DNA from: Dictyostelium discoideum
Lineage: Eukaryota
NCBI GenBank assembly: GCA_000004695.1
Contig: CM000154.2
Span: 3,200,001-3,264,000, forward strand
Direction of reading: 5' to 3'
Length of the DNA stretch: 64,000 bases
The notes beneath the pieces were generated by a model. It made no database searches. It was not told where the DNA came from and worked only from the letters and a program-made list of their open reading frames with translations. Made by a program: the position numbers and the translations under genes. Positions 1 through 64,000 of the stretch are shown piece after piece. How positions within the stretch are numbered: the first letter of the stretch is position 1; the number at the start of each line of letters is the position of its first letter.

Positions 1-2459
1 TAGAGCATGTTGATAATGTTAGAAAGTTTTTCAGATGTATTGGTTTAATGTTTTCAACAACGATTCCAACAGTTACATTACCACAGAATCGTATCTATAG
101 AATCCAAGATATCACCAGAAATACCCATGAATTCACCGAGGGATGTGGTGAAATTGGTCCAGAACTTGCTAAACATTTAAATGAAAATTATAATTTCAGA
201 CCATCAACATGTGCATATCAAGTTAGAATAGGTGGAAATAAAGGTGTGTTGGTGGTAAACAATCAAGCACCCGATCCATCTGGTATTTATATTAGACCAA
301 GTATGGTGAAATTCAATCCAATCGATTGTGGTGATGAACATAGAACATTAGAGATTTGCAGTGTTTCGACAACTTCAAGATGTAAATTAAATAGACAAGT
401 CATCAGTTTACTCTCAACATTGGGTACACAAGATAATGTTTTCTTTGCATTACAAGATCATTATCTAAATCAAGTGGCTCAAATCGTAAATGATACCAAT
501 GCTTCCAAACAAGCAATCGTTGAATTCTTTCCAGATATTACAGAGGGTGAACTTTATCAAGATCCTTACATTCGTAGAATTTTAATTAGTCTTTATAAAT
601 TAAAAATGGAGAGAATTCAACAAAAATGTCATATAGAGATTAAAGATAGTAGAATGTTGTTGGGTGTTTGTGATCCAACAAATTCATTACCACCAAATAC
701 TGTATTTGTTCAATTGGAAGAGGAAGATGAAGATGATGATGATGATGGTCGTAAATATGAAAAAGTAATCGAAGGATTGGTAATGGTAATTAAAAATCCT
801 TGTACTCATCCTGGTGATGTAAGATATCTAAAGGCTGTTGATAATATAAGATTAAGACATTTAAGAAATGTATTGGTTTTCTCAACAAAAGGTGACGTAC
901 CAAACTTTAAAGAAATTTCAGGTTCAGATTTAGATGGTGATCGTTATTTCTTTTGTTACGATAAATCATTGATTGGTAATCGTTCAGAATCAGAGACAGC
1001 CTATTTAGTTGTCGAGACCGTTTCAAACAATGATAAAAAGGCCAATGTTTTCAATGATCCATTTGCTTTATCCTCAATGTACTCTACAAATGCTGAACGT
1101 CAAGAACTTGGTAAATTGTATCATTCACATTTGGCAATCTCTGATCAATACGGTGCAAATCACAAATATTCAATTCAAATCTCTAAAGAATGTTTTAAAG
1201 AAATTGATTATCCAAAAACTGGTATTCATGGCACTATTCCAAAAGAAGTAAACATTCGGTTACAAACTGTAGGTTATCCACATTATATGCAAAGAGAGAA
1301 TTCAACCAGAGTCTATTATCAATCGAAAAAAATTATGGGTAAAATGTATGATCAAATTGATCAGTTGGTTTATATTGGTGATTTCTTACCAAATATTAGT
1401 CTTGATAAAAGTAATTTGGTTGATGGCTATGAAATCTATTTAAATAGTGCTAAAATCTTATATAGTCAGTATAAACTTCAAGTTCATTCATTGTTAAGAC
1501 ATTATTCAGCAGAATCTGAAGAATCTATAATGATTGGTTTCCTTGATCAAGGTTTCATTAGTGATAAAGTTTCAAAAGATATCAAAGGTGAAATGAAAAA
1601 TGATTACATTAAAATTCAACAAACTTTTGAAAATGAGTTTTTAAAGGAATTTGGTGAACAACACAAAGAGAATTGTTTATTGATTCATAGAGTAAACATT
1701 GAAAAGAAGGTTTCAGCTTGGTACCATGTTGCATATAGTGATTTGAAAGATGATAGAGCATTAGGTTTCTATTGGATTGCTCGTTCGTTCAAACAGATGA
1801 CATTGGATCAAGAAAGTCAAAAGAAAAAAAATATTTTGGTTAATAGCATCTTGGATCATATGAACAAAAAAAAAGATACTTTATTCCCATTATACGAAAG
1901 TCGTTTATTGATTGTCAAAGAATTAACATCATTTTTAAATACGTTAAATGATACAGTATTTAAAGAATCAACATTGGAAATTATTGGTTCAACCGCTACA
2001 ATGTTATTTGATGAAAATTCAAATTTAAATTTATACTTAAAACTAGAGAATCAAAATGATCATATGAATTTAGCTGAAAAGAACGAAATTTTAAATCAAT
2101 TAAAAGATGAAATTAAAACATCCTCTTTTATATCAGCTGAAGCTTGTTCAATTATCAAGATCCAAGGTGACATTCCATTATTTAAATTCAAAATAGATAA
2201 AATTCAATGTTTAATTGGGCTTGAAACTAGTAAATGGTATGAAACATTGGTACAACAACAATACATTACTAAAAATCCTTCAATTTTATCAATATTGTTT
2301 TCAATCATTGATTGGAGTATTAATTCATTGTTTGTTGATAGTGAAACTGGTGAAATTATAAATAATTCAAAGGTTTATTCATCTTTAAACCTTCAAAAAG
2401 TTATAGTTGAGAATTCAATGATACCAAGTATATTCAATAATAAAAATCATAACAATAAC

Positions 2460-2555
<96 letters not shown>

Positions 2556-3356
2556 CATAGTGTAAAGAATCTTACAAAATCAAATTTGTTCTCTTTGTTA
2601 ATTGATTTTTGTATTATCAACAAGTATATAGATAAATGTAATCCAAATGAACTTACAAATACTACATCCAATTTAACAATTGGAAATTGGGTGAAATTGA
2701 TAGAAATAGCTTCAAGATACTTTTCAGTGGATAATAATAACAATAATAACAATAAAGGTCATAAAAGAAAGAAAAACAAAAATTTGGATGAATATAATAC
2801 AAATAATTTAGGTGATACAATCTTATCATTTTTTAGATTCTATTCAGATAGTTTTGGACGTTCAATCTATGGAAATGAACCATTCATTATTAAATTGTTT
2901 TCTAAAGATGCCAATGATATTGAAAATCAAATACTCAATCCTTCAACTGAATCACATAAAACTGCTTTATTATTTTATCAAGAATCATTTAGACATGCAT
3001 TTCATTCTCTTAGTACTTTTGTTAGCGTTGAAGAGTTCTTATCAAATTGTTTAAAAACTACAAAAAAAATAATGCCAATTAAAAAAAATCAAATTAATCT
3101 TTTACAAGAGAGAAGTGTAAATGAAGAAATAGTTAAAAATGTTCAATTATGTGGTTGTAGTATTAAAATTGATACAAATGTTAAAAATCCTTATATTTTA
3201 ATCGATGGAAAACCACAACAAATAAGATTGGCTCAAAATGCAATTAGAGATCTCTTGTCTATAAAAACTGAAAACTATAATTTGGCCATCACAAAAAGAA
3301 ATAATAAAAGAAAGAATTTTACATTGGGTGATTTTGCTAAAAATAAAATAAAATAA
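1..3356 (+). CDS. Cellular RNA-dependent RNA polymerase (RNAi-type RdRP), C-terminal ~1100 aa. The frame is open to the window start, so the true 5' end lies upstream. Contains a 37-residue poly-Asn insertion.
   Basis: Frame of ORF 48..3356 has no stop back to nt 3. The ISGSDLDGDRYFFCYD catalytic motif (DxDGD signature of eukaryotic RdRPs) is present, with surrounding conserved blocks (NPCTHPGDVR, LVFSTKG). Confidence 0.8.
2455..2553 (+). repeat. (AAT)n microsatellite encoding poly-Asn inside the RdRP CDS
   Basis: Uninterrupted aat triplets visible in the sequence; in frame with the CDS. Confidence 0.9.
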
Positions 3357-3631
3357 ATAAAATCTTTTTAGAAAGAGTTCCTTTTAGTTTCCATCTATAT
3401 TTTTATTTTAAAAGTAATTTATTTAATTATTTATATTAAAATTAAAAAAAAATTGACCAAATTTAATAATATATAAAAATAAAAAATAATTATAAAAAAT
3501 AAGTACAAAATTTATTATATTATATTTTAAACACAAATCCACTCAAAATAATCATTTTAATATATATTCAATAATTGTTTTTGGTGGGAAGGTAATTTTT
3601 TTTTTTTTTAGATCAAAAATAATAAATTAAC

Positions 3632-4266
3632 CTAAATAATTAAAATTGTCGAGAATAAAATTATAGATAAAATAAAATTTATATTGGTCTTTATGGATTC
3701 ATTTTTGATTTCATTGTTAATTAAACTATTACCACCAATTTTACCATTAATTGTAATGTTAACAAATTGTTGTTGTTGTTCAGTTTGATTAATATTAAAA
3801 TTTGAAGGTTCTACAAAACATGAAATCGATGTTGAATTTATAAATGTAGAGTTTAAACATTTACTTTTACCAACTGTAATTAAATCAATTTCATTATAAA
3901 ATTCATTACCAAAAATTGTAAAAATTCCACCAATTGATGAATTCGAAATCGTTGAATTTAAAACTAATGGGGGATAATATGATATTGAAATGTTATACTT
4001 TTCATCTTTACCATTAAATTTGATTTTACAAAGTTGATCAAATGAACCTTCTAATTTAATATCACATGCAATAGTTAGTTTATAAATGAGCAATTGTAAA
4101 CTTGTTTATTTGAAAAGCAATATACAGATGTATTGTAAATTGTATTTTCATTAAAATTTTCACTGATAATCAATAATTCACCACCAGTGGAGTTGAAAAC
4201 AGTGGATTGATTTACAAAATTAATCAATGGTCTAATATCAACATTGTAGTTTACCAAATTTATCAA
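3632..4266 (-). CDS. 3' part of a gene for an N-glycosylation-sequon-rich secreted or membrane glycoprotein with a hydrophobic C-terminal tail (GPI or TM). Two ORFs in different frames overlap at 4075-4093, implying a frameshift or sequencing error.
   Basis: ORFs 3632..4093 and 4075..4266 are both dense in NxS/T sequons and Cys, and end in [14 protein letters not shown] stop lies immediately upstream of 4266 with a possible acceptor (atattag), so further exons probably lie upstream. Confidence 0.3.
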
Positions 4267-4527
4267 ATTCAGTTAGAGGGACAATTGATACTAGATTATT
4301 AAAATCAAATAATCCAACCGGTTTTAATCAAATTAATCAAAAAAGATATTGAAAATAAAATGAAATTAAGATCTAAAATCCAAAATCAAATATCAATTGA
4401 TTATTCAATTTGGTCACCACCCAACCAATACCAATTTTAATGTCAAATAATAATAATAATTTAAATTTTAAAAAATTATTCAATAGATATTGAAATAAAA
4501 AAAAAACAAAAAAACTATTTTATTAAA

Positions 4528-5682
4528 CTACCCAACTACACCTACGTCAACACCTGAATAACTAATTATTATTCTTGTGCAACTTGATAAACTTTCATTT
4601 ATTTTACTGCCATATAGATTTCTAAAAAATCTATAAAGAACCAAAGGAGTGAGGAATAGGAAATTGACTTTGAAAAGTATTGGAGCTAATGAGAGTGAGG
4701 AAACAATGAACCAAGATCTATCTAAATGAGGATTAACTAAAAAACTTGGAAATGGAATTTTGTTTAAAATTTTCTTTACCTTTTCATCATAAGTTTGTTT
4801 GAAATGATGTTGATTTGCAATTGATAAAATACCACTAGATATACTTACAGCTTGAGTGTATGCCAATCTATATATTTTGTTATTTGATATTGGTTTTCTA
4901 AATCTTGATGTTAGCACCATAAAAAAATATCCAAATAAATATCCACCTGCAAATTCAAGTAAAAGTTTCTCTCTTACACGCTCTTTTTCAATGTAATCAC
5001 TACTCTTATAAAGAGCAGAAATGAATCTACTAATGATGACTATATCAGATTTTTTTGTACAATATTTTGAATATTCTGCTGTACCACGATCTGATGGTCC
5101 ATTTAAATAGTTTAATTGTTGAGGTAATTCAATTGGTGGTAAATTATTAGCTTGTCTATATTTAATTGTAAGTTTAATGATTAATTTATAGAATGCAGCT
5201 GGATCAATACTATAGTTTGTAACTGCATAGTATTTAAATGGATTTGATATATTATTTGATTTTCTGCCTACTCTTTCAACACGTTTATACCATGATGGAT
5301 ATTGATTCGGATCGGTTGAAGGGGAATCAATACTACCACATTGATTATGTTTCATTAAATAGTCTATACAATATTGGTATATACCACTTTCAATTAATTT
5401 TGAACTTACAATTGCATGTTCACCAAATGTTTTGAATATAAAATGATATGCATCCTTATCACTAAGTTGATAAATGATTTTCTTTGAAATTAAATTATAA
5501 TCTTCTTTTGTTAAACGACAATATACTGAATTATATAATACTGGTACTTCATCAATTAACTGAGCTGGACATTTATAATTAAAATCATAACTTGTGAGTT
5601 CATAAAAAAAAAGTGCTATTGACATAAAATAAATAATTCTTAAAGTTTTAGAATCTTTTTTAATAAATTCTTCTTCTTTTTT

Positions 5683-5753
<71 letters not shown>

Positions 5754-6144
5754 CTTTATTATCATTATTATTATAATTATTATTTTTATTATTATTATCA
5801 TCATTATTATTTTTATTATTATTATTAAGACTTTCTAAATCTTGTTTAGTTTCAAATGGTGTTTTAAAAATAAAAGGATTTTTTAAAATTTGTTGTTCAT
5901 TATTAATATTTAATTTTGAATCTTCTTTTTCATTAAATTTTTTAAAACCAGATTCCATTGATAACGAATCACTATTGTTATTTTCGTTTTTTTTTTCTTT
6001 TTCTTTTTCTTTATTTAAATCTTTAGTAGGTTTGAAACCAAATGATCTATAATATAAACCACTATTTTTTGATATTAATTTATTGTTGAAAAATCTACTA
6101 AGATTTTTTATTTTTGAAATCTGCATTTTTTTAATTATCACCAA
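4528..6144 (-). CDS. Hypothetical 538-aa protein with predicted TM segments and an internal poly-Asn; paralog of the adjacent gene
   Basis: Long ORF that shares blocks with ORF 6289..7908: [38 protein letters not shown]. Confidence 0.6.
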
Positions 6145-6288
6145 AAGGGTGTATGTGTGTTGTTGTTGAAATGAAAAAAAAACTAAAAAAAAAATATGAA
6201 AAAAAAAAAAAAATAAAAAAAAAATGCATTATTTTTTTATTTTTTTATTTTTTATTTTATTAAATAATAGTTTATTATTTTTATTTTT

Positions 6289-7908
6289 TTATTTATAATA
6301 TGAATTATCTATCAATTGATTTTTTAAAGGTATGATAGTAGTTGAAATAAAATAAGGAATAATAAAATACAATCTTGATGGAATAAATAATAATGGAACC
6401 ACGGAAATTGAAAATCTGTACCAAGCATTAAAATGTTTATCAAAATCTTTTGGTTCAAATATTGAAAAATATTTAATATAGAGTTCTTTGGCATCGAGAT
6501 TAAAGATTTGTTTATTGGTTTTATCATTTAAAATTGTAAGTAATACTGTGATTATTAAGGTGCTATTTACATTAAGCTTTCTATTACCACGAAATACTGG
6601 CATCCAATTGGTTAATTTATTTCTTCTAACTCTAAATGACATATATGCTAAAGTTACCAATGAAGTAATTAATACATTTTCAATTAATCTCTTTTTTTGA
6701 CTCTCTCTAATTTCTTTTGTAGATTTTAAAGTTTGAATTACATTATGATATGGTTTTTCTTCAGATTTTACTGCACTATTAATTTGATTTTGATTTAGTG
6801 TGGTGGTGGTAGTTGTAATAGTAGTAGTTGTCATTGTTCTAGTAGTAGTGGTAGAAGTAGTAGCAGTAGGTTCTATTTGACTAATAGAATCATCACTATT
6901 AATAAATTCTTTTATTTGATCAGGAATTTCAATTGGTGGTAAACCATACTTTTTATTATAACCTTGAGTAATCATAATGATTGCTTTATAAAATTTTAAA
7001 ACTAAAATACCATTATAATAGGTTGGATTTGATTTAACTAATGCAGGACTCAAAGAATTTATTGGTAAATCTATATCTGGATAATTATTGATATGTTTCA
7101 TTATATAGTCTAAACAATATTGATAGATTCCACTCTCAATTAGGGATACACGTGAAAATGAACTAAAATAAAAACAACGGACAATGAATTTCTCTACTAT
7201 TGAATCATTTGTTTGATATGCTAATTTCTTTGAAAAAATTTCATAATCTTCTTTTGTTAAACAATTAAAAAACACTGTTGATATTAAAGTTGAATTTGAT
7301 CTTAAATTAGAGAATGGACCAAAATTTGTAACTATTAAATAAAGTGAAATCAAAAATATACCAAACAACCTTAAAAATATTCTACCTGCTGCTCCCCAAA
7401 GGGTTTCTGGTGGTGGTAATTCTTTTTCTTGTTTCTCTTTTTCTTGTTTTTCTTTCTCTTCTTTTTCTTTTTCTTTTTCTTTTTGTCTTTCTTCTTCAGT
7501 TTGTTCTTTTAATTCTGATGGTAATTTTAATATTAATGGGTTTTCATTTAAATTTGTTGGCACTTGAGTATTTTCTAATTTTATTTTTTTTATTTTATTA
7601 TTATTATCATTATTAACTGATTCAAATTGATTTAATGTTGAAAAATTTCTATTTTTAAAAAATAATGATTGTGATTGTGATTGTGATTGTGATTGTGATT
7701 GTGATTGTGATTGTGATTGTGATTGTGATTGTAAATTATTATTTGTTAATAAATTTATTTTATTTTTTAAATTAAAAGAACCATATGGTTGTTTTAATTC
7801 TATTAATTTTTTATTAAATAATAGATTATAATTTATCGATTTTAATTTATTAATATTATTTGAACTAAAATTATAAATCTTCATTTTTTTATTTATTGTT
7901 GGTGCCAC
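6289..7908 (-). CDS. Hypothetical 539-aa protein, tandem paralog of 4528..6144. Carries a (QS)10 repeat and a KE-rich tract.
   Basis: Same conserved blocks ([25 protein letters not shown]) and same orientation, 145 bp downstream of the paralog's start. Confidence 0.6.
7668..7732. repeat. (TGATTG)n hexanucleotide repeat, about 11 units, encoding (QS)n on the minus strand
   Basis: Direct reading of gattgtgattgtgattg... Confidence 0.9.
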
Positions 7909-8140
7909 TGAGAGTTCACAAATTTTTCAAATTGTGAAATGAAAATTAAAAAAAAACAAAAAAAAAAAATTTTAATTTAAAAAAAAAGAAAATTTTAAAA
8001 AAAATTTAATATCTGGTAATTGAGAAAAATAAAAAAATAAAAAAAATTAGGTATCCTTCTTTATTTAATTAATTTTTTAATTTTTGAAAGAGGTTGTAAA
8101 ATCCTATTTTGACCAGTTTTGAATACTCTATTTTACCCTC

Positions 8141-8155
8141 CAAGAATCGAACATG
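8141..8155 (-). promoter_or_regulatory. External B box (extra TFIIIC B-box copy), about 32 bp downstream of the tRNA-Val 3' end
   Basis: Minus-strand CATGTTCGATTCTTG matches the B-box consensus GGTTCGANTCC. Dictyostelium tRNA genes typically carry such an ex-B box 20-40 bp downstream. Confidence 0.45.
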
Positions 8156-8186
8156 CGTTCTATTTGAAAAAAATAGAGAAAATTAG

Positions 8187-8260
8187 TATTCAGAGCGGGA
8201 ATCGAACCCACGACCTAATCCGTGTTAAGGATTCGTGATAACCGACTACACCATCCGAAC
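8187..8260 (-). tRNA. tRNA-Val (anticodon AAC)
   Basis: Reverse complement folds as a cloverleaf: acceptor GTTCGGA/TCTGAAT (two G-U pairs), D-arm GTGT..CACG, anticodon stem AATCC/GGATT with loop TTAACAC, T-arm GTGGG-TTCGATT-CCCGC, discriminator A. Close to metazoan tRNA-Val-AAC. Confidence 0.85.
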
Positions 8261-8494
8261 CAATCGATATTTTTTAAAAAATTTTATTCGATTAAAATTC
8301 AAAACTTAAATAGGTGCTTTTTAAATAATTTTAAATTGTATTTTATAAAAATGAATTATAATAATTATCTCATACTTTTTTAATTTTTTATCTATTATCT
8401 ATTCTTTTTTTAAAAAATGATAAATTTTTTTTTTTTTCTTTTTTTTTTTTTGTGATAATTTGTTTGAACATTAAATAATTAATTAAATTAAAAT

Positions 8495-10036
8495 TTATTT
8501 TCTTTGTTTTAATAAAGAGGCTTCACTTGCCCAAAGTTGTAATAATTTTGATTCAATTTCACGAGCTTGAGTGACAGAAGGTGGATCTAATGGATTTGGA
8601 TATCTAAGATCTAAATGATGAGCACCACCTTCAATGGTAAGAGCAACGATTGAATCTGAACGAGTTTCTAAAATACCACCAGATCTCCAAACATCGAGTA
8701 CACCATTTGAAAAGATGATATTAGTGGCAGAGAAATTACTACCACCATAATAGGTAGTAATCCAATATGGATCTGGGGTAGTTTGAAATTGTTGTTGGCA
8801 TTGTTGAGTTAAATCAGATAAAGAGAATGGTGAAGGTGGGAAGAAATCATTTACACCATCTGAACTTACAGGCATAACCATTTCAGTACATGCTTGATAA
8901 TTCCAACTTGCATCACCCAATGCACCAGTGGTAAATACAGACATGTTATAGCAAGTACCAGCTTGACCAGTGTAGTTATAGTAAACATGTAACACCTCCA
9001 AGAGTCCTTGAATATCGTCTTCTTGTTGAGCCAAAGCACTACAAGATACATTGATTGGGTAACCTGGCATTGGTTCTAAAAAGTTTGCTGGATATGGGTA
9101 GTCTGCCATGGCCATATAAGTTAAAGCAGACTCAATCCAATTGATTAAATCATTAACATCGGTCAATGGTGCACCACAAACTGAGAAAGTTTTACTCAAT
9201 TGTGCTAAACCATTGGATTGTGTTGAAATGGTGACGATATCATTCAAAGCCGATCTGATACGAGATGCACATGTGCCTTCAGAGCTTGTGTCTTTAAAAT
9301 CATCAGTGGCAATCTTATTGAATGTCTCTGGATTTACACCAGTATTTAAAAAACTAAGAATTGGTGCACTTGCTGCCAATGCACCATCGACAATGTTTGG
9401 ATATTTCATTCTAAACCATGCAGTTAGCATACCACCATATGAGCCACCCACTGAAAGTACTGGACAATGCTCTGCACCCATCTCTGACAAAACAGCTGGT
9501 ATCAATTGTGCATAGTCTGCCAATGCTTGCTCACTTGTTAAATATCCAATATTATCAGATGTCCATGAGTCATTACCAAATGGTAATGATTCACCATAGT
9601 AACGATGTTCAGCAAAAATTAATAATGCATTCATTTCTTGTGCTAATACATTGGTTACAAATTGTGAATTATCATAGAACAATGTTATATCACCTTCATT
9701 ACCTGTATAGAAAAGTATTGGTCCTTGACATACTTTATCATTTGGTGATGGTTTTTTCCAATAAACATCTGATACTAAATATCTTTGTGCAAATTCACCT
9801 TTTGATTGAAAATTAAAATGATCTAATGTTTGTAAAAAAAAAAGTTCTTGATATGGTGGTGGTGGTGGTGGTGGATCATTAGAAACAAAGTGTTGTTCTT
9901 GTTCTTGTTGTTTTCTATCTACATGTTTTTTACTATAATATGGAAATGGTGATCTATATCTTTGATATAATTGTTCTTTACAATTAATAATTGATATTAA
10001 TGATAAAATTATTAATAATTTAAAAACCACCATCAT
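8495..10036 (-). CDS. Serine carboxypeptidase of the S28 family (lysosomal Pro-X carboxypeptidase / PRCP-like); secreted, single exon
   Basis: N-terminal signal peptide MMVVFKLLIILSLISIINC. S28 hallmarks: FYTGNEGDI, ALLIFAEHRYYGESLPF, catalytic GGSYGGMLTAWFRMKYP, and a C-terminal HH..DLR block. Confidence 0.85.
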   Translation of the reverse strand: MMVVFKLLIILSLISIINCKEQLYQRYRSPFPYYSKKHVDRKQQEQEQHFVSNDPPPPPPPYQELFFLQTLDHFNFQSKGEFAQRYLVSDVYWKKPSPNDKVCQGPILFYTGNEGDITLFYDNSQFVTNVLAQEMNALLIFAEHRYYGESLPFGNDSWTSDNIGYLTSEQALADYAQLIPAVLSEMGAEHCPVLSVGGSYGGMLTAWFRMKYPNIVDGALAASAPILSFLNTGVNPETFNKIATDDFKDTSSEGTCASRIRSALNDIVTISTQSNGLAQLSKTFSVCGAPLTDVNDLINWIESALTYMAMADYPYPANFLEPMPGYPINVSCSALAQQEDDIQGLLEVLHVYYNYTGQAGTCYNMSVFTTGALGDASWNYQACTEMVMPVSSDGVNDFFPPSPFSLSDLTQQCQQQFQTTPDPYWITTYYGGSNFSATNIIFSNGVLDVWRSGGILETRSDSIVALTIEGGAHHLDLRYPNPLDPPSVTQAREIESKLLQLWASEASLLKQRK

Positions 10037-10700
10037 CTTTTTTTTGTTTAAAATAAAATTAAAAATAAAAATAAAAATAAAAAAAGTGAAATGGTAGTGT
10101 TTAAAATGTCAAAATGAAAAAAATAAAAATAAAAATAAAAAAAAAAGTGAAAAAATCAATTTTTTTTTTTTTTTTTTTTTTTCTATCAACTATTCTGATT
10201 AACTATTTTATTTATTTTATTTTTTTTTTTTAATTTTTTTTTTTTTTAATTTTTCATTTCCTATTTTTTTAATTTTGTTTTGATATTAGTATTTTAATAT
10301 AATTAATAAAAATAATATTTTATAAGAAATTTTATTACCTTTTTTCAATATTTATTTACAATCCTTTAAGTTTCTTTCTTTTTAAACCAATAAAAATACC
10401 AACATCATTGTTGTTATTACTAATAGAAAAATATTTAATAAGCAATTGCAAGCAATAAAAAACATTTTTTCTTTTTTTTTACCAAATTATAACAAGTTCT
10501 TATTTCCTAAAAATTCTTTTTCCCAAAATAAAAAAAAAAAAAAAAAAAAGAAATATAAATATATACAAAATAATAAATAATTAAAATAAAAAAAAAAAAC
10601 TAAAATAACATTTTAATAATTTCCTTTGGTGGAGAACAGATTTTTTTTTAAAATAATATTTTCATTAGCTGAAACACTTAAAGCTGTTTAGTAAATTAAA

Positions 10701-10748
<48 letters not shown>

Positions 10749-10996
10749 AAAATAAAAAATTACAAAAATAAAACAATACCCAAATTGGTTAAAAAAAAAA
10801 AAAAAAAGTTCAAATATTATTCATAAAAATAAATATTTAAAATACTATTAGAGAAATGTAATGTAATAATGAAATTGGTGACGAAAAAAAAAAAAACTGG
10901 TTGTAAATTTAGATATTCTTGGTGGTTTCCCAATTTTTAAAAGTTTTTTTTTTTTTTTTTTTTTTTATTTTTTTTATTTTTTTTAAGTTTAAGATT

Positions 10997-11023
<27 letters not shown>

Positions 11024-11028
<5 letters not shown>

Positions 11029-12298
11029 TTCCAGTAATAATAAAACCTTTACTCTTCTCTCAAATAGAGATATAGAAATTTGTATTGATGAAAATAATAA
11101 TGAGTTTATTGAATGTAAGTTTTATTGATATAATAAATTTTTTTTTTTTTAAAATGAATGATATATCTTCAGATTATTCTAATTACAAAATATAGATGAA
11201 TATATAAAGTTTTACATCTCAATAGATAGTGATTCATTCAAATTAGATGATAATGATTGTATAGCATTAAAAGACATTAGTGATATTTCAACAAAATTAA
11301 AAAATCAATTACCTTCAAATGTAATGCTATTGGATGGATTTAATCAAAAATTAACACCAGGTTTACTACCAGATGGTATTGAATCATTATATTTAGGTGA
11401 TATTAAATATGAATTAATGATTGGTTCAATTCCTAATACTGTAACGAGTGTCTATTTATTAGATGGATTCAATCATAAATTAGTGCCAGGTATATTACCA
11501 AAAAGTGTTTATTCTTTATATTTAGGTGATATAAACCGAAAATTAAAAATTGGTTCAATTCCTAACACTGTAACGTGTGTTCATTTATTGGATGGATTTA
11601 ATCAAATATTAACACCAGGTATAATACCAGATGGTGTCAAATGGTTGTATTTACATGATATAGAACAGGAGTTGATAATTGGTTCAATTTCAAGCACTGT
11701 AAAGAATATATGTTTAGAGGATGGATTTAATCAAAAATTAACACCAGGTATATTACCAGATGGTATTGAATGGTTGTATCTACATGATATAGAACAAGAA
11801 TTAATAATTGGTTCAATTCCTAATACTGTAAAGAATGTATATTTAGAAAATGGATTCAATCAAAAATTAATACCAGGTATATTACCAAATAGTGTTGAAT
11901 GGTTGTTTTTAGGTGAAATTCAAAAAGAATTAATGATTGGTTCAATTCCTAATACTGTAATCCATGTCACTTTATTTGATGTATTTAATCAAAAACTAAC
12001 ACCAGGTATATTACCAGATAGTGTTAAATGGTTGGGTTTATATGATATAGAACAAGAATTAATGGTTGGATCAATTCCTAATACTGTAGAGGGTATCTAT
12101 TTATTTGATGGATTCAATCAAAAATTAACACCAGGTATATTACCAGAAGGCGTTGAATGTTTGTTTTTATATGATATTAAACAAGAATTAATGATCGGTT
12201 CAATTCCTAATACTGTAAAGAAAGTATTTATTTATAAAAGTTTTAAACAACAAATTGAACCTTATGTTTCTGATATTGTTAAAATAACTAAATATTAG
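11024..12298 (+). CDS. FNIP-repeat protein, short 5' form. Exons 11024..11114 and 11196..12298; exon 1 corresponds only to the tail of the B-box-family exon 1.
   Basis: Exon 1 MISSNNKTFTLLSNRDIEICIDENNNEFIEC, then GTAAGT donor and atatag acceptor, in-frame junction (phase 1) into about 14 FNIP repeats (GFNQKLTPGILPD..GSIPNTV). Confidence 0.55.

Positions 12299-12356
<58 letters not shown>
12299..12356. repeat. poly(A) tract of about 58 nt
   Basis: Direct reading. Confidence 0.9.
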
Positions 12357-12360
<4 letters not shown>

Positions 12361-12934
12361 CAATCCTTAAATAAACCCAATTTATTTTTGAATTTTTAAA
12401 ACTCTTTTCAGGATTTTATTTTTAAAACCTAAGGGGGGAATTTTTTAAAATAATATTAAAAAAATAAAAATTTTGTAAAAAAAAGGTAAACCAAATAAAA
12501 AATTGGAATTCGGGGGTTAAAAAAATTTTTTTTTATTTTTTTAATCAACACTAACCACATTTCCAGGTGATTATGTTCCATGTAGTAGTATTAGTAGTGG
12601 TGGTAGTAGATCCCACAAACTTCAGCTCAACTAAAAACCATTAGATCATCAACATCCTTAGAAATATCAACAAACCTTAAATGATCACCATTATACATGA
12701 AAAATAGTTACATTGAAATGTTTATCCTCAAAATATCACTCACAAACATCAAGATTTGAATTTTTTCTAATAAAAAATAAAAAAAAATTATTATAAAAAA
12801 AAAAAAAAGAAACCATATAAATCTTTGACATATGAAAAAAAAAAAAAAAATGGTTATTTTCATCGAGAGTTTCTTTTCCATTTAACAACACGAAAAAAAA
12901 AAGTATATTAGAAAATAAAAAAAAAAAAAATGGA

Positions 12935-13100
12935 TCGCAAGATATTATTTTTTTCTTAATTTTTTAAGTGATTTTATTTTTTATTTTTTATTTTTTTATT
13001 TTACGATTTTGTTTTTTACCCCTATAAAAAATTTCTAGCCACAAAATTTTAAAAATAATTTTTTTTTTTTTTTTTTATACAAATTAATTTTCCAAACACA
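12935..13100 (+). promoter_or_regulatory. Conserved 5' flank/promoter block of the B-box-FNIP family, TATA-like ccctataaaaaatttc. Nearly identical copy at 16686..16854; partial copy at about 34030..34216.
   Basis: About 165 bp nearly identical between copies, ending at the start codon. Confidence 0.5.
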
Positions 13101-15446
13101 ATGATATCCAATCAAAATATAATAAATAATAATATTGATAATAATAAAAAGTGTACACTTCACCCAAACAAAGATATAATATTCTTTTGTTTAGATTGTA
13201 AATTAATACCATGTTGTATTCAATGTATATCAAGTAAAGGTGAACATCATGGTCATAAAACTGATCCATTAGAATCAACTTCAAATATTCTTTCATTAAT
13301 GAATAATTTTAAAGATGATGTATATCAAAAAGTAATTGACAGAATAGAAACCAATGAAAAAATATTAAAACAATCAAATGATAAATACAATGAAATTCAA
13401 TCACAATTTGATATTAATAATAATTCATTAAAAAAAGAAATTAAAAAAATTCATGATATCATTTCAATCATAGAATTAGATATTCAAAAACAATTAGAAA
13501 CAACCTTTGAAAATAATACATTAATAAATACAATTATAACTTCTTCAATCAATAATGATAATCAAATACTTTCAACTATAATTAATTATAAAAATGAAAA
13601 TGAAAATGAAAATGAAAATGAAAATGAAAATGAAAATGAAAATGAAAATGAAAATGATAATATTACAACCATTGAAAAATTAAATCAAATTATAAAATTT
13701 AATGATCAACAAATTTATGATAATGGAGATGATTTTATTATCGATAGAGATACTATTAAAATTATTAAACAATATCAACAATCATTAATAGTATTAAATA
13801 ATAATAATAATATCGATTATTCAAATAAATTAAATGAATACGATAATCAAATCATTCATTTCAATAATCAGATAATTGATGATATTAAAAATAATTTAAA
13901 ATCAATTTATACCTTAGATAATTGTAGATTTAAAATTGAATTTGATGAAAATAATAATAAATTTTTTAAATGTAAGCTTTAAACAGTTTTTTTTTTTAAT
14001 AAATGATTTTCACATTACTAATTACCAAATATAGGTGATATTAAACAAGAATTAATAATTGGTTCAATTCCTAATACTGTAACGAATATATCTTTAGAAG
14101 ATGGATTCAATCAAAAATTAACACCAGGTATATTACCAGATAGTGATGGATGGTTGAGTTTAGGTGATATTAAACAAGAATTAATAAATGGTTCAATTCC
14201 TAATACTGTAACTCATGTCTCTTTAAAAGATGGATTCAATCAAAAATTAACACCAGGTATATTACCAGATAGTGTTAAATCCTTGTTTATAGGTGATATT
14301 AAACAAGAATTAATGATTGGTTCAATTCCTAATACTGTAACTCATGTCTATTTAGATGATGGATTCAATCAAAAATTAACACCAGGTATATTACCAGATA
14401 GTGTTGAATCGTTGTATTTAGGTGATATTAAACAAGAATTAATAATTGGTTCAATTCCTAATAATGTAACTCATGTCTATTTAATAGATGGATTCAATCA
14501 AAAATTAACACCAGGTATATTACCAGATAGTGTTAAATCGTTGGATTTAGGTGATATTAAACAAGAATTAATAAATGGTTCAATTCCTAATACTGTAAGG
14601 AGTGTCTCTTTAAAAGATGGACTCAATCAAAAATTAACACCAGGTATATTACCAGATAGTGTTAAATTGTTGTATTTAGGTGATATTAAACAAGAATTAA
14701 TAATTGGTTCAATTCCTAATACTGTAACTCATGTATCTTTATTTGATGGATTCAATCCAAAATTAACACCAGGTATATTACCAGATAGTGTTGAATGGTT
14801 GTATTTAGGTGATATTAAACAAGAATTAATAAATGGTTCAATTCCTAATACTGTAAGGAGTGTCTCTCTAAAAGGTGGATTCAATCAAAAATTAACACCA
14901 GGTATATTACCAGATAGTGTTGAATCGTTGGATTTAGGTGATATTAAACAAGAATTAATAATTGGTTCAATTCCTAATACTGTAGCTCGTGTCTCTCTAT
15001 TGGATGGATTCAATCAAAAATTAACACCAGGTATATTACCAGATAGTGTTAAATTGTTGTATTTAGGTGATATTAAACAAGAATTAATAATTGGTTCAAT
15101 TCCTAATACTGTAGCTCGTGTCTCTCTATTGGATGGATTCAATCAAAAATTAACACCAGGTATATTACCAGATAGTGTTGAATGGTTGGATTTATGTGAT
15201 ATTAAACAAGAATTAATGATTGGTTCAATTCCTAATACTGTAGCTCGTGTCTCTTTAAAAGATGGATTCAATCAAAAATTAACACCAGGTATATTACCAG
15301 ATAGTGTTGAATCCTTGTATTTAGGTGATATTAAACAAGAATTAATGATTGGTTCAATTCCTAATACTGTAAAGGAAGTTGATGTTTCCGAAAGTTTTAA
15401 ACTTCAAATTGAACCTTATGTCTCAAAAAATGTAAAAATAATTTAA
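13101..15446 (+). CDS. B-box zinc finger / coiled-coil / FNIP-repeat protein, the apparently intact family member. Exons 13101..13971 and 14035..15446.
   Basis: Exon 1 encodes a Cys/His B-box-like motif ([35 protein letters not shown]) plus a coiled-coil/low-complexity region with (EN)n. GTAAGC donor, atatag acceptor, phase-1 junction into about 19 tandem FNIP repeats ending ..QIEPYVSKNVKII. Confidence 0.65.
13598..13663 (+). repeat. (GAAAAT)n hexanucleotide repeat encoding (EN)n; copies also at about 17297..17368 and 34798..34850
   Basis: Direct reading. Confidence 0.9.
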
Positions 15447-15619
15447 TAAGGAATTTGCAGAGTGCTTTATTTTTAATGTTGAATTAAAAAATTTCTAGAA
15501 CTGTAAATGTTTCCAAAAGTTTTAAACTACAAAAAAAATCAACATAATGTAACAACTACTAGTCAAATTTTACAAGAAATTAAACCAACTAAACAATTAA
15601 CTAAACAAGAAACTGAAGC

Positions 15620-16171
15620 ATGCAATTCCAGAGGAACCAATTGAAGAATGTAATAAATCAACTACAACCACTGCAATTAAGATCATCTTCTTCATCTTCT
15701 TCATCTTCTTCATCTTCTTCAACAACAACAAAAACAACAACATCACCACAACAACAACAATTAGATTCGCCATTATCATTACCAGTTAATATTATTAATA
15801 TGCCAATGGATGATGATGAACTTATTAGTGATGGTACAATAAGTGGTGCTTAAACTAATGATGGTATCAATTATTGTACCTTCATTAGTTAAAGAATCAT
15901 CAAGAGAATCATTATTGGCTACAATTATTGATAATTCAACATTATCAACAACACCATCACCATCTCCAAAATTACCAACTCTTGAAAGTGTTGTAACTGC
16001 TAAACCATTGTTACATCATCATCTTCTTCTTCTTCAACCACCACTACTCAAACTAATAAAGTTTCTGGTGGTTCTGCTAAAGAAATTTGGACTAAAATTG
16101 ATCAAAATACTGCACCATCAACTCCATCTAAAATTTTACCAAAAAGATTACCTTCTCAATCAAATCTTAAT

Positions 16172-16254
<83 letters not shown>

Positions 16255-16265
16255 ATAATAATTAA
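15620..16265 (+). CDS. Low-complexity Ser/Thr/Pro/Asn-rich ORF set. Three overlapping frames each read like real protein, suggesting a frameshifted gene or sequence errors. Ends in (AAT)22.
   Basis: ORFs 15620..15853 and 15843..16265, plus a third open frame (IVTSSSSSSTTTTQTNKVSGGSAKEIWTKIDQNTAPSTPSKILPKRLPSQSNLNINNN...). No AT-rich intron separates them. Confidence 0.25.
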
Positions 16266-16854
16266 TTAAATAAATAAACAAAAAGAATAAATAAATAAAA
16301 ACAATAAATAAAAAAAAAAGATAATAAAATAAAACTACAATCTTAATTGAAAAAAAAAAAAAAAATAAATAAATAAATAAAATAAATAAATAAAATAAAA
16401 CTAGTTTTAATAAATCTAAAACTTTGTAAATATGTTTTGAAAAAAAAAAAAAAATTTTATTTTATTGTTTAACTAAATTTGGTTTAAAATTCAAATAAAG
16501 AACTATCTACTCTAAAAAAGAAACCCTTTTCAAATGATAATTGTTGAACACCATTTCTACAATCACTACCATCATGAGTAGAAATAATAAAATTCACTGT
16601 GTTGGGCAGTGAAATTTTATATAAAATTCCCTACAACACCAACTTTTCATTTTTTCATAAAATTTATTAAATTTATTATTAAATTGCGAGTAAGATATTA
16701 TTTTTTTCTTAATTTTTTAAGTGATTTTATTTTTTATTTTTTATTTTTTTATTTTACGATTTTTTTTTTTTACCCTATAAAAAATTTCTAGCCACAAAAT
16801 TTTAAAAATAATTTTTTTTTTTTTTTTTTTATACATATTAATTTTCCAAACACA

Positions 16855-18319
16855 ATGAAATCCAATCAAAATATAATAAATAATAATATTGATAATAATA
16901 AAAAGTGTACACTTCACCCAAACAAAGATATAATATTCTTTTGTTTAGATTGTAAATTAATACCATGTTGTATTCAATGTATATCAAGTAAAGGTGAACA
17001 TCATGGTCATAGAACTGATCCATTAGAATCAACTTCAAATATTCTTTCATTAATGAATAATTTTAAAGATGATATACATCAAAAAGTAATTGACAGAATA
17101 GAAATCAATGAAAAAATATTAAAACAATCAAATGATAAATATAATGAAATTCAATCACAATTTGATATTAATAATAATTCATTAAAAAAAGAAATTAAAA
17201 AAATTCATGATATCATTTCAATCATAGAATTAGATATTAAAAAACAATTATAACTTCTTCAATCAATAATGATAATCAAATACTTTCAACTATAATTAAT
17301 TATAAAAATGAAAATGAAAATGAAAATGAAAATGAAAATGAAAATGAAAATGAAAATGAAAATGAAAATATTACAACCATTGAAAAATTAAATGAAATTA
17401 TAAAATTTAATGATCAACAAATTTATGATAATGGAGATGATTTTATTATTGACAGAGATTCTATTAAAATTATTAAACAATATCAACAATCATTAATAGT
17501 ATTAAATAATAATAATAATATTGATTATTCAAATAAATTAAATGAATACGATAATCAAATCATTCATTTCAATAATCAGATAATTGATGATATTAAAAAT
17601 AATTTAAAATCAATTTATACCTTAGATAATTGTAGATTTAAAATTGAATTTGATGAAAATAATAATAAATTTTTTAAATGTAAGCTTTAAACAGTTTTTT
17701 TTTTAATAAATGATTTTCACATTACTAATTACCAAATATAGGGAATAATTTAAAGTTTTATATTTATATAGAAGGTGGTTTTTTTAAATTTGAGGAAGGT
17801 ATAGCATTCAAAGACAATTGTAATATTTTATCAGAATTAAAAAATAAATTACCATCACATGTAATGCTGTTGGACGGATTCAATCAAAAATTAACACCAG
17901 GTATATTACCAAATCGAGTTAAGTGCTTGTATTTAGGTGATATTAAAAAAGAATTAATAATTGGTTCAATTCCTAATACTGTAACTCTTGTCTCTTTATT
18001 GAATGGATTTAATCAAAAATTAACACCAGGTATATTACCAGATAGTGTTGAATCCTTGAATTTAGGCGATATTAAACAAGAATTAATAATTGGTTCAATT
18101 CCTAATACTGTAACGAATGTATCTTTAAAAGATGGATTCAATCAAAAATTAACACCAGGTATATTACCAGATGGTTTAGAATCGTTGTGTTTAGGTGATA
18201 TTAAACAAGAATTAATAATTGGTTCAATTCCTAATACTGTAAAGAAAGTAAAAGTTTTCCAAAGTTTTAAACATCAAATTGAACCTTATGTCTCAAAAAA
18301 TGTAAAAATAATTCAATAA
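16855..18319 (+). pseudogene. Second B-box-FNIP copy (tandem duplicate of 13101..15446). Exon 1 is frameshifted by a 40-bp deletion; exon 2 (17742..18319) is intact but has only 5 FNIP repeats.
   Basis: Nearly identical to copy 1 through 17250. There, relative to copy 1, the segment gaaacaacctttgaaaataatacattaataaatacaatta is missing between two caatta direct repeats, so the frame is lost. The downstream coding-like sequence is retained out of frame. Confidence 0.55.
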
Positions 18320-18719
18320 GGAATTTGCAGAGTGCTTTATTTTTAATGTTGAATAAAACGATTTCTAGAACTGTAAATGTTTCCAAAAGTTTTAAACTAC
18401 AAAAAAAATCAAATCAAATCAAATCAAAAATCGTTTCTTGTCAAAAAAAAATTAAATTAAATTATACCAAATCAAATTGTTTCTTTTGAAAAAAAAAAAT
18501 AAAAATAAAATAAAAATAAGCCCTGGTGTTTCTGATTTTTTTGCGAATTATATATTTTATTTTATTTTTTTTAATATTTTTTATTTTAATTGTGTGAACA
18601 AATAATAAAATAAAAAAAAAAAAATTGTTCATTAATTTATAATAAATAACAATAATAAATAAAGTTTTTTTATTATACACAAAACAAATGCAAAAATTAA
18701 AAACACAACTTTGCAATAC

Positions 18720-18753
<34 letters not shown>

Positions 18754-19071
18754 ATAATTATTAATCGTCTTTTCAGTTTTTTGATTTCTTTTTATCTGGG
18801 TGATTTATTATTAATATTTTATTTTTTTTATTTTTTTATTTTTTTTTTTATTTTTATTTTTTTTTTTTATTTTTTTTATTTTTTTTATCCCAGTTTATTT
18901 GAAAATAACCTTGCATTTTAAATTTTTTTTTTTTTTTTATTTTTTTTATTTTTAATTCACTTTTTTGCACACCACAAAACACCAAGAAAATATATTTCTT
19001 TTTATTGTTATATTTCCACTCCTCATAATAAAAATCACATTACAATAGATTTATGTTTTAAAAAAAAAAAA

Positions 19072-19102
<31 letters not shown>

Positions 19103-19107
19103 TAAAA

Positions 19108-22061
19108 ATGGTTGCAAAAGAAGATATAGCAAAGTTTTTATTAGGAAAAGGATATTATTTAACAGCATTAGAGTTTTATCAAGAATTATTAGAAGATGAT
19201 GGAACTGAATTAGAATCATTAAAGCAATACTTATTTGGTAATAAAAATGACAATAATAAAAATGACAATAATAATGGTAATGGTAGTGACTTTGATCCAA
19301 TCAAATCAATTAAAGAAAAAAATAAAAAAGAAAATAATAATAATAATAACAATAATGAAAATGAATCAATGAAATTAAAAGATGATAAAATATCATTATT
19401 AGAATATGAATTAAGACAATGTAAAGATGATTTATATAGAGTTAAAGCACAATACAATTTAGTTACTACTAATGGTAAATCTTCATCATCATCATCTTCA
19501 TCTACACAACCATCTTCTACAACTACTTCATCATCATCATCATCAATGAATGGTGTAGCATTATCAATATCAGAAGATGATAAAGATACATTAAAGGAAT
19601 TATCAAAAGAGAGAATTAAACAACATGAACTTAGAATATTGAATTATTTAGTAAAGAGTTATTTAAAAAAGAATAATTATACATTAACAGCAGTTTCAAT
19701 GTCTGAAGAGATTGAAGAGAATTGTCAACATTGGTCAGATGTTATCGGTAGTAAAGGTACACCTGAACCACCTTCAATTCTAACTATGTATCGTTACTTT
19801 TTTGAAAATGGTGATGCTGGTATTCAAGGTGCATTATCACGTTCAATGACTGAAATTACAAAACTTAAAAAAGATCTCTATGAAACTGAATCACAATGGA
19901 GAGAATCAAAAAAAAAGTTACAACAATTTCAAAAAGAAAAAGATGATTTAATTTTAAAAGTAATTAAATAATAAATAAATATAGATAGATATATATATAT
20001 TAACTTTTTTTTTCATTTTTAGAATAAAGAATTTGAAAATAAAATTGAAGAATTTAGTAGAAGAGGATTATTATCACCATTAAGATCATCACAAACATTA
20101 CAACAACAACAACAAACAGATTTAATATCAACAAGTAATAATATAGCATCACCACCAACTCATCAAAATGGTAAAAAACTATCACCAATAATTACAAGTA
20201 GTAATTCAACTATAAATGGTAATGTTGTAAATAATGGTATTGATATTACAAATTTATCAGTGATGAGAAAAACATTTAGAAATTTAATTGAAAAGAGAAG
20301 ACAAACTGTAGCATTTAGAATCGTATCGAATATGGATGATGAGAGTGAGATTTCTGTTAGAATAGCAGAGGAAGTTGATAAGATTAGAACATTGGATTCA
20401 GATAATCAAAGTATAGTAAAGATTGTAGCAGATTCGTTACCAAATATAGTACCAGGTGTGTTGATCAATAAGAGAGAGGAGTTGATACCATTGATATTGG
20501 TGGTGATCTCCAATCACCCCGATGAAACTGTACGTTTCTCATTGACAAAGTTATTATTTAATTTAATAAAGAAACCAAACGAAGTGCAACGTCATGTTAT
20601 AATGAGGGGTTGCATGGCGTTGGCTTCGTTCATCGGTCCACAGCGTACAGAGACTGAAATACTCTCACAATGTTGGGAACAGCTCTCTGAAAAATACCCA
20701 GAACGTAGAGTACTTGTGGCAGATTCTTGCGGTTGTCTATCACAATTTGCAAGTGCAGATTTACGATTGAGTTTGATTCTATCTATACTTCAACAATTGG
20801 GTGAAGATAAGAGTAGTCTAGTTCGAGAAAGTGTTGCAAAGAATTTCGCATTATTGGTAAACTTTTTCGATTCACCTGATAAATACAACCAAATTGAAGA
20901 ATCTTTTAAAAAGTTATTATACGATACAGATGTTGAAGTTTCAATTGCAACTAGATTCCACTTTTTACCATCATTAGCGAATTGGGCAGATCTATTGGAA
21001 TCATTAAATTCAAAATTAACAAATTTCTTATTAACTGAAATGTTATCAATTCTAATTAAATATTCAGCACAAAAAGATGAATTTAAAATTCCAGAACAAG
21101 ATACATTCAAATTAGATCAATTACTTCAATGTTTTATTGATTTAATACCAAGAATTCATCAATCTGTCATTTCTTCTTCAATCTTTATAAATGAAAAAGA
21201 TGCATTACAAATTGAAAATGAATATAATAAACAAGAAGCATTATATCAATTTCAAATTAATAATCAAAATCAAAATAATAATAATAATTCAACTACGACG
21301 ACAACTACAACAACAACTTCTACAAATACAAATAATTCATCATCATCATCAAATTCAACAACAAATAATAATAATAATAATAAAGATAATAAAACAATTG
21401 GTAGTAGTACAATTATAAATTCAGCAATTAGAATTTCAATTTTAGGTAATAATGAAATTTCAAAACTACAATCACAATTTGAAAATTATTTAATGACAAC
21501 AGTTGGTAATGAAGTTTCATCAAGTGGTTGGCCATCATTAGAATGGATTTCAAATGATTTCATTAATAAATTCATTAGAATTATATCATGTATACCATTT
21601 TATAATAGTACAGTGATAACAGGATTTTCAAAAGCATTGAATTTATTCTGTAAAACTTTTGGTACAGTTTTCACTAAACGTATTATAAAGAATGCTTTCA
21701 ATAAAGAGTTTCAAAAAGAATCAAATAACAATAGCAATAGCAGTAGTAGCAGCAATAATAATAATACAACATCAATTAAAAAGAATAGATTATTATCAAT
21801 ATACACTACTGGTGCTTTACAAACTTTAGAATCTTCAGAATTTATCACATTCTTAAAGGATTTAATTGTCCAAATTTCAATGGAAGAAAGAGGTTGGTTA
21901 CATTCTGATATTCCAGCTCTTGTGAAATGTATTGAATTACTTTGTGGTAATGTTTTCGATAAAAAGAAAGATGTTTGTGATTCTTTATGTGATTTAACTG
22001 CTAATCCTTCAAATCAAGTTAGATCTTGTATTTTAAATTTATTAAATTTCATTGTAAATAT

Positions 22062-22105
<44 letters not shown>

Positions 22106-22467
22106 TTAAATAATAAATAAACAAATACTAATGTTATTATTTTTAATTTTTAGATACCAGTATTTAAACCAGAACAAATTGGTCAATCAGTTGTACCATC
22201 ATTAATTACAATGAGTACTGATCCTGATCGTACCGTTAGATTCGTTTGTTTAGGAACATTATCAATTGCTGTATCATTTATAAATGATGATACTGTAATT
22301 GAAAAAGTTGCTGGTGCAATCGATAGAATTTTAGAAGATAAAAATCATATGGTTGAACTTGAATTTGTAAATTCAATGTCGAGAATTATACCAACTGTAA
22401 AACCAAGATTTAGAGATTCATGTATGTTTTATTTTATTTTCAATACTTTATTATTTAATTATTCTAA

Positions 22468-22498
<31 letters not shown>

Positions 22499-22875
22499 AA
22501 AAATAACTATATATAGTTATTTTACCAAGAATTATTGATCTAACTAGAAAAAATAATCATAATCCATCAAATCAACAAAGAAAAGAAATGTCACAATGTT
22601 TATATGAATGTATTAGATCCTATGTGTCAATTACAACAGTACCAAGAGAATTAATTTCTGAACAAGTTTTACCAATGTTAAAATTATTATTAAATGATGC
22701 ATTATTACATGATCCAACATTTAAATCAATGGTACAATCATTGGTTAATGATTTAGAATCTTCAATTAAAGAAGATTTTAGAAATTCAATTGGTGCAAAG
22801 AAAAATACTTCAACCTCTTCAAATAAAATTGATCCTCCAAATAAATGGGGTTTAAGTTGGAAACCAAATAAATAA
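19108..22875 (+). CDS. LisH-domain / coiled-coil / HEAT-repeat protein resembling RELCH (KIAA1468). Four exons: 19108..19959, 20023..22053, 22154..22421, 22517..22875.
   Basis: N-terminal LisH-like KEDIAKFLLGKGYYLTALEFYQELLED. The later exons carry HEAT-like repeats (DETVRFSLTKLL, DPDRTVRFVCLGTL). Introns have GTAATT/GTAAAT/GTATGT donors and tttttag/atatag acceptors, and all junctions keep the frame. Confidence 0.55.
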
Positions 22876-23410
22876 TTAAATTAATAAATAAAATAAAATA
22901 AAATAAAAAAAAAGTAATAATATTAAAAAAAAAAAAAAAAAAAAAGTAAATAAATTAAAGATTAAAATAAAGATATGAAAGTAATAAAATAAAAATAATA
23001 TTTTTTTTTAAGATTTAAAGATATTTTATGGGTTATTTTTTTTTTTTTAACTTGTGTTATGTAATCATAAATATTGTCAAAATTGATTTTATTATTTTTA
23101 ACCTCTAAAAAAAAAAAATAAAAAAATAAAAAAATAAATAAATTAAACAAATATTTAAATAAAAAAAAAAAAAATAAAAAAATAAAAAAGGGGTTTAAAT
23201 TTTAAATAAATGATAACTAAATATTAATAAAAATATTACAATTATTTTTTTAAAATATAAATATTAATTTAATATGTATATTAATTATTATTATTATAAT
23301 AAAAATAATTTTGATTTTAATTTTTAAATACAAATATTAATGTGAATAATAATAAAAAAAGGAAAAAGAAAAAAAAAAAAAAAAAAAAACAAATAAATAA
23401 AATTAAAATA

Positions 23411-24681
23411 ATGAAAATAAATTTATTTTCTTTAAAAATAATAATTATAATTTTAATAATAATTTCAAATTATTCATGTTTTAGTTTTAATTTAAATTAT
23501 TCAAATAATATTAATATTATACAAAAATGTTTTAAATGTTTAAATGTTTCAAAAACTTGTGAAACCATTGAAAATGATCAAATTGTAAAATCAAATAAAA
23601 CATTAATTTGTAGTGATCAACTTGGTTGTAAATCAAGATATTCACAACCATCAATGCATCCAAATAGGACATCAACATGTCATTTACAAGCTAAATATGG
23701 TGATCAATGTGAAACTGCAAGAGGAGGAGATTGTGGTTTTCAAATGATTTGTGATTATCCATTCGATATAACCAGACCACCAATTTGTGTAGGTTTTAAA
23801 GCATTACAATTTGGTGAAAAATGTCTTTGTGATTCTGAATGTGATAGTTTAATTTGTGATGAAAAAACATTAGTTTGTATTGAAAATAAAAATTCATGTA
23901 GAGTTAATCATTATTGGAATGGTACTATTTGTTTGAAAATCTCTGATACTCCATTCAATAATAATTATAATAATAATAACTGTACTTCTAATTCTCATTG
24001 TTCAATTTTTAATATTTGTAATAATGGTACTTGTATTGAAAAATACTCTTTAAAAGAAGATTCTTATTGTACTTCTGATTTGTCATGTGATATTTCAAAT
24101 TCATTAATTGTATGTAATTATTTATAAAAAGTTAAATATTTGCTTTTTGTTATTTTCATTGACTTTTTATTAATTTATTTATTTATTAATTTATTTTTTT
24201 TAAAAAGTGTGATGAAGGAAAATGTAAACCTTTTAAAAAATCAAATACAACAGATTGTCAAAAGGATGGATGTTTATTTGGATATGAATTTTGTAATTGT
24301 GATAGTGGATTATGTGAACAATCTAGGTTATTTAATAGTGAATGTAAGAAACTTCAAATTCAATTAGATGCATGTGTTTATGGAAGATGTGTTTACACTG
24401 GAGGTTATATTTCAAGTAATTCTTGTGTTATGAAAAATTGTGGTAGTTTAGTTTGTCAACATCATACTAAATGTACAAATGGTCCATGTGGTAATAATAA
24501 TTCTTCATTTTGTATATCAAATACTCATACACCAAATAGTAATAATATAGCAACATCTTCTGGGAAAAATCCTATTCCTAATGGAGGTAGTAGTTCTTCA
24601 AATTCTTCAAATACAATTCCAAAGATATCTTTTATTTTCATTATTTTTATAATAAATTTTATATTTTTATTTTTAATATAG
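23411..24681 (+). CDS. Secreted cysteine-rich protein with a GPI-signal-like hydrophobic C-terminus. Exons 23411..24109 and 24208..24681.
   Basis: Signal peptide MKINLFSLKIIIIILIIIS, many regularly spaced Cys (EGF/cysteine-knot-like), GTATGT donor, aaaaag acceptor. C-terminal Ser-rich stretch then IFIIFIINFIFLFLI. Confidence 0.6.
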
Positions 24682-24802
24682 TTTTAATCAATATAAAGAG
24701 AGTTTAAATAAGTACAAAATAGAAATACCAAAATGTTGTGGTTTTAATTTTTTTTTTTTTTTTTTTTTTATTATTATTTGATTAATTAAATGAATTGGAT
24801 CT

Positions 24803-24854
<52 letters not shown>

Positions 24855-25120
24855 GTAAAATAAAAAATTAGAACTTAAAAATAAAAAAAATTTAAAAGGA
24901 GGGATTTTTTTTTTTTTTTAAAAATAACCTTTTTAATTTTTAATTTTTTTTTTTTTTGGGTTGGGTCAGATAATAAAAAATAGGATTATTTTTATTTAAA
25001 AAAAATTTAAATTTTTTAAAAAATCCATGGAAAAAATTTTTCCATTTTTTTTGAAAAAAAGTTTTAAAAAAAGATTAAAAAAAAAAATTTATTTTTTAAA
25101 GGGGGTTTTCGAATTGGTTA

Positions 25121-25157
<37 letters not shown>

Positions 25158-25171
25158 TTTTTGATAGTTTA

Positions 25172-25204
<33 letters not shown>

Positions 25205-25322
25205 TTAATATAATTTTTTAAACAACCCTTTTTTAGATTATATTATTTTTTTTTTTAACTAAACAAATAATTTTTTTTATTTTTTTTTTTTTTTTTTTTT
25301 TAAAAAAAAGAAAAAAAAAAAA

Positions 25323-27134
25323 ATGAAAAATTGTTTTTTCATTTTTTTAAAAATAATATTTGTTACAGTGATAATATCAAAATATAGTATTGGTGAAATA
25401 GTTAATACAAAATGTTATAAATGTTTAAATGAATTTAATGTATGTCAAACCATAGAAAATGATATACTGATCAAATTGAATGAAACTTTAATATGTAATG
25501 ATCAACTTGGTTGTGTATCAGATTATTCAATGCCATCAATGCATCCAGATAGAACATCAAGTTGTAATTCAAATCAAGGAAAATATGGTGATCAATGTGA
25601 AGTTGGAAATGAAGGATTTTGTGGTTATCAAATGACATGTGATTATCCATTCAATATAAGTTTAGCACCAACATGTGTTGGTTTTAAAACTTTACAACCT
25701 GGAGAGAATTGTATATGTAATTCAGAATGTAATAGTTTAATTTGTGATGAAAATAAATTAGTATGTATAGAAAATCAATACTCTTGTAATGTAAATTCAT
25801 ATTGGAATGGCACAACTTGTGAAAATATTTCAAATTTAGGTGATAGTTGTTCAAGTGATTCACAATGTTCAATTTTTAATACTTGCGAAAATGGAATTTG
25901 TATTGAAAAATACTCTTTAAATGAAAATTCTCTTTGTATTTCAGATTCTGCTTGTAATATTTCAAATTCATTAATTGTATGTATTAATTTATAATTTTAT
26001 AAAATTAAAAATAAAAAAAAAAAAAAAAAAACCTAATATTTTATTTTATTTTATTTTATTTTTTAATAGTGTATTGAAAGAAAATGTCAAGTTTTTAAGA
26101 AATCAAATACAACTAATTGTAAAATTGATGGATGTTTAAAAGATTATGAATATTGTAATTGTGATAGTGGATTATGTGAACAATCAAAAATATTTAATGA
26201 TGAATGTAAATATATACAATATCAATTAGATGCATGTGTTTATGGAAGATGTGTTTACACTGGAGGTTATGTTTCAAGTAATTCTTGTGTTATGAAAAAT
26301 TGTGGAAGTTTAGTTTGTCAACATCATACTAAATGTACAAATGGTCCATGTGGTAATAACAATTCTTCATTTTGTATTTCAAATACATATATACCAAATA
26401 ATATTACCTTACCCAATAGTCCAACAAATAATAGTGAAAATAGTTCTTCAAATTCAACACATAGTAGTGAATCAATAGGTAGTAGTGGTAGTAACAGTAG
26501 TAATAGTAACAGTAGTAATAGTAGCAGTAGTAGTAATAGTAATAGTAGCAGTAGTAGTAATAGTATTAGTAATAGTAGCAGTAATAGTAATAGTAATAGT
26601 AGCAGTAATAGTATTAGTAATAGTAGCAGCAGTAGTAGTAGTTCTTCAGATAGTAATGAAACTGCAGATGACAGTAGTTATTTAAATTCATCAAATGGTG
26701 GCGAGTCAATAGGCGAGGGTAGTACCCCATCTTCTAATTCAACAAATAGTAACGAGTCAATAGGTGATAGTGATAGTTTTTCAAATTCAAAAAATAGTGA
26801 ACCAATTGATGATGGCAGTAACAACTCAGTAAATAGTGATAGTTCTTCAAATTCAGCCATGGATAGAAGTAGTAGTAGTGGTAGTAACTCTTCTAATTCT
26901 ACTTTGGGATCAAAAGAAAATAGTTCTTTAAATTCTACAGACAGTGAGCCAAATGTAACTGCTCCCCCAAACACTGCAAACAATAATGGAACAAAAAATC
27001 ATTCTTTAAATGCAACAACTAGTAATGGATATTATCATAGTGATGAACTTTATATTCCTTCAAATTCAACAAATTCATCTCATTATTCATTTTCATTACT
27101 TTTATTTTTATTATCACTTTTAATTTTAAATTAA
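25323..27134 (+). CDS. Paralog of 23411..24681 with an added ~150-aa Ser/Asn-rich mucin-like stalk before the GPI-like tail. Exons 25323..25976 and 26070..27134.
   Basis: Same Cys framework (CYKCLNEFNVCQTIEND.., CVMKNCGSLVCQHHTKCTNGPCGNNNSSFCISNT), same intron position, (SNS)n repeats, C-terminus LLLFLLSLLILN. Confidence 0.6.
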
Positions 27135-27433
27135 AAAAAAAAAAAAAAACTATCATCATTAATTTAATTTATCAATCAAGATGATAAAAAATTATATAAA
27201 TAGAAATGTAATCAAAACATAGATGTATTTTTAGTAATTTTAGAATTTTTACATATATATATTAGCTACATTAATAGGTTAAAAAAAGATTATTTCTTTC
27301 AAAATCCTTTTAAAAATCGCTCCTTTTAATAAAATTTTTTTTTTTTTTTTAAATAAATTGTAAATATACATATATTCAAATTATTAATTCTTTTTTTTTT
27401 TTTTTTTATACTATTTAAAATAATTTTATTTGA

Positions 27434-33509
<6,076 letters not shown>

Positions 33510-34216
33510 TATTATTTTTTTTTTTTTTTTGTGACTTTCGGTTTATTTTCTTATTATTAATATTATTCTATCTCTATTTATTTATTTTCATTTGTTTATC
33601 AAACAAGTTATTTGTATAATAAAAAAATAAAAAAAAAAATAAAAAAAAAAAATAAAAAAAAAAAATAAAAAAAAAATAAATTTTTTCCCAGAAATTTTAG
33701 TATTTTAAGAAATTGGCGCCAGTTATTTGGATAATAAAAAAAAAAATTAGTAAACAGATTTATATATAAACTTTTAGAAAAAATTGATTTCTATTTTTAT
33801 TTTTAATTAGTTTTTTTTTTTGTTTTTTTATTTAATACCATAAATTAATAGTTAACCCAAGATAGTAAATAATAAATATTATAAATATTTTTTAAAAATA
33901 TTATTTAAAAAAAAAAAAAAAAATTGTATCAATTGAAAATAAATAAAAATAAAAAGATATTTTAATCTTACAACATTTTTATTTATTTTTTGATATAAAA
34001 CAAGCCAATGAATGAAAAAAATAATACAAACTGTTGTAAGATTTTTTTTTTTTTAATTTTTTAAGTGATTTTATTTTTTTTTTTTTTTTTAATTTTTTAA
34101 GTGATTTTTTGTGTACCCAATACCAGAACTGAATTTTTTTTTTTTTTTTTTAAATCGCAAAATTTTGAAAATAATTTTTTTTTTTTTTTTTTTCAATTAC
34201 ATTAATTCCAAACATA

Positions 34217-36515
<2,299 letters not shown>

Positions 36516-37129
36516 AATTTAGAAAAACAATAATATTAGGTCAAATAAAACTATTCCAATAAAAAAAAATAATAAAAACAAAATTAAAACTTCACAACAA
36601 TTTTATAGAATTTTTTTATTTAGCCAATTTAGAACAATGATAAAACGCACAGATAATAAATAAGACAATTGTATACACCAAATTTGCCTATTTCAGAGAT
36701 CAATAAAGAAATAAGAAAAGAAATTAGATCAAATAATAAATATAGAATCAATATCCACGAGATATCTGAAAAAAAAAAAAAAAACTATTGACCCTCTTTA
36801 GAGATATAAAATAAAAAACATTGTATTCGTCTCACCATTTAAAACATTTAACTGATTATTTAAATAATAAATAAATAACAAATTAAAATAAAAATTAATA
36901 ATATCAATAACAAAAACCTGAAAAATCCTAGATCGTCATATTTAAATAGAAGGTAAATGCAAAAGAAAGAACTCTTGATGAATGGGAAACAATTATTTGA
37001 ATTTTCTGATTTTAAATTATAAAGAGTAGTTGATGATATTTTAACTAGTCCATTGTATTTTCAAAAAAAAATTTAAGAAATATTTAATCTTAAATCATTT
37101 TGTTTTTATTTTTTTTTTTTGCCAAAACA

Positions 37130-37445
37130 ATGATATTCAACCCCAATCATAACAAAATAAATAATATTGATAATAATAAACAGTTTACTTTACCTAAACA
37201 AAGAAATAATATTCTTTTGTTTAGATTGTAAATTAATACCATGTTGTATTCAATGTATATCAAGCAAAGGTGAACATCATGGTCATAAAACTGATTCATT
37301 AGAATCAACTTCAAATATTCTTCCATTAATGAATAATTTTAGATGGTGTGTTTCAAAAAGAAATTGAAAGAATAGAAATCAATCAAACAATATTAAAACA
37401 AATAAATGATAAATACAATAAAATTCAATAACAATTTGATAATGA
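37130..37445 (+). pseudogene. Degenerate fragment of B-box-FNIP family exon 1
   Basis: Retains [37 protein letters not shown] but has indels and stops on both sides. Lies about 250 bp from the formin 3' end. Confidence 0.5.
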
Positions 37446-37700
37446 TTCGTTAAATATTTTTCTTTTTTTTAATTTTTTATTTTCAGATGCCCAGAAAGGT
37501 TATGGTAATGTTTGCAATAATAAATAAAATTTAAAAGAAATAAATAAAAATATCAATAAAAATTACAAATTAATTAGTTCTGCGGGTTAATAAATGGATT
37601 TTTAATCTTTAAAATTTAAATATTTTTAGTATAAATTAAATTTTATTTTCATTTTTACATGTAGTATTTTTTAGTTTTTTTCTTTTTTTTTTTATATATA

Positions 37701-40700
37701 TTAAGCATCGAAATTAAAAGTATCTATTCTTGAATGCATTGTTTGTTTGCTTCTCATTACAATTGTTAAAGCTTTAGCGGCTACATTAATATCTTTTTTA
37801 TTTATATCTTCAGATTCAGTTGATTCGCATTGTTTTTCTTTTTCTTTTTCCTTTTCTTTATCTTTATCGGATGATTTTGAAGTTTTCTTTTCTCTTCTAC
37901 TACCAGATTTTGAAGGGGTAATATCCAATTCAATACCACTTGGAGTAGTGATGGTGATTGAAGAGGTATTAGAATTTTCAGATTGTTCAGAGATAGTGGT
38001 GATGGAACTAGAATCATCAGTATTTTCTTTTGTACCTTTTAGACGTCTTCTTTGTTTAAAAGCATCACCATCTCTAACTGATTGCATGATATCTTCAACC
38101 ATACCACCATCACCAACAGAAGTTGAACTTGAAGCCAATGGATTTTTATTATTTGTACTTGAGGCTATTTTACCATTCATTCTCTTTAATTGTTGAGCTT
38201 TCTTTGCTTTTGCTTCATCCCTTTTAATTGCACGTTCAGCAGCTTCTTTATCTCTTTGGAAATCTTTATAACATTTATCAAACATAACGATGAAACGATT
38301 GATTGTAACAAAGAATTCCTCAGAGGGTATTTTAGATTCTTCACCAAATAACACTGCCAACTCTTGGAAATTCTTTTCTGCTTCTTGAAATTGATCAAAT
38401 GCAATCTTAATTTCAATATTTGCATCCTTTATGAAATCATCCATAGTTGAGAAGAAATAAGACTCCTCTTTACTTCTCTTCATTTTACCAATACCATTAT
38501 TAACGGCGTCTAAATCCTTTTTAAGTAAATTTAAATCTGCACTAATTGTATTCATTGAGATTTTAACACATTCTTGAACACCTGATAAATCATCCATAAA
38601 TTTGAGAGAATCTGGGAATTTTTGCTCCAATTCACTAATAATGTAAACTAAAAGATTTGATTTATTATTTGCAGTTTTAGTATCGGCCAATTTAAGTAAT
38701 GCATCCAATTTGAAACCAAAACAATCACCTCTTGCGGTACCACCATTTAAAAAGTTACCAATGATTAAAACCACTTCCATAACCTTTAAAAAGTTTTTAC
38801 TATTTTTTATATCTTTAATTGTTTTTGTGAATAACTCTAAATCTGGTTTAATCTCTTTAAGTTTATCTGGGAATAAAATTTTCAAATAGAATGATTTAAC
38901 TCTTTCTGCTAAACTACTAACTGAATCCATTTCCAATAGAAAGTGTTCTGCTTTGGTTAACATTTTCAATTCACCATCTTTTTTAAGATAATCTTTAATC
39001 GCTTCCATATCTTCATCAGTTGGTAAATATTGTTCCAATGCTTTCAATGATTCCATCGTAAAGATATCTTCATCCAATGTGTATAATGCAGTTTTAATCT
39101 CTTCTAGTGGACATTTAAACTTTGAGAGATAGATTGCTAAATTTTGAGATTTCTTTGGATCAATAACTGATACTGTACCTGGTTTAGTTGATGATGTTGA
39201 TTTCTTATCTGATGCTTCCAATTTCTTTTGAGAATTTGCTTCTGGTGCAAAGAATAAATTTTCAATCTCACCAACATTTAACCAATCCGTCTTTATAGTA
39301 CCAAGATTTGTAAATATAGTTTCACCCAATTTCTTATTTGGAATTTTTGTCCATTGGAATTGTTTAACTTTTGTAGTTGGTTTTGATACTGTGAATTTTG
39401 GTGCATTTGCTGGTGGTTTATTTGAATTAAATAATCCAAATCCACCTCCACCTGGTGGTGGTGGTGGTCCGCCTTTACCTCCCATTGGTGGTGGTGGTGG
39501 TGGTCCACCTCCCATCATTGGAGGTGGTGGTGGTGGTGGTGGTCCTCCTCCTCCCATCATTGGAGGTGGTGGTGGTGGAGGTGGTCCTCCTCCCATCATT
39601 GGTGGAGGTGGTGGTGCTGGTGGTGCAGGTGGTGGTGTTGTTACAATTGGTTCTTCTTTAATAATTTGTGTTGGTTCTGGTGTTAATGTTGATTCTATAT
39701 TTTGTTGTTGTGGTTGTTGTTGTTGTGCTACTTCAACTTGTGATTTAAAATCATTTGATAAACTATCAGAAGATGAAGATGATAAATTTGATTTTGATTT
39801 TTCTTTTAATTGTGATGATGAAATTGGTGGTTTTGATGATTTTGGATTTAAAGGTGGTTTTGATGTTTGTTGTTGTTGTTTACGTGGTGATTCATGATGT
39901 GGTGAAGATTCTTCAGGTGTATTAATAACATTTATATGATCATCACCATCACCACCAGGTGGTGAAAAGAAATTTGAATCAATTCTTTTCATTTGACCAC
40001 GTAATTTAATAATTTCTTGATCTTTTTGTTTTACAGTATTAAACATATTACTTTTGAGTACAGATGATTCATGACTTCTAGAGGAGAGTTCTTGATTTGC
40101 AATGTTTAAATCAAAGTTTGCTTTTTTCAATTGATCTTTAACCTTTGCCAATTCTTCTATATTCTTTTGAAATTCAGATTGAAGTGCAACAGAGGGTGCA
40201 GTACTTGCCAAAAGATCCTCTAAACTAACTTTACCATCGTCATCACCAATCATTGGTTTATTGACAGAGATTTGTAATACCAACTTTTCAATGAGGAACC
40301 AACTTAACATACCCACTTCAGTATCGGAAGATATTGATAACAATGATTGGAGTATTGCCAATAGTGGATGATGTAATCTGTCTTTGGCCTGTTTATAGAT
40401 TTCATTAAAGATCACTTGAGGATCATTGATATCAATATCTAAATCCTCGAAACGTTCCGATAACTCCTCTTGATCAGCACGTTGTTCATCTTCATAAACA
40501 TCTATTTGTGTGAGTAAATCGGGAGCCTCTTCATAGGGAATATTTTTATTTACACTAATTACCTCATCCAATCCCAATCTTGTAAACTCAGTTCTCAATT
40601 GAATACGTTCATCGATTTCCTCTGATGAATTTACAATACCATTGACCAAAGTTAAACAAGTTGTTAAATACTCCTTATCTGATGAATTCATTACTTTCTT

Positions 40701-41478
40701 CATTGATTCCACTAAAAATGTAAATCTAAAACGTTCCTTACGAACTTGTTTAAAGTGTGTCATTGCCTCTAGAATCAATTGATAACCTTTCTCTGAGATC
40801 ATACATATCGCTGTCAATATTTCAAATACACTCGATCTTGTATCCGCTTTTGGTGTATCCATTGATGTGATTAACCTAATCATTGAATTGGGTGTTGCTA
40901 TCGCTTTCTCTATACCATACTTTGAGTTTAACAATGATAATAAACATGTTACCGCTAACGATTGTAATATAACATCACTATCCTTTTGACCATTCCTTTC
41001 AATGAATGCTAATACATTCAATAATGCCTCTATACCATTACAATCTATCAATGACTTTGACCATGCTGATGGTTTACTCTGTAATGATGAACATAATTGT
41101 GCCAAAATTTCAATATTTGGTAATAAATTAATTGTATTTACAAAAAATTCTGGTGTATCAACTGCTTTACCTTTCTAAAAAAAAAAAAATAAAAAAAAAT
41201 AAAAAAAAATAAAAAAATAAAAATTTTATATTAATAAAATAATAATATTAGTAATTATAAAATAAAAAAAAAAAAAAAAAAAAACATACATCATCAAATT
41301 TATCAGCTGATTTTGAATTTGTTGAATTATTTCCATCTGGTTGAAGACTTGAATATGCCATAGAATAACGTTTATTTGCTTTGGCTGGTAATGAAGATAA
41401 AAAATCATTCTCTGACTCTGTTGATCCTTTTTCGTCTGAATCTTTATCTTTTTTCTTTCTACCAAAAATTCTATTCAT
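37701..41478 (-). CDS. Formin (GBD/FH3 - coiled coil - FH1 poly-proline - FH2). Exons about 41290..41478 and 37701..41174.
   Basis: FH1 is runs of GGGPPPPPPPPMMGGG. The FH2 core is VVLIIGNFLNGGTARGDCFGFKLDALLKLADTK. N-terminal armadillo-like GBD/FH3. The upstream exon MNRIFGRKKKDKDSDE...KFDD has a GTATGT donor and ttttttag acceptor, and joins in frame to KGKAVDTPEFF.... Confidence 0.8.
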
Positions 41479-41486
41479 TTTTTAGG

Positions 41487-41519
<33 letters not shown>

Positions 41520-42224
41520 ATATTTACAATATATATATTTATACAATTGTTTTTATTTTACTAATCTATTTTTATGTGATTATTTTTTATTTTGTGTGTT
41601 TTTTTTTTTTTTTTTTTTGTATGTTGACTAAATTTTATTTGTGTTTTTACTAATGATTAAAAAAATATTAATAATCAAAATGCGTTGTTGATAAATTATA
41701 ATAATAATTAAAATAAAATAATAAAAGTACAAAAATAATGAAAAAAAAAAAAATGAAAATTGTTATTTATATTTATCTCCTCGCGGTTATGTTTTTTTTT
41801 GATAAAAAAAAAAAAAAAAAAAAAAAAATATTTAAAAAATTGTTTTTTTTTTTTTTATAAAAAAAACAATTTATTTTTAAAAAAATTTATTTTATTTTAA
41901 AAAAAAAAAAAAAAAAAAACCCACTATCTATATCTAGATTTATATAATCTGTATTTTTTTTATTATTATTTTACTTTGATTCAATATCTAAAGTAAATAA
42001 ATGTTAAAAAAAAAAAAAAATGATTTATGATGGACTAAAAAAAAAAAAAAAAAATTAAAAAAAAAAAAAAAAAAAACTATTTTTGGTGAAATAAAAAAAT
42101 GGCAATTAAAAAATAAAAAAATAACAATATTATGAAATGATGGAATAATTACTAAATATTTTATGATTAAATTATGATTGTTTGGCGATATGAGTATTTA
42201 GGATAAAAAGTTTTTTTTTTATTT

Positions 42225-42258
<34 letters not shown>

Positions 42259-43054
42259 CTTATGGTTTTATTTTTTATTATTTTCTAATTCTTTTTCAAA
42301 ATATTATATTATATTTCATTAATGGTTATATGAATATTTAGTGAGGGTACATCTATTTTTTTTTTTTTTTTTATTTATTTTTAACCTTTTTTTTTTTTTT
42401 TTTTTTTTTTTTGTTTGAAATAGAATTTATTTATATATAAATAATCAAATAAATTGGTATTATATGTGCGAGTGGTTGTATAAAAATGTAATTGGAATTG
42501 TGTGTGTGTGTGAGTGTGGTGAATATGTGTGCATGTGAGTTTCTGAATTTCTTTTATTTTTAACTTTTTTTTTTTTTTTTTTTTTTTTTATTCCATTTAT
42601 TTTTTTTTTATTTTAAAATTATTTAATTATCTTTTTTTTTTATCTTTGATGATTGCATCATGTAAATATGCTATATGTACATGAAATATTACTCGAAATT
42701 TCAAAGTAAAAAAACCTAATTTCAATTTTTCCCAAATTTTATATTGCCATTTTTATTAATTTTTAAAAATAGATAATATGTTATGAATAATTTTCTTACA
42801 TTATTTGCGCAATGTCACATCACTGTATTAATTTTAATTTTACAAAGATAAAAATAAAAAAAATTATAAAAAAAAAAAATAAAAAAAATAAAATTTGGAT
42901 AAAAAGTTGGATAAAAAAAAAAAAAAATAAAATAAAATAAATAAAAAAAAAAAAAAAAAAATTTTATTTCAAATAATTGCTTTGTTTTAAAATTAATTGA
43001 AAAACTTTTTAATTAAAAAAAATACTTTTTTTTTAGTTTTTTGTTTTGTTTTTT

Positions 43055-43091
<37 letters not shown>

Positions 43092-43092
43092 A

Positions 43093-43389
43093 TCAAAACG
43101 TTAATGAGAATGGAAATGGTTCATTGTCTATTGAATATGGTCGATTTAAATAATTGTTTAAACGATTTAATTCATTGATGATAGATTGTTTAAAAACAGC
43201 ACTTGAAAAAAATAATGTTTGTCCAGGTCTTTCTGAAAGTTGGAAAAATAATATATCGTTTGCTCCTATTGAATTCCGGTTAAATTTCCTTTCTGTAATT
43301 TTAGTTTTAAAACCAACACCAAAATCAACTTCTTGTAATGTTGAGAATTTTAAAGAATGTTCTATTCTTTCCAAAATAATTCTAAACAT
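43093..43389 (-). CDS. Hypothetical small ORF (98 aa) in a locally GC-richer island
   Basis: ORF only; the composition is less AT-biased than the flanks. An overlapping plus-strand ORF (43154..43405) makes the strand ambiguous. Confidence 0.2.
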   Translation of the reverse strand: MFRIILERIEHSLKFSTLQEVDFGVGFKTKITERKFNRNSIGANDILFFQLSERPGQTLFFSSAVFKQSIINELNRLNNYLNRPYSIDNEPFPFSLTF

Positions 43390-43483
43390 TTTTAATTATT
43401 TTTAATTTATTTTTTATTTTTTTATTTTTTTATTTTTGATTGTCTATTTTTATATTTTAATTAAATTAATTTGTTTTAAATTA

Positions 43484-43536
<53 letters not shown>

Positions 43537-44102
43537 CATTAATTAATTTCAAAAAAAAAAATATCTAAAAGTTGCCAAATAATCATTATGGCTACACTTC
43601 CCCAAAAAGCCAAAAAAAAAAAAAAAAAAAAAAAAATGTAACATCATCATTTTTGCAAACATAATCATTACGATAAATTTAATTTCAAAATTTCACACTT
43701 TTAAAAACAAAAATAAAAATAAAAATAAATAAAAAATAAAATAAAATCTGACACCAACAAAAAAAAAAAAAAATAAATTTTTTATTTCATTTTATTTTTG
43801 ATTTGGTTCAATCAAAAAATATAAATAATTGAATTCATTATGATATAATTTTATTTATTTCTAATATGATTTTAGTAATAGAGTACTCAAAAACACACTA
43901 AATGACATAAAATATTAAAAAAATATATATATATATTTTTAGATTTGTTTTAATAAATAAAAATAAAAATTAAAAAATAAAAATAATAAAAAAAATAATA
44001 AAATAAAAGGTATTGATACAACATTTGGCATTTTTTTTTTTATTTTTAGAAAGTGTTGTTTTTTTTTGGTTTTTTTTTTTTTTTTTTTTGAAAGGTGGGG
44101 TT

Positions 44103-44140
<38 letters not shown>

Positions 44141-45693
44141 TTATAACCAGGTTTTGTATAAGTGAAGGTAATAGTAGGAGTTGCTTTAATTTGTATCGAA
44201 TCAGACTCGCAAACTATATTTGAGCCATATTTATTCGATCTAAAACCGATAGAGGCATTTGGGGTAACTCCTTGATTAGAGTTTTTGCTTAAAATAAGAT
44301 TTTTTAAATTATCTGTTTGAAAAAAAAAAAAAAAAAAAAGAAAGTTATTATTTAAGTTATTTCTTATTACAGTTAAAAATATTTTTTATAAAGCACATCT
44401 TTTTAGAACATATTTACCAACAATCATTTTTACTAAATTACAACATATCAATTAAAAAAAAAAAAAAAAAAAAAAAGAAATAAAACAAAAGTAAACAGTA
44501 AAAAAAATAAAAAAAAATAAAAAAAATAATAATTAAAAAAAAATAAATAAAATAAAAATAATAAAAATAATAAATAAAAATATATTCAATTATTATAATT
44601 TTGCGTTTAATCTCATTTAATTGAGATTTACAAGCACACTATGGTGGGAGTGTGGTAATAGCAATTATTTTCCCGTGGTATCTAAGCTATTCTAAATTGG
44701 TATAATAATAATAACACACATTGTTTTTATGTTAAAAAAAAAAAAGAAAAAAAAAACAATATTCTTTGTAGGTCTTAAATATCTAAGATAAATCAACTTG
44801 ATCAAGTAAAAATAAAAATAAAAATAAAAATATTAAATATATGAATAATAAAAATTTGTTAGGTTATTCAGATATATAATTAGTGTTTTAAAATTTTTTT
44901 TATTTTGAGTCTTGGATTTATATTTATTTTATTTCAGAGAATCTAATAAAAATAACATTGAAATCTTGTATTTACAATTTGAAGTTTAATCTCCTTAATT
45001 TGGTGATTTGATTTTGGAAATCAATAAGATCTTGGGAATTGTTAAGATCTTTTGATAGAATAATTATTAAGTTTTTTTCTTGATATATTCAGTATGACTG
45101 GATTATTACATTGAAGAGTGAAAAATTTCATCTTTAGAAGGGTTATCGCTTGACAATTTTTTATATTTTTTTTTTTCCTTATAATATTGATAAAACAAAG
45201 CTTATCCATTAGAGACAATAATAATTTTAAAAATAATGCAATTATTATTATTTTTAATTTCAAATAACCAATTTTTTTTTTCTTAATATTGATTATTCAA
45301 TGATTATGTTTTAAAAGAGAAAAACAGTTAATAGGTTAATTTTCATTGGTTTTAATTTTAATACAGATTTAATTATAAAATAACAGCTGGTTTTTTAAAA
45401 CTCAACAAAATTTTATTTAACTATTCATTTATATAATTTTTTTAAAAAACAGCAATAATAGTAAAAACATCTTCTTTTTAAATCAAAATTCTGTTTTAGA
45501 TAATTTAAACTAAAATAAACTGGTCAAATGAGCTGATTCTGTAAGATAATACTTTGCAAGTTTATTTCTTTAATTAAAACATTTGTTGGAAAGTCAAGCT
45601 GATAATCATAAGGTTCTTTTCCAAGGGTACAAAATGGTAGAATTATATGTAGTCTTTGTAAAGAAAAGATTGTAATTGTTTGGATATTTTAGT

Positions 45694-45706
45694 GAGAATC
45701 GAACCC
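45694..45706 (-). promoter_or_regulatory. External B box about 27 bp downstream of tRNA-Glu
   Basis: Minus-strand GGGTTCGATTCTC is a perfect B-box consensus match outside the tRNA. Confidence 0.5.
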
Positions 45707-45732
45707 TTGCTCTAATTTTTTTGATAAAAAAG

Positions 45733-45804
45733 CTCCCCATTCGGGAATCGAACCCGAGGTACCAGTGTGAAAGACTAGAGTGTTACCGACTACACCAATG
45801 AGGA
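45733..45804 (-). tRNA. tRNA-Glu (anticodon UUC)
   Basis: Reverse complement TCCTCATTGGTGTAGTCGGTAACACTCTAGTCTTTCACACTGGTACCTCGGGTTCGATTCCCGAATGGGGAG. Anticodon stem CTAGT/ACTGG with loop CTTTCAC, T-loop GGTTCGATTCC, acceptor TCCTCAT/ATGGGGA. Confidence 0.85.
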
Positions 45805-46113
45805 ATTAGATGAAATTTTTAAAAAATTAATTAAAATTTGTTCGCGTAAAAATTTAGTTTCAAAAATTATTAAAATACTTGGATTTATTTTTTTCTCAAA
45901 ATAGTTAAATATTACATAGTTTTTGCAATTTCATATTTAATTTTAATATTAATTATTTATTATTCTTATTCCTATTTATTCCTATTATAAACATTATATT
46001 TTTTTTCAAAAAAAAAAAAAAAAACCGAAGGTCACATTTTTTATTTTTTTTATTTTTTTATTTTTATTTTAAAATTAATTTACTTTCTTTCTCTGTCAAC
46101 AAATTAACTAAAA

Positions 46114-47559
46114 ATGGTCAGAGCCGATAATAATAGTAGTACAATAACAGAAGAAGAATGGGAAAGTTACGATGAAGAAGATTTAAATGAAAATCAACAA
46201 GATGATGATTATTCAAGTGATGAAGATGAATATGACGAGAATGCAATTGTTTTCAATGAAGAAGATTTTGAAGATTTGGAAGACTTAATGAATGAATTTG
46301 AACAAAATAAAAAAGAATTTGAAGAGAACCCAAAATCAATGGAAGAGAATATTAAATCTGCTGATAAGAAATTAAAAGAAACCACTACCAAAACAAATAA
46401 AAAATCAACACATTTGGATTCAAAACAAAAACCACCACAAAAAAAAAAAACTGATGAAAATTTTGATAAAAAACAACAAAAGACCAAAACCCAAGAACAA
46501 ACACACACACAACAAAAAAAACAACAAAAAGTAGAACAACCAATAAAAAAAGAGGAAAAAACAACAAATAAAGATAAAAATAATAATAATAATAAAGATA
46601 AAAAACCACAATCAACAAAGAAACAAACTGAAAATATTGTTAAAAAGGAACAACCAAAACTAGAAAAACCAAATAACAACACTAATAATAATAATAATAA
46701 AGAGCCAGAACAAACTCAACAAGATGAATTTTTTATTAAACCAACTAAAAATATTGATGATTTCTTCCTTAGCAATAAGAATGATGATAAAAAAGATTCT
46801 GATTCAAAATCAACTGAAAAAGTTGAACCAAATTTAAAATTCAACCCAAAACCATACGAAATTGAAAGAAAACCATATATAAAATCAACAATAAATACAA
46901 CCCAAATTCAAAATAATAATAATAATAAAACTTTTAATAATAACAATAATAATAATAATAATAAAACTTTTAGTAGTAGTATTAATAATAATAATAAAAA
47001 TAATAATAATGAAGAAACATTCCATAATAATTATAAAAATAATTATAAATTTAAAGAGAATCGTAATTTTAATGGAAATAGTACAGGTAGAGAATTAACA
47101 GAGAAAGAGAAATTAAATAGATTTAAAAGAATTGCAAGTCATAGTAAAAGTCAAAAGAAAATTGAAGAAAGAATTAATGAAAGTATAGATTCAAAAAAAA
47201 GAAATATGGAATCATTATTTGTTACATCTTTAAATGATGATAAAGCAGTTAGAATGAAAAAGAAACAACGTTTAGGTCAAAGAGCTAGAAAATTATTAGC
47301 TGAGAATATATTTGGTAAAGATGCAAACCATCTTAAAAATTCAAATCCAAATTCAAATTCAAACCCAAATCCAAATCCAAATCCAAATAATAAAAATAAT
47401 AATACAAAAACACCAACAACAACAACACCAACAACAACAAAAACAACAGCAGCACCTGAAAAATCTCATCCATCATGGGAAGCAAAGAAAAAACAAAAAA
47501 TTTCGACAACAATCCAAATTGGTAATAAAAATAATGATATAGTTACTTTTGATGATTAA
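46114..47559 (+). CDS. Acidic/lysine-rich nucleolar-type protein, BUD22/SRFBP1-like
   Basis: Acidic N-terminus (EEEWESYDEEDLNENQQDDDYSSDEDEYDE) and K-rich middle. The C-terminal HPSWEAKKKQK...IVTFDD matches my recollection of the conserved BUD22-domain C-terminus (LHPSWEA...FDD). Confidence 0.45.
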   Translation: MVRADNNSSTITEEEWESYDEEDLNENQQDDDYSSDEDEYDENAIVFNEEDFEDLEDLMNEFEQNKKEFEENPKSMEENIKSADKKLKETTTKTNKKSTHLDSKQKPPQKKKTDENFDKKQQKTKTQEQTHTQQKKQQKVEQPIKKEEKTTNKDKNNNNNKDKKPQSTKKQTENIVKKEQPKLEKPNNNTNNNNNKEPEQTQQDEFFIKPTKNIDDFFLSNKNDDKKDSDSKSTEKVEPNLKFNPKPYEIERKPYIKSTINTTQIQNNNNNKTFNNNNNNNNNKTFSSSINNNNKNNNNEETFHNNYKNNYKFKENRNFNGNSTGRELTEKEKLNRFKRIASHSKSQKKIEERINESIDSKKRNMESLFVTSLNDDKAVRMKKKQRLGQRARKLLAENIFGKDANHLKNSNPNSNSNPNPNPNPNNKNNNTKTPTTTTPTTTKTTAAPEKSHPSWEAKKKQKISTTIQIGNKNNDIVTFDD

Positions 47560-47891
47560 TTAATTAAATAATAAAAAAAAAAAAAAAAAAAAAAAAGAAA
47601 GAAAACTTTATTTTAAATTTATTATTTTATTGTTTGATTTTTTATATATATTATTTTATTTTTATTTTTTATAAAATTGGTGAATATAATTTATATTTAT
47701 TTTTATTCTCTTTCCAAATAAAATAAACCAAAACAAAACAAAATACTTTAACAATTGTTAAACCAATATTAATTTCAGAATAGGTAACAAATGTGAAATT
47801 ATTTAAATAAACGAATAAATACTATTTAATAATAAAGAGTAGTAAGAGGGGGGAGGTATTAGTATATATATATTTATTTATAATTTATAAT

Positions 47892-48294
47892 TTATAATAA
47901 AATGTTTATACATACTTCAAGTAAACCTACTACTGCTACAACAACAGAGGATAAACCTAATAATTTTCCATAATTATTATTACCAAATACATCGGATAAA
48001 TAAATGAAATAAAAAGACCATAATGAAACATTTGTAAATGAAGCGAAAATAAATGTACCAAGTTGAACTTGATCGACATTAATTGAAGATAAAACGCCAA
48101 ATACCAGTGCGAATACATTTACCAAGAAGCAATTTATATGTAAACTTGTTTTAACCATCATCCAACCAACTAATGGTATAAAGAATACACCACCACTCCA
48201 CATATAATTGAAAATATCTACATAAATTTGTTCTTTTGTAATTTATTTTTTTTAAAAAAAAACAATAAAAATAAATTAGAATAAATTATTAAAT

Positions 48295-48366
<72 letters not shown>

Positions 48367-49534
48367 TTTAAATTTTATACATACTATCTTCAAACATGTC
48401 ATTAACGACACCCATATAATAAACCAAATGAAGTGAATTAAAACTCATATAAAAACAAAGTAAAAAGAATTCTTTTGAAAATATTTGAGTAAATACTGGT
48501 TGTTCTCTAACATTTGAAAATAAATTTAATGATTCTGGATTAATTTGATTATTTTGAATTGATGAAACTTCTGAATTACCATTACCATTATTATTATTAT
48601 TATCATTATTGCCATTATCATTGTTATTATCTGAAATTGGTATATTATTTAAAATTTTAAAATCATTAATTGGTATAAAAGGTTTATTTCTTAATAATAT
48701 CCAAGTTGGTATGAATAATGGTACTAATAATACCATATAACCCAAGAATATATATGAAACTTCAATTGAATATTTATTTGCAATTACACTAAAAACTTTG
48801 AAAATGATTGAAGAACCTACAAACATACCACTAAATAATGATGTTATACCACTACTTGTTGATGGAAATAAATTACTAATATGTAATAATGATACTTGAC
48901 ATGCTGGACCACCAGTACCAATCAATGCAAATGATAGAATATATAGATTTGCTTCATACAAATATGAACAATACCATAATATACAACCCAAAACTAATAA
49001 TAGAAATGATAAAAAGTTGGTTTTTCTTGGTCCATATCTATCATAAATTGCACCTGTTAAAAATGCTGATCCTGTTGATGTAAATGCACCAATAGTATAT
49101 ACTAAATTTAATCTTGATGCTTGACTTGGACATGGTAACTATAATAATAATAATAATATATGTGATTGTTAATATAAAATTAATAATATTTATTTATTTA
49201 TTTATTTATTAAATATTACCTCTTCACCATCCTTACAAAGATATTTAAAAACATTTTGTTTTTCTAATTCATATTCTAATGCTGGCCAACCAAATACCAT
49301 ACCAGATACTAATAACATTTGAAATGATGCTAAAATCATCGTTATATATCTTGATTTATTTGTATATATTGATAAACTTGCATCATTTGCTTCCTTTTCA
49401 ATTAAAATTCTTTGTTGGTTGTTTGTTGATGAAGTTGATGCTCCATTCTTTATTTTTTTATAACCTCCACTTCCGTTTTCATTATAATTATCTTGATCTA
49501 TATCATAATTACTAACTTTAGTGTAATCTTTCAT
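47892..49534 (-). CDS. Major-facilitator-superfamily-type transporter (about 11-12 TM, SLC43-like). Exons 49220..49534, 48385..49138, 47892..48232.
   Basis: Three minus-strand ORFs join in frame through a GTAATA donor with tattatag acceptor (81-bp intron) and a GTATGT donor with acaaaag acceptor (152-bp intron containing (AAT)23). Multiple hydrophobic helices and an MFS-like GAIYDRYGPRK loop. Confidence 0.6.
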
Positions 49535-50090
49535 ATTAATTACTTGCTTTATTTTTTGATTTTTTTTTTGATAAAGCTATAATATAGAAAAGTTTCCTTT
49601 TTTTTTTTTTTTTTTTTTTCTTACTCTTTTTTTTTTTTTTTTTTTTTATATGAATAAAAAAATAAAAAAAAATAAAAAAAAAATATTTGTTTTATGTGTT
49701 GTTAAATAAAATTAAAAAATAAAAATAAAAACAGTTCTAATCAGAAGTTTTAAAAAATAAATAAAAAAAAATAAAAAAAATAAAAAAAATTGAAAAATAA
49801 AAAAAAAGATTTTTTTTTTTTTTTTTTTTTTTTTCAAAAAATATCTTTTTTTTTTCCATTTCTTTTTCAGTATTGATTTAAATCGATTAAATTTTATTAT
49901 TCCATTCCATTTCATTTTTTTTTTTTTTTTTTTTGTATATATTTGTGAGTCAAATTTAAAAGGTGAATTTTCCAAAAAAAAAAAAAAAATAAACATTCTA
50001 AAAAAAAAAATAAACATTATGTCATTTATATTTTTAAACTTTTTTTGTTTATTAAATTCTTTTTTTATTTTTTTTTATTTCAAATATTAA

Positions 50091-50307
50091 TTAATTAATT
50101 GACATAAAAGAAGGTAATGGTGGTGAAAAAGTAACCATATTAACAATTGATTTTGGCATTGGAGAAGGTTTTTCAGGTAAAGAATTTATATCTGTTCTTT
50201 TTTCAAAATAAATTACTTCATTTTCTCTTGATAATGCTTGTTGTTCTATTGTTACATCATTTACAATTGAATTTAAAATTGTTGAAATTTTTGTATTTGA
50301 CTATTTA

Positions 50308-50352
<45 letters not shown>

Positions 50353-51070
50353 TATAATAATAAATAAATAAGTATATATTTTTTTTTTTTATTTTAAAAA
50401 GAAAAAACTTACAGGTTTTTTAATTTTTGAAAAATTAACTTGATAAAAATAACCTAAAGCATCAGAAATTTTACCTTGAGCTTTTGAATTTAAAGCCATA
50501 AACATAAGAGTTTTTGAATATTCTATAATGATAATATTGGAAACTATTTGTTTTAAAGATTTTGGTAATTTTTTATATAGAGAATTTTCTAAATCCTTTA
50601 AGAATTGTTTAGTCATTTCAGCTTTTTGCCAAGCTTCACAATGTAATTTTGAAATTATTGATGGTGAAGTCGATTGTTTAACCGCTTTTCTAGCAGTGAT
50701 TGATAATGCAGTCGATAAACAAAGTTCATACATTGCCAATGAGAAACCTTGACGACATTCGGTTGGACGATCTTCGGGTAAATTCATCCAACGTGGTAAT
50801 TCAACACTTGTAATGAAATTGAATATACCCGCAGCTATCTTTAAATGATTAACCATTAATTTTGCATTTTCATCGAAACTACTCTCATTTGAACAATCAT
50901 TAATCTCTGATGCTCTATTATAATGTGCTAATGCATAAACAACCAAACTCATTATCAATTCGAATCTTAATGAAAATCCACTATAAAAACTACTTTTATT
51001 ACCTGTTATACTTGACCATGAAAATGATAATTGTTCATTTAATCTTAATGAATTATTATCTTCAACAGCT

Positions 51071-51132
<62 letters not shown>

Positions 51133-51443
51133 TTAATAAAAGTATATTTATATTTATAATTTTATAATTTTATATTTTTAAAAATCTCTCTCTCTCTCTC
51201 TCTCTTACAAATCATTAAACCATATAAATCTGGTATATATTTTTCACATGCTGTTATTACTGATTGAAAAGAACTCTTTTCAATTATAATTATTAATTCA
51301 TTTCTTGATAATGATGTTTGTGATAAATGTGTAGATGATTGTGGTGTTTGTGTACGTATAATCTTTTCAAATTGTACTCTTTTAGATTGTGGTAATTCAA
51401 AATTAATAAATAAAAATTTTAATGGTTTTTCAACTTGACTCAT
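50091..51443 (-). CDS. BRO1-domain protein, BROX-like (~366 aa). Exons 51209..51443, 50413..51068, 50091..50300.
   Basis: Blocks match my recollection of human BROX: LKIAAGIFNFI vs LKIAAGIFKHL, FELIMSLVVYALAHY vs FELISMGFNVALWYTKYA, ENEVIYFEKRTDINSLPE vs ENGFIYFQKIPTEAPQLE. Intron 1 (140 bp) carries (GA)n and (AAT)n microsatellites; intron 2 has a GTAAGT donor and aaataaatag acceptor. Confidence 0.55.
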
Positions 51444-51907
51444 TATTAATTATTTATTATTATTTATGCACTGTATTATTGTGTTACTACTATTATAATA
51501 TTAAAATAACTATTATATTTCTTTGTTTTTTTTTGTTTTTTATTTTTTTTATTGTTGTAAGGGGGAGGGGTGTTAAAATATTTAATTTAAATAAAAAAGA
51601 AAAAAGTGAAAAAACAAGATTTTTTTTTTAATTTTATTTTTTTTTTTTAATTTCAATTTATTTTTATTTTTATTTTTATTTTCATTTTTTTTTTTTTTTT
51701 TTAAACACAAATATAATCCAAACTTGGATAGTTTTGTTGCTGTGAAGGATATAATCAAAAAAAAGAAAAAAAAAAAAAAAAATGAAGATAAAAAAAAAAT
51801 AATAATTTCAAAAACATTATTTTTGAAATCAATTTTATAAAATATTCATATAAGATTTTAAAAAAAAATAATAAAGATTTAATAAAAAAAAAAAAATAAT
51901 AATAATA

Positions 51908-53164
<1,257 letters not shown>

Positions 53165-53561
53165 TAATATTAATAATTAAATAATAATAAATAATAAAAA
53201 TAATTGAAAAAAAAAAATAAAAAAATAAAAAAATAAAAAAAGTAAAATGGAAAATAAATTTAAAAAAATAAAAAATAAAAAAAAAAATCATCCCAACTCA
53301 TTTATTTGTGATATTTTTTTGTGTTGGAAGATATTTTCGAATAAAGTGTTTTTTTGAAAAAAAAAAAAAATTAATTTTAATTAATATTTATTTTTAATCA
53401 CTCAAATTTCTAATTTTTTTTAACTTTTCGAAAATTAGGTTTTTTTTTTTTTTTTTTCACTTTTCTTTTCTTTTTTTTTTTTTTTTCACAAAAAGTATTC
53501 AAAAGTTTTTATTTTTATTTATTTACAAATAAATAAAAATAAAATAAAAAAAAAAACAACA

Positions 53562-54956
53562 ATGAATGGAAAAATAATAGCTTCTATTGTTTCCTTTATT
53601 ATATTTTTGGCGTTGGGTGGTGGTACACTCTTTGTTTCATTGAAATATTTAAAGCCAAGTGTGAGTAATAAAAGAAATAAAAATAAAAATAAATAAAAAT
53701 AAATAAATAAATAATTAGTATTAATATTTTAAACTTTTATTTTATTTTATTTTTTTTTTTTTATTTTAAATTTTAAATTTTAAATTTTTAATTTTTAGAT
53801 TGATTTAAGTAATGGTATTGAAACTACATCATGTAAAGTAATAAGTACAGAGGATCAAGCAACATGTAATAATCTTAAATGTGTTGACCAAAACACTGAT
53901 ATTTGGTGGTACAATTCATGGGGTCCATCATATTTCTTTGTTTATGTATCTGGTGGTACAGGTAATTCGGATTACTATGATGATGGTGGTGATGATGATG
54001 ATGATGACGATGGTGGTGATGATGACGATGATGATGATGGTGGTGATTCAGGAGATGGTGATTCAGGCGGTGATTCAGGTGGTGGTGACTCTGGTGGTGA
54101 TTCAGGTGGCGGTGATATTGGTGGTGGTGATGAAATGAAAATGAGTAAGAGTAAATTATTAAAGGCTGGTAGTTCATTACCATCATCACTTGGTACCACT
54201 GGTGCCTCTGAATTCAATGGATACGTACCACAAGAAATTAGAGATAAAAGATTAGAAAGAAGATTAAAGGAGAAACAATTATCAAGAGCATTAAAAGCAG
54301 CAACTACCAATGCTGCACCAACATCAGGTAGTAGCTATTACGCCAGCTCAGCATCTGGTTGCAATACATGTTACCAAGGTGTTTTCAACGTTAACTATAA
54401 TATCGGTAATGGTAGTGAAGTAGAATCATCGATTCAAGGTTTAGTATCATCAGATTATAGTTGGGTATCAGATTATGTTGGTAATTATCAAAATGGTTCC
54501 TATTACACTTGTTACTATCAATCTGATGAACCAACAAATGTAGTATGGTTTAAACCTCCAAAATACAGTTCTGGTAGTTTGGCTGGTACTATCATTCTTT
54601 CAATTTTATCCTTTATCGCATTAATTGTATCTGTTCTTTTCTTATTTGCTGGTTGTAAACATCATAGTAGTAACAGCCATCACCACCACAACCATCATAA
54701 CAATAAGAAAAATCATACAAGTGGTGCTTATAAACCAATTGTTAATCCAACACCAATTAGTGCAAAGAAAGGAAATTATCAATCTTATCACAAGAATAAT
54801 GGATCTTATCATGGTGGTTACTCTACATCGGATTCTGCCCCACCACAAAATGTTCCATATTATCAATATAATCAAGGTGTAGCTCAAATCGATTTTAGTG
54901 CAAATCAAAATGGTAGTATAAACTATGTTAATGCTCCACCAAGTTATAGTAGTTAA
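53562..54956 (+). CDS. Predicted type-I-like membrane protein with an acidic (GD/GDSGG) repeat region. Exons 53562..53660 and 53799..54956.
   Basis: Exon 1 MNGKIIASIVSFIIFLALGGGTLFVSLKYLKPS (signal/anchor), GTGAGT donor, tttttag acceptor, in frame into ORF 54135..54956, which has a second TM (LAGTIILSILSFIALIVSVLFLF) and a His-rich cytoplasmic tail. Confidence 0.5.
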
Positions 54957-55407
54957 TAATTTTTAAAACCTTATTCAAAAAAAAGAGATTGTATATTTTA
55001 AATAAAATTTTTGAAAAAAAAAAAAAAAAAAAAAAAAAAATCGTTTCCACTTTTTATTATTATTATTTTTTATTTTTTATTTTTTTTGATTCAATTCCAA
55101 GTTTAAAATAAAATATTTGAGATATTAAAAACATTTGAGATTTTTTTTTTTTTTTTTTTTTTCGTTCACCATTGCAGGATTTCGGGCCGCAATCATAATT
55201 ATAAATAAAAAAAATATTTTTAGAAAAAAAAAAAAAAAAAAAAATTAGGAAAAGAAAGAGGTTTGTGGATGATTGAAAAAAAAAAAAAAAAAAAAAAAAT
55301 TTAATTAATTTAAAAAGGTAAATTAAATTCGAATATTTTTCTAGCCATATTCAAAAAAAATTTTTTAAAAAAAATATTAATTTTCAAAAAAAAATAAAAA
55401 AATATTT

Positions 55408-55443
<36 letters not shown>

Positions 55444-55901
55444 CTAAAACCCACCTCTCCAATTTATATGTGTATCCATTTATATATCAAAAGCTCTGAA
55501 TAAGATAATAAATTAGTTGGTATTTGTATTTATTTATTTATTTATTTTTATTATTTTTTTTTTTTAATTTTTTTAATTTTTATTTTTTTTTTTTTTTAAC
55601 CTCTTCAAATTTTTTTTTTCATATTTTAATTATAATAATAACACTTATACCCCTTTCAAAATATAAAAATATAAAAATATAAAAATATAAAAATATAAAA
55701 TTTACCCCACTCACTCATAAATACCTCATAAAAGTTATTCAATTAAAATTTAAAATAATTAATTAATTTAATATTTAGTCACAAAATAAAAACAAAAAAA
55801 AAACAATAAAAACAAAAAAAAAAAATACTAGTTTATAAAAGTTCATTTTAAAAAGTAAAATAATAAAACAATAAAACAACAATAATAATAATAAAAAGGA
55901 A

Positions 55902-56218
55902 ATGATAAATGGAGAACAAACAATGGTTGAAGATGAACTTCCTGACCAAGGTAAACCAATGTCAGATGAATCAGCAGATATTGATATTAAAGATTTAAAA
56001 GTTGGTGAATCTATTGGTAGTGGTGCCTATGGTATAGTATATAGAGGTACATTGTTTAATTCAGATGTAGCAATAAAGAAAATTCAAAATGAAAAAAGTG
56101 AAAAGAATGAATTTATAAAATATTTAAAAAGAGAAGTAGCAGTTTTAAAGTAAGTTAAATTCAATATTATTATTATTATTATTAACCTTTAATAATTTAA
56201 AGTAACATTAATTAATTT

Positions 56219-56262
<44 letters not shown>

Positions 56263-57939
56263 TAGAAATATTCAACATCCAAATATAGTTCAATTTATTG
56301 GAGTTTATTATGAACCATTAGCAAGTCCATCTTTAGTAAATAGATTATTAAATTCAAGTTCAACATGGATTGTAACTGAATATATTGGCGGTGGTAATTT
56401 ACATGAAAGAATTAAAGATACTAAAAAAGATTTTCCAATTGAATTAAGAATTAAATTATCTTTAGATATTGCTTTAGCAAGTATGTTTTGTTTTTTTTTT
56501 TTTTTTTCATATAATATATTCTTTTTTTAAAATATTAATAATAAATTTAATTTTTTTAAAAAATATATAGTGGCATATTTACATAGTAGAGATATTATAT
56601 TTAGAGATTTAAAAAGTAAAAATATTTTAATTGATGATTCATCTTCACCAATTAGAGGAAAAGTTTGTGATTTTGGGTAAGTTTTTAATTTTTATTATTA
56701 TTAAAAAAAAGAATTAATATATATTAATATTTAATAAATTTTTTTTATTTTTTTTTTATTTTTAAAAGTTTTGCAAGAATTTTAAATAAAAAACAACAAG
56801 GTAATAGACATTTATCAATTTGTGGAACAGACTCTATAATGGCACCAGAATTAATATTAGGTATGGAATATGATGAATCAGTGGATATATTTTCATTTGG
56901 TGTAGTATTGTTAGAGATGATATTACGTAAAAAAGTATCGAAAGTTTTAGAGAGAGGACCACAATCAGCCTTTGAAATTGATCAAGATTCAGCACGTCAA
57001 TTAATACCAGATGATATTCCAGTACTTTATTCAGATTTAGCATTGGATTGTATAAAATATCAACCAGAGGAGAGACCAAATTTCTCACATATCATTCATG
57101 TATTGAAACAATTGACTTCATTATTCCCTGTGGTTCATACATTTGATAATCCATTATCACCAACTTCATCACCAATCACTCCACGTAAAAATTCTTTAAA
57201 TTCACCTTTTACAAAATCAATGAGAATGAACTCTTTTGATTTTAACCTATCAAATATAGTTTCTTCAACAAGCGTTCAAAATAATTTAAAAAGTCAAAAT
57301 TTAAATTTTACTTTATTAAATTTAAATCAAATTAATAATCAAGATTTAAATGAAAATAATAATAATAATATAAGTAATAATATAAATAATATAAATAATA
57401 ATAATAATAATTTAAATGATTGTAATAGTAATTTAAGTAGTAGTACAAGTACAATATATAATGATTCACAACAAACAATAATTGATGAAGATGAATTAGA
57501 TAAAGAAGAAGAAGAAAATAGAAATAAAGTTAATAATTTAAAAGAGAAAATGTTATTGGTAATGGGTGAATTTGATATTTATATTAATAAAGTTGGTAAG
57601 GAATTATTATTAGTATCGGAAGAGGATCATATCTCTCAAAAATATGATGAATGTAGAAAAGTTATCGAAATTAAAAAGGTTTTAGGTGAAGTTATTGAAA
57701 GTGATATGAGTAATAGTCAACAATCAAATACTCCAAGAAAAAATTCAAATGTTACAAATTCCCGTGTCGCTTTGTTTTTGAAATCAATGGAACGTTCACT
57801 CAATGAAATTTATTCAAGCTCTGATGTATTAAAACAAAGAATTGTAAAAGAAGATGATTTGGTTGAATCTTTATTATTGGCTAGAGTGGTTTCAAAAATA
57901 AAAAAAATTCATTTATCATCATTGGATATTAATAATTAA
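55902..57939 (+). CDS. Serine/threonine (TKL-like) protein kinase with an Asn-rich C-terminal extension. Exons 55902..56149, 56266..56480, 56571..56676, 56769..57939.
   Basis: GSGAYGIVY and VAIKK (subdomains I-II) in exon 1, HRDLKSKNILID and DFG in exon 3, APE and DIFSFGVVLLEM in exon 4. All junctions use GTAAGT/GTATGT donors and AG acceptors, with phases matching. Confidence 0.7.
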
Positions 57940-58177
57940 TCAATAACAAATAACAAATAATAATAATTTTGCGTATTTTTTTTTTTTTTTTTTCATAAAA
58001 ATATATATATATAAATTAAATATAATTTGATTAATCAAATATATAAAAAGTAAATAGTAAATAATAACAAATTGTACAATAATTAGTAAATAAAAATTAA
58101 TTTTTAAAATTAATTTTCTTTTTTTTTATTTTTTTTTTTTTATTAAAACATAAATCAGTTTACTAATACTTAATGAT

Positions 58178-59285
58178 TTAAGATGAAATATAATTTCTTA
58201 CAATGTTTACAGTATTAGGAATTGAATCAATTATTAGTTGTTGTTTAATATCATATAAATACAACGATTCAACACTATCTGGTAATATACCTGGTGTTAA
58301 TTTTTGATTGAATCCATCAAATAAATGGACATGAGTTACAGTATTAGGAATTGAACCAATTATTAATTCTTTTTTAATATTACCTATATACAACCATTTA
58401 ACGCTATCTGGTAATATACCTGGTGTTAATTTTTGATTGAATCCATCTTCAAAACAGACACTCGTTACAGTATTAGGAATTGAACCAATCATTAATTCTT
58501 GTTTAATATCATATAAATACAACGATTCAACACCATCTGGTAATATACCTGGTGTTAATATTTGATTGAATCCATCTAAGAGCATTACACTTGATGGTAA
58601 TTGATTTTTTTTTAATTTTGATAAAATATCACAATTGTCTTTGAATGCTATACAATCCTTATTATCTCCCCATGAAAGTCTATCTGTATTAATATAAAAT
58701 TTTAAATCATAATCTAAAATTGGTAATTAGAATAATGATTTAAAATTGTCAATGAGAAAAATTTTAAAATTTTTAATATGCATATTAACAAAACTTACAC
58801 TTAATAAATTCATTGTTATTTTTATCGATTTCTATTTTGAATCTATCATTACTTTTATTTAGGGAATAAATTGATTTTAAATTATTTTTAATATCATCAA
58901 TTATTTGATTATTGAAATGAATGATTTGATTATCGTATTCATTTAATTTATTTGAATTATTGATATTATTATTATTATTTAATACTATTAATGATTGTTG
59001 ATATTGTTTAATAATTTTGATTGTATCCCTATCAATAATAAAATCATCTCCATTATCATATATTTGTTGGTCATTAAATTTTAAAATTTCATTTAATTTT
59101 TCAATGGTTGTAATAATTTCATTTTCATTTTCATTTTCATTTTTATTTTCATTTTTATTATTATTATTATTAATTATAGTTGAAAGTATTTGATTATCAT
59201 TATTGATTGAAGAAGTTATAATTGTATTTATTAATGTATTATTTTCAAAGGTTGTTTGTAATTGTTTTTTAATATCTAATTCTAT
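58178..59285 (-). pseudogene. 5'-truncated B-box-FNIP family copy on the minus strand. Coiled-coil and FNIP parts are present; the B-box part is absent.
   Basis: Minus strand encodes a homolog of the family exon-1 tail (58800..59285, including (EN)n). The ~95-bp intron runs from the GTAAGT donor at about 58795 to the acag acceptor at about 58700. Six FNIP repeats follow (58178..58585). Homology stops abruptly near 59285, about 400 bp from the tRNA-Met cluster. Confidence 0.5.
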
Positions 59286-59521
59286 GATTGAAATGATATG
59301 AATTTTTAAAATTTTTTTTTTAAATTTTTTTTATTTTCACAATAGATTTTAATGCAAAAAACAGTTTTTCTTTTTTATTATACCATGGTTTTAAAATGCT
59401 ATTTATATAAACCAATACAGAAATATAAAAAGATTTAACTTTTTTGTGGGTTGGAAAAATTTATAATAAAAAGCTTTATGCAAAAAAGCTGGCGGACCAA
59501 TTTTTTTCAAAAAATCAACAT

Positions 59522-59580
59522 GTCAGGTTGAGTCGGTTGGGTAGTGCGTAGGTCTCATGATCATAGCCCAACTTTGAAAT
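59522..59580 (+). pseudogene. Truncated tRNA-Met-like pseudogene. It is a partial tandem duplicate of the downstream tRNA-Met including its 5' flank, and lacks a T-arm.
   Basis: Shares atcaacatgtcaggttg with the intact gene plus a ..GTAGGTCTCATGATC.. anticodon-region remnant; no GGTTCGATCC follows. Confidence 0.5.
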
Positions 59581-59686
59581 AACGCGGTTTACAACATTTA
59601 CAAAATCATTCTTAAAAAAAAAGTTGGATAACGCAATTAATTTTTTTAAAACTAATAGTGAAAATTTTTTTTTAAATCATCAACAT

Positions 59687-59759
59687 GTCAGGTTGGCTCA
59701 GTTGGTAGAGCGTAGGTCTCATAATCCTAAGGTCCAGAGTTCGATCCTCTGACTTGACA
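59687..59759 (+). tRNA. Elongator tRNA-Met (anticodon CAU)
   Basis: GTCAGGT-TG-GCTC-AGTTGGTA-GAGC-G-TAGGT-CTCATAA-TCCTA-AGGTC-CAGAG-TTCGATC-CTCTG-ACTTGAC-A. Full cloverleaf with the 31:39 U-U mismatch also seen in metazoan elongator tRNA-Met. Confidence 0.85.
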
Positions 59760-59791
59760 TTCATTTTTTGTGAAGAAGTCCCTAAAATCAA

Positions 59792-59804
59792 GGGATCGAC
59801 TCCC
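59792..59804 (+). promoter_or_regulatory. External B-box-like element about 33 bp downstream of tRNA-Met
   Basis: GGGATCGACTCCC approximates GGTTCGANTCC. It sits between the tRNA and the retroelement. Confidence 0.4.
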
Positions 59805-59965
59805 ATTTAAATTTTTTAACGAAAAACGAAAAAAGAAATAAACGAGAATTTATACATATAATAAATAAATCACTGTTATATCTTCACCGCCACATTCATT
59901 CCTCTTAATTTTACCCTTTTTTTGCTCATTAAAGCAAGGGCTATCGTCCTATATACTTTTCAACA

Positions 59966-61174
59966 ATGGCTGATGATCACTCAACTGAATTACAGTTAAA
60001 TCATACAGATAACAACACAACCAATACAAATAACACCTCCACAACCTCAACAACAAAAAACAAAAGTGCAAAAATCGACACACCTAAAAAACAAACCCCA
60101 ACAAACCAACTCTCACTAAACAAAGGACTTGATAATCAATTAGATATCATTGCACCTCCATCAATCACAAGACCACTCTCTTTCTTAGAAAAAAACAATA
60201 ACACCATCAACATTAAGTGTTACTTTAATCAACCACACATCCGTGAAGAATTAACCTCAAAAGATGACACAAGAATTCAACAAATTCACAAAAACATTCA
60301 CAAACTCTTCGAAGTTATACTGTCGCCATCAGCATTCAAAATAATTGGTGCAACTGCCTTCGTAAATTGCAACGTTGATAAATTAACTTCAATAATCAAC
60401 CTTCAAAACCAACTTGCACTAAATATCGACAAACTCAACTATAGATTCGATATATCATCAAATGATTATGCAATCATTAAAACATTCATTAAAACGTACT
60501 CACCCAAACATGCAAACGATGCAATTACAAACAACCTCACTAAATTCACCAGTTGTACATCAATTGAATCATTTACTGTCACATACTCATATGCTGTTGC
60601 GTTTAAAAGCTACATTATAACATACCATCTAATTGATCACACACACAACATTGTTGATCAAAAGATCGAACAACCATCTGGTATCACAAGATATATCAAA
60701 GCTGCAACACGTAGTGTCACTAAACACAAAATTCAACATGCAAAAAATGCAGATATGGCAACAACTATAAAAAATGCTATCACAAACCCAAACATGAACA
60801 AAAACAATCAACCACCAAAAAACAACATTAACACCCCACCAATCAACGAAATTGCAAATTCCAATCGCAATAAAAACTCACTTCAAAATAGTGGTTCAAA
60901 AGCTATACTAAATGAATCACTTGATATTAACAATCAATCCCAAAACAATAATGAAATTTCACACAAAAGTGATTCTTCAAATAATAATAACGGGAAAAAC
61001 TCATTATCAATGAGCAATCCAACCGATCCAACAATTGTACCACAAAAACCTCTACAATCTCAACCAAACAAACCAAGTGCACCAACTCCAAATCCAATAA
61101 ATACAAGAAGAAGCAGCAATGCCCTGACTACACAACCAGTCAATACTGGTGCTGCCAAACCTAGTAAGGTATGA
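59966..61174 (+). CDS. Retrotransposon ORF1 (402 aa; Thr/Asn/Pro-rich nucleic-acid-binding-type protein)
   Basis: ORF listed in the track. Its stop TGA overlaps the ORF2 start in an ATGA arrangement. Confidence 0.65.
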   Translation: MADDHSTELQLNHTDNNTTNTNNTSTTSTTKNKSAKIDTPKKQTPTNQLSLNKGLDNQLDIIAPPSITRPLSFLEKNNNTINIKCYFNQPHIREELTSKDDTRIQQIHKNIHKLFEVILSPSAFKIIGATAFVNCNVDKLTSIINLQNQLALNIDKLNYRFDISSNDYAIIKTFIKTYSPKHANDAITNNLTKFTSCTSIESFTVTYSYAVAFKSYIITYHLIDHTHNIVDQKIEQPSGITRYIKAATRSVTKHKIQHAKNADMATTIKNAITNPNMNKNNQPPKNNINTPPINEIANSNRNKNSLQNSGSKAILNESLDINNQSQNNNEISHKSDSSNNNNGKNSLSMSNPTDPTIVPQKPLQSQPNKPSAPTPNPINTRRSSNALTTQPVNTGAAKPSKV

Positions 61175-64000
61175 GCTCAAAAATCAACTTTATAACATGG
61201 AATTGTAGAGGATTCACTGAAAACGCAAACAATCAACACAATTCCTACCAAAAAGCTGTTGACACACTACAACTACTTATATCAAAACTTCCACCTCGTC
61301 CAACAATCTCAATACTCACTGAACTCAATTCATCACCATTACAACTTAAACATGATTTTCCCGATCACATCATCTCTGTCACCAAAAGAGGAAATGGTGT
61401 AATAATCATTAACCATAACCCAAACACACTCAAACTCAAACACATATCAACAATTGATGGTAGAGCTATTTTAGCAGACGTTATATTTCCAAATCAATTA
61501 CCAATTGGTATTCTTGGAATTTACGCACCAGCATCAAATAATACCATCAAAAAGAATTCATATGCAACTTCACTACAAACACTTCTCCACAACCACTCAA
61601 CAAACCCAATACCAAACCAATCCCAACATGTATCTATTATCGCAGGAGATTTCAACTGTATCCACAACGACAATTCACTATTAGATGATATTATCCAATC
61701 CTACACATACCAACACCATCTAATTGATCAAGGTGAATTTAAAAACACTCCAACTCATACACATGGTAACAGATTAGATAGAATATATACCCAATACAAT
61801 AGAATAGACCCTGAAAATATATATACACAAGTCCACCAAATTCCATCTTCATTATCAGATCATAATCCAATATCAACAACAATTTCTTCACCTTTTCAAA
61901 TAAATAAACATAAGAAAAGATGGATATTATCACCTGGTACTGCAAATGACCATGAAGCAATCAATATTATCAATCATTTAATAACTAATCACAATAACAC
62001 ATCAATCAATCAATTTACAAACTGGTCAAAAGTAAAATCAAAAATTATTAAAACTCTAAAAAACTATCAATATAACAAAGACAAACAAACTCAACGTGCA
62101 AAACAAATACTATTAGAAAAAGCAGGAAAATTCAAACATCTTGAAGAACAATGCATCGCTGAATACAATATTATATGTAACAAAAACAAATTACATCAAA
62201 ACCACACAAACATATTAAAAAAACATATAAATGGAGAAATACCTAGCAAGTATCTATCAGCAATACTAAACAAAAGATCAAAAGATGCAAAAATTGAATC
62301 AATCCAATATGGCAACATCATTACATCCGACCCCGACCAAATTGAAAATGCGTTTGTTGAATTCTACACAAATCTATATAGCTTACAAATATGTTGTCCA
62401 ATTACTCACCAGCTCATGCTAAACACATGGCCCATCATAAAAAATGAATATTGGAATGGTTTAGACTCACCATTTATACAAGATGAAGTTGAAGCTGCAA
62501 TTAAAACCTGTAACCCCAACAAATCACCCGGTCCAGATGGCGTTACAAATGCATTCTACATTAATCATTTAAACCAAGTTAAACCAATTCTCACTACATT
62601 ATTCAACGATATACTAGAAAATCCTCACCACATCACAACAGAATTCACCGAAGGTCTTATACACACAATTTACAAGAAAGGCAACCCCTTACTCATATCA
62701 AATCGTCGTCCCATTACACTTCTTAACACTGATTACAAGATCCTCTCAAAAGTAATCAATGCACGTCTTCTGAGAATACTTCCTTTCATCATCAACAACA
62801 ACCAAACTGGTTTCGTACCCCACAGATTCATCATAGACAACATCATCAACATCAATGAATTAATAAACTACCTCAAATCTAAAAACCTCCCTGGTATCAT
62901 CACACTATTTGACTTCTTTAAAGCATTTGATTCTATCTCTCACGATAGCATTAAAAGAACATTAATTCATATTGGAATACCAATAAAATTAATAAATTTA
63001 ATCCACAAGCTATTATCTGACTCACAAGCAAAAATTTCAATTAATGGTAAAACGACCAGAAAATTCGATATTAAAAGAGGTGTAAAACAAGGTGACCCAA
63101 TCTCAGCCACTTTATTTGTAATTGTAATTGAAATATTAGCAAGAACAATAAATGCAGACAATTCAATAATTGGATTACCAATTTCACCCAATCCACAAAT
63201 TAAAATCAAATTTACCCAATTTGCAGACGACTCTACAACATACAACATCAACTACGAACAACAACAACAATCAATAATCAAACATTTCGATAATTTCTGC
63301 GCTTCAACATCATCATCTTTAAATTTTGACAAAAGTGCAATTATAGAAATCAACCCCCACAAAATCACTGATAAACACTTAATAAACAACATTCCACAAT
63401 CAAAAAGAATTCCAATAACCAAAAAAGATCAATCAGAAAGAGTTCTTGACTATTTCTTTAATCATAATGGTTTACATAGGAAATTACCAGAAACAATGAA
63501 AACACTGATTAAATCATTAGTGCTATGGAAAACTATTGGTACAACATTAAAAACAAAAACAACCATCATAAACACCTACTCACTATCACCAATAACATAT
63601 TTATCATACCTTGAAGAATTTACAAAAGATGAAGAAATTCAAATTAATAAATTAATCTCATGGTTTATGAATTCTCCCGCAAATTCTGAATCACCAACTC
63701 TCAATACCAATTCCATTGAAAACAACACATCAACCATCCATTCACGTGCAAAAATACCTTTGATGTGTTATGATAGATCATTAAAACCATTAAAAGAAGG
63801 TGGTTGGGGTATGTGGAATATACAATTACGACAAGTTGCTCAAAAGATTTGGATATACAACAGATTTTTACAAATGCATAAATCTGCAAACAATTCAATA
63901 TACATGATAAGTTGGATGGATCAAATCATCAACAAATCAATCTCTTCTCCATACCTTATAAAAATAAAAAAAGAATGGGAAAACTATGCAACTCAAATTG
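61171..64000 (+). CDS. Retrotransposon ORF2 (APE-type endonuclease plus reverse transcriptase), 3' partial (over 940 codons with no stop before the window end)
   Basis: By hand translation, the frame starting at ATG 61171 reads MSSKINFITWNCRGF... with no stop I could find before the window end. It includes the SDHNPI endonuclease motif (about 61860), and PGPDG, FDFFKAFDSISH and QFADDSTTY (the FADD equivalent of YxDD) RT motifs (62530-63230). It is absent from the ORF track only because it has no stop inside the window. Confidence 0.75.
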   Translation, partial: MSSKINFITWNCRGFTENANNQHNSYQKAVDTLQLLISKLPPRPTISILTELNSSPLQLKHDFPDHIISVTKRGNGVIIINHNPNTLKLKHISTIDGRAILADVIFPNQLPIGILGIYAPASNNTIKKNSYATSLQTLLHNHSTNPIPNQSQHVSIIAGDFNCIHNDNSLLDDIIQSYTYQHHLIDQGEFKNTPTHTHGNRLDRIYTQYNRIDPENIYTQVHQIPSSLSDHNPISTTISSPFQINKHKKRWILSPGTANDHEAINIINHLITNHNNTSINQFTNWSKVKSKIIKTLKNYQYNKDKQTQRAKQILLEKAGKFKHLEEQCIAEYNIICNKNKLHQNHTNILKKHINGEIPSKYLSAILNKRSKDAKIESIQYGNIITSDPDQIENAFVEFYTNLYSLQICCPITHQLMLNTWPIIKNEYWNGLDSPFIQDEVEAAIKTCNPNKSPGPDGVTNAFYINHLNQVKPILTTLFNDILENPHHITTEFTEGLIHTIYKKGNPLLISNRRPITLLNTDYKILSKVINARLLRILPFIINNNQTGFVPHRFIIDNIININELINYLKSKNLPGIITLFDFFKAFDSISHDSIKRTLIHIGIPIKLINLIHKLLSDSQAKISINGKTTRKFDIKRGVKQGDPISATLFVIVIEILARTINADNSIIGLPISPNPQIKIKFTQFADDSTTYNINYEQQQQSIIKHFDNFCASTSSSLNFDKSAIIEINPHKITDKHLINNIPQSKRIPITKKDQSERVLDYFFNHNGLHRKLPETMKTLIKSLVLWKTIGTTLKTKTTIINTYSLSPITYLSYLEEFTKDEEIQINKLISWFMNSPANSESPTLNTNSIENNTSTIHSRAKIPLMCYDRSLKPLKEGGWGMWNIQLRQVAQKIWIYNRFLQMHKSANNSIYMISWMDQIINKSISSPYLIKIKKEWENYATQI

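Follow-up and report, generated by a model that had tools for sequence, protein, structure and literature searches.

The C-terminal part of Dictyostelium RrpA: a predicted inactive nucleotidyltransferase fold and a KH-like domain beyond the RNA-dependent RNA polymerase core

The 64 kb stretch of Dictyostelium discoideum DNA analyzed here (the window) begins inside a gene for an RNAi-type RNA-dependent RNA polymerase (RdRP), which raises the question of which gene this is and what is encoded by the long coding region downstream of the polymerase core. Window 1–3356 (+) covers the 3′-terminal 1117 codons of D. discoideum rrpA (DDB_G0289659). The reading frame is unbroken from base 3 to the stop codon at 3354–3356, and the coding sequence at 3–3356 (+), intron-free within the window, makes up the 3′ 46% of the gene. 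The corresponding locus in the assembly GCA_054883475.1 (L005) is 100% identical to window 1–3356 at the DNA level and is annotated with a 2417 aa product, approximately 54% of which is encoded upstream of the window. rrpA has been under study since the early 2000s, and the gene itself, already known, adds nothing new. The rrpA-01 and rrpA-02 primers (PMC4559204) match with zero mismatches at 1095–1122 (+) and 1248–1276 (−), so that the rrpA-specific qRT-PCR amplicon lies at 1095–1276 (+), while the rrpB-01 primer site was found in the paralogous locus (L002) and not in the window. Primers #0035 and #0025 of PMC3661229, which delimit the Southern probe for rrpA and rrpB, place this probe at 1653–2010 (+) inside a ClaI–StyI fragment computed as exactly 1840 bp, with ClaI near 322 and StyI near 2162; the wild-type StyI/ClaI signals reported for rrpA and rrpB are 1840 bp and 2779 bp, respectively (PMC3661229, Table 2). 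Thus, comparison with the three Dictyostelium rrp genes, which encode the helicase-containing cellular RdRPs of the RNAi machinery, identifies the window gene as rrpA and distinguishes it from rrpB and rrpC. As far as comparable, its sequence shows no difference from RrpA as published, and the published helicase and RdRP architecture matches the window gene together with the upstream DNA.

The RdRP catalytic core occupies aa 4–452 of the window protein (12–1358, +), as defined by Pfam PF05183 (E 4.8e-118, 395.8 bits). Since the match begins at position 118 of the 582-position profile and runs to its end, rrpA is cut by the window start, as the sequence-only reading had stated; the whole profile (1–582) was matched when the upstream DNA was included. 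The catalytic DLDGD motif claimed in the same reading is also real, located at aa 309–313 (927–941, +) and aligned with the same motif in RDR6-like plant proteins and dictyostelid homologues. RrpA is accordingly a eukaryotic cellular RdRP as judged by its profile match and its D-x-D-G-D motif. The out-of-window part, inspected in L005, contains a ResIII/DEAD helicase and a Helicase_C domain with the motifs GMGKT and DEVH. Among the best 120 RdRP matches, only the two amoeba-like proteins have a long extension after the RdRP.

RrpB (P0121, KAM9969012.1, encoded at L002) is 94% identical to the window protein over 1115 aa, reproducing the published RrpA/RrpB identity of 94%, and has the same KH tail. 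We considered and rejected a reading of P0121 as the rrpA product of a different strain or species: its chromosomal flanks are unrelated to those of rrpA beyond window 3637, and the rrpB-specific primer matches at its locus. A blastn comparison of L002 with the window showed that the two loci share a 3′ flank at 3357–3637 (+), and the similarity stops at ~3637, about 280 bp past the stop codon, which marks the end of the duplicated segment. The published rrpC primers had no match among the sequences examined, and the assignment of another homologue (P0131) as RrpC was rejected.

A phmmer search of the RrpA tail as a single sequence against PDB returned nothing but a spurious HSP90 match, and a family profile was therefore needed. 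Likewise, no homologues were recovered by word-indexed searches, whether the query was just the C-terminal 471 aa or a two-sequence profile, so that an exhaustive HMMER search was required. The resulting 16-sequence family profile matched TUT4 in PDB at E 6e-20, and also TUT7, GLD-2, CutA, URT1, Trf4, Tailor, Cid1 and mtPAP. In Pfam, PF22600 was matched at 28.2–30.3 bits against a cut-off of 27, the score of RrpA itself (28.2) being marginal. The AF2 model of this region, built on a shallow alignment of 16 sequences, has a pLDDT of 77.5 and a pTM of 0.71, with ordered parts at pLDDT 85–95. A Foldseek search with this model gave GLD-2 first (E 4.7e-8, target-normalised TM 0.66) and 86 PDB matches at E<=1e-3, the best 50 of which are all Cid1-type/non-canonical terminal nucleotidyltransferases; the TM-scores are moderate (0.5–0.66 on the target) and the rmsd is 7–9 Å, probably reflecting lobe orientation and loops. 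These profile and model matches agree that the ~400 aa separating the RdRP from the C-terminal tail (aa 610–1015; 1830–3047, +) form a Cid1/GLD-2/TUT-type terminal nucleotidyltransferase (TENT) fold, composed of an NTase lobe and a putative PAP-associated-like lobe.

The putative second, PAP-associated or central lobe had no match to Pfam PF03828, and the Foldseek alignments extend over both lobes (~390–410 columns). It contains the LGDTILSFFRFY helix at aa 936–947 (2808–2843, +), which corresponds to the conserved "lG..Ll.FF.fY" motif of PAP-associated lobes; its FF is invariant or nearly so in the family alignment (A3) and aligns with LGELWLGLLRFY of TUT4. RrpA and the Cid1-family TENTs (GLD-2/TENT2, TUT4, TUT7, CutA, URT1, Trf4, Cid1 and mtPAP) share the pol-beta NTase lobe with hGS, the FF.fY helix and probably a PAP-associated-like second lobe at a sequence identity of only 12–14%. 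RrpA differs from them in that its catalytic triad reads N, N, L, in its two low-complexity loop inserts and in the covalent linkage to an RdRP.

The NTase signature GSTATMLFDENSNLNL spans aa 662–677 (1986–2033, +). The GS is kept at aa 662–663, whereas Asn674 and Asn676 (AAT codons at 2022–2024 and 2028–2030) stand in place of the two metal-binding Asp residues, giving SNLNL against the A3 consensus GSS..LFD..SDLDL. The third catalytic Asp, part of CDIS in the family, corresponds to Leu737 (TTA; 2211–2213, +) within CLIG in RrpA. Of the 15 aligned relatives, 13 have both Asp residues of the signature and 12 have the complete triad. The family column of the third Asp aligns with the GDIS Asp in the C-terminal NTase module of TUT4, which we take to be the catalytic one. 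In the profile alignment, the N-terminal module of TUT4 reads D-V-N and has Arg in place of the third Asp; this inactive N-terminal NTase module of TUT4/TUT7, matched by the family profile too, is the closest functional analogue of the RrpA module. Based on these substitutions, the TENT region of RrpA is predicted to be a pseudo-enzyme that does not add nucleotides.

It is highly unlikely that the module is still an active RNA-tailing enzyme that adds poly(A) or poly(U) to the templates or products of the RdRP in the manner of Cid12 or Rdn1. None of the three metal-binding carboxylates remains (N674, N676 and L737 instead), RrpB has the identical substitutions, and a loop of ~75 residues including 34 Asn is inserted where the two lobes join. 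In Cid1-type enzymes, the NTP-binding residues are located at this junction. An active enzyme would be in keeping with the overall fold, which is retained with high model confidence, with the complete catalytic triad of most relatives and with the activity of ciliate RdRP-associated NTases (PMC4066745).

The Asn-rich insertion in this loop had been described as a giant run of 37 Asn encoded by (AAT)33. The tract does exist at aa 817–850 (2451–2552, +) within a TRF array at 2436–2554; it consists of 34 uninterrupted Asn encoded by AAC AAT AAC (AAT)31, and a count of 37 is reached only if the preceding NNKNH is included. It falls within a loop of the TENT fold that is predicted to be disordered (low-confidence loop at aa 780–854; AF2 pLDDT <50 over model residues 171–213), is 24 aa shorter in RrpB, and is missing from the other relatives in A3. 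As one of 17 perfect long trinucleotide runs in the 64 kb window, four of which exceed 30 units, the RrpA tract is ordinary. We thus rejected the notion of a special insert; this is a routine slippage tract belonging to the genomic background, which would represent a neutral expansion in a surface loop. A second low-complexity loop, composed of N7 and a Lys-rich stretch (aa 909–933; 2727–2801, +), shows pLDDT <50 at model residues 268–287 and is gapped in most relatives in A3.

The C-terminal tail is predicted by AF2, Foldseek and the family profile to form a type-I KH-like domain at aa 1021–1104 (3063–3314, +). Its elements are, in order, β1 KKIMP, α1 KNQINLLQ, α2 RSVNEEIVKNVQL, β2 SIKID, β′ YILID and a long α′, and the β-α-α-β-β-α order appears in both AF2 models (pLDDT 79.8 for the tail model, built on a shallow alignment of 13 sequences); the peptide QLCGCSIKID...AIRDLL lies at aa 1048–1085 (3144–3257). 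The Foldseek matches of the tail are almost all type-I KH domains, with Nova-2 KH3, FUBP1, BICC1, PCBP and hnRNP K at the top, at E-values of only ~2e-3 for this small domain, and the family profile matched a vigilin KH domain at E 2.8e-5. In contrast to these structural matches, the Pfam KH models stayed below threshold (15.3 bits against 21.5 for KH_1 and 16.4 bits against 27 for KH_Vigilin), with sub-threshold KH_1 matches in 5 of the 13 family tails. The tail has the common topology of type-I KH domains (Nova-2 KH3, PCBP1/2 KH3, hnRNP K KH3, FUBP1 and vigilin), with a target-normalised TM of 0.7–0.77 and an rmsd of 2.2–2.8 Å over ~70 columns, but it lacks GXXG, the loop that binds nucleic acid, and ends in a much longer C-terminal helix (aa 1071–1104). 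The evidence from profile and models supports a KH-like tail at the level of the fold. The earlier suggestion of a KH-like fold therefore holds, whereas its description as appended to the RdRP does not, since the ~400 aa TENT fold intervenes.

The missing GXXG bears on what this domain may contact. In KNQINLLQ-E-RSVNEEIV there is no Gly between helices 1 and 2, which are separated by one residue only, and the relatives retain at most a single Gly at this position, e.g. HGNE or RGAE. In addition, Foldseek returned KH-like subunits of the oocyte cytoplasmic-lattice/SCMC complexes. These features would fit a protein–protein module that, as with KH-like domains of other proteins in which GXXG is missing, does not bind nucleic acid and anchors RrpA to another protein, for instance a Dicer-like protein or an Argonaute; we give this reading somewhat less than an even chance: the best structural and profile matches (Nova-2, PCBP, hnRNP K and vigilin) bind RNA or ssDNA, and the two RNA enzymes alongside favor an RNA ligand. 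We regard the KH-like domain as a putative accessory surface for contacts with RNA or protein.

With the active site gone, two low-complexity inserts gained and the GXXG absent from the KH, the whole region after the RdRP might be a decaying relic, in which NTase and KH have become functionless in the Dictyostelium lineage and an inert spacer gathers low-complexity inserts. Moreover, RrpA is devoid of the ~400 aa C-terminal extension found past the KH in relatives such as P0001, and loss of one or of all three rrp genes leaves viable cells with a mild phenotype. We consider such decay unlikely. The ordered parts are predicted at pLDDT 85–95, the frame is open over 500 codons in rrpA and rrpB alike, and the hydrophobic-core motifs W771, FF944–945 and H1001 are invariant or nearly so across the family. 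Between rrpA and rrpB, dN/dS is 0.14 for the NTase lobe, with only 3 non-synonymous changes over 190 codons, and 0.30 for TENT+KH; the counts behind these ratios are 13 synonymous and 17 non-synonymous changes, and a similar signal could arise from gene conversion between rrpA and rrpB. Instead of a relic, the transferase lobe of RrpA/RrpB, which would no longer add nucleotides, has most likely been kept as a module for holding the RNA 3′ end or template or as a scaffold, comparable to the N-terminal module of TUT4/TUT7.

The window contains a second feature that had been connected with rrpA, an apparently intact retrotransposon 56 kb away. A retroelement is indeed present near 60 kb, comprising ORF1 at 59933–61171 and an ORF2 encoding endonuclease and reverse transcriptase that starts at 61168 and is still open at base 63999. 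It is of the non-LTR type and sits beside a tRNA-Met gene, the usual TRE target. The proposed link, i.e. that the position of rrpA reflects a function in transposon silencing at this locus, appears most improbable, as about ten unrelated genes lie between the two and RNAi acts in trans. Dictyostelium RdRPs do control retrotransposons, as exemplified by RrpC and DIRS-1 (PMC3950715). However, TRE5-A, the one TRE-family element tested, was expressed equally in rrpA and rrpB knock-outs, and mobile elements account for ~10% of the genome (PMC4559204). We therefore rejected the retrotransposon context for this tRNA-adjacent element. As to other ORFs in the window, exact-product matches were obtained for those at 46114, 51908 and 6292–7884 and none for the S28 peptidase ORF, 4531–6126 and 56839–57936.

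Conservation of the TENT-KH module extends across Dictyostelia and to liverworts. The order helicase-RdRP-NTase was confirmed by Pfam for P0122, P0123, P0133 and P0135, which have the same KH-like element, and our homologue search recovered the helicase-RdRP-TENT-KH architecture from no groups other than Dictyostelia, liverworts and a few environmental eukaryotes. Homologues from Acytostelium, Heterostelium, Synstelium, Tieghemostelium, Riccia sorocarpa and Marchantia paleacea share the domain order of RrpA; unlike in RrpA, the SD[LIV]D[LIV] motif is present together with the third Asp in most of them, and several have an extra conserved region past the KH.

As the TENT fold, the KH-like tail and the upstream helicase were all found, the full RrpA of about 2400 aa combines helicase, RdRP, tailing-enzyme fold and KH, in this order, in one chain. 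We hold it quite probable that the window carries the 3′ part of rrpA, encoding the RdRP core, a dead TENT fold and a GXXG-less KH downstream of the helicase, in a single chain resembling the RNA-directed RNA polymerase complex (RDRC). The published rrp knock-outs and domain cartoons considered only the helicase and RdRP domains. The Dictyostelium RNAi literature searched describes these two domains and does not discuss the TENT-like and KH-like parts, nor did it contain domain-specific mutants of the C-terminal module. Regarding an RdRP–nucleotidyltransferase fusion in Dictyostelium or Marchantia, the only prior notice found was a figure legend according to which "two RdRPs contain a PAP_NTPase domain" (bioRxiv 10.1101/2023.10.19.562841). 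As a feature, the tail module is modest and has received little description; for Dictyostelium RNAi it would mean that the ~800 aa past the RdRP core are a folded TENT-like pseudo-enzyme and a KH-like domain, not an anonymous tail.

Among known systems, plant RDR6/RDR1 and other cellular RdRPs with PF05183 have a core 28–31% identical to that of RrpA and keep the DLDGD, while the plant RDRs, unlike RrpA, have neither the helicase nor the TENT-KH module. By domain content, RrpA may be a single-chain counterpart of the RDRC of fission yeast and ciliates (Rdr1-Rdn1/2 in the latter). The fission yeast complex reportedly comprises Rdp1, Hrr1 and Cid12. In RDRC, the RdRP, the helicase and the Cid1-type nucleotidyltransferase would jointly convert target transcripts to dsRNA for Dicer. 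RDRC-type complexes (S. pombe Rdp1-Hrr1-Cid12, Tetrahymena Rdr1-Rdn1/Rdn2 and the Paramecium Rdr-Cid pairs) have the same three parts as separate subunits, whereas in rrpA these are physically joined in one gene and one polypeptide. This fusion offers independent evolutionary support for the partnership of RdRP, helicase and nucleotidyltransferase in fission yeast and ciliates. The chances are about equal for and against a broader reading, in which the chain is an ancient "RDRC in one polypeptide" of Dictyostelia, liverworts and a few other eukaryotes, with a transferase active in most lineages and turned into a pseudo-enzyme in the RrpA/RrpB branch, and separately or in parallel in Tieghemostelium and one AT-rich organism. 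If true, the fusion would be a natural "Rosetta stone" for the RdRP–nucleotidyltransferase partnership, and active and dead versions in sister taxa with tractable genetics could be used to probe roles of the transferase beyond tailing. In ciliates, the RdRP and the Cid1-family nucleotidyltransferase of RDRC act in siRNA pathways and the Asp triad is needed for function (PMC4066745), in contrast to the RrpA/RrpB transferase, which has no catalytic Asp.

A single open frame of 1117 codons runs on the + strand, as do all rrpA features described here, from base 3 to the stop codon at 3354-3356 (residues are numbered within this part). Its aa 4-452 matched the cellular RdRP family PF05183 in Pfam (E = 4.8e-118), and the catalytic DLDGD motif lies at aa 309-313 (nt 927-941), bearing out the RdRP core recognized in the sequence-only reading. 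Only profile positions 118-582 of PF05183 are covered within the window, and because the match begins at position 118, the gene is indeed truncated by the window start.

We compared the frame with the known rrp genes. An exhaustive HMMER search retrieved D. discoideum RrpB (KAM9969012.1, 2381 aa). Over 1115 aa it shares 94% identity with the window protein, in agreement with the published RrpA/RrpB identity of 94% (PMC3661229). The DNA of the rrpB locus (L002, from GCA_054859355.1) is 96.8% identical to the window across 1-2482 and 88% across 2508-3637 but shares no sequence past 3637; it is therefore a paralogous locus, and an allele of the window gene was ruled out. The similarity ends abruptly ~280 bp past the stop codon (window 3357-3637 versus L002 17240-17605), which defines a sharp 3′ boundary of the duplicated segment. 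The qRT-PCR primers rrpA-01 and rrpA-02 (PMC4559204) have exact sites in the window (1095-1122 and 1248-1276), while rrpB-01 matches L002 exactly and rrpB-02 with two mismatches. The Southern probe primers (PMC3661229) map to window 1653-2010, and the ClaI-StyI fragment computed around this probe is exactly 1840 bp; the reported wild-type fragments are 1840 bp for rrpA and 2779 bp for rrpB (PMC3661229). Three published reagents thus settle that the window gene is rrpA. At the rrpB locus, the rrpB-02 mismatches (L002 15215-15242) deviate from the published AX2-based expectation, and the fragment, 2776 bp at this locus where 2779 bp is expected, would be split by an extra ClaI site at ~15318; these differences suggest strain polymorphism in rrpB.

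Via a neighbouring gene we reached DNA on a 5.29-Mb chromosome-scale record of GCA_054883475.1; it reproduces window 1-3356 with 100% identity and continues for 3.7 kb upstream. The rrpA product is annotated there as 2417 aa, and the window therefore contains the C-terminal 46% of RrpA. The upstream part, which includes the one intron (~70 nt), encodes an N-terminal ResIII/DEAD and Helicase_C helicase with GMGKT and DEVH motifs. On CM142511.1 of this assembly, the window start is placed at 3,288,055 via the rrpA-matching DNA and at 3,287,898 via a second anchor gene; given this 157-nt offset, the window and the assembly differ by one or more indels somewhere in window ~7.9-46 kb, probably within a simple repeat. 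The window may thus stem from another assembly of the same strain or of a nearly identical one.

A long Asn tract is present at aa 817-850 (nt 2451-2552), but it consists of 34 uninterrupted residues: the 37 counted earlier include three Asn of the preceding NNKNH, and the array reads AAC AAT AAC (AAT)31 rather than (AAT)33. RrpB has a 24-residue gap at this position, more distant relatives in a 16-sequence alignment (the RrpA window part and 15 relatives) lack the insert, and the segment was modelled as a loop with pLDDT <50. The 64-kb window holds 17 perfect AAT/ATT/CAA-class runs of at least 8 units, four of them >30 units long; (AAT)39 and (ATT)37 occur in other ORFs. The tract is ordinary replication-slippage background of this genome and no gene-specific feature.

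The ~400 aa separating the RdRP from the last 100 residues had been left uninterpreted. PF22600 (MTPAP-like nucleotidyltransferase palm) matched in this region at 28.2-30.3 bits (cut-off 27). Out of 1.84 billion cluster representatives, a profile of the region retrieved just 16 proteins at E ≤ 1e-3. Almost all of these have 2000-3400 aa and are matched at the C-terminal side; the sources are Acytostelium (three), Heterostelium, Synstelium (two), Tieghemostelium, the liverworts Riccia sorocarpa and Marchantia paleacea, and environmental or transcriptome contigs. The domain order helicase, RdRP and nucleotidyltransferase (NTase) recurs in the relatives scanned with Pfam. A search of PDB sequences with a profile of the 16-sequence alignment retrieved TUT4 (6e-20) as well as TUT7, GLD-2, CutA, URT1, Trf4, Tailor, Cid1 and mtPAP. 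The last 471 residues, with Asn runs trimmed, were modelled with AlphaFold2 (pLDDT 77.5, pTM 0.71), and the top Foldseek match was GLD-2 (E = 4.7e-8, target-normalised TM 0.66), followed by CutA, TUT7, Cid1, TUT1, URT1, mtPAP and Trf4. On the basis of the Pfam, profile and model matches, the region is predicted to adopt the bilobed fold of Cid1-family terminal nucleotidyltransferases (TENT).

The family consensus in the alignment is GSS..LFD..SD[LIV]D[LIV] with a third Asp in CDIS. In TUT4, the same columns hold the DxD and the GDIS Asp of the C-terminal NTase module, which we take to be the catalytic one. RrpA instead reads GSTATMLFDENSNLNL and CLIG, placing Asn674 (nt 2022-2024), Asn676 (nt 2028-2030) and Leu737 (nt 2211-2213) in the three catalytic Asp columns, and RrpB is identical at all three positions. 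The full triad is kept in 12 of the 15 aligned relatives and is also degenerate in Tieghemostelium (SDLKL/ISIS) and the relative P0131 (INLDL/VRIT). Judged from sequence, the TENT active site appears to be gone in both RrpA and RrpB, and given the three catalytic substitutions it is very unlikely that the RrpA transferase is still active. A similar loss, with D-V-N and Arg at the matching columns, is seen in TUT4 in its N-terminal NTase module.

The ordered parts of the apparently dead lobe were modelled with pLDDT ~90. Between RrpA and RrpB, the lobe carries 3 non-synonymous changes in 190 codons (dN/dS 0.14, from small counts); dN/dS is 0.30 across the TENT and KH region and 0.20 across the entire fragment. 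These values come from few changes, and gene conversion between the paralogues could produce a similar picture of constraint. The C-terminal module might possibly be a functionless relic, but this reading is disfavoured by the conservation and by the intact frame in both paralogues. We rather propose that the transferase lobe of RrpA and RrpB serves as a non-catalytic module for RNA-end or template binding or for scaffolding.

The KH-like fold suspected in the tail was recovered at aa 1021-1104 (nt 3063-3314), where both models share the element order β1 KKIMP, α1 KNQINLLQ, α2 RSVNEEIVKNVQL, β2 SIKID, β′ YILID and a long α′. A separate model of the tail (pLDDT 79.8) matched almost exclusively type-I KH domains in Foldseek (Nova-2 KH3, FUBP1, BICC1, PCBP1/2, hnRNP K, KSRP, MEX-3C and vigilin), with target-normalised TM of 0.7-0.77, rmsd of 2.2-2.8 Å and modest E values from 2e-3. 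Profile searches gave a mixed outcome: the family profile matched vigilin KH6 (E = 2.8e-5), but Pfam KH models remained sub-threshold on the RrpA tail (15.3 versus 21.5 bits), and 5 of 13 family tails gave such sub-threshold matches. The GXXG loop is absent from the RrpA tail, which has one Glu between α1 and α2, and the relatives have one Gly at most at this place. The tail is KH-like at the level of the predicted fold, and nucleic-acid binding is putative. The domain may provide an extra RNA or protein contact, and it may be that it is used for protein contacts and not for RNA.

Many relatives carry an extension of 300-450 aa past the KH-like domain (P0001 aa 1165-1585; also P0122, P0125, P0126, P0128 and P0134). 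The extension has a conserved GGG(T)xLL(F)xG motif at its start, and it matched no Pfam family where scanned. In contrast, RrpA and RrpB end ~13 residues past the predicted KH helix. At the P0001 locus (L001 648-8643, Logan SRR33858421), a DEAD/ResIII/Helicase_C gene (1039 aa) and the RdRP-NTase gene encoding P0001 (1585 aa) were called separately; both have the same orientation, and 118 nt lie between them. Probably the two calls belong to a single helicase-RdRP-TENT gene that was divided because of an intron or through an error in gene calling. The liverwort proteins P0130, P0137 and P0138 (M. paleacea) and P0133 (R. sorocarpa) show the helicase-RdRP-NTase order with an intact NTase triad, and in the C-terminal profile search they group with the dictyostelid family, not with the plant RDR1/RDR6 type. 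Three neighbouring M. paleacea gene models fall into a single 90% cluster and may be tandem copies or pieces of one fragmented model.

At the other end of the window, a tRNA-Met(CAT) gene (59686-59760) is followed, after ~170 nt, by a non-LTR retrotransposon in the same orientation; ORF1 spans 59933-61171, and ORF2 (Exo_endo_phos and RVT_1) runs from 61168 to beyond 63999, open at the window end. Such a tRNA-adjacent setting is usual for the tRNA-gene-targeted non-LTR elements of D. discoideum, and the position is presumably typical of TRE3. RNAi acts in trans, and ~ten unrelated genes lie between rrpA and the element. TRE5-A levels are unaffected in rrpA and rrpB knock-outs (PMC4559204), and the paralogue associated with DIRS-1 control is RrpC (PMC3950715). 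Nothing here connects the retrotransposon with rrpA, and the contextual interest for transposon silencing seen earlier is not supported.

The window has ~22% G+C and a gene content, including FNIP-repeat and formin genes, typical of dictyostelids. Two adjacent ORFs on the - strand, 4528-6144 (538 codons) and 6289-7908 (539 codons; annotated in GCA_054883475.1 as a 531-aa gene), have no Pfam match. Clearly similar stretches such as [IL]DY[IL]MKH suggest that the two are tandem paralogues, encoding a membrane-like protein that is uncharacterised; an N27 run is present in one and an (SQ)n run in the other. ARAGORN called tRNA-Ser(GGA) at 39486-39563 (+) within the formin ORF 37701-41105 (-), probably a false positive, and tRNA-Val (8186-8260, -) and tRNA-Glu (45732-45804, -) are intergenic.

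The rrpA gene is already known and genetically characterised, and the marginal Pfam NTase match probably figures in automatic database annotation. One figure legend assigns a PAP_NTPase domain to two RdRPs (bioRxiv 10.1101/2023.10.19.562841). Further literature searches on an RdRP-nucleotidyltransferase fusion, with most subscription journals outside their scope, gave no match. The modest, under-described extension is that a TENT-KH module would be general to the RrpA-type RdRP family, also in liverworts, with a predicted dead TENT in RrpA and RrpB. One gene combines a helicase, an RdRP whose catalytic loop is intact, a TENT fold lacking the catalytic residues, and a KH-like domain. In fission yeast, the RdRP works in a complex with a helicase and a Cid1-type nucleotidyl transferase. 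Ciliate RdRPs, too, form complexes with such a transferase (PMC4066745), and RrpA is probably a single-chain counterpart of these complexes.

Follow-up and report, generated by a model that had tools for sequence, protein, structure and literature searches.

A probably young local duplication in the laboratory lineage of Dictyostelium discoideum and its two unequal B-box/FNIP repeat gene copies

How two closely similar genes came to lie side by side in a 64,000-nucleotide stretch of Dictyostelium discoideum DNA (GCA_000004695.1, contig CM000154.2, positions 3,200,001 to 3,264,000; hereafter the window) is the question raised by this locus. The genes, termed copies A and B, belong to the FNIP or IP22 (FGxxFN) family of proteins with leucine-rich repeats (LRRs), which occurs in Dictyostelium and in giant viruses (Pfam PF05725; Huyton et al. 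2022, PMC9525666) and is very large in Dictyostelium, with 557 sequences reported (PMC9525666). A sequence-only reading had described the pair as a 3.75-kb tandem duplication of promoter, gene and 3' flank, and had proposed such duplication as the proximate mechanism of family growth. The pair is a genuine local duplication, probably young in evolutionary terms and found, among the strains compared, in the laboratory lineage alone, and its two members are structurally unequal. It offers a clean, datable case of turnover in the social amoebae's very large FNIP/LRR family, in which one copy has been disabled, the other remodelled and the record blurred by gene conversion.

Both copies lie on the + strand, in direct orientation at one locus (Table 1), and their similarity is not attributable to chance (BLAST E-values effectively 0). 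The edges of homology are abrupt, at 12939/16692 on the 5' side and 15542/18412 on the 3' side. The upstream block, exon 1 and intron (12939-14035 and 16692-17742) are 97-98% identical, indels aside, and the terminal 546 bp (14997-15542 and 17867-18412), including 96 bp of 3' flank, align without gaps. Recurrence of the upstream block, earlier placed at 12935 and 16686, was confirmed with refined edges; the two blocks (162 bp in A) differ by four substitutions and a 1-nt indel in a T-run (E 1e-77). Both contain ccctataaaaaatttc (13020-13035 and 16773-16788), and the block of copy A holds, at 13023-13031, a TATA-like TATAAAAAA and, at ~13060-13078, an oligo-T run, motifs that suggest a promoter. 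The 3' flank is likewise repeated as claimed, with three mismatches in 95 nt scored. The spacing of 3,754 bp holds from ATG to ATG (13101 to 16855) but not as a uniform period: two indels in exon 1 shorten the offset to 3,714 and then 3,708 bp, and by the 3' end it stands at 2,870 bp, so that no single 3.75-kb period exists. What was copied locally is the whole promoter-gene-3' flank cassette, 2,604 bp long in A and 1,721 bp in B, and not a 3.75-kb unit: instead of abutting head to tail, the copies have 1,149 bp of unrelated, unduplicated DNA between them.

Table 1. Features of the A/B locus (window coordinates)
Feature	Position	Strand	Remarks
Unique 23-mer, marker of the ancestral upstream flank	12713..12735	+	~205 nt upstream of the copy A promoter block
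Copy A upstream block (putative promoter)	12939..13100	+	96.9% identical to 16692-16854; ends at the ATG
Copy A exon 1	13101..13971	+	open frame from ATG 13101; GTAAGC at 13972
Copy A intron	13972..14034	+	63 nt, GTAAGC...TATAG; differs from the copy B intron by a 1-nt indel only
Copy A exon 2	14035..15446	+	10.4 units of 129 bp, C-terminal tail, stop TAA 15444-15446
Copy A 3' flank common to copy B	15447..15542	+	holds an echo, now decayed, of the C-terminal coding end, ~15491-15533
Spacer	15543..16691	.	1,149 bp, unrelated to the gene family
Copy B upstream block (putative promoter)	16692..16854	+	homologous to the copy A block
Copy B exon 1	16855..17679	+	40-bp frameshift deletion; an extra in-frame 6-bp difference adjoins the microsatellite
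Copy B intron	17680..17741	+	GTAAGC at 17680, AG at 17740-17741
Copy B exon 2	17742..18319	+	pre-repeat segment, 2.9 FNIP double units, C-terminal tail, stop 18317-18319
Copy B 3' flank with echo	18317..18412	+	ancestral downstream flank past 18412

Exon 1 of copy A encodes a B-box zinc finger (residues 14-57; Pfam zf-B_box, PF00643, 34 bits against a cut-off of 24.1) followed by a long helical/low-complexity region, and contains an (AAAATG)11.8 microsatellite (TRF) coding for NE repeats. Splicing in phase 1 brings exon 2 back into frame (T + GT = Cys), giving an intact spliced ORF of 760 aa. The repeat array (TRF: 14032-15372, period 129, 10.4 copies, 92% matches) is built of 129-bp units, each corresponding to 43 aa or two 21/22-residue FNIP/LRR repeats, and matches Pfam FNIP in 11 stretches (E 2e-113, 370.6 bits, cut-off 21). 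Copy B likewise has strong FNIP matches, which place both copies in the family, from which A/B-type members differ by the added N-terminal B-box and long helical region. Copy A differs further in lacking a 65-codon segment (195 nt after the intron) that precedes the first full repeat and is present in all other retrieved relatives. The order of B-box, long helical region and C-terminal repeat domain recalls the TRIM/RBCC proteins; however, a RING finger is not among the Pfam hits for copy A and its C-terminal domain is LRR rather than SPRY or NHL, so the likeness is a resemblance only.

Copy B has decayed. A 40-bp deletion in its first exon falls between two ACAATTA heptamers of copy A (junction ~17244-17250), removing a segment that is retained by A, by copies C and E and by all orthologs of other strains. 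The N-terminus differs from that of A in six of the 129 codons compared, and after the deletion the frame meets a stop following 132 codons, the translation ending ...ELDIKKQL. Exon 2 is still open (WNNLKFYIYIEGG...KNVKIIQ before its stop), with the 65-codon pre-repeat segment in place (17742-17936), an array of 2.9 copies (TRF: 17876-18250) and three stretches matching Pfam FNIP (E 8e-35, 119.2 bits); the position of the copy A stop codon reads CAA, a sense codon. From its sequence, copy B is likely to be a pseudogene.

The 3' flank also holds an echo of the last coding repeat, which had been put forward as a sign of unequal crossing-over within the FNIP repeats. The echo exists: 15507-15533 matches 15382-15408 at 92.6%, and by reading the sequence with a 9-nt gap allowed the match reaches ~52 nt (ATTTCTAGAACTGTAAA...TGTTTCCAAAAGTTTTAAACTACAA). 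The echo portion of the flank is also conserved beside the orthologs of other strains, its length in wild-strain orthologs being ~75 nt. As it already stood beside single-copy orthologs, the echo is older than the duplication and uninformative as to how the latter arose. The 3' UTRs of A and B have derived states and a 16-nt deletion within the echo in common.

The spacer contains frameshifted plus-strand pieces of S/T/N-rich ORFs, a run of (AAT)n, a tail rich in AT and, on the minus strand, a short ORF end. No second spacer copy occurs in the window, neither before A nor after B, and the spacer is absent from the syntenic locus of every other strain examined. Within it, 15921-16454 recurs at a site elsewhere in the sister-strain assembly, on another contig (91% identity), and at one in a wild strain (85%), the spacer being partly dispersed repeat.

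The age of the duplication was approached through the syntenic interval between a peptidase S28 gene and a HEAT-like gene. In the window and in the sister laboratory strain L001 this interval holds gene U, A and B. D. discoideum ACTFIR (L005) and D. cf. discoideum L006 and L007 have U and one gene, wild D. discoideum ACTFIW (L004) has U, a C-type copy and one gene, D. citrinum (L008) has one gene, its sole family member there, and the D. firmibasis (L009) interval has no family gene. At this site a single A/B ortholog occurs in two wild isolates of D. discoideum as well as in two cryptic relatives, and the A/B pair is a marker of copy-number difference between laboratory and wild strains. Across species the number of family members at the locus rises stepwise (0, 1, 2, 3), from which it follows that local duplication does add family copies, as had been proposed; net growth of the family is nevertheless doubtful because copy B is probably dead and copies C, D and E of the same window have decayed.

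The outer flanks of the pair are those of the ancestral single-copy gene. From 18489 on, the sequence matches what other strains have downstream of their single-copy gene; on the upstream side the correspondence rests on one short marker, a 23-mer found once in the window, which in L006 precedes the promoter-equivalent of the single-copy gene by ~210 nt. In ACTFIW, ancestral proximal upstream sequence still adjoins the main gene.

Close relatives are single-copy, and A and B are each other's closest relatives over exon 1, where their p-distance is 1.6-1.7% compared with 3-5% to orthologs; a neighbour-joining tree of exon 1b and the intron unites them with 99.7% bootstrap support. The repeat arrays show no such sister relationship. 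In the aligned array, dS between A and B is 0.167 compared with ~0.035 in exon 1, and array units reach at best 93% identity between A and B, whilst A units reach 95% to those of the ACTFIR ortholog. Another paralog, copy C, lies 21 kb away. Its exon 1a is 2.9% distant from both A and B and its exon 1b ~13%, the latter grouping with the extra copy of ACTFIW, an incongruence of the kind produced by gene conversion between paralogs. A, B and C have been homogenised over approximately the first 350 bp of exon 1, and A-B homology starts at the same point ('AAGAT...') as the promoter homology of A and C. This mosaic identity profile suggests that recombination or gene conversion contributed to the pair besides duplication, and within the cluster gene conversion is demonstrably active.

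We consider it moderately probable that the pair arose by a young in-situ direct duplication of the promoter-gene-3' flank cassette in the NC4/AX laboratory lineage, the source of the window's chromosome-5-type sequence, followed by divergence. A cassette of ~160 bp of core promoter, the gene with its two exons, and 3' UTR of ~95 bp would have been copied once at its own locus. The ancestral upstream flank would have stayed with the upstream copy, A, and the ancestral downstream flank with the downstream copy, B, an arrangement that in-situ duplication predicts. The foreign DNA of the spacer, with its dispersed repeat or pseudogene sequence, may be filler from break repair or template switching, or a later insertion. 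Divergence would then have proceeded mainly by slippage and microhomology events and less by point mutation: copy B would have lost 40 bp between its heptamers, shifting the frame so that codon 133 is a stop, copy A 195 nt (65 codons) flanked at the splice acceptor by two TAGG motifs, and the 129-bp arrays would have diverged to their present 10.4 and 2.9 units, whilst conversion within the cluster would also have homogenised early exon 1. Divergence of this kind, together with conversion in the cluster, makes the pair one turn of birth and death in a large, fast-evolving LRR family. As copy B is already broken, this amounts to ordinary gene birth-and-death, and the locus does not raise a new biological question.

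Some observations sit uneasily with a single young event. The high array dS is unexpected unless different ancestral units were kept or an array was overwritten, the homology edge shared with copy C is what homology-limited conversion tracts predict, and the spacer is unexplained by simple unequal crossing-over. The array dS and the rough equidistance of A, B and the ACTFIR ortholog in array units would instead fit a two-copy locus that predates the split of laboratory and wild strains, with one copy lost in the other lineages and similarity maintained by recent conversion over 1.1 kb on the 5' side and ~200 bp at the far end, the arrays retaining the true older divergence. The conversion evident in copy C and the coincidence of the homology boundaries with family-wide ones are in keeping with this scenario, which is a tenable though not a probable one: it requires at least one loss in four assemblies and two conversion tracts ending exactly at the ends of the cassette, the spacer is missing from all other strains examined, the ancestral upstream marker precedes A and not B, and A and B have derived non-coding 3' UTR states in common. 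The extra copy of ACTFIW, moreover, is C-type and no ortholog of A, and the arrangement there is different. A sub-variant of young in-situ duplication, that two diverged haplotypes underwent unequal exchange in the sexual cycle with simultaneous capture of the junction insertion, would derive A and B from different alleles with arrays already unlike and yield mosaic identity without conversion. The arrays of wild ortholog alleles do vary strongly in length and in the units they contain (regex-detected unit starts number 8, 6 and 4 in ACTFIR, ACTFIW and ACTFIY), with exon 1 differing by only ~3%; nevertheless, the sequences at hand would be expected to look the same under the main model, and we regard this variant as improbable.

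More radical explanations fare worse. Repeat-rich DNA of 20% GC is hard to assemble, and homopolymer lengths and a cluster of 17 mismatches at 12357-12543 distinguish the window from L001, yet it is extremely unlikely that the second copy is nonexistent, a collapsed or expanded repeat in the assembly. Artefactual copies are expected to be near-identical, whereas A and B differ by ~70 substitutions, by length differences of 40, 195 and 1,032 bp and in their flanks. Both copies also recur in L001 (GCA_054883475.1), an independent assembly from a set built de novo from Nanopore and Illumina reads (PMC12745789), in which 12544-18721, the same 6.2 kb, is 100% identical; outside this segment only the differences just described were found. 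Retroposition, or carriage by a transposon, has a negligible probability despite the dispersed-repeat sequence and A-rich tail of the spacer, as intron and upstream block are kept in both copies, unlike in a processed retrocopy, no terminal inverted repeats or target-site duplication were found at the ends of spacer or cassette, and no FNIP gene adjoins the spacer core where it is dispersed elsewhere.

A broader proposal, which we think quite unlikely, is that the interval from U to the HEAT-like gene is a recurrent landing site for whole promoter-gene-3' UTR cassettes of the B-box/FNIP family. On that reading the laboratory lineage would have gained a copy of the resident gene with 1.15 kb of ectopic filler, and ACTFIW, independently, a C-type copy and an N-terminal fragment in the same interval. 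If true, whole FNIP cassettes would be copied and pasted by template switching or break repair rather than by classical unequal crossing-over, with capture of dispersed repeat DNA at the junctions.

Clustered LRR genes such as plant NLR and RLK genes evolve by birth and death through local duplication, unequal crossing-over and gene conversion. The present locus resembles such clusters: neighbouring paralogs lie in direct orientation, repeat number varies, there are conversion tracts, pseudogenes are frequent (here B, C, D and E) and copy number differs between strains. It differs in organism and domain architecture. Complex tandem duplications with junction inserts are associated with replication template switching (FoSTeS/MMBIR) and with end joining that incorporates filler DNA. 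Direct copies keeping their outer ancestral flanks, ectopic sequence at the junction and the lack of long breakpoint homology are all paralleled here, although such a mechanism is conjectural for A/B and insertion of the spacer after a clean tandem duplication is equally possible. Within the same genomes, dynamic local gene expansions characterise the tgrB/tgrC allorecognition locus (PMC12745789), where closely related strains likewise differ through lineage-specific local duplication and shuffling; A and B belong to another family on another chromosome, and nothing here points to a hypermutable hotspot or a recognition function.

The locus is also a caution for automated annotation, which in the sister strain merges copy A with spacer ORFs into a 925-aa fusion model and presents copy B as a protein of 302 aa, compared with ~468 aa if intact.

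The two neighbouring plus-strand copies of the B-box/FNIP-repeat family, A and B, align by BLAST as two collinear blocks (table below). Their homology has sharp ends, at 12939/16692 and 15542/18412, and the offset between them falls from 3,754 bp at the ATGs to 3,708 bp past two exon 1 indels (40 and 6 bp) and to 2,870 bp at the 3' end. The spacer between the copies, 15543-16691 (1,149 bp), is single-copy within the window, with no match preceding A or following B. The repeated unit is thus the gene cassette itself, comprising a putative promoter block, a two-exon gene and ~95 bp of 3' flank; its length is 2,604 bp for copy A and 1,721 bp for copy B. A sequence-only reading had described a 3.75-kb tandem duplication, which is inaccurate, since the intervening 1,149 bp are not duplicated; its four component observations (the recurring upstream block, the recurring 3' flank, the copy spacing and a partial echo of the last coding repeat in that flank) are all borne out, with coordinates shifted by a few bases.

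Window coordinates and A-B comparisons of the cassette and related features
Feature	Coordinates	Strand	Content or comparison
Copy A	ATG 13101; exon 1 13101-13971; intron 13972-14034; exon 2 14035-15446	+	63-nt intron
Copy B	ATG 16855; intron 17680-17741; stop codon 18317-18319	+	
5' block	A 12939-14035; B 16692-17742		Upstream block, exon 1, intron
3' block	A 14997-15542; B 17867-18412		546 bp, ungapped, 92.3% identical
Upstream block, A vs B			162 nt; 4 substitutions, 1 indel
Exon 1, A vs B			~825 aligned nt; 12 substitutions
Intron, A vs B			Single 1-nt indel
3' flank, A vs B			95 nt; 3 substitutions
Flank-to-spacer junction k-mer			AAAAAAAATCAACATAATGTAACAAC
Spacer-to-putative-promoter junction k-mer			AAATTGCGAGTAAGATATTATTTT
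Gene U	~11024-12298		6.9 FNIP double units, no B-box, short N-terminal exon
Copy C	34217-36515		Full length; frameshifts in exon 1 and array, in-frame stop
Copy D	37117-37441		N-terminal fragment of ~0.3 kb, located ~2.9 kb downstream of the ATG of C; ~90% identical to A
Copy E	58199-59323	-	Truncated at both ends, lacking B-box region and C-terminus; 89-92% identical to A and B
Peptidase S28 gene	8495-10036	-	

In this window (GC ~22%), introns are of the GTAAG type. The spliced ORF of copy A is intact and encodes 760 aa, with a B-box zinc finger at residues 14-57 and 11 FNIP repeat stretches (Pfam, E 2e-113); FNIP repeats are likewise identified by Pfam in exon 2 of B. These repeats form a structurally characterised leucine-rich repeat (LRR) subclass that is hugely expanded in Dictyostelium (PMC9525666). 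At the DNA level the period is 129 bp, equivalent to two 21/22-residue repeats, of which A carries 10.4 units and B 2.9 (TRF). An (AAAATG)n microsatellite (Asn-Glu repeat) is one unit longer in A (13591-13661, 11.8 units) than in B (17305-17369, 10.8), and the ortholog in the wild strain ACTFIR has a longer version. The protein collection has no exact entry for the product of A, the truncated product of B or the B exon-2 ORF, so that no public gene name is attached; the closest protein matches, P0004 and P0001, are encoded at non-syntenic loci. An AX4 FNIP protein model that is related to these but lies outside the window, P0008 (DDB_G0290101), contains an internal non-FNIP stretch that presumably resembles a retroelement-derived ORF, which would point to an insertion inside a family member.

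Each copy lacks material that the other retains. Copy B is missing 40 bp that are bounded in A by two ACAATTA heptamers, which shifts the frame into an immediate stop (...ELDIKKQL*) and leaves the remainder open in the shifted frame; a separate 6-bp indel also distinguishes the two first exons. Because A, C, E and all the orthologs compared keep the deleted segment, the lesion in B is derived, and B is most likely a young pseudogene. Copy A, in turn, lacks 195 nt directly downstream of the splice acceptor, a gap that falls between two TAGG motifs. The 65 missing codons form the segment preceding the first full repeat, which B, C, E, U and every relative retrieved possess. The lengths reconcile as A = B − 195 + 8×129 + 40 + 6 nt. 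At the position of A's stop codon B has CAA, and it therefore ends at the next TAA. In the sister lab strain (L001), automated annotation fuses A with decayed spacer ORFs into a 925-aa protein (window 13101-16258) and models the frameshifted B as 302 aa (window 16855-18319); these look like prediction artefacts across the stop codon and the frameshift, respectively.

An assembly artefact as the source of the second copy is contradicted by the many A-B differences and by L001 (GCA_054883475.1, CM142511.1), which carries both copies and is 100% identical to the window over 12544-18721. Near that stretch the two differ only in homopolymer lengths and in one cluster of 17 mismatches (12357-12543), differences that mark L001 as a separate assembly. 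The cluster, ~190 bp long, follows an A58 homopolymer, and across 12299-12543 one or other assembly appears to be of low quality. The exact protein of the peptidase S28 gene is also encoded on CM142511.1, and the AX4 entry XP_636095.1 falls in the same 90% cluster as the window's peptidase S28 protein; the window is accordingly D. discoideum sequence of laboratory lineage. Given the near-identity and the shared AX4 protein, the L001 strain is most likely the AX2-214 lab strain. Its assembly appears to be one of the ten published in PMC12745789, which were produced de novo from Illumina and Nanopore data.

Syntenic intervals were retrieved through orthologs of the peptidase gene and scanned by tblastn for family genes lying between it and the HEAT-like gene. 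This interval contains no family gene in D. firmibasis, one in D. citrinum, and gene U plus one in both D. cf. discoideum assemblies (L006 and L007) and in D. discoideum ACTFIR. The window and the sister lab strain hold U, A and B, and the wild strain ACTFIW holds U, an extra copy, an N-terminal fragment and one further gene. The ACTFIW extra copy clusters with window copy C at 100% bootstrap and hence represents an independent gain, not an ortholog of A. With a C-type copy and a fragment in ACTFIW and A plus the spacer in the lab lineage, gains at this intergenic site are therefore independent and recurrent. In reverse-complement coordinates of the ACTFIW locus (L004), the C-type copy lies at 14364-16462 and the fragment at 16985-17065.

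Across exon 1, A and B differ by 1.6-1.7%, compared with 3-5% to orthologs, and exon 1b plus the intron groups them at 99.7% bootstrap. Relative to orthologs, both also show a derived state of the 3' UTR and lack the same 16 nt within the echo. Downstream of B the sequence continues as the flank found after the single-copy gene in other strains; the gene at 19108-19971 has no record as a single-exon product. On the upstream side, AT-rich intergenic comparisons gave mostly low-complexity matches, and in a shuffle test of local alignment scores the signal was not separable from A/T-run noise. The upstream marker is consequently limited to a unique 23-mer located ~205 nt upstream of A's putative promoter block; in L006 it precedes the single gene by the same distance.

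In the spacer, frameshifted plus-strand ORF pieces that match no Pfam family give way to an (AAT)n run and then an AT-rich tail; the end of a short minus-strand ORF is also present. The spacer core (15921-16454) recurs at 91% identity on another contig of the sister-strain assembly and at 85% identity in a wild strain, where part is also inverted, and no FNIP gene adjoins either copy. A search of the syntenic loci of other strains for the spacer found none. Searches for inverted repeats and target-site duplication at the spacer ends were both negative and gave no evidence of a transposon origin. With its core matched elsewhere free of any FNIP gene and its ends free of inverted repeats, the spacer is, on sequence grounds, probably dispersed-repeat or pseudogene material at the duplication junction. 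Repeat copies lie at 15921-16533 in the window, 10407-10969 in L010, and 12748-13138 and 14543-14840 in L011. The repeat encodes a decayed S/T-rich ORF end (…NKVSGGSAKEIWTKIDQNTAPSTPSKILPKRLP…), then (AAT)n and an A-rich tail, and chimeric gene models placed on its copies differ between annotations.

The order is thus ancestral upstream flank, A, foreign spacer, B and ancestral downstream flank, as predicted by in-situ duplication with insertion at the junction. A young duplication of this kind, followed by remodelling of the array, is judged the probable history, because the closest relatives are single-copy, the spacer is absent from the other strains examined, the flanks fit an in-situ event, and A and B have derived non-coding states in common. 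These same observations count against an older duplication homogenised at both ends, which we consider rather unlikely. Several features nevertheless sit poorly with a simple recent duplication and are compatible with the older one. Array units of A and B reach at best 93% identity to each other, whereas identity to units of the ACTFIR ortholog is 95% for several A units. By the Nei-Gojobori method, dS is ~0.035 in exon 1 (4 synonymous differences over 116 sites) compared with 0.167 (dN 0.079) in the aligned array (14997-15323 and 17867-18193), and seven of the eight C-terminal coding differences are packed into 29 nt (15375-15403), which is also the part repeated as the echo. In copy C, at a distance of 21 kb, exon 1a is 2.9% from A/B and exon 1b ~13%, so gene conversion is active in the cluster. 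Homology between the putative promoters of A and C starts where A-B homology does, at AAGAT. Duplication between diverged haplotypes would also fit this second group of facts.

The echo is real, with 15507-15533 matching 15382-15408 and the match reaching ~52 nt, read from the sequence, if a 9-nt gap is allowed. In the 3' flank the last partial unit and the C-terminal tail recur in decayed form at an offset of 125-134 nt, near the 129-nt register, consistent with an old register-slip duplication at the 3' end of the gene. The echo extends for ~75 nt beside the single-copy orthologs of ACTFIW and ACTFIR, is also present in ACTFIY and is faint in C and U. Being older than the A/B duplication, it is uninformative on its mechanism and cannot testify to the unequal crossing-over that had been read from it.

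Six family members occupy the window, with open reading frames only in A and the B-box-less U. The D. discoideum and cf. discoideum assemblies contain gene U; in D. citrinum and D. firmibasis it went undetected. Identity of C to A and B drops from 97% over the first ~350 coding bp to ~87% over the rest, a step that points to a gene-conversion tract. The earlier proposal that such duplication drives family growth holds insofar as local duplication adds copies, but decay (B, C, D and E) removes them about as fast. The A/B pair exemplifies classical birth-and-death evolution in a clustered LRR family, an ordinary and well-supported finding, with turnover comparable to that of the tgrB/C locus in the same genome set (PMC12745789). 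Copies C and D constitute a second local pair of the family. A direct-orientation pair from an unrelated family (23513-24538 and 25397-26400) is 79% identical over ~1 kb, its sole Pfam result being a weak EB-module match below the curated cut-off.

Follow-up and report, generated by a model that had tools for sequence, protein, structure and literature searches.

Two adjacent genes in the stretch of DNA analyzed here (the window, 64,000 nucleotides from Dictyostelium discoideum AX4) were found to be tandem paralogues, and we consider it fairly probable that they encode GPI-anchored, Cys-rich surface proteins with a contact or recognition role in development, the second of them carried on a long glycosylated spacer. 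The genes, DDB_G0289757 (gene 1, 390 aa) and DDB_G0289759 (gene 2, 572 aa), are both located on the + strand and both annotated as "hypothetical". Their features were as follows.

23411..24109, + strand: gene 1 (DDB_G0289757) exon 1, signal-like N-terminus and first two-thirds of the Cys-rich ectodomain
23411-23485, + strand: gene 1 signal-like N-terminus, aa 1-~25, with a hydrophobic window at aa 8-19
24110..24207, + strand: gene 1 intron, 98 nt, GTATGT...AG, phase 0, after 'SNSLI'
24208..24681, + strand: gene 1 exon 2, remaining Cys domain, 34-aa S/N-rich linker, tail, and stop codon
24360..24515, + strand: gene 1 conversion tract, coding for the predicted disulfide-stapled helical hairpin that ends the Cys domain
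24616-24678, + strand: gene 1 hydrophobic tail, aa 370-390, within exon 2
24682..25322, no strand: intergenic spacer, 641 bp, rich in A/T homopolymers, presumably containing the gene 2 promoter
25323..25976, + strand: gene 2 (DDB_G0289759) exon 1, signal-like N-terminus and Cys domain
25323-25394, + strand: gene 2 signal-like N-terminus, aa 1-24, in which 'SIG|EIV' fits the -3/-1 rule
25977..26069, + strand: gene 2 intron, 93 nt, GTATGT...AG, phase 0, at the gene 1 intron position
26070..27134, + strand: gene 2 exon 2, remainder of the Cys domain followed by stalk, hydrophobic tail, and stop codon
26222..26377, + strand: gene 2 conversion tract, counterpart of gene 1 24360..24515
26376..27089, + strand: gene 2 stalk, aa 321-558, a 238-aa Ser/Asn-rich low-complexity linker
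26479..26642, + strand: AGT/AAT hexamer microsatellite in the stalk, 164 nt, with a pure S/N run of ~55 aa
27090..27131, + strand: gene 2 C-terminal tail FSLLLFLLSLLILN, 14 aa without charged residues, after the spacer NSSHYS

Once spliced and translated, the two-exon models matched the deposited DDB_G0289757 (100% identity) and DDB_G0289759 proteins exactly. Both introns followed the same codon ('SNSLI|C'), and this position was identical in all orthologues and in one distant EukProt relative. The two proteins were 65% identical over 344 aa (BLASTP, E=3e-148), a similarity far beyond chance that identifies the genes as tandem paralogues. Thus, the coordinates, the tandem paralogy, and the identical intron position proposed in a preliminary description of this DNA were confirmed. 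Searching with tblastn found no third paralogue within the window, and a larger gene cluster was ruled out because the neighbours were an unrelated HEAT-repeat gene and a BRCT gene. In a literature search by gene ID, neither gene was mentioned in the main text of any paper.

Thirty-nine Cys residues were aligned between the two proteins and 38 of them were invariant in eight homologues, so the shared Cys framework described earlier stood, with a count of 39 in place of about 30. Pairwise dN/dS values of 0.15-0.5 ruled out overall positive selection, and dN was 2-10 times that of the flanking genes. Values of 0.15-0.44 indicated that both copies are under purifying selection.

The similarity was unevenly distributed. 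Positions 24360-24515 and 26222-26377 differed by 3 mismatches in 156 nt, whereas exon 1 was just 77% identical. Informative sites in this tract switched to within-species grouping, and gene conversion has homogenised this final ~156-nt portion of the Cys domain between the paralogues (Fisher p = 9e-7, 3e-5, and 1e-5). The locus is a clean, small case of mosaic evolution: exon 1 has diverged, the 3' end of the domain has undergone conversion, and the repeats of the stalk have turned over.

A family-profile search of 1.84 billion representatives (E up to 1e-3) matched 16 proteins. Fourteen of the 16 had a named source, and all 14 were dictyostelid; the sources were Cavenderia, Tieghemostelium, Acytostelium, Polysphondylium violaceum, D. 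purpureum, and D. discoideum itself (DDB_G0293082). The members contained about 38-40 Cys, and their alignment had 22 invariant and 8 nearly invariant Cys columns. Both genes therefore belong to an unnamed, dictyostelid-wide family of ~38-Cys proteins that includes DDB_G0293082. A word-indexed profile search with the wide alignment added only metagenome proteins, and a protein search seeded with the Acytostelium member returned that member as its sole match.

Across the 16 family members, Pfam matches were to DUF7107 (7/16, best 1.5e-10), EB (5/16), and Dickkopf_N (4/16, best 6.5e-9). In the case of the gene 1 and gene 2 proteins, a Pfam scan at E up to 1 gave only sub-threshold DUF7107 and EB matches, namely 18.3 bits for DUF7107 in the gene 1 protein (curated gathering threshold, 24.6) and 19.9 bits for EB in the gene 2 protein (threshold, 24.3). 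Because other family members match DUF7107 and Dickkopf_N, a distant relationship to these modules is likely; the window proteins score below the curated cut-offs for Dickkopf_N (colipase-fold), DUF7107, and EB modules, and assigning them a function from Pfam was dropped for this reason.

The AF2 model of the gene 1 protein, built with the family alignment, had an overall pLDDT of 73.6 and exceeded 90 at aa ~200-290. It predicted a series of beta-hairpins and helices at 277-293 and 306-322, followed by a disordered linker at aa 336-373 (pLDDT below 50) and a helix at 375-389. With just eight close homologues, the pLDDT was 52.6, which was too low to use, and the Foldseek result was meaningless. 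A PDB sequence search with the family profile found nothing relevant, and the whole ~300-aa arrangement, including the C-terminal helical hairpin, had no PDB match.

Each protein had a hydrophobic segment at the N-terminus and another at the extreme C-terminus, and no others. Both N-termini had a basic n-region (MK) and a strongly hydrophobic core of 9-12 residues, and the -3/-1 rule of thumb gave plausible cleavage sites at 'SIG|EIV' in gene 2 and at 'IIS|NYS' or 'CFS|FNL' in gene 1. In all eight orthologues, the protein ended at the stop codon with a hydrophobic tail of 14-21 residues carrying 0-1 charged residues. The signal-peptide and GPI calls were rule-of-thumb checks rather than the output of a trained predictor; by these checks, each orthologue had at least two candidate omega sites with polar spacers of 4-12 residues, and the GPI rule was positive in 8/8 orthologues, counting D. 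citrinum gene 1 after removal of a probably spurious intron. Candidate omega triplets included GSS/SSS for gene 1 and SNS/NST for gene 2; the small-residue candidates in the latter were S549/N550, upstream of NSSHYS. The signal-like N-termini and GPI-signal-like C-termini described earlier were thus seen in both paralogues by the heuristic check. In the wider family, 15 of 18 tabulated proteins had a tail. These sequence features suggest that both proteins are probably lipid (GPI)-anchored at the cell surface.

Alternatively, the C-terminal segments could be type I transmembrane anchors that have no cytoplasmic tail, or the proteins could be released in soluble form or into the extracellular matrix. 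The gene 1 tails, at 18-21 residues, are long enough to span a bilayer, and three family members (DDB_G0293082, P0022, and P0012) had no tail in their models, which leaves room for soluble forms within the family. On the other hand, the tails stop at the very C-terminus and have no cytoplasmic residues and no basic residues beside them, the 14 residues of the gene 2 tail are too few to span a membrane, and triplets of small residues lie 4-9 residues upstream of the tail in 8/8 orthologues. There is also a precedent in csA, a known lipid-anchored adhesion protein of D. discoideum whose anchor signal is located in the C-terminal 25 aa (PMC2119896). Taken together, these points make a transmembrane or released form unlikely, and we retain the GPI anchor.

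The main difference between the paralogues was the linker between the last Cys and the hydrophobic tail, which ran to 238 aa in gene 2 but to 34 aa in gene 1. An extra (SNS)n region of ~150 residues had been described here; the extra region is real, but it is larger than that, and the pure AGT/AAT array accounts for only ~55 aa of it. In TRF, 26479-26642 was resolved as period 6 x 27.3 copies with 77% matches, and outside this array the stalk was a degenerate S/N/D/E/G-rich sequence. Its composition was Ser 40%, Asn 20%, Thr 6%, and Pro 3.6%, with 26 N-x-S/T sequons in 220 aa. The term mucin-like fits only in part: the stalk is Ser-rich and has tandem repeats, but it is also Asn-rich, Pro-poor, and dense in N-sequons, unlike a classical Pro/Thr/Ser mucin domain. 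Judged by composition, the stalk may carry N-glycans as much as the O-glycans of a mucin.

Linkers of 5-42 aa were found in 11 of the 15 tailed family proteins, compared with 224-264 aa in the gene 2 lineage. Because linkers in the wider dictyostelid family are mostly short, the long stalk is derived, which bears out the polarity of the gain proposed for gene 2. The history of the stalk was nevertheless richer than a single gain. D. cf. discoideum and D. dimigraforme had stalks homologous to that of gene 2, and the C-terminal ~70 aa of the stalk could be aligned between D. discoideum and D. dimigraforme. In D. citrinum, by contrast, the gene 2 linker was down to 42 aa and the stalk was absent at the DNA level; a stalk hidden in an intron of the gene model was ruled out, as the frame was continuous from the Cys domain to the tail. 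Flanking-gene dS placed D. citrinum nearer to D. discoideum than D. dimigraforme is in 4/4 blocks. The stalk is thus older than the split between D. discoideum and D. dimigraforme and was later cut to 42 aa in D. citrinum. A Tieghemostelium lacteum relative had a separate stalk of ~208 aa at the identical position. The repeat units differed from species to species, and the hexamer array was only 68 nt in D. cf. discoideum compared to 164 nt in D. discoideum.

A rival reading is that the stalk has no function and is a neutral trinucleotide or short tandem-repeat expansion, of a kind frequent in Dictyostelium coding sequence, which would be tolerated in a segment between ectodomain and anchor signal that is under no constraint. 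The microsatellite of 164 nt, the different repeat units in every species, and a length difference of 14 aa in gene 2 even between D. discoideum and D. cf. discoideum all fit neutrality, as does the D. citrinum gene, which is intact despite near-total loss of the stalk. Tracts of Ser/Asn from trinucleotide repeats abound in D. discoideum proteins, and the adjoining downstream ORF in the window also has long poly-N/Q homopolymer runs; the stalk may thus be tolerated without serving a function, and D. citrinum manages without one. Arguing for a function are the retention of a long stalk, with its alignable C-terminal portion, since before the D. discoideum/D. dimigraforme split, the rise of a second long stalk at exactly the same position in the T. 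lacteum relative, and the dense sequons. Each of these three points is compatible with neutrality. We regard a functionless stalk as a credible but somewhat doubtful reading, and a functional spacer remains part of the account that we favour.

Published data indicated that both genes are weakly up-regulated in development. DDB_G0289757 was assigned to UP_Hr14_gradual on filters and to UP_Hr10_rapid and UP_Hr12_gradual in cAMP-pulsed suspension, and DDB_G0289759 was assigned to UP_Hr06_rapid in cAMP-pulsed suspension (PMC4403905 supplement 7). RNA-seq values for DDB_G0289759 over 0-24 h were 0.8, 2.9, 8.9, 9.9, 4.4, 4.5, and 2.8 (PMC6198379 supplement 5), which is a maximum at 8-12 h and under 10 expression units. 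By cell type, gene 2 values were 2.9 in prespore cells, 1.9 in prestalk cells, and 0.5 in spores, and Kin et al. placed gene 2 among cup-enriched genes. Neither gene ID was found in the searched text of the supplements of a life-cycle proteome paper.

The expectation of developmental regulation in the preliminary description was borne out by these differential-expression lists and RNA-seq values, but its spore-coat-type label was not supported because gene 2 peaked at 8-12 h with no prespore enrichment. As prespore or spore-coat-type structural proteins, the pair would be Cys-rich, Ser-rich, and secreted, superficially like SP96, and gene 1 rises at 14 h. However, neither protein gave a Dicty_spore_N, Dicty_CTDC, or follistatin-type match in the Pfam scan at E up to 1, and spore coat proteins are not known to be C-terminally anchored. 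The low, early peak of gene 2 and its enrichment in the cup also argue against such a role. Thus, a spore-coat identity was largely refuted for gene 2, and as an account of the pair we find it hardly tenable.

In the account that we favour, an anchored pair of surface proteins, both proteins would enter the secretory pathway via an N-terminal signal peptide, which is presumably cleaved. The ectodomain of ~300 residues and about 19 disulfides may consist of small beta-hairpin modules with disulfides, strung together and distantly Dickkopf_N/DUF7107/EB-like, with the disulfide-stapled helical hairpin as the cap in the predicted structure. Cutting at a small residue upstream of the C-terminal tail, followed by GPI transfer, is the most likely next step, and it would leave the ectodomain on the outer face of the plasma membrane. 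The 34-aa linker would hold the gene 1 ectodomain near the membrane, while the 238-aa Ser/Asn-rich spacer of gene 2, which is probably disordered and heavily N- and O-glycosylated, would place its ectodomain tens of nanometres further out. This spacer probably originated by short-tandem-repeat expansion in the gene 2 lineage, and it appears to be still changing, given its species-specific repeat units and near-complete deletion in D. citrinum. Gene conversion keeps the end of the Cys domain almost the same in both copies. Both genes are switched on weakly during aggregation and mound formation, and a developmental cell-surface contact or recognition molecule is the most likely role.

A much more specific version, which we consider very unlikely to hold as a whole, is that the two genes are the youngest branch of an unstudied dictyostelid family of ~19-disulfide, GPI-anchored contact or recognition molecules whose spacer length is tuned in each lineage, with a long spacer in D. 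discoideum and D. dimigraforme, a deletion in D. citrinum, and a long spacer of independent origin in T. lacteum. Gene conversion would then keep the membrane-proximal helical hairpins identical because both proteins must dock to a common partner. If this were true, species- or kin-specific cell sorting would owe something to the different stalks of D. discoideum and D. citrinum. The presence of the stalk in one species and its absence in the other provides a natural experiment on whether spacer length matters in a putative GPI-anchored protein.

The importance of the locus is modest. Proteins of this kind are ordinary for slime-mould surfaces, and no long-standing question is touched; two D. 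discoideum genes annotated as "hypothetical" are described for the first time and placed in a dictyostelid-specific, uncharacterised family of very Cys-rich, probably lipid-anchored surface proteins. The family, the stalk history, the gene conversion, and the timing of expression are additions to the preliminary description.

Several known surface proteins resemble the pair in part. PsA/SP29 (pspA), a D. discoideum prespore glycoprotein, has a similar architecture, with a signal peptide, a small globular domain, a tandem-repeat O-glycosylated spacer, and a GPI anchor. Its spacer is Pro/Thr-rich, whereas that of gene 2 is Ser/Asn-rich and Pro-poor; its globular domain, compared by description, is much smaller and is not a ~38-Cys domain; and its expression is strongly prespore-specific, unlike that of gene 2. 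According to a title cited in PMC2119896 (Gooley, Marschalek & Williams 1992), the repeat number of the PsA spacer is polymorphic. The csA/gp80 protein is a lipid-anchored, developmentally induced surface glycoprotein of aggregating cells (PMC2119896), like the architecture proposed here. Its timing resembles that of gene 2, which was up at 6 h in cAMP-pulsed cells, but csA is abundant and mediates EDTA-resistant adhesion, whereas the window genes are weakly expressed and have no known sequence relationship to it. In Polysphondylium (Heterostelium) pallidum, gp64 is a putative cell-cell adhesion protein that is GPI-anchored and has about 36 Cys, all disulfide-bonded. By this description, rather than by sequence, gp64 would match the dictyostelid family signature strikingly well; no H. 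pallidum protein was among the 14 of 16 profile matches with a named source. Finally, fungal Flo/Als adhesins carry a contact domain on a glycosylated repeat stalk whose length is quick to change, as proposed for gene 2, and the likeness is one of analogy only because their lineage and domains are unrelated to those of gene 1 and gene 2.

The window was AT-rich (23% G+C), and the region in question held two genes, gene 1 and gene 2, arranged head-to-tail on the + strand. The preliminary description had placed tandem paralogues here; the observation was confirmed, its coordinates were right, and most of its reading held up. The deposited proteins matched the two-exon models. The features of the pair were as follows.

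23411-24109 and 24208-24681, + strand: gene 1 exons, spliced product of 390 aa
98 nt, + strand: gene 1 intron, GTATGT...AG, phase 0, after the "SNSLI/C" codon
25323-25976 and 26070-27134, + strand: gene 2 exons, spliced product of 572 aa
93 nt, + strand: gene 2 intron, GTATGT...AG, phase 0, after the "SNSLI/C" codon, as in gene 1
26479-26642, + strand: true AGT/AAT hexamer array of gene 2, ~55 aa, the sole such part of the stalk
24360-24515 versus 26222-26377, + strand: core tract shared by the two genes, 156 nt differing at 3 positions, against 77% identity for exon 1

A protein search of D. discoideum AX4 products returned DDB_G0289757 (100% identity, equal length) for gene 1 and DDB_G0289759 for gene 2, so the exon models derived here were the deposited structure. 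Both are annotated as hypothetical proteins. The claim of tandem paralogues sharing an intron position was borne out; the protein alignment gave 65% identity over 344 residues (E=3e-148), and tblastn found no third copy in the window. The mature regions shared 39 aligned cysteines rather than the "about 30" first proposed, and 38 of these were invariant across eight homologues. The 39 cysteines implied ~19 disulfides. Between two modules of the gene 1 Cys domain (23930-23990, aa ~180-190) was a small additional Asn-rich insertion, PFNNNYNNNN, which exceeded its SNNN (D. citrinum) and LNNN (D. dimigraforme) counterparts.

Each protein had only two hydrophobic segments, one N-terminal (aa 8-19 in gene 1, 8-16 in gene 2) and one at the extreme C terminus. 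When textbook rules for signal peptides and GPI signals were applied to the sequence, both N termini showed MK with a hydrophobic core, and their -3/-1 sites were acceptable. The hydrophobic C termini described earlier proved general: every one of the eight orthologues (both genes from each of D. discoideum, D. cf. discoideum, D. citrinum, and D. dimigraforme) ended in a tail of 14 to 21 residues with 0 or 1 charged residue, preceded by a polar spacer of 4 to 12 residues and small-residue triplets (GSS/SSS, SNS/NST). In csA, a lipid-anchored D. discoideum adhesion protein, the anchor signal lies in the C-terminal 25 residues (PMC2119896). Given these tail features and the csA precedent, the best reading of both tails is that they are putative GPI anchor signals. 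The main rival is a transmembrane anchor, but the gene 2 tail, at 14 residues, is below the length needed to span a membrane.

For D. citrinum gene 1, the deposited model (ACTFIV_008479, P0002) seemingly had no hydrophobic tail. However, reading through its second annotated intron (7085-7255 of the D. citrinum locus L001) gave an ending of "...ISISFISIVFIFIINIIIFF*". Because ISISFISIVFIFIINIIIFF restored the conserved hydrophobic tail and resembled the D. discoideum orthologue, the second intron is probably spurious and the model probably wrong.

Among 1.84 billion representative proteins, a Cys-domain profile matched only 16. All 14 with a named source were dictyostelid (Cavenderia fasciculata, Tieghemostelium lacteum, Acytostelium subglobosum, Polysphondylium violaceum, D. 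purpureum, and D. citrinum; D. discoideum DDB_G0293082 was also a match), and the other two were EukProt models without a species name. All members were uncharacterised, with ~38-40 cysteines each and, in most, a hydrophobic C-terminal tail; in their alignment, 22 Cys columns were invariant and 8 nearly so. Pfam matches across the family were DUF7107 (7/16), EB (5/16), and Dickkopf_N (4/16); the two window proteins scored under the curated cut-offs. With the family alignment, AlphaFold gave a pLDDT of 73.6 (>90 for aa ~200-290) and modelled beta-hairpin modules in series, two long helices (277-293 and 306-322), and a disordered linker (336-373) followed by a terminal helix. Public models P0009 (2010 aa), P0016 (1390 aa), and P0010 (880 aa) placed the Cys domain inside chimeric or fused predictions; P0010, C. 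fasciculata DFA_00589, had several fused copies in five profile-matched stretches. In P0016, the conserved intron following CDISKSLY was read through, and this shows that its position is old.

The extra stalk ascribed to the downstream copy was present, but it exceeded a "~150-residue (SNS)n" region in both length and complexity. From last Cys to tail, the gene 1 linker spanned 34 aa and the gene 2 linker 238 aa; outside the hexamer array, the latter was a degenerate "S-x-N-S-T-N-S-x-E-S-I-G"-like sequence. Ser made up 40% of the long linker, Asn 20%, Thr 6%, and Pro just 3.6%, and it held 26 N-x-S/T sequons. Because linkers were 5 to 42 aa in 11/15 tailed family proteins and throughout the gene 1 lineage, the long stalk is derived, in agreement with the earlier view of a gain in one copy. 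Gene 2 linkers were 224 to 264 aa in D. discoideum, D. cf. discoideum, and D. dimigraforme, and the stalk predates the D. discoideum/D. dimigraforme split because its C-terminal ~70 residues could be aligned between them. The syntenic D. citrinum gene 2 had a linker of only 42 aa, in a reading frame unbroken in the DNA, which kept pieces of the longer stalk (SENNSSNS, SYLNSSNG, and NSSHYSFS). By flanking-gene synonymous divergence, D. citrinum was nearer D. discoideum than D. dimigraforme was in 4/4 blocks. In the simplest history, the stalk was gained once and later deleted in D. citrinum. Neutral repeat expansion is the chief competing explanation of the stalk. Repeat units were species-specific: the AX4 array is 164 nt of AGT/AAT, D. 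cf. discoideum carries 3.2 copies of a 27-nt unit, and D. dimigraforme has 5.6 copies of an 84-nt unit. At the equivalent position, an S/T/N stalk of ~208 aa was present independently in a T. lacteum relative (P0013).

Within species, paralogue nucleotide identity was ~0.77 for exon 1 but reached 0.96-0.98 where the Cys domain ends on the 3' side, and there it exceeded between-orthologue identity. Parsimony-informative sites were counted as supporting orthology or within-species paralogue grouping. For aa 36-233, the ratios were 67:2 (D. discoideum/D. dimigraforme), 56:4 (D. discoideum/D. citrinum), and 59:4 (D. citrinum/D. dimigraforme); for aa 280-343, they were 1:6, 3:7, and 0:5 in the same order (Fisher p for the switch across the three pairs, 9e-7, 3e-5, and 1e-5). 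Gene conversion has occurred between the paralogues at 24360-24515 and 26222-26377, a tract that codes for the helical hairpin adjoining the linker, and D. citrinum and D. dimigraforme were likewise homogenised. Pairwise dN/dS was 0.15-0.5 and thus did not point to positive selection overall; the dN values of the pair were 2-10x those of flanking genes, and gene 2 evolved faster than gene 1.

In a literature search, neither gene was named in the main text of any paper, and both were present in supplementary tables. In lists where "up" means above the level 1-4 h before, DDB_G0289757 was in UP_Hr14_gradual (filter development) and in UP_Hr10_rapid and UP_Hr12_gradual (cAMP-pulsed suspension), with a fourth occurrence, further on in the file, that may belong to an UP or a DOWN list, and DDB_G0289759 was in UP_Hr06_rapid (suspension) (Rosengarten et al. 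2015, PMC4403905 supplement 7). Values for DDB_G0289759 (Kin et al. 2018, PMC6198379 supplement 5, including Parikh 2010 values) were 0.8, 2.9, 8.9, 9.9, 4.4, 4.5, and 2.8 at 0, 4, 8, 12, 16, 20, and 24 h, and prespore 2.9, prestalk 1.9, cup 3.4, spore 0.5, stalk 2.1, and vegetative 1.1. These data indicated that both genes are developmentally up-regulated and weakly expressed. The suggested developmental regulation was therefore supported. Gene 2 peaked from aggregation to the mound stage without prespore or spore enrichment, which speaks against a role of the spore-coat type.

The best-supported interpretation is that the pair encodes tandem-duplicated, heavily disulfide-bonded, probably GPI-anchored surface glycoproteins of a dictyostelid-specific family. 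Both are expressed during the transition to multicellularity, and the gene 2 protein would be held far off the membrane by a Ser/Asn spacer that is labile and probably glycosylated. The nearest known analogues in architecture are two D. discoideum proteins, PsA and csA. A further candidate analogue is gp64 of P. pallidum, a GPI-anchored protein with ~36 cysteines. The two proteins are uncharacterised members of a familiar slime-mould surface-protein class; what the analysis adds is the assignment to a family, the timing of expression, the gene-conversion tract, and the gain-then-loss history proposed for the stalk.

The pair was flanked by two unrelated genes, a HEAT-repeat gene and a BRCT/coiled-coil gene. 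The latter (27647-33106, - strand), a 1819-aa ORF with a C-terminal BRCT and long coiled-coil-like stretches, was conserved and syntenic in 4/4 taxa, and its very long poly-N and poly-Q runs illustrate how frequent homopolymer tracts are in this genome. The spacer between the paralogues (24682-25322) was mostly very long poly(T)/poly(A) runs, several >40 nt. The paralogues lay ~600-700 bp apart in D. discoideum, D. cf. discoideum, and D. citrinum and ~21 kb apart in D. dimigraforme (JBTAPM010000048.1, loci L002 2209-9193 and L003), with called genes in between; four of these fell within the L002 interval, and one of the four gave a weak Dicty_CTDC match.

Follow-up and report, generated by a model that had tools for sequence, protein, structure and literature searches.

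A TRE3 retrotransposon, most likely TRE3-B, inserted downstream of a tRNA-Met gene in Dictyostelium discoideum

The end of the window, by which we mean the whole 64,000-nucleotide stretch of DNA analyzed here, almost certainly carries a full-length or near-full-length copy of the retrotransposon TRE3, most likely TRE3-B, located 50 bp downstream of tRNA-Met(CAU) and in the same orientation. TRE3 elements, as defined previously (PMC5911963, PMC5006619), are found about 40 to 150 bp downstream of tRNA genes, oriented for transcription in the same direction, and are classed under L1 (PMC5911963, Table 1). The copy described here displays two ORFs, the order APE-RT, and the expected tRNA spacing and orientation; a CCHC motif, an oligo(A) tail and a target-site duplication were read in a sister assembly of the same locus (L005). 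A TRE3-type element downstream of tRNA-Met and in the same orientation had been proposed in the first-pass annotation, and this proposal holds, as the tRNA and both ORFs all lie on the + strand and TRE3 ORF2 proteins match at 99% identity.

Target site and boundaries of the element

The features of the locus are as follows.

59686-59760, + strand: tRNA-Met(CAU), Pol III target gene of the element (ARAGORN; Rfam RF00005, 64.8 bits)
~59739-59749, + strand: internal B box of tRNA-Met (sequence)
59765-59770, + strand: T-run terminator of tRNA-Met (sequence)
~59792-59804, + strand: external B-box-like element GGGATCGACTCC (sequence; same motif in the empty-site strain L003)
59798-59810, + strand: 5' copy of the 13-bp target-site duplication GACTCCCATTTAA (both copies read in L005)
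59811-59819, + strand: 9 nt ATTTTTTAA separating the duplication from the first base common to other copies (5' ends of five copies compared)
59820-59965, + strand: 5' UTR of the element, most likely TRE3-B (homology to other copies from 59820-59822)
59966-61174, + strand: ORF1, 402 aa, rich in Asn, Thr and Gln
61171-64000, continuing past the window end, + strand: ORF2, first 943 of 1276 codons
Window-equivalent 64001-65122, beyond the window: CCHC motif, stop codon, 3' UTR and poly(A) (read in L005)
Window-equivalent 65123-65135, outside the window: 3' copy of the duplication GACTCCCATTTAA (read in L005)

The region had initially been taken to begin at 59522, a position that falls not on the functional tRNA-Met gene but on a partial, degenerate copy of it (~59500-59577). 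This partial duplication lies 165 bp upstream of tRNA-Met, and no second copy of the 118-bp spacer between the two was found among the sequences searched. The external B-box-like element reported earlier is present, in keeping with the external B box concept (PMC5911963). We considered whether the motif might be part of the TRE3 5' end and rejected this; it is missing from tandem and off-target TRE3 copies and is therefore host sequence.

The change of composition that had been noted past tRNA-Met is seen as a change in skew; from the 59800-59999 bin up to the end of the window, GC skew falls to values of -0.35 to -0.68, and AT skew becomes positive. The element begins 50 to 59 bp after the 3' end of the tRNA and not 60 to 100 bp after it. 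Its 5' end is at 59811 when judged from the duplication, which starts inside the external B box, or at 59820 when judged from homology to other copies, whose 5' ends vary by about 10 bp. The 9 nt in between are probably untemplated or heterogeneous 5'-junction nucleotides. In L005, where the insertion is complete at ~5.29 kb, both copies of the duplication (13897-13909 and 19222-19234) are perfect (13/13), the poly(A) tail measures 14 nt, and the element, counted through that assembly between 59820 and the final base preceding poly(A), is 5,289 bp long. Of the 3' end predicted earlier, a C-module or oligo(A), the oligo(A) was found in L005; the C-module is a TRE5-A feature, and a short UTR occupies its place here.

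The element is multicopy, with 96 to 99% identity among copies. One of these (L001) is 98.9% identical over 4,183 bp from 59822 (blastn) and starts 73 bp after a tRNA-Lys gene, and another (L008) starts 70 bp after a tRNA-Thr gene, both in the same orientation as the tRNA. A third copy (L007) lies within a ketoacyl-synthase gene and has no tRNA in its vicinity; tRNA targeting is therefore not absolute. We also examined a fragment located 3' of the orthologous tRNA-Met in D. citrinum; only the last 32 nt of TRE3-A match, which is too short to classify. Within the 64,000-nt window, we found no further TRE3-like sequence. Pfam searches of ten long ORFs in the window assigned seven to ordinary cellular families and gave no match for three, and none of the ten (0/10) harbored a transposon-type domain, consistent with the view that this is the only clear mobile element in the window.

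Coding capacity and intactness

ORF1 occupies the interval given in the first-pass annotation and has no Pfam match over its 402 aa. An apparent divergence of ORF1 from other copies (~93% identity) was traced to gene models that jump from ORF1 to ORF2, and is an artefact; residues 64 to 363 of an AX4 model (P0118) map onto ORF1 with 100% identity over these 300 residues, and nucleotide differences are evenly spread.

ORF2 begins, as had been described, in an ATGA overlap, with its ATG (61171-61173) overlapping the ORF1 stop codon TGA (61172-61174). The frame is free of stop codons and frameshifts for 943 codons, up to 63999, and is still open at the window end, so that its absence from the list of ORFs is due, as suspected, only to the frame running off the window. 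Pfam identified an APE endonuclease (Exo_endo_phos, residues 8 to 231, E value 7.3e-13) and a reverse transcriptase (RVT_1, residues 502 to 725, E value 5.1e-30), and all of the motifs on which the original APE-RT assignment was based are present, namely, TWNCRG (residue 9), SDHNPI (229), PGPDG (453), FDFFKAFDSISH (580) and FADD (684). The element is thus open at least through the RT domain, as anticipated. A CCHC motif, CPICNNEMNNDPYGHLFFNC, is present at residue 1056 and was seen only in the L005 insertion, beyond the window; all Pfam zinc-finger models scored below significance on ORF2.

ORF2 lies in the -1 frame relative to ORF1 and has its own ATG. A TAA at 61165-61167, two codons upstream of that ATG, closes the ORF2 frame and leaves only 7 nt for any ORF1/ORF2 frameshift, and no slippery heptamer was seen near the junction. 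Translation of ORF2 would most likely occur by termination-reinitiation at the AUGA overlap.

The gene model DDB_G0289805 of strain AX4, located next to kinY on chromosome 5, falls on the element. Its product is 99.8% identical to ORF2. Relative to other copies, the window copy has a few substitutions and one additional in-frame codon at 63273-63275; DDB_G0289805 shares this unique codon as well as the neighbor kinY. The model fuses ORF1 and ORF2 via artificial introns and places one exon over the tRNA.

We regard it as unlikely that the copy is a dead, decaying relic or that an assembly consensus has been pasted over a degenerate copy. L005 and the window are identical base for base over 55900-60873, the part compared, and differ at 12 clustered positions (60874-61225) and in the one codon at 63273-63275; the two sequences are therefore nonidentical alleles, or one of them contains repeat-assembly errors, and a collapsed-repeat assembly could account for such a pattern. 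In addition, only 9 of the 43 TRE3-B copies in AX4 are full length (PMC5006619, Table 1). Against a relic, two independent assemblies show both ORFs open (ORF2 being 1,275 aa in L005), the length of the AX4 gene model implies an ORF2 of 1,276 codons, the identity to other full copies is 98.9%, and the duplication is perfect. Moreover, a more divergent D. discoideum strain (L003) harbors an uninterrupted empty site, with which the reconstructed preinsertion sequence is collinear across both the external B box and the duplication; as the insertion is absent from this strain, it is young. Judging from these sequences, the element is probably intact and recently inserted, the intactness of its 3' third, outside the window, being deduced from L005 and the length of the AX4 gene model.

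Family and subfamily assignment

The best ORF2 matches are TRE3 ORF2 proteins of D. discoideum at 99% identity, and not proteins of a family without tRNA targeting. ORF2 is 99.4% identical to a D. discoideum "pol" protein (AAD43057.1) and 97.6% identical to AAC27746.1, which is labeled "similar to HC domain of Tdd-3 and DRE." Tdd-3 is TRE3-A, and the label implies a relative of Tdd-3 that is not the same element.

The subfamily is most likely TRE3-B. The length of ~5,289 bp is 10 bp from that of TRE3-B (5,279 bp; PMC5006619, Table 1) and 60 bp from that of TRE3-A (5,229 bp; PMC5006619), and the published TRE3-C consensus is 4,734 bp. The similarities to TRE3-B extend to the two ORFs, an APE-RT-CCHC ORF2, the oligo(A) tail, and a 50-bp spacing in the same orientation, inside the published range of 34 to 188 bp; apart from the one extra codon and few substitutions, we see no substantive difference. 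Another abundant family (P0011, L002) has an ORF2 ~41% identical to that of the element. Members of the L002 family are ~5,221 to 5,232 bp long, with an ORF2 whose first 202 codons contain no ATG and which, read in the -1 frame, shares ~80 nt with ORF1. As TRE3-A ORF2 requires a -1 frameshift from ORF1 (PMC5911963), the length and the ATG-less -1 frame ORF2 of this family fit the descriptions of TRE3-A, and it is taken to be TRE3-A. Its ORF1 of 416 aa also differs from the 402 aa in the element, and its ATG-less ORF2 with a long overlap differs from an ORF2 that has an ATG in an ATGA overlap. The protein that dictyBase names "TRE3-B ORF2" (DDB_G0291686; PMC12405889) is 84% identical to the element ORF2 and only 43% identical to the other family. 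The TRE3-B assignment rests on length, on the architecture of the ORF junction and on this one dictyBase label, which is attached to a degenerate relative.

An assignment to TRE3-A is accordingly quite unlikely. TRE3-A has the same architecture as the element, targets the same region 3' of tRNA genes and obeys the same orientation rule. In its favor, TRE3-A is the commonest TRE3 (67 copies, 13 full length; PMC5006619), and the length of the element hinges on where its heterogeneous 5' end is placed. These points are outweighed by the closeness in length to TRE3-B, by the existence of the second family that fits both 5,229 bp and an ATG-less -1 frame ORF2, by the side taken by DDB_G0291686, and by the old GenBank entry of the element's own family being labeled just "similar to" Tdd-3.

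We attach a negligible probability to a different tRNA-associated element (TRE5, or the LTR elements Skipper-2 and DGLT-A) or an RT-bearing host gene: several unrelated Dictyostelium elements do gather around tRNA genes, Skipper-2 among them in this very downstream region (PMC5006619), but no LTR, integrase or RNase H was found, APE followed by RT, the poly(A) tail and the duplication form a non-LTR architecture, the sequence is multicopy, and its presence/absence polymorphism excludes a conserved host gene. TRE5-A (DRE) resembles the element in being a non-LTR retrotransposon with two ORFs, an APE-RT-zinc finger ORF2, and tRNA targeting that depends on the Pol III machinery, whereas TRE5 inserts ~50 bp upstream of tRNA genes in the opposite orientation and TRE5-A carries modular A/B/C UTRs (PMC5911963). 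No TRE5 protein was present among the ORF2 matches at E values of ≤1e-10.

Insertion mechanism and implications

The insertion steps can be modeled on target-primed reverse transcription, the established model for non-LTR elements. The ORF2 endonuclease would nick the bottom strand within the external B box, where the left end of the duplication lies (bottom-strand sequence 5'-GGGAGTC^GATCC-3'), and the reverse transcriptase would prime cDNA from this nick on the poly(A) RNA of the element. A second nick on the top strand, 13 bp away, would generate the duplication, and joining at the 5' end would add the 9 extra nucleotides. By analogy with TRE5-A, the target may be chosen via a complex of Pol III factors (TFIIIC bound to the B box or to the external B box) and not by a DNA sequence motif. 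What we say of current activity, target recognition and ORF2 translation, we infer.

L1-clade LINEs likewise combine APE and RT in ORF2, use target-primed reverse transcription, and have poly(A) tails, variable 5' ends and target-site duplications of about 10 to 20 bp. In contrast, the putative first-strand nick in this case (GAGTC^GATCC) does not correspond to the T-rich consensus of L1, insertion sites follow tRNA genes, and TRE3 ORF1 has no similarity to L1 ORF1 (PMC5006619).

The copy is an ordinary, already catalogued member of a thoroughly described family, and the region should be labeled or masked as a TRE3-B retrotransposon and not as a host gene. Since the duplication begins within the external B box, tRNA-Met and an intact external B box are now cut off by the insertion from the DNA that originally lay downstream. 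This raises the possibility that TFIIIC occupancy or tRNA-Met expression could differ between strains with the filled and the empty allele, and the partial tRNA-Met duplication upstream might reflect an earlier retroelement-mediated rearrangement at the same target. Taken together, the propositions that this copy is one of the few retrotransposition-competent TRE3-B sources, that its insertion measurably alters TFIIIC occupancy or tRNA-Met expression, and that the upstream tRNA-Met copy records such a rearrangement are quite unlikely to hold.

The locus is a further textbook case of tRNA-gene targeting in the compact genome of Dictyostelium. Its modest extras are a clean pair of filled and empty alleles among D. 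discoideum strains and a duplication that places the point of insertion on the external B box. These could serve as a natural test case for how TRE3 is positioned with respect to TFIIIC, a question that experiments have addressed for TRE5-A and hardly for TRE3.

ORFs and domains of the element

The first-pass annotation had described an abrupt change in composition past tRNA-Met(CAU), and this change is seen in the skews: from the 59800-59999 bin to the end of the window, GC skew ranges from -0.35 to -0.68 and AT skew from +0.13 to +0.49, while the DNA flanking the element is 10-30% GC with inconsistent skew. ORF1 was found at 59966-61174, as claimed, and encodes 402 amino acids; the ATG of ORF2 at 61171 does overlap the ORF1 stop codon as ATGA (junction sequence, AAGGUAUGAGC). 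Reading from 61171, no stop interrupts the frame through 943 codons, the last of which is the final complete codon in the window. ORF2 is absent from the ORF track solely because the lister skips ORFs that run off the sequence, the reason already given. The five ORF2 motifs quoted previously are all located where expected, and both proposed enzymatic domains are matched by Pfam profiles, the APE endonuclease by Exo_endo_phos (residues 8 to 231; E value, 7.3e-13) and the reverse transcriptase by RVT_1 (residues 502 to 725; E value, 5.1e-30). ORF1 gave no match in the Pfam scan. The ORF2 frame is closed by a TAA two codons upstream of its own ATG, just 7 nt are open to any ORF1-to-ORF2 frameshift, and a slippery motif is absent. 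Termination-reinitiation at the AUGA is the most likely mode of ORF2 translation.

The claim that this is the only clear mobile element in the window was not contradicted within the scope of our searches: queries from three TRE families detected no further TRE3-like sequence by tblastn or blastn, and none of the ten long ORFs scanned against Pfam contains a transposon-type domain. Seven of these ORFs represent ordinary cellular families (RdRP, peptidase S28, FNIP repeats, HEAT, BRCT, and formin), and three had no match. ARAGORN also called a 78-nt tRNA-Ser(GGA) at 39486-39563. This call is probably a false positive, because it lies within, and on the opposite strand from, the 1,134-residue formin ORF at 37701-41105 (FH2, FH3, and GBD domains).

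Insertion downstream of tRNA-Met

The element starts 50 bp past the 3' end of tRNA-Met, and the orientations match, in agreement with the proposed same-orientation insertion shortly downstream of a gene encoding a tRNA. Features of the junction are as follows.

59686-59760, + strand: tRNA-Met(CAT), detected by ARAGORN; 64.8 bits with the Rfam tRNA model
59765-59770: T-run terminator, with the element downstream
about 59792-59804: B-box-like element GGGATCGACTCC, inside which the target-site duplication starts
59811-59819: nine extra bases, ATTTTTTAA, between the duplication and 59820, the first base common to other copies

The previously given start of the region, 59522, corresponds to base 1 of a tRNA pseudo-copy and not of the functional tRNA-Met. 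This degenerate partial duplicate (about 59500-59577), 165 bp upstream of tRNA-Met proper, comprises about 20 nt of 5' flank followed by the tRNA from position 1 to about position 58; it contains several mismatches and an indel. L003, a more divergent D. discoideum strain, has a single tRNA-Met, with the upstream flank that in the window belongs to the pseudo-copy. The 118-bp spacer between pseudo-copy and tRNA-Met (59556-59673) has no second copy in any compared sequence.

The complete element was available in a second D. discoideum assembly, L005 (GCA_054883475.1, CM142511.1), which matches the window base for base over the stretch compared, 55900-60873. Here ORF1 encodes 402 and ORF2 1,275 amino acids, with a CCHC motif (CPICNNEMNNDPYGHLFFNC) at ORF2 residue 1056, past the end of the window, and the element ends in a 3' untranslated region of about 110 nt and a poly(A) tail of 14 nt. 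The sequence GACTCCCATTTAA directly follows the poly(A) tail, and the same 13 bases abut the 5' side of the element at 59798-59810, forming a perfect 13-bp target-site duplication. In a comparison of five copies, the 5' ends differed upstream of AAAGAAATAAACGAG, a common trait of non-LTR elements. Both tRNA-Met and the external B box are shared by strain L003 (GCA_054859355.1), which lacks the element. As this empty site is collinear across the junction with the reconstructed pre-insertion sequence containing a single copy of the duplication, the insertion is a genuine, relatively recent retrotransposition.

The window and L005 differ by 12 substitutions within 350 bp (60874-61225, spanning the 3' end of ORF1 and the start of ORF2) and by an in-frame AAT insertion at 63273-63275, which is present in the window and the AX4 gene model only; they are otherwise identical at the locus. 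At the variant positions, the bases form a mosaic of the states present in other copies, a pattern suggestive of either gene conversion among copies or faulty assembly of the repeat.

Recurrent insertion at tRNA genes and a proposed mechanism

Two other copies of the family start 73 bp past tRNA-Lys(UUU) (L001) and 70 bp past tRNA-Thr(AGU) (L008), each in the orientation of the tRNA and just beyond a B-box-like motif. Together with the window copy, their positions and orientation agree with those published for TRE3; for TRE3-B, the distance to a tRNA is 34-188 bp in 39 of 43 copies (PMC5006619, Table 1). One copy (L007, 2058-8441), with a complete 5' end, lies inside a ketoacyl-synthase (polyketide synthase-like) coding region with no tRNA detected within 2 kb, and is an off-target TRE3-B insertion; foreign DNA of approximately 1.1 kb in turn interrupts this copy at 4199-5330. 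Tandem copies occur at two loci, L001 and L006. Three partial (TTT)TAGTATTACCAAAA repeats surround the tandem TRE3-B junctions downstream of tRNA-Lys in L001 (5811-5828 and 11159-11222), and these tandems suggest sequential insertions into one target with a complicated duplication history. In D. citrinum (L004, 12817-13300), the orthologous tRNA-Met is followed, approximately 250 bp downstream, by a fragment of approximately 230 bp with a poly(A) end and flanking GTGTTAGATTG repeats. The last 32 nt of this fragment are a 97% match to the 3' end of the TRE3-A-like element, and it appears to be an independent, 5'-truncated retroelement insertion at the same tRNA.

The architecture, duplication, poly(A) tail, and empty allele, and the position and orientation that recur at tRNA genes, are direct observations; the steps of insertion can be proposed by applying the general scheme of target-primed reverse transcription. 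Bottom-strand cleavage would come first, at GAGTC^GATCC, the duplication's left edge; cDNA synthesis would be primed at this nick on the poly(A) RNA, and the top strand would be nicked second, 13 bp away. The predicted nick site is not T-rich, which fits positioning via protein contacts rather than sequence. For TRE5-A, which has also been studied in genetically tagged form (PMC3159450), an ORF1-TFIIIB interaction and B-box dependence have been reported (PMC5006619, PMC5911963); by analogy, TRE3 probably reads TFIIIC on the B box or external B box.

Identity and subfamily of the element

Searches with the ORF2 protein retrieved D. discoideum proteins of 96-99% identity, followed by two D. discoideum families at approximately 41% and 35% and, beyond these, generic LINE-like proteins of at most 27% identity. 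Among named sequences, those nearest to ORF2 are the 1,275-residue "pol" protein AAD43057.1/Q9Y1H5, at 99.4% identity, and AX4 DDB_G0289805, at 99.8% identity without gaps; DDB_G0289805 shares the extra codon that is otherwise unique to the window copy. Since DDB_G0289805 covers ORF1 (100% over 300 residues) and ORF2 and the adjacent kinase is kinY, the locus can be assigned to chromosome 5 of D. discoideum, at kinY / tRNA-Met / DDB_G0289805, or to the corresponding region of a nearly identical strain. Artificial introns join ORF1 to ORF2 in the AX4 model (P0118). Residues 1-46 of this model align weakly (51%) with 59474-59719, a stretch that includes the pseudo-copy as well as the beginning of tRNA-Met, and this is an annotation artifact. 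An apparent divergence of ORF1 (93% identity to other copies) was likewise rejected as an artifact of fused gene models.

The subfamily was judged by four indirect tests: length, ORF junction, dictyBase naming, and an old GenBank label. Without poly(A), the family is approximately 5,289 bp long, and the approximately 41%-identical family (P0011; tandem copies at L002) is 5,221-5,232 bp; published lengths are 5,279 bp for TRE3-B and 5,229 bp for TRE3-A (PMC5006619). TRE3-A ORF2 "requires a -1 frameshift" (PMC5911963), which fits the L002 family, whose ORF2 lies in the -1 frame, shares approximately 80 nt with ORF1, and lacks an ATG for 202 codons. The window ORF2 has its own ATG in a frame closed upstream by the TAA. 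The dictyBase name of DDB_G0291686 is "TRE3-B ORF2" (PMC12405889, Table 2). This protein (P0198) is 84% identical to the window ORF2 and 43% identical to the L002 family, and its accession numbers and those of DDB_G0291688, a 98% relative, are consecutive. AAC27746.1, 97.6% identical to the window ORF2, is labeled in GenBank "similar to HC domain of Tdd-3 and DRE," wording that means kin of Tdd-3 but not Tdd-3 itself; Tdd-3 we take to be TRE3-A. On these comparisons, assignment to TRE3-A is improbable, and we consider TRE3-B a highly probable assignment. Most likely, it is a TRE3-B copy that is young and intact. The initial observation and its interpretation as TRE3 are both correct, and the element was already known: it is annotated and belongs to a well-described family.
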